Positions 1 through 15,340 of a DNA stretch of 15,340 nucleotides are shown here, piece after piece. Positions within the stretch are counted from its first letter, which is position 1. Every line of letters begins with the position of its first letter. This stretch comes from Candidatus Micrarchaeota archaeon (GTDB taxonomy: Archaea > Micrarchaeota > Micrarchaeia > Anstonellales > Bilamarchaeaceae): positions 1 through 15,340 of the forward strand of contig JBFMCO010000029.1 in NCBI GenBank assembly GCA_040754495.1, in the 5' to 3' direction. A program made the translations under genes and the position numbers. A model generated the notes under the pieces. That model saw only the letters and a list, made by a program, of their open reading frames with translations, made no database searches and was not told the DNA's origin.

Positions 1-152
1 GCGACAAGCGCATCCCGGATGGAGAGGCGAAACGGCAGGTGGTGCTCGCGGCCCTGCGGAGATTGAAGGATGCCGGGAACACCGGAGCGACTCTGGCAGA
101 TATCGTGAGCGAGGAAGCGGAAAAGATGGCGAAAAGGATTGCAAAACCGTAA
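1..152 (+). CDS. 3' end of a hypothetical protein truncated by the window edge
   Basis: Frame from nt 3 is open (DKRIPDGEAKRQVVLAALRRLKDAGNTGATLADIVSEEAEKMAKRIAKP) to TAA at 150-152. No family recognised. Confidence 0.6.
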   Translation, partial: DKRIPDGEAKRQVVLAALRRLKDAGNTGATLADIVSEEAEKMAKRIAKP

Positions 153-193
153 ATCGTTCGAACTTGTGTTTATCAATGGGAAAAAAGGGAATA

Positions 194-227
194 TTTATAT
201 ATTTCAAATGCGCATATGGATTGGTGA
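194..227 (+). promoter_or_regulatory. Archaeal TATA box (TTTATATA 194-201) and GGTGA RBS (223-227)
   Basis: Spacing fits the ATG at 232. Confidence 0.5.
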
Positions 228-231
228 AATT

Positions 232-459
232 ATGACCTCCCAGAAGTTGAAATACGGGATTGCGGCGGTCGCGGTTGTAGGAGCGGCGTATCTCGCCCGC
301 CCATCAGCGTCGCACGAATTTTCAAAGTTCAAAGAACCGGCTGGCCAGGTAACGAGCGCGCCATCCGCGGATATGCCTGCCCCGAGCTATTCCTGGGCAA
401 GCAGGCTTGGCGAGTTCTTTAACACCCACTCGAAAAAGAGCGAATATTCAGGTTTGTAA
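232..459 (+). CDS. Small hypothetical protein with N-terminal hydrophobic anchor (75 aa)
   Basis: Start moved from 139 to ATG 232 because of GGTGA and TATA upstream. YGIAAVAVVGAAYLA is hydrophobic. Confidence 0.6.
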   Translation: MTSQKLKYGIAAVAVVGAAYLARPSASHEFSKFKEPAGQVTSAPSADMPAPSYSWASRLGEFFNTHSKKSEYSGL

Positions 460-503
460 TATGATTTTAGAATATCTAAAACTATTTTAAAAAAGGTGAA
501 AAC

Positions 504-740
504 ATGCAGAGGCTGGAAAATAAAGCTAGGATGAAGCTTCCCGAAAGCTTCAGGCAGCCGGAATGCCCGGAAGGATTTTTGTTTTCCGGAAGAGGGACGA
601 ACCTGAAAACAGGAAAAGAAATTTCGTACCGGGTTCCGGACACGATTTCGAAAAAGGGCCTTGAAGGTCTCCTGAAGAATGTACGTATGCCCATACACCA
701 CGAAGCCATGGTACATGACATTCTGGAGCTATTCGAGTAA
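504..740 (+). CDS. Hypothetical protein (78 aa)
   Basis: AGGTGA RBS just upstream of the ATG. No family recognised. Confidence 0.65.
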   Translation: MQRLENKARMKLPESFRQPECPEGFLFSGRGTNLKTGKEISYRVPDTISKKGLEGLLKNVRMPIHHEAMVHDILELFE

Positions 741-785
741 TTTGAATCGCATCAGATTTAAAACCGGCAAGGCGTACTAGGAAAC

Positions 786-1154
786 ATGGAAAGGGACCTT
801 GTCAACCGCAACTACCACAAACTATTTGCGCTCATCGCTGCGAAGGAAGCCGGGCGCGTTCTTCATCTTTTCGAAAAAGAGCGTCCGAAAGATTGCCGGC
901 CGCGGAAAGCGGTTGAGGCAATCAGCGCATGGGCGCAGGGAAAGCGCGAGCTCGGAATGAAAGAAGTGCGGACGCTATCGCTCGATTCACACGCTGCCGC
1001 TCGAGAAGCGAAATCCGATGCCGCGAGATTTGCTGCCCGGGCTGCCGGCCAGGCTGTAGCGAGCTGGCACGTGCCGACCCATGCCATGGCGGTTCCGATG
1101 TATGCCTGCAAAGCGATCATGGCGAGCAAAACTGGCAATAAAAAACCGCATTAA
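786..1154 (+). CDS. Imm5-like putative immunity protein
   Basis: RVLHLFE..RP.D.RPR.A....AW and AARAAGQAVASWHVPTHA match the Imm5-like family pattern as I recall it. Confidence 0.75.
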   Translation: MERDLVNRNYHKLFALIAAKEAGRVLHLFEKERPKDCRPRKAVEAISAWAQGKRELGMKEVRTLSLDSHAAAREAKSDAARFAARAAGQAVASWHVPTHAMAVPMYACKAIMASKTGNKKPH

Positions 1155-1220
1155 GGCAACCACCTACAGAATACTTTTAGAATTTCTAATATCTTCCTTT
1201 CCTTATCGACGATAAATCCT

Positions 1221-1236
1221 TTTTTCAGGGCAGTTT
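1221..1236 (+). repeat. 16-bp direct repeat, copy 1 (TTTTTCAGGGCAGTTT)
   Basis: Identical to 1700-1715. Confidence 0.8.
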
Positions 1237-1323
1237 CGGGTTAGGGGCTACCCTTGATGGTTGAAACTACTGTGGGGTTAAATGTAGGAAAAAGTTAAAT
1301 ATATCCACTTGAATAATAATCAT

Positions 1324-1695
1324 ATGGTAAGACAAAAGAACGGACCAAAAGACCTCGGTCCTTCCGAATCCAAGCCGCTGGTTTCAGTCTCAGCGACCTT
1401 GAAGCGGGCCGCGGATTTTGCTGCGGTTGTAGGTTTCAAGGGATTTCTCCTGGAATCAATGAAAAGCCTGGACCAGATGAGAATCGAGGATGGGCAGACT
1501 GTAAGAGTAAAATCGAAATTTGACGTCGAATATGAAATACTTTTTGAATTGGCGGGGAGGAAACTGACAATCGCCTGCGCCAATGACCTGCAAATCATTT
1601 ATCTGAAAGAAGGGGAAAAAGTCGAGGTGGCGCTCGATATGTTCGGTGTTTCGCGCGGTGAAATCGAATTCCGAGCAATTACCTCACCCAAGTAA
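1324..1695 (+). CDS. Hypothetical protein (about 123 aa)
   Basis: Long ORF. ATG 1324 preferred over TTG 1309; AT-rich TATA-like GTTAAATATAT upstream. Confidence 0.65.
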   Translation: MVRQKNGPKDLGPSESKPLVSVSATLKRAADFAAVVGFKGFLLESMKSLDQMRIEDGQTVRVKSKFDVEYEILFELAGRKLTIACANDLQIIYLKEGEKVEVALDMFGVSRGEIEFRAITSPK

Positions 1696-1699
1696 ACCG

Positions 1700-1715
1700 T
1701 TTTTCAGGGCAGTTT
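1700..1715 (+). repeat. 16-bp direct repeat, copy 2
   Basis: Identical to 1221-1236; begins 5 nt after the stop at 1695. Confidence 0.8.
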
Positions 1716-1841
1716 TGTTTGATGAAAAATCGCTTCGCGATTTTTGGGTAGTTTTGAGCGTGTAGGCTAGCCTGCCGATGGAAAATTCTGGAGGGTTTTT
1801 GTGGGGGAAGATGGAGAGAAAAGAGAAGAATTAAAAAAGCA

Positions 1842-2243
1842 ATGGAATATCTACCAATCATGCAGAAAGTAAAAACTAGAAGGCACCAATCAGCGTTCCA
1901 AAAAAATGAACTGGACGTTGTAGGAACACGGGGCAAATCCGTGCTTTCTGAAGCTGAAAGAAAGCGTCTGGATTTGATTCTTACGACGGGTTTAGAGGTT
2001 CTTATCCCTTCTCTCGCTAATGCTGTAGTTGCGACCCCGATTGTCTGCGAATATCACTTTAAGTTGGCCCCCGGTGTTTCTAAAAAAGAGCTCGGGGATT
2101 TCATTTCGAAAAAACTGAACGGATCTTCGCTTTGCAATGTAAAAACCAAAAGGGTATTTGGAGTACTGAAACAGGCTGAAAAAGAAGGGCTGGTGGCCGT
2201 GGAGTTGCGCCCTGGATTTCAAATCCCTTCGCCTGATATGTAA
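1842..2243 (+). CDS. Hypothetical protein (133 aa)
   Basis: Longest ORF in the interval with globular-looking composition. The start may be ATG 1860. Confidence 0.6.
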   Translation: MEYLPIMQKVKTRRHQSAFQKNELDVVGTRGKSVLSEAERKRLDLILTTGLEVLIPSLANAVVATPIVCEYHFKLAPGVSKKELGDFISKKLNGSSLCNVKTKRVFGVLKQAEKEGLVAVELRPGFQIPSPDM

Positions 2244-2501
2244 TATCCATACAGTATACCATTTCTAGTGTTTAATAACCATATCAGTAAACCTTCTTTC
2301 CATGCCCATGTGCATTTTTCGCCCCATGGTTCACCATAACAATATTGATTGGTAAAACCTGACCGCGCAATAGGGCTTACACGGGTTAAACTGGGCAAAA
2401 GAATGGAAAATGGGGATTTTGCTATTGTTTTGGAATACTGTGACGATGTTGAAATATTTTTGATTTACTTATATGATGTTATCCACAAGCTATTTTACAA
2501 T

Positions 2502-2987
2502 CTAATTTTTTGTTAAGTTTTCCTGCATAATTATCTTGCACTCTGTCAGTTTTACGGAAACGCAGTCCCTGTCCGAGTGCCCATCACAGACAACTTCGCC
2601 ATTGTAATATGTTGTGTGTGTCAAAAATCTAGAGCCATTTGAATAAGAATATGTAGCATAGCCTGATTTTTTATTATAGTTAGGATTACTGCTTTCTCTT
2701 TCGGTAAAAAGCCTGTATATCCAGATTTTGTTGTCTTTTGCTTCCTGAACCTTCTGGTCACTTACGAACATACCCGATGCATCTTGGAACCGACAATAAG
2801 ACAATTCGATATAACCTCTTTCATAGGAAAGTGATTTGTTTGCTACGTCGTCCGTCAAATGTGATTTGGCTCCGTTGTAACCGTCAAGAATATTCTGTGG
2901 GGCCCCCACGGTTGTGCATCCAATGGTTAAGAAAGCCAGAAAAATACAGGCGAAGCCTATCTTCGGGCACACCATGTAATCCCTCAT
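2502..2987 (-). CDS. Secreted lipoprotein-like hypothetical protein
   Basis: Signal-like KIGFACIFLAFLTIG followed by Cys (lipobox-like). Start is ATG 2987 or 2975; the 3050 start runs through the hairpin region. Confidence 0.7.
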   Translation of the reverse strand: MRDYMVCPKIGFACIFLAFLTIGCTTVGAPQNILDGYNGAKSHLTDDVANKSLSYERGYIELSYCRFQDASGMFVSDQKVQEAKDNKIWIYRLFTERESSNPNYNKKSGYATYSYSNGSRFLTHTTYYNGEVVCDGHSDRDCVSVKLTECKIIMQENLTKN

Positions 2988-3034
2988 ATCCTTTCGACTA
3001 CCTCTTTGATTATTTATCCCCTTCGCCCTCAACC

Positions 3035-3121
3035 ACTTAGCCGAAGGCAAGTTTTGTCAAGTCGGCCAACCCGCGGGGTTGGCAAACAGACTGTTTTGGG
3101 CCGCCTTTTCCTAAAAGGCGG
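3035..3121 (+). other. Hairpin cluster of junction D
   Basis: ACTTAGCC-GAA-GGCAAGT (3035-3052, one bulge), GCCAACCC-GCG-GGGTTGGC (3065-3083), CCGCCTTTT-CCT-AAAAGGCGG (3101-3121). Confidence 0.75.
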
Positions 3122-3146
3122 AATTCTCAATCTCTTTTATCTTTTC
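3122..3146. repeat. Junction repeat copy D (25 bp, AATTCTCAATCTCTTTTATCTTTTC)
   Basis: Exact 25-bp match to copies C and A; overlaps the last codons and stop of the Zn-ribbon ORF. Confidence 0.95.
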
Positions 3147-3306
3147 TGGAACTCTTTTTACCTTTCTTTTTTGGTGCTTTTTCCAGCTGGACAGGCAGCC
3201 CTTTATATCCGCATGAGCACTCTATCTGGCTAACCGGTCTTGAGCGGAATAAAGTCAGATGCTCTGCTGGATTAACTTCCTTCCTGCACTGCGGGCAAAT
3301 CTCCAT
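3127..3306 (-). CDS. Small Zn-ribbon protein (59 aa), absent from the ORF track
   Basis: Hand translation MEICPQCRKEVNPAEHLTLFRSRPVSQIECSCGYKGLPVQLEKAPKKKGKKSSRKDKRD; CxxC...CxCGYxG pattern and basic tail. Confidence 0.75.
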   Translation of the reverse strand: MEICPQCRKEVNPAEHLTLFRSRPVSQIECSCGYKGLPVQLEKAPKKKGKKSSRKDKRD

Positions 3307-3372
3307 GGTAATATTTCCCTCTGCCGGCTTTTATCTTTTTCTAAAGCAGGAAATCCCTGAGTTTGGGTCGCC

Positions 3373-3452
3373 CACGAGCCGGAGGCGAGTGCAACCGACC
3401 GTTTTGGGCCGTCTTTCGCGTCAGTGTGAGCCCGCAGGGCTCACCAACTGAC
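3373..3452 (+). other. Hairpin cluster of junction C
   Basis: CACGAGCC-GGA-GGCGAGTG (3373-3391) and GTCAGTGTGAGCCC-GCA-GGGCTCAC(CA)ACTGAC (3420-3452, 14-bp stem with a 2-nt bulge). Confidence 0.75.
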
Positions 3453-3479
3453 AATTCTCAATCTCTTTTATCTTTTCCA
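3443..3479. repeat. Junction repeat copy C (37 bp)
   Basis: ACCAACTGACAATTCTCAATCTCTTTTATCTTTTCCA, identical to 4916-4952. Confidence 0.95.
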
Positions 3480-3501
3480 AAAGAATTAAGGAATAGTAAC
3501 A

Positions 3502-3615
3502 CTAGCGATAGGCAAGCTCTTTCAGGACGGCTTTTTTGGCATTCATTATGTCCTTGACTACCTGTGAGTCTATGAAGACAGTCTCCTCTTTGCCTTTTTT
3601 GGTTTTTTTATCCAT
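3502..3615 (-). CDS. 37-aa peptide coupled to Doc, putative antitoxin (absent from the ORF track)
   Basis: MDKKTKKGKEETVFIDSQVVKDIMNAKKAVLKELAYR. Its start overlaps the Doc stop by 8 nt. The C-terminal LKELAxR helix resembles Doc-partner antitoxin tails. Confidence 0.65.
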   Translation of the reverse strand: MDKKTKKGKEETVFIDSQVVKDIMNAKKAVLKELAYR

Positions 3616-4090
3616 GTTTCCCACTTATCTCTTTTAGTAAAAACTCCTTTATAAGCCTTCGGAGTTCGTTTGGATCCTTGCCACCTTCCGCTAACCTCAC
3701 GATTTCCTCAGCTTCTTTGGGAGTAGAATCGAGTATAAACTCTTCCCTTGGCAAGAGGTTGATACTGAGCAAAAATAAAGCGCAAATATACGCTGTACTC
3801 TTGTTGCCTTCTGTAAACGGATGCTCGCATGCAATATAATAAAATGTCTCAGTAGCGACGTACAAAGCGTTCTCTCTTGGGTCAGTCTTATACTTATGCG
3901 GCCTATCTGTTAAGGTGTCGTATATATGCCGAATTACCCCCGGGTCCCGGATAGTGGTTGGATCATTTTTACCCATCGCTTTCCGGTCCTCGATGATTAT
4001 GTCGTGAATTAGGATTATTGCGCTTTCACTCAAAATAAGCGTACCGTTGGGAAGCCGCTTTATCTCCAAACGTCTTTCTTTATCTTCCAT
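3608..4090 (-). CDS. Fic/Doc family (death-on-curing-like) toxin
   Basis: Fic motif variant HPFTEGNKSTA, preceded by IRDPG and an A......I...HPF helix typical of Doc. Confidence 0.85.
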   Translation of the reverse strand: MEDKERRLEIKRLPNGTLILSESAIILIHDIIIEDRKAMGKNDPTTIRDPGVIRHIYDTLTDRPHKYKTDPRENALYVATETFYYIACEHPFTEGNKSTAYICALFLLSINLLPREEFILDSTPKEAEEIVRLAEGGKDPNELRRLIKEFLLKEISGKHG

Positions 4091-4095
4091 TTAAC

Positions 4096-4114
4096 CACGA
4101 GTCGCAGGCGAGTG
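4096..4114 (+). other. GNA-loop hairpin of junction B
   Basis: CACGAGTC-GCA-GGCGAGTG; 4095-4116 matches 3372-3393 at 20/22. Confidence 0.75.
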
Positions 4115-4128
4115 CATCTAACAAAAAA

Positions 4129-4152
4129 TCTCAATCTCTTTTATCTTTTCCA
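4129..4152. repeat. Junction repeat copy B (24 bp)
   Basis: TCTCAATCTCTTTTATCTTTTCCA, exact match to copies A and C. Confidence 0.95.
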
Positions 4153-4176
4153 TTAATCTCTTGGAAGTATCTTAAT

Positions 4177-4842
4177 CTATTGGTCAATCACGTCTGGAAT
4201 GGCTTTAATGAATTGCTCTATTACGGGTATAACTTTAGCTGGACCCCTTCCTTCCGTATGCTCAAAATATCCAGAGTCGTTCTTGCCGAATTCTTTTTCA
4301 ATCCCTACTTTCCAGTCTCCGTGTTTCTCGGTCAATTCTCTCAATAGTCTCTGCACCCTTCTCACTATAGGAATGTCATATCCCCTCTCTCCATTTTCAA
4401 AAACATATGTGCCGGTGCAGTAATTTATCCGTTTGCACAGATGTTCCGAACACCAGCCGGCCACTGTCTTTTTTGGAATCCCTTTTGCCAAAGCAAATTT
4501 TATAATCTCATTAATCGTCTTTTTTCCGCAATACTTAGTGTTATGAAGAAAGACTCTCCAGTTTCCATGTTCGTTATTCAGTTCTTCAATAAGCCTTTGC
4601 AAATCAATCAAAGTCGGACTCTCATTCCTTGATATTTTTCGTATTATATTCCTTGCCCTTCCGCTTAATTCGAACAGAGTGCCTTCCGTAGCTCTTTCCG
4701 CTTCCTTCCTTTTTGTTTCAAGATACACTTGAGAAGCCCGCCCTTCGCTGATTCCAAATCTCTTGGCGATAACTGAAAACTTAGTGGCTTCTTCCTCTCT
4801 TAATCTGAAGATTTTAAGATTACGCCGTCGGATGTCTTTCAT
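4177..4842 (-). CDS. Putative DNA-binding protein: sigma70 region 4-like HTH plus RNA polymerase alpha-CTD-like domain, with an internal repeat
   Basis: N-terminal FSVIAKRFGISEGRASQV (HTH). LFELSGRARNII...CGKKTINEI resembles the alpha-CTD/HhH pattern. aa 81-97 and 163-179 share 9/17 identities. Confidence 0.65.
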   Translation of the reverse strand: MKDIRRRNLKIFRLREEEATKFSVIAKRFGISEGRASQVYLETKRKEAERATEGTLFELSGRARNIIRKISRNESPTLIDLQRLIEELNNEHGNWRVFLHNTKYCGKKTINEIIKFALAKGIPKKTVAGWCSEHLCKRINYCTGTYVFENGERGYDIPIVRRVQRLLRELTEKHGDWKVGIEKEFGKNDSGYFEHTEGRGPAKVIPVIEQFIKAIPDVIDQ

Positions 4843-4915
4843 ATGTTCACTTTTATCCGTAATCTATAATTTAAATCAATCGTCTCAATCCTGATCGGGC
4901 TGGAAAACCGAGATT

Positions 4916-4952
4916 ACCAACTGACAATTCTCAATCTCTTTTATCTTTTCCA
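4916..4952. repeat. Junction repeat copy A (37 bp)
   Basis: Identical to 3443-3479; begins 13 nt after the RelE stop on the minus strand. Confidence 0.95.
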
Positions 4953-4965
4953 TCATTCTATTAGA

Positions 4966-5226
4966 TTATTGTTCTCTCAGCCATTTTTCATATTCCTTAT
5001 GATCTCCAACAAAATAAAACCGCCGGACCTTGCTATCTTCAAATGACTTGTAGCAGATCCGATACTGACCTACTTCCTCAACGAAGAAATCAACACCGAA
5101 ACGGAGATGGCGGCCAGGCAAACCCTTTTTTATCTGTTGGATCTTCTTCCAAATCCTTTTTTGGGTATCCGGACTGAGCTTCTCGAAATAGTAATCCCAT
5201 TTTGGATCATACTCCGCACTATACAT
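4966..5226 (-). CDS. RelE/ParE-family toxin
   Basis: 86 aa, basic. F.KL....QKRI.KKI..., GQYRICY and ...FVGDHKEYEKW are typical of archaeal RelE. Abuts the antitoxin stop (TAAATG). Confidence 0.85.
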   Translation of the reverse strand: MYSAEYDPKWDYYFEKLSPDTQKRIWKKIQQIKKGLPGRHLRFGVDFFVEEVGQYRICYKSFEDSKVRRFYFVGDHKEYEKWLREQ

Positions 5227-5502
5227 TTAGACATCTCTTAGATGCGGATATTTTTTCAAAACCTCCTCTTCACTAAGAACTTTTCTTTTTCCAGCAGCAA
5301 TCTCAGCATCTATTTTCTGCATCTTTTGAACCGCAAGTCTATCTAGTTCCTTCTCTTTGCTAAGGTGGTGCTCTCTGTAATCAAGCAAAGCAAGCCTGAT
5401 GGCCTCGGTCCGGCTTGCTGCCCTGCCGCTCCTGACTATCTCCTCGATAGTTTCGGCCACTACCCCGCTAAACTGTGCATGTATATTCATTGTACTTCCC
5501 AT
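5227..5502 (-). CDS. Ribbon-helix-helix (CopG/ParD-like) antitoxin
   Basis: MNIHAQFSG..AETIEEIVRSGRAASRTEAIRLAL is RHH-type; lies directly upstream of RelE. Confidence 0.8.
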   Translation of the reverse strand: MGSTMNIHAQFSGVVAETIEEIVRSGRAASRTEAIRLALLDYREHHLSKEKELDRLAVQKMQKIDAEIAAGKRKVLSEEEVLKKYPHLRDV

Positions 5503-5524
5503 GTATTATTATTGGTATATTAAC

Positions 5525-5531
5525 ATATAAA
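5525..5531 (-). promoter_or_regulatory. TATA box of the RHH-RelE operon
   Basis: TTTATAT about 23 nt upstream of ATG 5502, inside the imperfect palindrome TATATTAACATATA. Confidence 0.5.
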
Positions 5532-5753
5532 TAGCTTATCTTAAACCTGATTTGGGAAAAATTGTGGTGGCGTTGATCTTTCAACCTGAAAATTGTGGAA
5601 AACAATTACTGAACCTTCCCCAAAACCGCCTTGACATTAATATGGGGGGTACCCGCCTGTTTTCGTCCGCTCCTGAGCGAAGCGTGTGCAGTTAATCGCA
5701 GTTTTGCAAAAGTAGCTTATCATATTCCTTTGGGTTTACAAAAAAAAGAAAAT

Positions 5754-5948
5754 TTACTGCTGTTTTGCAAGCAGTTCATCCATTTGCTTCATCATCGCGG
5801 CCTTCTGCTCTTCAGACATGGAAGCCAGCTTGTCGGCGTGCGCCTGCTGGGCGTGCTCCATGGCTTTCCCCCTTACTTCCTCTGCAGTTGCACCCTCGGC
5901 CACAAAATGGCACTCGGGGCTGCCTAATTCCGCGCAACTAAGTTTCAT
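5754..5948 (-). CDS. DUF1059-family small metal-binding protein
   Basis: MKLSC.ELG..C.F...G.T.EEV......HA...H pattern; GGTGA RBS upstream of ATG 5948. Confidence 0.85.
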   Translation of the reverse strand: MKLSCAELGSPECHFVAEGATAEEVRGKAMEHAQQAHADKLASMSEEQKAAMMKQMDELLAKQQ

Positions 5949-6011
5949 TTTACTCACCGGGGTGAGAAAGAACCGAACGTTTAAATGCGTTGCCCACCGT
6001 TTAATGGAATT

Positions 6012-6090
6012 TCCGTCGATTGTGGAAAACGAGGGCTGATTATCCGTCGATTGTAGGAGTTAACTGTCGATTTTTTCGTCCATTGTGGAA
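6012..6090 (+). repeat. Three phased 16-bp imperfect direct repeats
   Basis: TCCGTCGATTGTGGAA (6012), TCCGTCGATTGTAGGA (6043), TTCGTCCATTGTGGAA (6075); spacing 31 and 32 bp. Confidence 0.65.
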
Positions 6091-6117
6091 TTGTTGCACG
6101 GTATTTTCTAAACAAGC

Positions 6118-6624
6118 TCACGGCGGTACCTTCCCCAACACCTTCTTCACGTCGATATGACAATACCCGCCCGGATTCTTCACCAGGTATTTTTGGTGAT
6201 ATTCTTCCGCACGCCAGAATTGCCCTGCCGGCTCTATCGACGTCGCAATAGGCTCGGAATACTTCTTCTGCTCGGACGCCTTCGACTCCTCTGCGAGCTT
6301 CTTCTGCTCGGCTGAATGGTAAAAAATAACGGGCCGGTACTGCGAACCGATGTCGTTCCCCTGCCCGTCCGCCTGCGTCGGGTGGTGCGCCATCCAGAAG
6401 ACCGAGAGGAGCTTCTCGTAGGTCGTCACGGAAGGATCATAGCTAATCTGCACGACTTCCACATGGCCGGTCGTGTCGTCGCAGACTTCTTCATAGGTCG
6501 GCTTCTCCTTGCTCCCGCCCATGTAGCCGACTGCGGTCTCCTTCACGCCTTTTATCTGCCTGAAAAGCTCCTCGGTGCCCCAGAAGCAGCCCCCTCCGAA
6601 AGTCGCGGTCTCCAGCCTCGCCAT
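6118..6624 (-). CDS. msrA: Peptide methionine sulfoxide reductase MsrA
   Basis: GGGCFWG active site, GYMGG, PTYEEVC, GHVEVV, QYRPVIF, AEEYHQKY and C-terminal YCH. Confidence 0.97.
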   Translation of the reverse strand: MARLETATFGGGCFWGTEELFRQIKGVKETAVGYMGGSKEKPTYEEVCDDTTGHVEVVQISYDPSVTTYEKLLSVFWMAHHPTQADGQGNDIGSQYRPVIFYHSAEQKKLAEESKASEQKKYSEPIATSIEPAGQFWRAEEYHQKYLVKNPGGYCHIDVKKVLGKVPP

Positions 6625-6632
6625 ACAAGCGC

Positions 6633-7034
6633 CTATTTCTTCTTCTCCGGCTCCCAGATGCCGAGGAGATTGCCTTCGCTGTCGTTAATGAAGGCTATCC
6701 GCCCGACTGTCGGGATGGTCAGCGTCTCGGCTATCTGCTTCCCCCCATTCTTCTTCACGAGGGCAAGGGTATTGTCGAGCGAATCCACCTGCACGTAGCT
6801 CGTTATGGGCTGGTTGGGGAACATCCGCTTCACCATCCCGCCCGAATTCAGCTGGCTCATCTCCGAATTCGGCCCTTTCTCGATTTTAGCCTCCCCGGTC
6901 ATGACCTGGTGGTACTCCATGTCCGAGCCGGGCATCTTCTCTTTAACGATTTCCCAGCCGAAGACCTTGGCGTAGAACTTCCTGGCCCTCTCCAAATCGT
7001 CCGCAGGTATCTCGAAATACGCTATGTTTCCCAT
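6633..7034 (-). CDS. VOC (glyoxalase/bleomycin resistance) family protein
   Basis: YFEIPADDLERARKFY..VFGW ... Y..V..LD..L..V...GG ...DSEGN..GIWE. Confidence 0.92.
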   Translation of the reverse strand: MGNIAYFEIPADDLERARKFYAKVFGWEIVKEKMPGSDMEYHQVMTGEAKIEKGPNSEMSQLNSGGMVKRMFPNQPITSYVQVDSLDNTLALVKKNGGKQIAETLTIPTVGRIAFINDSEGNLLGIWEPEKKK

Positions 7035-7044
7035 ACAAAACGCC

Positions 7045-7335
7045 TCATTTTCCCCTGGATGCCGAATTCACAACGTCATAAACCAATAACGACGCTTCAA
7101 CCCCGGCATACCTGAACATCAGGACTCCCTTGGGTATCCCCTTGCTCTTCATCGATGTATACGCATCTTTGCTCTCCCAAATGGTTATGATTCGGCATTT
7201 GTTCCCGTTCTTGATGAAGAACGTCTGGAGCATCCCCGGTTCAAGGGCCTTCGCCCCTTCTGCGAAATTAGCTTCGAGCCTGGCCGCCTTATCCGGCGGC
7301 AAATCCCCTTCCAAAATAGACATGACCATACCCAT
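7045..7335 (-). CDS. Antibiotic biosynthesis monooxygenase-like (dimeric alpha+beta barrel) protein
   Basis: RIITIWESKDAY motif and size fit. Start uncertain (7335, 7329 or 7323). Confidence 0.6.
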   Translation of the reverse strand: MGMVMSILEGDLPPDKAARLEANFAEGAKALEPGMLQTFFIKNGNKCRIITIWESKDAYTSMKSKGIPKGVLMFRYAGVEASLLVYDVVNSASRGK

Positions 7336-7378
7336 AGCTATCGCCATCCATCCGGGCACTCTCTATTGACCGTGGAAC

Positions 7379-7900
7379 TTATAATCCGTGGCTATAGCCA
7401 TACTGCAGCGCCTCTTCGACTTCGCCGTAGGAGCCTTTCCACGACGTCACAAAGGCGAATAGGACGCTCAGGTACTTCTTGTTCGGCTTGAAGGGCACCT
7501 TGACCTTCAGGCCCAGCCTCCGGATTATCTCGTTATCGGTCTTTCCCCCGGCTCTCATCTTCCGGGTCATCTGGACAATCCGGTTCTGGTCGTAGTCTGA
7601 CGCCTCATAAAGCTCCACGATTCCTTCAATCTGGCATCCTACACGGGTATTAAGGATGAGATTGCACATCGGGCAGACCGTCGTCAGGTTGGTTTTCTTG
7701 TTGTTGCTCGAGTCGCCGTCCAAAAACCATATCGTCTGCCATTTCTCTGCATGGAAATCGCAATAGGTGCATTTGTAATGGTCTCTTTCAAGCACATATG
7801 CCCGCAGCCCGTCCATTTCCAGCGCGGTCAATCTGCGGGTATTCTGGGTCAATCCACGGTAATTGGATGACTCTGCATAGGTCGGGGTGAGTTTTTTCAT
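7379..7900 (-). CDS. HNH-fold Zn-binding protein lacking the catalytic His (DotN/IcmJ-like)
   Basis: VLERDHYKCTYC...LDGDSSNN...NL..VCPMC; the usual HH before xDGD is WF here. Confidence 0.75.
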   Translation of the reverse strand: MKKLTPTYAESSNYRGLTQNTRRLTALEMDGLRAYVLERDHYKCTYCDFHAEKWQTIWFLDGDSSNNKKTNLTTVCPMCNLILNTRVGCQIEGIVELYEASDYDQNRIVQMTRKMRAGGKTDNEIIRRLGLKVKVPFKPNKKYLSVLFAFVTSWKGSYGEVEEALQYGYSHGL

Positions 7901-8028
7901 TGATATATTGTGACAGACCTTGTATATAGATGTGCATTTTTGGCAGATTGGAGAAAAATGCGGGTCCGTATGGCCTGGGAAAAGAAGATTTAGAAAAAAA
8001 GACGATTAACCCGAATCTCCGGCTAACC

Positions 8029-8172
8029 TTAGAACCTGGACTTCGGCTTGTAGCAGTTCCTGCAGTATACCGGCCTTCCTTCGGTTGGCTTGAAAGGAAC
8101 CTGGCACGGTTGCCCGCATTTCGCGCACGTTGCGTCAAACATTTCCCTGTCGCTGTTATCTCCGTATCCCAT
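8029..8172 (-). CDS. CxxC-x17-CxxC Zn-binding protein (47 aa), absent from the ORF track
   Basis: MGYGDNSDREMFDATCAKCGQPCQVPFKPTEGRPVYCRNCYKPKSRF, the classic REMF.A.C..CG....VPF.P...RPVYC..C signature. Confidence 0.9.
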   Translation of the reverse strand: MGYGDNSDREMFDATCAKCGQPCQVPFKPTEGRPVYCRNCYKPKSRF

Positions 8173-8324
8173 ATATACACCATTTTATGCTATTACACGA
8201 TTTTATTCTGTTGGGATATCTCCCCATCCTCTTAAATAGGGTGCTGAGGGAGGAAACCACCCCGCTGAAGAAAAAATCAGTCCGTAGGGTCACGCCGCCG
8301 ATGCCGTTCACGTCGCCAGGCTCG

Positions 8325-8840
8325 TTACCGGCGCCGCTCTCCGACCGGCTTACTGCTGTAAAACAGGGTTCCGGCGAAGAGCGGTATGACCATGAAGAAG
8401 AACCCGTCGCACCATCCTGGCGGGGGCGCCAGGTCGGATATGTCCGAGGGCGGGTCCTCCTTGCAGTTCTTGACCGCGATATCCACGCACCGGTCAGCTT
8501 TGTAAAAACAGTGGTCTATGGTTTCGAGTCCGCAGTCCAGCTTGTCGTTGCCGCTCGAATATATGGCCTTGCACGTTTCCAGCCTGTCCTTGCAGGCGTC
8601 CACCGCAGGGCAGTCGCCCATCTGGTACGAGATGCTCTCGAGGGGGTATGCGGCAAAAAGGCATGAAACGCCGCTGCCCTGGTATCCTTCATAGCATTTC
8701 TGGTCCATCTTGCCGCTGGAATCGAACGTGCATTTAGTGCACGAAGCGCCGTACGCCGATGATGCGCATGAGGCGGCAAAAGAAACGCCTGAGAGAACCA
8801 GAAGAAGGACCAGGAATCCGAAAACCTTGAGCAGGGCCAT
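8325..8840 (-). CDS. Cys-rich secreted protein with C-terminal membrane anchor
   Basis: N-terminal signal peptide, 13 Cys, Pro-rich linker, C-terminal hydrophobic segment and basic tail; TATA (8862-8869) 22 nt upstream. Confidence 0.8.
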   Translation of the reverse strand: MALLKVFGFLVLLLVLSGVSFAASCASSAYGASCTKCTFDSSGKMDQKCYEGYQGSGVSCLFAAYPLESISYQMGDCPAVDACKDRLETCKAIYSSGNDKLDCGLETIDHCFYKADRCVDIAVKNCKEDPPSDISDLAPPPGWCDGFFFMVIPLFAGTLFYSSKPVGERRR

Positions 8841-8870
8841 ACTCGGGATACATAAAAGGACTATATAAAT

Positions 8871-9308
8871 CTATCCGATGTCGAGATAAACTGCTTTTAG
8901 GTATTCGTTGCCCTCGAACCTCTTCTGCCCTCTCTTTACTGTCCCCTCTATTGTGATGACGAGCCTTTCCCCGTTCTTAGCAGGTATCCTTGCCGTTTCT
9001 GCTGCCTTGCACAGTATCCTGTCAAGAACCATCGAAGCCGGCCCAGGGATGTCGGCCGGAACCTGCCCGTCCAGGGTCAGGAACAGCCGGCGCCCGGAGT
9101 CGCCGTCTTTCAGGTAAACGCATGCCATGTCGCCGTCGGACGTGCCAACGTCCTCGTCGGCAGCAGTGAAAAGCAGGCCCCTCACCCTGAGCGTTTTTCC
9201 CAGGTAACGCCCCGGGTCATCAAGGATGGTCGAGGGCTTTTTCGCCCCCCTCCTTCCAGACGCCATCAGGGCAGCAACGGCAGCCCCAACGGCAGCTCCG
9301 GAACTCAT
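8871..9308 (-). CDS. Hypothetical membrane-anchored protein, possible OB-fold
   Basis: N-terminal hydrophobic stretch; ILDDPGRYLGKTLRVRG and TIEGTV are OB-fold-like. Start overlaps the upstream stop (TGATG). Confidence 0.65.
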   Translation of the reverse strand: MSSGAAVGAAVAALMASGRRGAKKPSTILDDPGRYLGKTLRVRGLLFTAADEDVGTSDGDMACVYLKDGDSGRRLFLTLDGQVPADIPGPASMVLDRILCKAAETARIPAKNGERLVITIEGTVKRGQKRFEGNEYLKAVYLDIG

Positions 9309-9466
9309 CAGTCCGCCTCGGCGAGCTTCTTCCGGAGCTGCTCGAGCTCGTCATGGACCGCCCTGTTTTTCTTCAGCGGGTCCATGCGGGCCTTCACCTC
9401 GAGCTCCTCAATTCTCGCCTTGATGTTGGCTTTCTTCCTTGACAGGTCCTTCTTGCTCATTCCCAT
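9308..9466 (-). CDS. Small basic coiled-coil protein (52 aa), absent from the ORF track
   Basis: MGMSKKDLSRKKANIKARIEELEVKARMDPLKKNRAVHDELEQLRKKLAEAD; fills the gap exactly and is coupled to the next gene. Confidence 0.8.
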   Translation of the reverse strand: MGMSKKDLSRKKANIKARIEELEVKARMDPLKKNRAVHDELEQLRKKLAEAD

Positions 9467-9476
9467 TGAAATCGCC

Positions 9477-10127
9477 TTATTCATGCGGCTTTACGACGAA
9501 CCACTTGCCGCCGACGCCCTCGCCCTTAACGTCGCCGGGCTCCGTGTCTGCGGCGTAGTAATAGAGCGGTACGCCGTTGTAGGTCACTTGCGTGGTGTTA
9601 TCCGTCCTGAGTATCGCCCCCATCTCGCCCGGAAGGCCGGAGGGGATTGCTATGGTGTCGGTGACGAGCAGCGGCGGCCAGTTGGCTGCGCATGTGCCGT
9701 AGCACGTGGACTTGTTCACGGAATCGGCCGTGAAGAGGTAAAGCGAATATCCCCGGTCATCGACGAGAATCTCGCCGAGGCTGGAATTGGCAGTCTTCAC
9801 GGTGTACGACACGACGCACGGCGTCTCGAACTCGCGGACGCACTTCTTGAGGATTTCGCACCAGGAATATCCTGCCGAGGGCTTGCACCCGTGCTCGTCC
9901 GTGTCGTTGCCGACAAGAGGCGGCGGAGTGACGTTGCTTTCATTGCCCTTCACCTCAGGGCACGGGGCGAACTCGCAGTTCTGGCCGGTCCGCCCCACTG
10001 CGGTCCCGTCCGGACAGATTTTCGCCTCCATCGTGCACGCTGTCGTGTTATCCGAAGGCGGCGCCTGCTGGGCGCAGCCTGCCAGGATTACAAGGATTAC
10101 CGCTAAAACCGTGAGAATCGCTTTCAC
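9477..10127 (-). CDS. Lipoprotein (216 aa) with COG4315-type (WPP) repeat domain and two small Cys modules
   Basis: GTG start with GGTGA (10132-10136) and TATA (10159-10165); lipobox LAGC; CTMEAKICPDG...CEFAPCP; GNDTDEHGC..SAGYSWC; G.SLY.F..D...STCYG.CA..WPP...QVTYNG.PLYYY..D. Confidence 0.88.
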   Translation of the reverse strand: MKAILTVLAVILVILAGCAQQAPPSDNTTACTMEAKICPDGTAVGRTGQNCEFAPCPEVKGNESNVTPPPLVGNDTDEHGCKPSAGYSWCEILKKCVREFETPCVVSYTVKTANSSLGEILVDDRGYSLYLFTADSVNKSTCYGTCAANWPPLLVTDTIAIPSGLPGEMGAILRTDNTTQVTYNGVPLYYYAADTEPGDVKGEGVGGKWFVVKPHE

Positions 10128-10168
10128 ATCATCACCATGCTGGAGCTCTCCGGCCAGGTTTATAAGAC

Positions 10169-10657
10169 TCACTTCCTGCTTGCAAAGTACGCCGCGAGGC
10201 CCCCGATGGCCGCAGGAATGGCGTTCTTTATCGTCCATAAGACGAAGATGAGGACCACCGCAAGCAGGTATAAAGACATCGGAATGTCGGCCTGCACTAC
10301 GGCCTCGTTGAGGACGAGCCGGGATACTGCGGTGTCGAAGAAAAGCTCGAAGATGGCTGAAGCCGCCGTAAGCAGGCTGAGCTGGACTATGAAATCTACG
10401 GCTTGAGGACGCTTTCCCCCGAAATAAAAGTATATGCCTATGAAATAGGCGACGGCGGGAAAGGCCATCAGCTGCAGGAGCAGGATGGCGATTGCGGAAA
10501 ACGAGGTGCTGCCGATGCACTTCATCCCGAACTCATCGGTGTCCCTGCCTTCCTCGTTGAAGCAGAGGCCCGCCCTTTCGGCAGCCATGAACATCGCGAA
10601 GCCTGCGAGCGTGATTAGAAGGACGGTGGCGGCAAATCTACCGTAGTCCTTAATCAT
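10169..10657 (-). CDS. Multi-pass membrane protein (162 aa)
   Basis: Several hydrophobic segments from MIKDYGRF. The upstream extension to 11017 overlaps another gene and is discarded. Confidence 0.7.
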   Translation of the reverse strand: MIKDYGRFAATVLLITLAGFAMFMAAERAGLCFNEEGRDTDEFGMKCIGSTSFSAIAILLLQLMAFPAVAYFIGIYFYFGGKRPQAVDFIVQLSLLTAASAIFELFFDTAVSRLVLNEAVVQADIPMSLYLLAVVLIFVLWTIKNAIPAAIGGLAAYFASRK

Positions 10658-11090
10658 CAGTCGTCCCCCCGATGTTCTTCCATTCCGGCTTCCATGCCGG
10701 CGCTTGTGGCCTGGCCCTGTTCCTGAGCCACAAGGCGATCTCCAGGAGTACGATTCCCACCAACAGGGCAACGGCGGCTGAATCCGTAAACCACAGGGCG
10801 ATCGCGCTGATAACCAGCGAAAGGCTGAAGGAGATGCTGATTCCGTAGGGCAGCCTCTCCCGCACGTCCTCCTCGGAAATCCTGAGAAGCGGCGGCAGCA
10901 TGATTCGTCCGGCAACGCAGAAAATGCACAGGGCCTCGAATCCCCATGCCATTGTGTAAAGCGCGAGGATTGCCATGTCCTGGAAGGTGCCGAGATTGAC
11001 AGGCAGGCCGAGGGCAAGGAAGTAGAAGACTGTCAAAAGGGAGCCGATTACGCCTATTATGAGGTATCTCCGGTCGCGTTCGCCAGCCAT
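10650..11090 (-). CDS. Multi-pass membrane protein (146 aa)
   Basis: About four hydrophobic segments; 8-nt overlap with the downstream gene. Confidence 0.7.
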   Translation of the reverse strand: MAGERDRRYLIIGVIGSLLTVFYFLALGLPVNLGTFQDMAILALYTMAWGFEALCIFCVAGRIMLPPLLRISEEDVRERLPYGISISFSLSLVISAIALWFTDSAAVALLVGIVLLEIALWLRNRARPQAPAWKPEWKNIGGTTDD

Positions 11091-11102
11091 CCGATCTGTC
11101 CT

Positions 11103-11327
11103 TTACTTCTTCCTGCGCGTCCTCTTCGCAGATTTGGACATCATCGGAGGCTTCGGAGCCGAAGGAGGAGAGTCGTCCTGCATTCTTGGTTCCATGCCGA
11201 ATCCTACGAGCATGAGGCCTATGAGGTAAGAAGCTATGGCCAGGGGCACTACGAAGTAGCTGCCGGTGATGACCATCCCCAAACCCAAAGCGACGCTGAG
11301 CACTCTCTGGTTTCTCTTTGATTCCAT
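11103..11327 (-). CDS. Small membrane protein with two TM segments and a basic tail
   Basis: ATG 11327 lies 22 nt after TTAATAAA; start could be 11348. Confidence 0.6.
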   Translation of the reverse strand: MESKRNQRVLSVALGLGMVITGSYFVVPLAIASYLIGLMLVGFGMEPRMQDDSPPSAPKPPMMSKSAKRTRRKK

Positions 11328-11425
11328 ACGTAGAAAATCAAGATTCATGTTTATTAATCTAATCCTTTGTGTTTTTATTGTGGTATTTAACATTTCTAAT
11401 ATTATCTTAGTATTTCAAAAATAGT

Positions 11426-11776
11426 TTAATCGAGATGGTGCCGCCCGCGGTGTGCATGGCCGAGCTTGTGCGAGCTGAAGATGTCTATGGCGTCCATGAA
11501 AAGGTGCGTCAGCTCCATATACTGGTTGTGCGACATCCCGAACCGGCCGTGCTTCAGATTCAGTTCCTCGTCGAAGATACGCGCCAGGTACCAAAGCTCC
11601 CGCGTTTCCATCTCGCTGAGCGGCCGGCGCTCATTCACCGCGTCCCTGAGCTTGGACTCCATCCACAAGACGACGTCGTCGGAAAAATCGCGCTTCCTCA
11701 TGTAGATGAGCACGCCCTCTATGTACGGGTCGTGCCTGTCCACCCTCCTTCCGGAAAGGAAGCCCAGTTTCACCAT
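11426..11776 (-). CDS. Hypothetical protein (116 aa)
   Basis: Helical composition with a His-rich C-terminus; divergent from the methyltransferase. Confidence 0.65.
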   Translation of the reverse strand: MVKLGFLSGRRVDRHDPYIEGVLIYMRKRDFSDDVVLWMESKLRDAVNERRPLSEMETRELWYLARIFDEELNLKHGRFGMSHNQYMELTHLFMDAIDIFSSHKLGHAHRGRHHLD

Positions 11777-11856
11777 TCCACCGACATGTATTATGCCGGA
11801 CGTCCTATTTATTGCTTTCAGTCAGCTAAAAAAACGTTCCCGTCCCATTCACGGGC

Positions 11857-12723
11857 ATGGAGGAAAAGGCCTTCCGCGACTGGCTGAGCAGCTACACTGA
11901 CCCGGAGGCCGCCCTGTCGGCGTTCGCCAGCCAGAAGACTTTTTTCCGCGTTAATACCCTGAAGCTCACGGTCGGGGAATTCGAGGGGAAATCTCGCCTG
12001 AGGCGCACCAAGACGCCCTACTACGATGCGGCTTTCGCCCTCGACGAGAACCTTCAGATAGGAAAAACATGGGAGTATTTCCTCGGACTCATCCATCCGC
12101 AGGCCATGCCCTCCATCCTCGTGTCCCTCGTCCTCGACCCGAAGCCGGGCGAGACGGTCCTGGATGTCGCCTCGGCCCCGGGCTCGAAGCTCTCCCACAT
12201 GGCCATGCTCATGGAGAACCGGGGAGTGCTCGTCGGGAACGACCTCAAGGGCGAGAAGGTCTCGGCATTATTTTCCACGATAAACCGGCTGAACGTCCTC
12301 AACTGCATCGTGACGACGCTGGACGGAAGCAGGCTTCCATGGAAGGAAAAATTCGACAAGGTCCTCCTGGACGCCCCCTGCACGGCCCTCGGGAGCGGCG
12401 CGGCCGCGTTTTCGCGCTGGGACGAGACGCACTCCGAGAGGATCGCCGAACTGCAAAAAAGGATGATTGCGAGCGCATACGATGCGCTGAGGCCGGGGGG
12501 TGCGATGGTGTATTCCACATGCACATACGCCCGGGAGGAGAACGAGGACGTCGTGGGGGCGCTTCTCGAATCGCGACAGGATTCGAGGCTCGAAGCAGTT
12601 GACCTGGCTTTTCCCAGGGAGCAGGGACTGGGCGAAGAGTTCAAAAGCTGCTGCAGGGTATATCCACAGCATCTCCAGAGCGAGGGATTCTTCATAGCGA
12701 GGATATCGAAGGTGGTCGGATGA
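11857..12723 (+). CDS. RsmB/NOP2 (NOL1/NOP2/Sun)-family RNA m5C methyltransferase, RsmF-like catalytic domain
   Basis: RVNTLK, DVASAPGSK (SAM binding), LLDAPC and YSTCT (both catalytic Cys), EENE.VV, EGFFIARI. Confidence 0.95.
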   Translation: MEEKAFRDWLSSYTDPEAALSAFASQKTFFRVNTLKLTVGEFEGKSRLRRTKTPYYDAAFALDENLQIGKTWEYFLGLIHPQAMPSILVSLVLDPKPGETVLDVASAPGSKLSHMAMLMENRGVLVGNDLKGEKVSALFSTINRLNVLNCIVTTLDGSRLPWKEKFDKVLLDAPCTALGSGAAAFSRWDETHSERIAELQKRMIASAYDALRPGGAMVYSTCTYAREENEDVVGALLESRQDSRLEAVDLAFPREQGLGEEFKSCCRVYPQHLQSEGFFIARISKVVG

Positions 12724-13259
12724 ATGTTAGCAAGGTTATCGCGGACAAGATAAGGAGGCCGGAGCACATGTTCTCGGTCTCGCTGAACGGTGACGACTAT
12801 TTCTACATACGCTCCGAGCCGTGCGCCATCTACTTCATTCCGGCGGCCGCCGCCCAGGAGCTACTGCGGAAAAGGAAGGGCGGGGCGCTTCCGGAATCCG
12901 CGGAGATGGTAGAATCGGCGAGCCTTTTCTTCGTGAAGGAGGGCGAGGAGCACATGCCGCCCAGATACAAGATGCTCGTCGGGCAAAGCCTCGTTTCGGT
13001 GAAGCTGGTCAAAGCCACAGACAAGCGCCTCTACGCCCCGCCCGGGAGCGAGGTGTTCGCATGGGAGGAGGATTTCGAGTTCATCTTCGAGATGGACGAG
13101 CCCTCGGACGTCCAGAGGTTCGGCGTCGTGGACCTGAAAAGGGGCCGCTCCTACATCTATGAATACCGGCGCGAAAAGCTTGAGGGGGAGCCCCCGCTCC
13201 GCTTCTTCAGGAATGACAAGGAGATAGAGATAAACGCCATCGAGTTCCACCTGGGATAA
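12720..13259 (+). CDS. Hypothetical protein (179 aa) in the methyltransferase operon
   Basis: ATGA overlap with the upstream gene and 1-nt gap to the downstream gene. No family recognised. Confidence 0.75.
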   Translation: MNVSKVIADKIRRPEHMFSVSLNGDDYFYIRSEPCAIYFIPAAAAQELLRKRKGGALPESAEMVESASLFFVKEGEEHMPPRYKMLVGQSLVSVKLVKATDKRLYAPPGSEVFAWEEDFEFIFEMDEPSDVQRFGVVDLKRGRSYIYEYRREKLEGEPPLRFFRNDKEIEINAIEFHLG

Positions 13260-13260
13260 A

Positions 13261-13692
13261 ATGTTCATAGCCAACAAGGAGAGGAATTTCCAGGCGTTCG
13301 CGAAGCGCCATTTCGGCATCTCCCTTCCGGCTGATGCGGTATTTTTCTATTCGGGCGGCGTCAGGGTGGGCGCTCCCGGCATCGTGAAAAGCCCCATCCG
13401 GGGCGAGAAGGGCTACGCGGCATGCGATGCCGGCTTCAACCCCACGAACGCCTTCGCGCAGAATTTCGGCCATCTTGCGACGAAGAACGTCGTGGACGTG
13501 GACGAGGCGAAAGCCAGGGAGTTCGCGGTCGGCCGGGGCCTCGGGGGCCTCGACCTTGGCGGGAAAAGCGGATTCGTCATCGTCAGGTTCCGGGGCTTCG
13601 CGGTGGGCCTCGGGCAGTACGACGCCGCGCAAAAAAAGGTGAGGAACCTCATCCCGGAGAAAAGAAGGAGGAAAATCGTCAACTCAGTCTGA
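13261..13692 (+). CDS. RsmF C-terminal PUA-like / NIP7-type RNA-binding protein
   Basis: PTNAFAQNFGHLATKNVVDVDEAKAREF..G..L, G.VIVRF.GFAVGLG and V.NLIP resemble the RsmF C-terminal domains. Confidence 0.75.
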   Translation: MFIANKERNFQAFAKRHFGISLPADAVFFYSGGVRVGAPGIVKSPIRGEKGYAACDAGFNPTNAFAQNFGHLATKNVVDVDEAKAREFAVGRGLGGLDLGGKSGFVIVRFRGFAVGLGQYDAAQKKVRNLIPEKRRRKIVNSV

Positions 13693-14025
13693 GACATCCA
13701 CGTTCAGGCTGCGCTCAAGGTAAATCAGGCTCGCCCGCTCGAAGGGCACGCCTTCGTCCGCGCTTATCCTGGCCAATGCCGCGAATTCGTCTTTTCCGAA
13801 ATGGAAGATGCGGACGTTCGCGGTGTTCTGCGCGTAATCCAGGAACCATTCCAGCGCCCTGCCCTTCTTCCGCTCAGACAGCCAGCGTGAAACCTCTGCA
13901 AGCACGAACGCGCTCAGCACGATTTTTTCCCGGTCGAATATCTTTATCCCAGCGCGCGCCTTCGCGTGCCTCGGGTGCGCGGGGTCGAAGAAAGCCTTCC
14001 AGAATTCCGCTGAAGTGGCTATCAT
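13684..14025 (-). CDS. Degenerate, truncated PIN-domain (VapC-like) protein
   Basis: FW.A.FD..HP.H.KA...KIVLSAFVLAEV is PIN-like, but the first Asp is absent and the C-terminal TFD.DF segment is missing. Confidence 0.65.
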   Translation of the reverse strand: MIATSAEFWKAFFDPAHPRHAKARAGIKIFDREKIVLSAFVLAEVSRWLSERKKGRALEWFLDYAQNTANVRIFHFGKDEFAALARISADEGVPFERASLIYLERSLNVDVSD

Positions 14026-14029
14026 CCTA

Positions 14030-14227
14030 TCACCAGGGCGGCAGGCAATTCATCGCCTCCTGCGTGGAGGAAAATTTCTTCCCGCTTTTGCGCTGCTGCT
14101 CGTAGCGCTCGAGCCCGAGCTCCACGAGCTGGTCGAGCGCCTCGGCTATCGTCAGGTTGTGCTCGTCCGCGAACCGGTTCAGCATCTCCTTCGTGCGCCT
14201 GCCGGCGTTCCGGATTGTATACATCAT
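14030..14227 (-). CDS. Ribbon-helix-helix (VapB-like) antitoxin
   Basis: MYTIRNA...TKE.L...A...NLTIAEAL is RHH-type; 4 nt upstream of the PIN gene. Confidence 0.7.
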   Translation of the reverse strand: MMYTIRNAGRRTKEMLNRFADEHNLTIAEALDQLVELGLERYEQQRKSGKKFSSTQEAMNCLPPW

Positions 14228-14242
14228 TTAGACCATTAATGC

Positions 14243-14259
14243 GTATTACATGTATTACA
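14243..14259. promoter_or_regulatory. Putative RHH operator: two GTATTACA direct repeats
   Basis: 14243-14250 and 14252-14259, between a TTTTTAAT TATA-like box and the antitoxin start. Confidence 0.5.
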
Positions 14260-14346
14260 ATTAAAAATACTGGCACAACGGCCCGAGGCGGCCCGGGCCG
14301 GCCCGCGCTTTCCCGCGCATCAGCCCCGAAGCCGCGCCTTAGCGCC

Positions 14347-15081
14347 TCATCGAAGATGCGAGACGAGCCAGCCCGCGCTCTCGCTTATCATCCTGGAAAA
14401 ATGCGCCTCGTCGCGGAAGAAATGGTCCGCACCGTCCACCACTACCAGCTTTTTCTCGCATCTGAGCGCATCCATGAGCGAATACGCCTGCGATATGGGA
14501 ACCGTGACGTCCCTGCTGCCGTGGACGACCAGCGTGGGCGCGTTGATTTTTGATGCTATCGATTTCATATCATAGCCGGACTCGTCTTCATAGACTTCGT
14601 AGCTCCAGCGCCTGCCGAAAGGAGAATAAAACCCCTCGCGCTTCCAGCGCGCGACGCCCTCAGGGCCGAGGCGCTCGTCGGAAAGGCGTTTTCCGTCAAA
14701 AACCGGGCACTTCAGTGCAAGGGCTGAAAAAGGCAGTTTCGCGGCGGAAATGAGCGACGGGCTGCCGCTGAAGCTGGAGCCGGCAAGGCCGATGCGCGCA
14801 TATCCCTCCTTTTCCGCAAAGCCGTATATCGCGAGGATATTGTCCACGACTTTTGTGACCGTCAGCCTCTCCACATCACCCTCGCTCTCCCCGTGGCCGT
14901 ACATGTCGAAGGCGAGCGTGGATATGCCTGCGGCGTTGAGCCTTGATGACAGCCCGGCATTCGTCCGGCTGGCCTTGTCCGAAAGATACCCGTGCGCGAG
15001 AATTGCCAGCGCGCCGCTTCCCCGCGCCTTGGCGTAGAGGCAGCACACCCTGCCGCTCAATGACTCAACGAAAACTTCCAT
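14347..15081 (-). CDS. Alpha/beta-fold hydrolase
   Basis: HG oxyanion motif, FDMYGHGESEG, nucleophile elbow GSSFSG, HGSRDVTVP (Asp), GADHFF (His). Confidence 0.93.
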   Translation of the reverse strand: MEVFVESLSGRVCCLYAKARGSGALAILAHGYLSDKASRTNAGLSSRLNAAGISTLAFDMYGHGESEGDVERLTVTKVVDNILAIYGFAEKEGYARIGLAGSSFSGSPSLISAAKLPFSALALKCPVFDGKRLSDERLGPEGVARWKREGFYSPFGRRWSYEVYEDESGYDMKSIASKINAPTLVVHGSRDVTVPISQAYSLMDALRCEKKLVVVDGADHFFRDEAHFSRMISESAGWLVSHLR

Positions 15082-15181
15082 CCTCTCTCCAGCGAGGTTT
15101 ATGCAGGTGGGGATTTATTTGTTGCGGCGGACGCGTGGAAGAGCGCCGCAAGGAGTGGCCTCTGACAAATCTTTTTAATGA

Positions 15182-15205
15182 TTGCGACAGAGCATATTGT
15201 CGCAA
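15182..15205. promoter_or_regulatory. Palindrome TTGCGACA-N8-TGTCGCAA, possible operator
   Basis: Perfect 8-bp arms in a divergent intergenic region. Confidence 0.45.
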
Positions 15206-15273
15206 ACGAGGTGTTGATAGTCTAGGACAAAATTAGACGAACTTTTATAAATTGTCCTCCGTAGATACTATCT

Positions 15274-15340
15274 ATGGTCTGGCATCTACCAAAAGGAGAT
15301 GAATTCCTCCCCAAAATATCCGTTGAAGAGTTAAGGCAAA
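15274..15340 (+). CDS. 5' end of a gene running off the window, possibly the N-terminus of an IS630-family transposase/HTH
   Basis: MVWHLPKGDEFLPKISVEELRQ; TTTTATAA (15243-15250) lies 23 nt upstream. The family call is from recollection of similar N-termini and rests on only 22 aa. Confidence 0.45.
   Translation, partial: MVWHLPKGDEFLPKISVEELRQ

Follow-up and report, generated by a model that had tools for sequence, protein, structure and literature searches.

Genes and features of the locus

The window, by which we mean the whole 15,340-nt stretch of DNA from a Candidatus Micrarchaeota archaeon that was analysed, carries a run of small minus-strand genes whose junctions hold copies of a short repeat, R, and several hairpins (Table 1). 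The type II toxin-antitoxin (TA) content of the locus comprises Fic/Doc in the window and PIN, HicA and HicB in relatives. Among the gene calls of an earlier, sequence-only reading, that of Fic/Doc is solid, whereas those of the RHH, RelE/HigB-like and sigma70_r4-like proteins correspond only to sub-threshold Pfam matches; Pfam searches of the Zn-ribbon protein and the lipoprotein gave no match for either, and the lipoprotein had no family match. The 221-aa sigma4-like protein has no homologue among 5.8 billion proteins, and an exact-protein look-up of this protein and the Fic protein returned no second contig. Fic/Doc and the peptide gene downstream of it are kept as a module in G022, G024 and G010, its surroundings being of four different kinds, and the C-terminus of the 40-aa ORF (KKAVLKELA) is kept in G022 together with the flank past its stop.

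These genes belong to a variable island that lies between glyoxalase/ABM/f2 and a conserved right flank and is syntenic across the genus. Its content is small accessory genes (TA pairs, TspO, MsrA, glyoxalase, Zn-ribbon and others) in a species-dependent order, among them the stress-related MsrA, TspO, glyoxalase, ABM and pyrimidine-dimer glycosylase. Its G+C content of 0.37–0.48 (about 42%) compares with 0.595 for the genome. The non-coding right boundary shows a conserved core surrounded by five GTAAACC/GTGAACC/GGTTTAC boxes; a structured RNA was ruled out here, as there are no covarying pairs, and so was oriC, as Cdc6 is ~930 kb distant in G064. The HNH-like gene f2 was likewise dismissed as a cis-acting nuclease, being unlinked in G033, G007, G004 and G016. 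Rfam returned nothing at the gathering threshold and one weak sub-threshold match when an E-value cut-off was used.

Table 1. Features of the island and its flanks in the window
Feature	Position	Strand	Remarks
Right boundary of variable island, conserved non-coding	2240–2470	.	in 23/40 genus genomes
Putative lipoprotein, 161 aa	2502–2987	-	final gene ahead of the conserved right flank
Junction D leader	3010–3122	-	palindrome CCGCCTTTTAGGAAAAGGCGG, CCCAAAAC and second hairpin; tRNA-intron-associated repeat copy
R copy D	3125–3146	-	supplies final residues and TGA of Zn-ribbon gene
Zn-ribbon protein, 59 aa	3127–3306	-	orthologue: 54-aa gene behind HNH-like gene in G014, G031
Junction C	3367–3442	-	hairpin, CCCAAAAC block, hairpin; arms differ from junction D; tRNA-intron-like
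R copy C	3456–3477	-	24 nt past stop of 40-aa peptide ORF
40-aa ORF	3502–3624	-	overlaps Doc stop
Fic/Doc toxin	3608–4090	-	Pfam 4e-9
Junction B hairpin block	4095–4115	-	GCACTCGCC..CTCGTGG; part of 36-nt stretch
R copy B	4129–4150	-	26 nt past sigma4-like stop; 38 nt ahead of Fic/Doc ATG
221-aa protein, weak sigma70 region-4-like HTH	4177–4842	-	own TATA TTTAAATTATA at -33..-23
R copy A	4929–4950	-	minus strand GAAAAGATAAAAGAGATTGAGA; 15 nt past RelE stop
RelE/HigB-like toxin candidate	4966–5226	-	weak Pfam; homologues in L236, G010, G064
RHH-type antitoxin candidate	5227–5502	-	weak Pfam RHH_1; own TATA box upstream
Left neighbours common to relatives	6118–7900	-	MsrA 6118–6624; glyoxalase 6633–7034; ABM 7045–7359; HNH-like f2 7379–7900

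A 22-mer confined to one island

The sequence-only reading had described R as a 22-mer in four exact, co-oriented copies, and this was confirmed; allowing up to 3 mismatches reveals no further copy in the window, and shuffled sequence (n=200) contains none. The reported 37-nt identity of two copies (C, 3443–3479, and A, 4916–4952) holds, as do the gene-sized spacers of 331, 673 and 800 nt and the offsets of 13, 24 and 22 nt from the preceding stops, which are counted from a shared TG before the core and become 15, 26 and 24 nt for the 22-mer itself. Copy A includes an extended upstream part, TCTAATAGAATGATG. The Zn-ribbon stop does fall within the repeat, and the orthologues in G013, G014 and G031 share this arrangement.

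Beyond the window, the 22-mer is not scattered: the 1.63-Mb assembly holds four copies, all in the array, and even the 12–15-nt core is limited to these. In a comparison set of 40 genomes of the genus, which contributed 27 motif copies outside the window, all exact 15-mer matches whose context was examined, which is all but G023:C10:1559, occur in one island. A search of viral contigs gave 2 matches, both by chance, and a degenerate-pattern scan of the genome contigs mostly chance coding matches (EK.KEIE). The motif is dispensable, since the close relatives G021 and G034 have no intact copies.

This confinement bears on the proposal, already raised as an alternative in the sequence-only reading, that a MITE/REP-like mobile repeat decayed to give the 22-mer. 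It is indeed short, repeated and intergenic, and the nearby hairpins do form a dispersed repeat family, but, leaving aside the match G023:C10:1559, it has no copies outside one locus in its own genome and 40 relatives, lacks terminal inverted repeats, and keeps a fixed orientation and register to start codons. We therefore reject this explanation for the 22-mer as scarcely credible.

Other identities were considered. There is no dyad symmetry in the motif, the longest inverted arms being 4 nt and outside the core, and a comparison with the 32 predicted tRNAs of the genome gave no significant match; without similarity to any tRNA, a tRNA fragment or att remnant was ruled out. A small peptide (MEKIKEIEN...) encoded by the motif was discarded too, because start codon and frame vary among copies.

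Position relative to start codons

Outside the window, an ATG follows 2–3 nt past the motif in 13 of 27 copies (binomial 1.4e-9), and these copies precede genes with no relation to one another (TspO, Fic, f43, an MBL-like gene and membrane proteins). Directly 5' of the motif stand TATA-like octamers (ATATTTAG, ATTATTAG, AATAATAG) at -32..-24 from the ATGs, the same distance as that of the genome-wide BRE/TATA signal and of the TATA in the conserved promoter of f2. An abutting ATG is absent from G062 R1 and R2 and from window copies A–D, and window copies C and D, whose 22-mers are perfect, are preceded by octamers that make poor TATA boxes. Similarity among copies stops sharply 0–3 nt past the motif and fades variably upstream (0–43 nt).

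These observations change the picture drawn from the window. The layout there does suggest a repeat at the 3' end of each module, but in relatives the motif adjoins the ATG of the next gene, and any model has to account for this as a putative expression signal. Likewise, the GTT that had been noted 6–7 nt past the core is present at three of the four window junctions, two of which share the same 13-nt flank, but is conserved in 0 of the 27 copies elsewhere; the analogy to the integron crossover thus fails in relatives, where the recurrent feature is an ATG at +2/+3.

In archaeal leaderless promoters, an A/T-rich TATA box is centred ~27 nt before the start, and the start codon forms the 5' end of the transcript. 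The motif resembles such BRE/TATA promoters in that an A/T-rich box lies ~24–32 nt before the ATG, with the motif as box-to-start spacer; in relatives, the position fits and the boxes are atypical. Unlike the motif, ordinary archaeal promoters have no invariant 22-nt spacer across unrelated genes, are not shared in this way across species with Cdc6 only 71% identical, and are not confined to a locus. A spacer this invariant is unusual for archaeal promoters and counts against the promoter reading.

The explanation we favour, tentatively and at somewhat less than an even chance, is that the motif is a gene-start element specific to this island, and that the exchange of modules is also marked, and probably brought about, by its copies. 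The 22-mer would be the invariant core of a ~40-nt gene-start element private to one hypervariable accessory-gene island of one genus and usually placed in the short spacer separating two co-oriented genes, where the upstream stop is followed by 0–30 nt, a TATA-like octamer rich in A/T, the 22-mer, 2–3 nt and the ATG of the next gene. It may act as a compact promoter for leaderless mRNAs, and the invariance of its 22 nt could be explained if the TATA-to-start spacer is, as we propose, probably bound by a putative island-specific factor. In the window, modules with their own promoters (sigma4-like, Zn-ribbon, lipoprotein) and hairpin insertions would have parted the copies from their start codons, and because of this separation the motif would resemble a 3' junction repeat here. 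Against this reading stand the copies with no abutting ATG, the poor octamers before copies C and D and the dispensability of the motif.

Shuffling of modules

The order of modules is not fixed across relatives, so that neither of the two outcomes that the sequence-only reading had named as contrary to its proposal, a scattered 22-mer or a fixed order, is seen; the same modules have different neighbours in different species. Re-sited modules include Fic with its peptide, f42, TspO, VapBC, AbrB-PIN and RHH-RelE, and the motif frequently stands at both ends of such a module. The arrangement R-Fic-R is present in G000 and, with a degenerate copy behind Fic, in G022; R-f42-R is shared by G022 and G033. 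R lies at most 49 nt downstream in seven of ten TA modules checked, namely RHH-RelE and Fic with peptide in the window, VapBC and HicAB of G004, and AbrB-PIN of G062, G016 and G036; for the other three (L232, G007 and the second AbrB-PIN of G062) it is farther away or unmeasured.

The motif falls into subtypes I, II and III, which do not agree with host relatedness as judged by one marker, the Cdc6 identity to G000: G062 (84%) and G022 (82%) have types II/III, and G004 and G007 (71%) have identical type I. Because the subtypes ignore relatedness by this one marker and the G+C content of the island differs from that of the genome, the modules seem to move. Cassette proteins have diverged to the same degree as core neighbours, which gives no sign of recent transfer; a recent transfer of AbrB-PIN with its type III motif is unsupported in particular, with a nucleotide identity of only 68–71%.

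In our preferred reading, recombination between copies, be it short-homology, Campbell-type or by an unlinked enzyme, could swap modules because every boundary has the same sequence. Such exchange would lead to module insertion, deletion and swapping, and the motif would move along between species.

One may instead regard the motif as purely regulatory, the promoter/operator of a small stress/TA regulon in the island, with the shuffling due to ordinary rearrangements unrelated to it and the orphan copies in the window being promoters whose genes were displaced. The ATG adjacency and TATA-like position, the stress-related genes and the irregular breakpoints on the 5' side are all consistent with this. 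It leaves unexplained why the motif flanks TA modules with their own promoters on both sides, why subtypes are independent of host relatedness and why perfect copies in the window have no neighbouring gene start. That TA modules have R on either side is easier to reconcile with insertion via R than with a pure promoter role, and we consider this view quite unlikely.

Recombinases and integron features

A further explanation retains the idea of the sequence-only reading, a dedicated site-specific site with the 22-mer as core, circular one-module cassettes and a recombinase encoded elsewhere, integron-like with a new site that also gives the next cassette its expression signal. Several of the above observations speak for it: modules are co-oriented and TA-rich, the motif brackets the same module in more than one genome and follows the toxin stop closely in those seven TA modules even when none precedes the module, the 3' edge of similarity is as sharp as at an integron crossover, subtypes are incongruent with hosts and patchily distributed, and the G+C content is foreign to the genome. 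When tested as an integron trait, co-oriented, mostly single-gene cassettes with content varying between relatives are present. Moreover, a search of six genomes with the motif found tyrosine recombinases of ~410 aa encoded in trans in every one.

The window itself encodes no recombinase, as noted before, and none lies in the 26 other loci examined (0 of 27), which contain no Phage_integrase match either. The recombinases of the own genome are on other contigs, and the own assembly has no serine recombinase or Y1 HUH gene. In the complete chromosome of G064 the nearest tyrosine recombinase lies at a distance of ~256 kb, and in G033 the distance exceeds 130 kb. No attC R''/R' pair (RYYYAAC...GTTRRRY) was found on either strand of the whole window, with 0.5 expected (shuffling 2400–5700). 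IntI is missing, but CALINs are likewise without IntI, so that its absence alone does not exclude a CALIN. For att/dif-type sites, inverted binding arms or tRNA derivation were looked for, and neither is present. Moreover, upstream breakpoints are irregular, as in L232, where a remnant of a PIN 3' end precedes the copy, and the divergence of the cassette proteins also stands against a dedicated site. With no linked recombinase, dyad symmetry or attC-type inverse cores, nothing points to a site-specific capture mechanism, and we regard a dedicated site as doubtful.

Comparison with known systems

Micrarchaeota go unmentioned in the main text of the paper on archaeal integrons (PMC9668308). Integrons and CALINs, including archaeal ones, resemble the island in their co-oriented, mostly one-gene, TA-rich modules, in a junction repeat close behind the upstream gene and in variable content at a fixed chromosomal place, and integrase-unlinked arrays are common among them too (PMC9668308; Sci Adv 2022). 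Unlike them, the island has neither IntI nor R''/R' cores; its repeat is 22–40 nt long, non-palindromic and conserved in sequence, whereas attC is an imperfect palindrome of 57–141 bp conserved in structure. The island repeat also directly adjoins the start codon that follows, for which it seems to give an expression signal.

The VCRs of the Vibrio superintegron are attC sites of ~120 bp, which IntIA recombines as folded single strands. Here, too, near-identical junction repeats in one genome delimit a chromosomal array with TA cassettes that may be stabilising, but the island lacks the fold, the integrase and attI. In IMEX and tRNA-targeting tandem arrays at att/dif, short direct repeats flank successive inserts in a similar way; by contrast, the island motif has no dyad symmetry, tRNA likeness or neighbouring integrase, and the inserts are 0.3–0.8 kb without mobility genes.

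How DPANN archaea, with their small genomes, acquire accessory genes and control them is poorly known. The island represents a defined locus with gene-by-gene turnover of content in many species of a genus. To judge by its position, the invariant sequence at each boundary probably drives, at the least, the expression of any gene placed behind it. An integrase-independent or trans-integrase cassette platform, in which a 22-nt non-palindromic site would serve as recombination point and portable promoter/leader, is unlikely; if true, TA and stress genes would move between species by an analogue of integrons with another site and enzyme. A motif that mediates exchange would thus define a cassette system unrelated to integrons, and one that is only a promoter/operator would be a compact, transplantable archaeal expression signal of a small regulon with a putative factor.

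Hairpins and a possible role in RNA

The hairpins in the window stand between the motif and the next start codon. They are GC-rich and, a point that the sequence-only reading had missed, are copies of a genome-wide repeat family associated with tRNA introns: the palindrome has at least 15 genome copies, mostly in tRNA introns, and members of the family sit in the introns of a wide range of tRNA genes. Transposed BHB tRNA introns are known from Thermoproteales, where one repeat family likewise spans introns of many tRNA genes; unlike these, the island copies also lie outside tRNA genes, directly past the junction motif. Intron-type repeats in such places may be mobile or may be processed in mRNA leaders.

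Possibly in partnership with these tRNA-intron-like (BHB-type) hairpins, the motif could work in RNA, as an intercistronic translation-initiation/processing signal in long polycistronic RNAs. Such elements do follow the motif within ~30 nt in five cases in three genomes (0–13 nt in four), spacers are tiny and genes co-oriented, and the 3' end of the motif lies where SD-like GGTG/GAGG motifs precede other island genes. Against this, the 16S 3' end is absent from the assembly, GAGA would match the usual archaeal anti-SD poorly, and no RNA complementary to the motif was found in the genome. Furthermore, the spacer that contains G033 copy 1 is divergent, which means that transcription of the downstream gene has to begin there, from a promoter of its own. 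We consider this explanation very unlikely. The purine-rich 3' end of the motif nevertheless also occupies the usual Shine-Dalgarno position, so that a role in RNA and a role as promoter cannot be told apart, which weighs against the favoured reading.

In G022 the homologous leader is followed by a gene to which the lipoprotein shows no homology, and the lipoprotein was ruled out as its counterpart. The junction D leader itself is kept at the corresponding junction of G022, and the 36-nt hairpin-bearing stretch that precedes Fic in G000 is missing in G022, which reads R-AA-ATG.

Junction repeat in the window and in the genus

The junction repeat R is a real, previously undescribed, island-specific element. 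No Rfam family was found for it, and a search of the published literature returned nothing bearing on it. In the window, the 22-mer TCTCAATCTCTTTTATCTTTTC occurs in exactly four copies (A–D), all on the same strand and spaced by 331, 673 and 800 nt, and two of them share an identity of 37 nt; the flanking genes all lie on the minus strand, on which R reads GAAAAGATAAAAGAGATTGAGA. An exact search thereby confirmed the copies, positions, orientation and spacings described in the sequence-only reading. No additional copy was found in the window with up to three mismatches, and 200 shuffles of the sequence yielded none. R begins 15 nt past the stop codon of the RelE-like gene, 26 nt past that of the sigma4-like gene and 24 nt past that of the 40-aa peptide; the 13, 24 and 22 nt originally given become these values when counted from the TG that the copies share before the core. 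The TGA of the Zn-ribbon ORF, as had been described, falls within R. Among the encoded proteins, Fic/Doc is well supported by Pfam (4e-9); RHH, RelE/HigB and sigma70_r4 gave only weak Pfam matches.

Coordinates of the features discussed (window positions unless a locus or genome is named)
Feature	Location	Strand
R, copy A	4929	
R, copy B	4129	
R, copy C	3456	
R, copy D	3125	
Hairpin repeat family	3010-3122, 3367-3442, 4095-4115	
Hairpin repeat family, elsewhere in the window's own genome (G000)	contigs C14, C22, C24, C26, C46, C56, C58, C59, C66 and others	
Sigma4-like 221-aa protein	4177-4842	minus
f2, 173-aa protein with CxxC...CxxC	7379-7900	minus
Three 18-nt direct repeats	6010-6090	plus
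Conserved right flank	2240-2470	
VapC (PIN) 3'-end remnant	L232 (oriented) 6640-6680	
56-aa RHH-like orphan gene	L232 (oriented) 5740-5905	

The window is an entire contig (C29) of a 1.63-Mb assembly that is 80% complete, and this assembly contains no copy of R beyond the array, even when searched with a core of 12 to 15 nt. A dispersed repeat is thereby ruled out, as the genome-wide count retrieves the array copies only. The presence of TBP genes identifies the organism as an archaeon. Across 40 genomes of the genus, the exact matches to a 15-nt core whose context was examined, all but one (G023:C10:1559), fall into a single region, which runs from genes shared with the window (the HNH-like f2, ABM, glyoxalase) to a conserved non-coding right flank present in 23 of the 40. 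The length of this island between its borders ranges from 0.7 kb in G007 over 1.65 kb in G004 and 4.1 kb in the window to 5.8 kb in G033, and four metagenome contigs and one complete chromosome provided further versions. The species draw on a common gene pool, including VapBC, AbrB-PIN, HicAB, RHH-RelE, Fic with its peptide, TspO, MsrA, SdpI, a pyrimidine-dimer glycosylase, DUF1801 and Zn-ribbons, but arrange it in a species-dependent order. Fic and its peptide, for example, occur in four contexts across four genomes; R-Fic-R is found in G000 and G022, and R-f42-R, built around another module, in G022 and G033. Since R is confined to one syntenic island (in every context examined) rather than scattered behind housekeeping genes, and since module order and neighbours differ between species rather than being fixed, the cassette picture proposed in the sequence-only reading survives on both counts. 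The island is also poor in G+C, with 0.37-0.48 (window 1500-5500) versus 0.52-0.62 at 6000-15000 and a genome mean of 0.595.

The right flank is a single-copy non-coding element at which the variable island has its fixed right-hand limit. It comprises two GTAAACC boxes, a conserved core of about 95 nt, a GTGAACC and two inverted GGTTTAC boxes. It showed no covariation at the RNA level, and cdc6 is not adjacent.

R as a putative gene-start signal

A survey with a 13-nt core and at most one mismatch yielded 31 copies of R at 18 loci. The window aside, 27 copies remain, and in 13 of them an ATG follows after 2-3 nt (binomial tail 1.4e-9); ten of the 13 ATGs begin a reading frame of 45 codons or more in the DNA examined. 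R is followed by genes with no relation to one another (TspO, Fic, f43, an MBL-like protein, membrane proteins). As R mostly starts only 0-31 nt past the previous stop codon, it essentially fills the intergenic spacer; one copy in G033 sits between divergent genes, a position that requires a promoter. Long ORFs with well-defined ATGs show, genome-wide, A at -34..-32, T at -30..-27 and A at -26..-23, the pattern expected of the BRE/TATA promoters of leaderless mRNAs. At the R-ATG junctions, an A/T-rich octamer (ATATTTAG, ATTATTAG or AATAATAG) stands immediately 5' of the 22-mer, at the TATA position, which CTATATAC occupies in the strongly conserved f2 promoter. Similarity among the copies ends abruptly 0-3 nt 3' of R and fades over 0-43 nt on its 5' side. 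For the genes abutting R, the expression signal must come from R, whatever else it does, and its best-supported putative function is to act as a portable gene-start signal, either as the promoter core or as an operator of leaderless mRNAs. In the window, the next ATG lies 38-149 nt downstream of R, and three downstream genes (sigma4-like, Zn-ribbon and lipoprotein) each carry a TATA box of their own, canonically spaced.

The low-GC species G013, G014, G031 and G002 (loci L093, L089, L096 and L098) carry units of about 19 nt, TCTAAAAGA-N7-GAA, in two to four tandem copies immediately before start codons, and the 22-mer resembles a single unit of this kind. There, the motif overlaps a 54-aa Zn-ribbon gene at its 3' end.

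R as a possible recombination site

The proposal of a cassette-capture site is consistent with the single island, the variable modules and the junction repeat. R lacks a linked recombinase, dyad symmetry, attC-type inverse cores and a conserved GTT: the GTT that follows the core in the window, read as an integron-like G/TT crossover, is not conserved in other genomes. As had been stated, the window encodes no recombinase, and none was found at the 26 other loci examined. The closest recombinase to R lies about 256 kb away in the complete chromosome G064 and more than 130 kb away in G033. With two defining features of integrons tested and neither found, R does not belong to the integron family. 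That it works in an integron-like manner with an unlinked enzyme is fairly unlikely. The window's own genome encodes six tyrosine recombinases, all off C29 and two of them beside tRNA genes; its assembly has neither a serine recombinase nor a Y1 HUH gene. The 5'-side breakpoints of R are irregular. A tRNA-derived site was also considered and ruled out, as R bears no likeness to tRNA.

At locus L232, for example, an R copy behind an unrelated MBL-like gene is preceded by some 40 nt with homology to a VapC (PIN) gene at its 3' end; this remnant is the scar of an earlier rearrangement. At the same locus, a 56-aa RHH-like orphan gene follows VapC.

Probable module movement

R lies at most 49 nt downstream in seven of ten TA modules checked, even where no R precedes them; in L232, G007 and the second AbrB-PIN module of G062 it is farther away or the distance was not measured. 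In G022, a degenerate copy follows Fic. TA modules with their own promoter have R on both sides in G062, an arrangement more readily explained by insertion through R than by a role as promoter alone. Three subtypes of R can be distinguished: I (GAAAAGATA), II (GAAAATCC) and III (GAAATACY). Judged by Cdc6 as the only marker of host relatedness, their distribution does not follow the hosts' kinship: exact type I is common to G000, G004 and G007, although the Cdc6 proteins of the latter two are only 71% identical to that of G000, whereas types II and III occur in the closer relatives G062 (84%) and G022 (82%), with both in G062. No intact copies were found in the close relatives G021 and G034. 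Recent transfer is counted against by the divergence of the cassette proteins, which equals that of neighbouring core genes. The mismatch between subtypes and hosts, the position of R beside TA modules and the foreign G+C are evidence that modules move with or through R. Its repeated copies mark module turnover and probably mediate it.

A second repeat family

GC-rich hairpins are found at junctions B, C and D. The window's own genome has at least 15 copies of the palindrome CCGCCTTTTnnnAAAAGGCGG with CCCAAAAC after it, nearly all of them inside intron-bearing tRNA genes predicted by ARAGORN. Junctions C and D match the complete layout of these introns (hairpin, CCCAAAAC, central hairpin, GTTTTGGG, hairpin). 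This family thus forms the introns of many tRNA genes of G000 and is also found outside them, including at three array junctions. The junction hairpins thus constitute a second repeat family, independent of R. The junction before Fic reads R-AA-ATG in G022 and has an extra 36 nt with a hairpin in G000; another R copy of G033 also precedes a hairpin element. The leader after copy D is kept in G022, and the genes behind it are not homologous between the two genomes. Three genomes together show at least five insertions of the family directly after R, and it may be a mobile intron-type element.

Neighbouring genes

Apart from a weak match (29%) to a 409-aa protein of G031, the sigma4-like protein is a true orphan: a search of 5.8 billion clustered proteins gave no homologue at E<=1e-3. 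Between MsrA and the RHH-RelE pair, a stretch of about 600 nt without a clear gene harbors three TTTCCGTCGATTGTGGAA-like direct repeats, 31-32 nt apart. The f2 protein shares 71-80% identity with the nearest copies found in the genus and has matches in 19 of 40 genomes, with 46-65% identity in more distant ones or in paralogues. It weakly matches HNH-type domains (IcmJ/DotN, the IscB HNH region, ZorE), although another residue seems to stand where the catalytic His is usually found. The f2 promoter, CTATATAC at -31..-24, hardly varies between species.

Follow-up and report, generated by a model that had tools for sequence, protein, structure and literature searches.

Results

The cassette island and its hairpins

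The question raised by this locus is whether the short hairpins that lie between the genes of an archaeal gene-cassette island are signals for the exchange of those cassettes or arrived there by a different route. The window that we analyzed is the whole of a 15.3-kb contig (C29) from a 1.63-Mb genome whose assembly is 80% complete. The host is archaeal, as a TBP gene was detected in the genome, and close relatives carry the database label Candidatus Micrarchaeota. The cassette island (∼2500-5500) is made up of small genes that all lie on the minus strand and encode an RHH protein with a small partner, an HTH protein, a Fic/Doc protein with a 37-aa ORF, a 59-aa ORF, and a lipoprotein-like ORF. 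Between the cassette genes are four exact copies of a 21-nt junction core, a sequence found on no other contig of this genome. An Rfam scan of the entire window (E up to 1) returned a single chance match, and the array does not lie within a tRNA gene because ARAGORN found none in the window.

The five inverted repeats that an earlier note had listed near the junctions, and had taken for recognition signals in single-stranded DNA, were found at the positions and with the plus-strand loops described there (Table 1). A sixth hairpin of 9 bp with a CCT loop on the plus strand (3101-3121) was missing from that list, and a description of the plus-strand loops as all GNA is therefore selective.

Table 1. 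Hairpin modules and junction cores of the cassette island, in order of position in the window
Feature	Position	Strand	Description
Degenerate G-A hairpin	3035..3052	+	GAA loop; inner stem GCC-GAA-GGC intact; a bulged stem is what is left of the G-A block
Middle (M) module	3065..3083	no strand	perfect 8-bp hairpin, GCG loop on +
GTTTTGG tail and 9-bp T4/A4 hairpin	3093..3121	+	unit that ends most tRNA introns of the genome
Junction core copy 1	3126..3146	+	outside the hairpin family
G-A hairpin	3373..3391	+	3 outer pairs, tandem G·A/A·G, 3 inner pairs, GGA loop
Spacer, GTTTTGG tail, truncated T4/A4 hairpin remnant	3392..3419	+	aligned with C50, C61, and relatives (alignment A1)
14-pair hairpin with 2-nt bulge	3420..3452	no strand	GCA loop on +
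Junction core copy 2	3457..3477	+	exact copy
Second G-A hairpin	4096..4114	+	GCA loop; T·G wobble on +, C·A on -
A-rich tail	4115..4129	+	on the gene strand T6, then GTTAGATG
Junction core copy 3	4130..4150	+	exact copy
Junction core copy 4	4930..4950	+	exact copy, no hairpin module adjoining

In junction 1, the hairpin at 3035-3052 contains a one-base bulge in the fold of either strand, and it matches the intact G-A hairpin of contig C5 column by column in alignment A1, in agreement with its earlier description as a variant of the G-A motif. The neighboring hairpin at 3065-3083 folds alike on both strands and can be aligned both with C5 and with the middle hairpin seen in tRNA introns. Junction 2 holds, at 3401-3419, a truncated member of the family defined by the T4/A4 hairpin with its GTTTTGG/CCAAAAC tail (alignment A1), and the hairpin that follows at 3420-3452 gave folding energies of -13.3 kcal/mol for one strand and -13.5 kcal/mol for the other (z about -5), with its 3' arm falling in a 37-nt repeat common to junction 4. 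The G-A hairpin of junction 3 precedes the start codon of Doc (minus strand) by 5 nt and is without the T4/A4 hairpin and tail unit; when compared by eye, the sequence that follows it at 4115-4129 seems to resemble the tail found after the G-A hairpins of tRNA trailers (C46, C31, C71, L101, and L117). Junction 4 (4843-4929) contained no hairpin of the type seen in junctions 1 to 3. The distance from hairpin to core ranges from 15 to 73 nt. A search for hairpins followed by T runs reported the junction hairpins on neither strand, and none of them combines a G+C-rich stem with an immediate T run, consistent with the earlier view that they are not RNA terminators.

A hairpin with tandem G·A pairs

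The two 19-nt copies, at 3373-3391 and 4096-4114, pair as C-G, A-T, C-G, G·A, A·G, G-C, C-G (T·G in the second copy), and C-G, so that a CGAG block opposes a second CGAG block with Watson-Crick pairs on either side. Closure of these hairpins requires tandem G·A pairs on the plus strand, and the opposite strand presents T·C/C·T mismatches, just as the earlier note had described. The strand specificity claimed there applies to this 19-nt pair and does not extend to 3065-3083 or 3420-3452, for which the folds on the two strands are equal. The block differs from a kink-turn of the kind bound by L7Ae, as it has no three-base bulge and forms a symmetric 2x2 loop between Watson-Crick pairs.

Both strands were folded with DNA nearest-neighbor parameters, as the earlier note had suggested, and gave equal energies, and the two G-A hairpins folded no better than shuffled sequences. 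When RNA parameters were used, the purine strand was favored by only 1.4-1.6 kcal/mol, with -7.0 kcal/mol for the G-A fold. Both nearest-neighbor sets, DNA and RNA, omit the special stabilities of such hairpins. Support comes from covariation in the wider family and not from energy.

For the analysis of covariation, copies were defined by a pattern of two CGAG blocks followed 10-11 nt later by GTTTT, which has matches in 15 of the 39 other genomes of the genus, and the 19 copies were taken with their 5' flanks unseen. Immediately outside the G·A block, 17 of the 19 have a Watson-Crick pair (C-G in eight, G-C in six, A-T in three), a level reached by none of 20,000 shuffles, and the two copies that do not pair are chance matches in coding regions. 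The sampled relatives share phylogeny, and the shuffle test therefore overstates independence. The second outer pair is Watson-Crick in 11 of 19 copies compared to 6.3 expected. Compensatory changes, which the earlier note had asked for, are thus present in the flanking pair among copies of the genus-wide family. The inner stems vary in both length and sequence and nevertheless stay paired (C/G, CC/GG, CAC/GTG, and TC/GG). The loops are GAA, GGA, GCA, GCCA, and GATA, together with one AAA and one GAG; 18 of the 20 accepted family hairpins have a G...A loop closed by C-G, the exceptions being the AAA and GAG loops.

Since the outer pair covaries, the inner stems stay paired, and nearly all loops are of the G...A form, these comparisons indicate that a hairpin with tandem G·A pairs is under constraint, and its predicted fold can be formed by the purine strand only. 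Triloops predominate, and of the four tetraloops seen, three match GNNA without matching GNRA. The loops follow the DNA mini-hairpin rule GNA/GNNA more closely than the RNA rule GNRA, which leans towards a fold that acts at the DNA level.

G-A hairpins away from the junction core

An exact match to CACGAG-N5-GCGAGTG occurs only twice in the genome, both times in this window, and the hairpin type that it represents occurs much more widely. In the tRNA trailers on contigs C23, C31, C51, and C71, the purine strand of the hairpin runs antisense to the tRNA, past a T5-T6 tract. Behind tRNA genes of other species (L095, L105, and L118) a G-A hairpin has the sense orientation. Further G-A hairpins are located behind a 5S rRNA gene (L057) and upstream of an SRP-like RNA (L051, L053, and L104). 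One site, between co-directional protein genes, is common to three species (C5, L050, and L054), and its adjoining hairpin stems differ between the species by compensatory changes. Overall, the orientation of G-A hairpins with respect to the neighboring transcript is mixed. The 13-mer CGAGCGNAGCGAG has 91 matches in the genus, many of them in coding DNA without outer pairing, and it served as a source of context only; its reversed-pattern control overlaps the pattern itself.

The same module is thus found at many sites that have no core, in either orientation, and most core junctions are without it (see below), so we do not retain the proposal that the hairpins are recognition signals of cassette junctions. 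The earlier note had itself named occurrence on both strands and away from the core as evidence against its reading, and this is in part what was found.

Junction cores without hairpins

The 21-nt core was located in relatives (twice in G004, once in G007, twice in G033, in OY970229, and as a degenerate copy in G022) and at six junctions in metagenomes. Twelve of the 14 core junctions in relatives and metagenomes have no hairpin, and the core there meets a start codon or plain sequence directly; the hairpin-free junctions include both copies in G004, those in G007, OY970229, and G022, the second copy in G033, and five of the six from metagenomes. The sole family-type module at a junction outside the window, in G033, has its orientation to the core reversed. 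Alignment A2 shows a 24-nt gap ahead of the Doc gene in G022, G010, and G024, which takes in the 4096 hairpin. A search of 39 relatives did not recover the lipoprotein cassette that adjoins junction 1, which leaves this junction without an empty-site comparison. Modules are present at three of the four junctions in the window versus two of the 14 outside it. The window's two intact G-A hairpins are identical at 17 of 19 positions, closer to one another than to other copies in the genome.

A genus-wide repeat family and tRNA introns

The unit of tail plus hairpin at 3093-3121 is an exact member of the repeat family and has 27 copies in the genome (six or fewer mismatches), the majority of which lie within tRNA genes or next to them. 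ARAGORN identified 29 tRNA genes in the genome, 23 of which have reported introns of 32-248 nt, and the units lie within these introns. A layout that recurs among the introns is hairpin, CCAAAAC, 9 nt, middle hairpin, 9 nt, GTTTTGG, hairpin, and junction 1 on the minus strand is collinear with the hairpin-linker-hairpin part of it. When junction 1 (minus strand) was aligned with the tRNA intron of contig C58, we obtained a 63-nt alignment with a score of 80, as compared with 15 ± 3 (maximum 30) for shuffled sequences. Alignment A1 places junctions 1-3 in register with contigs C5, C50, C61, and C23 of the same genome and with sequences from four other species. On the sense strand of the tRNA introns, G-T pairs exceed A-C pairs by 24 to 11.

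On these alignments, the G-A module, the GTTTTGG tail, and the 9-bp T4/A4 hairpin are parts of a genus-wide family of hairpin repeats. This family supplies most of the tRNA introns, and its members also occur outside introns, within tRNA trailers, downstream of 5S rRNA, and in the spacers of ordinary genes.

Enzymes and mobile elements

A search of the 80%-complete assembly for an integron integrase (TIGR02249) gave a best match of 37 bits against a cut-off of 265; six generic tyrosine recombinases are encoded in the genome, outside the locus. No match to the Y1/HUH transposase profile (PF01797) was detected in this 80%-complete assembly (G000), and nine of 40 genomes in the genus have one. 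The mean count of the 13-mer is 3.2 in Y1-positive and 2.0 in Y1-negative genomes, a comparison that includes matches of the 13-mer to coding DNA. The flanks of the four TnpB loci of G000 contained no module, and no target-site duplication was seen.

Discussion

We consider it probable (about 0.7) that the hairpins reached the junctions by insertion, as copies from a modular family of hairpin repeats that has spread as DNA through this genus of Micrarchaeota. The units of this family are short hairpins joined by conserved CCAAAAC/GTTTTGG linkers, and the insertions would occupy the only free DNA of a densely packed island, the gap from the conserved core to the next start codon. According to this proposal, junction 1 would have received an intron-like unit (left hairpin, linker, middle hairpin) together with a G-A hairpin that later decayed, junction 2 a G-A hairpin followed by linker, tail, and truncated hairpin, and junction 3 a solo G-A hairpin. 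The G-A hairpin is an interchangeable module, kept as a fold of its purine strand and composed of outer Watson-Crick pairs, the self-opposed CGAG block, one to three inner pairs, and a G...A loop. Sequence comparison establishes the membership of the junction hairpins in the family, its dispersal, the covariation, and the absence of modules from most junctions. The stems are highly divergent among copies, as expected of old insertions whose structure is under selection and not of recent copy-and-paste. Local copying tied to the turnover of junctions may nevertheless have contributed, because the window junctions are so much richer in modules than those elsewhere and the two intact copies are closest to each other. 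We infer that the fold matters in single-stranded DNA, most likely during the copying or persistence of the repeat itself, and we assign it no role in cassette exchange.

The proposal of the earlier note, in which the plus-strand hairpins mark the junctions as single-stranded DNA for an integron-type integrase or an HUH enzyme, can draw on a fold that is specific to the purine strand and obeys the rules of DNA mini-hairpins (PMC13037366), on the location of all three copies on the strand antisense to the cassette genes, as in folded attC, and on the presence of modules at three of four window junctions. We nonetheless regard it as highly improbable, given the many modules at core-free sites, the lack of modules at junction 4 and at 12 of the 14 outside junctions, the reversed orientation in G033, the variable spacing to the core, and the searches that yielded no IntI, no Y1 in G000, and no inverted R''/R' heptamers. 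An action at the RNA level is unlikely as well. The hairpins would in that case be transcribed with the cassettes, in leaders that run from a junction promoter to the start codon, or with neighboring RNAs, and would stabilize or insulate the transcript, for example by damping translation of the Doc toxin. Tandem G·A pairs in a CGAG context are a classic stable RNA motif, transcription as part of tRNA introns applies to most members of the family, and both the excess of G-T over A-C pairs in the introns and the energy of the G-A fold with RNA parameters are in keeping with such a role. In the window, however, the gene-sense RNA would contain the weak pyrimidine version (U·C/C·U, with C·A in place of the wobble), and in four tRNA trailers of this genome the purine version falls on the strand opposite to the tRNA, past the T5-T6 tract; furthermore, three of four tetraloops depart from GNRA, triloops dominate, and the orientation to transcription is mixed.

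A function for the host in single-stranded DNA appears decidedly improbable. It would have the purine mini-hairpin on the template strand, past a T tract, stop RNA polymerase or mark a site of replication priming, for which we know of no archaeal precedent. The arrangement at junction 3 and in the trailers on C23, C31, C51, and C71, where gene end, T5-T6, and hairpin follow one another with the purine version on the template strand, is what such a function predicts, and DNA mini-hairpins are known to pause polymerases and to mark the primase sites G4 ori and ssiA (PMC13037366); the opposite orientation to the neighboring gene at C5/L050/L054, L095, L105, L118, and L057 speaks against it. Scarcely credible is a double-stranded operator, that is, an inverted repeat with two CGAG blocks that binds a dimeric regulator of the toxin-antitoxin cassettes. 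Palindromes are typical operators and the 4096 copy lies at the promoter and start region of Doc, but the CGAG blocks are direct within the inverted repeat, which the G·A hairpin needs and which would be odd for a symmetric dimer; moreover, the stems covary freely with pairing alone being kept, and most copies have no toxin-antitoxin genes nearby. A bolder idea, which we find doubtful, is that the purine-strand G·A/GNA hairpin might be the single-stranded DNA form in which the tRNA-intron repeat family is recognized and copied by a Y1/HUH-like, primase-like, or other enzyme.

The inserted-repeat explanation invites comparison with several known systems. Bacterial REP/BIME sequences and REPINs, which are mobilized by the Y1 enzyme RAYT, likewise are short imperfect palindromes whose built-in asymmetry gives them a strand, and they also share dispersal in non-coding DNA, mosaics with conserved linkers, and compensatory evolution of stems. 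The elements described here differ in having an archaeal host and no GTAG head (alignment A1 has no such column), in that no single-copy RAYT-like gene was found, and in that their units also form spliceable tRNA introns. Among archaea, families of transposed introns are known from Thermoproteales, in which related introns occur in many tRNA genes (Fujishima et al. 2010, reviewed in PMC4090602), and Candidatus Micrarchaeum has disrupted tRNA genes and a splicing endonuclease of broad specificity (PMC3239211). The likeness lies in related introns across the tRNA genes of one lineage, and the host clade of the latter study is the same as ours; in contrast to the known intron families, the modules here are also located outside tRNA genes, including at cassette junctions, and one of them is defined by G·A pairing on one strand. 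Rickettsia palindromic elements are a further example of palindromic repeats tolerated in many kinds of DNA, genes included, although they have another sequence and a host in another domain, and no G·A module has been reported for them.

The G-A module itself is most similar to DNA mini-hairpins such as d(GCGNAGC) and d(GCGNNAGC) and to tandem sheared G·A pairs, with which it shares the C-G closing pair, the GNA/GNNA loop, and the self-opposed CGAG. The DNA mini-hairpins melt at 70-76 °C, versus 39 °C for an RNA counterpart, and are found naturally in the phage G4 ori, in ssiA (CCGAAGG), and in an N4 promoter (PMC13037366). The known examples are single priming or promoter sites, whereas here the predicted hairpin is a module of a dispersed repeat. 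Integron attC sites resemble the junction hairpins in their location between cassettes, in the folding of the strand antisense to the cassette genes, and in the use of unpaired or non-canonical bases to set the strand. Unlike attC sites, the hairpins have no R''/L''/L'/R' boxes and measure 19 nt versus 57-141 nt; they are not present at every junction, have copies far from cassette arrays, and occur where no IntI was found. Inverted R'' (RYYYAAC) and R' (GTTRRRY) boxes were found at none of junctions 1-4; the junction 3 hairpin is flanked by two direct GTTRRRY-like heptamers.

These results remove a tempting but mistaken connection of the junction hairpins with the exchange of cassettes in this archaeal island. 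What they add is the G-A module of the repeat family and its presence at cassette junctions, and thereby a defined module for a family that appears to be a source of tRNA introns among DPANN archaea. The pairing of G·A on one strand gives each copy a strand, so that in complete genomes its orientation can be compared with transcription and replication. This asymmetry points to a single-stranded stage, which would narrow the search for the route by which archaeal tRNA introns are gained. If the family were indeed copied through a single-stranded DNA hairpin, archaea would have their own equivalent of REP/RAYT, one that gives rise to spliceable introns in addition to seeding cassette junctions.

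Three additional features of the locus were considered and set aside. Splicing of the junction 1 insert from mRNA by way of a bulge-helix-bulge was rejected, as the core and the far side of the insert are not complementary. ORB-like repeats near 5590-6090 were checked against the Orc1/Cdc6 gene, which sits on another contig. The GCGAAGC at 5677-5683, which had been put forward as a lone related mini-hairpin, is a chance 7-mer with no predicted fold; this 7-mer has 450 copies in the genome versus about 570 expected, six of them within the window.

The junction core and the flanks of the variable island

The 21-nt core is present in four exact copies at the cassette junctions of the window. At junctions outside the window the ATG of the next gene usually follows 3 to 4 nt past the end of the core, and the core is itself preceded by about 15 further conserved bases, TCTAAAAGAAT..., within which the stop codon of the previous gene lies. 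In the window, 40 to 150 nt of inserted DNA separates the core from the next ATG at all four copies. In appearance, the core with these bases is no closer to a recombination site than to a portable gene-start or promoter block.

Just past the last cassette, a stretch of about 250 nt was 80% identical to its counterpart in the relative G004, and searches of Pfam and Rfam returned no matches for this stretch. Possible identities are a conserved flank, a small gene, or an RNA that marks where the variable island ends. On the glyoxalase side, the flank of the island is likewise common to the window and G004.

Locations of the features (L, loci compared, of which L020 is from G004; C, other contigs of the same genome)
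Feature	Location	Strand	Compared loci
21-nt core	3126-3146, 3457-3477, 4130-4150, 4930-4950	+	L020 6041-6061, 6579-6599; L029; L121-L124
Stretch past last cassette	2225-2510	-	L020 6905-7200
37-aa ORF following Doc	3502-3615	-	L078, L079, L080
Three 18-nt repeats (spacing 31-32 nt) and two more ATTGTGGAAAAC copies	5556-5605 and 6010-6090		
tRNA trailers with repeats	C23 10230-10440, C31 48640-48800, C51 62650-62880		L048, L056
TTTAGAAT.TCTAA	466-482, 1176-1192		L020 ~7585-7605
TTTTCAGGGCAGTTT	1222, 1700		
Two tandem G-A hairpins	C28 30-70		

Small genes, repeats and intergenic motifs

The 37-aa ORF behind the Fic/Doc cassette gene (Doc) is likely a real gene, because it is kept after Doc, with the same C-terminal motif, in three relatives; with Doc it would form an unusual toxin-first pair.

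Allowing up to two mismatches, ATTGTGGAAAAC matched eight sites in the window versus 1.3 expected. We take these repeats to resemble archaeal origin-recognition boxes. The sole Orc1/Cdc6 gene found is on contig C14, not on that of the window.

In the tRNA trailers, incomplete copies of the 3' end of the tRNA, comprising the T arm and the acceptor, recur in alternation with hairpin modules, as though integration at tRNA genes had left its remnants stacked there. In several cases a tyrosine recombinase gene adjoins a tRNA gene (C58, C46 and C44). Of the two tandem G-A hairpins at the end of contig C28, one carries a GCAA tetraloop and the other a GAA triloop.

Among the small plus-strand genes at the left end of the window, one encodes an Imm5-like immunity protein. 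The palindromic motif TTTAGAAT.TCTAA recurs between these genes and is also found in G004, and TTTTCAGGGCAGTTT is a second shared intergenic motif.
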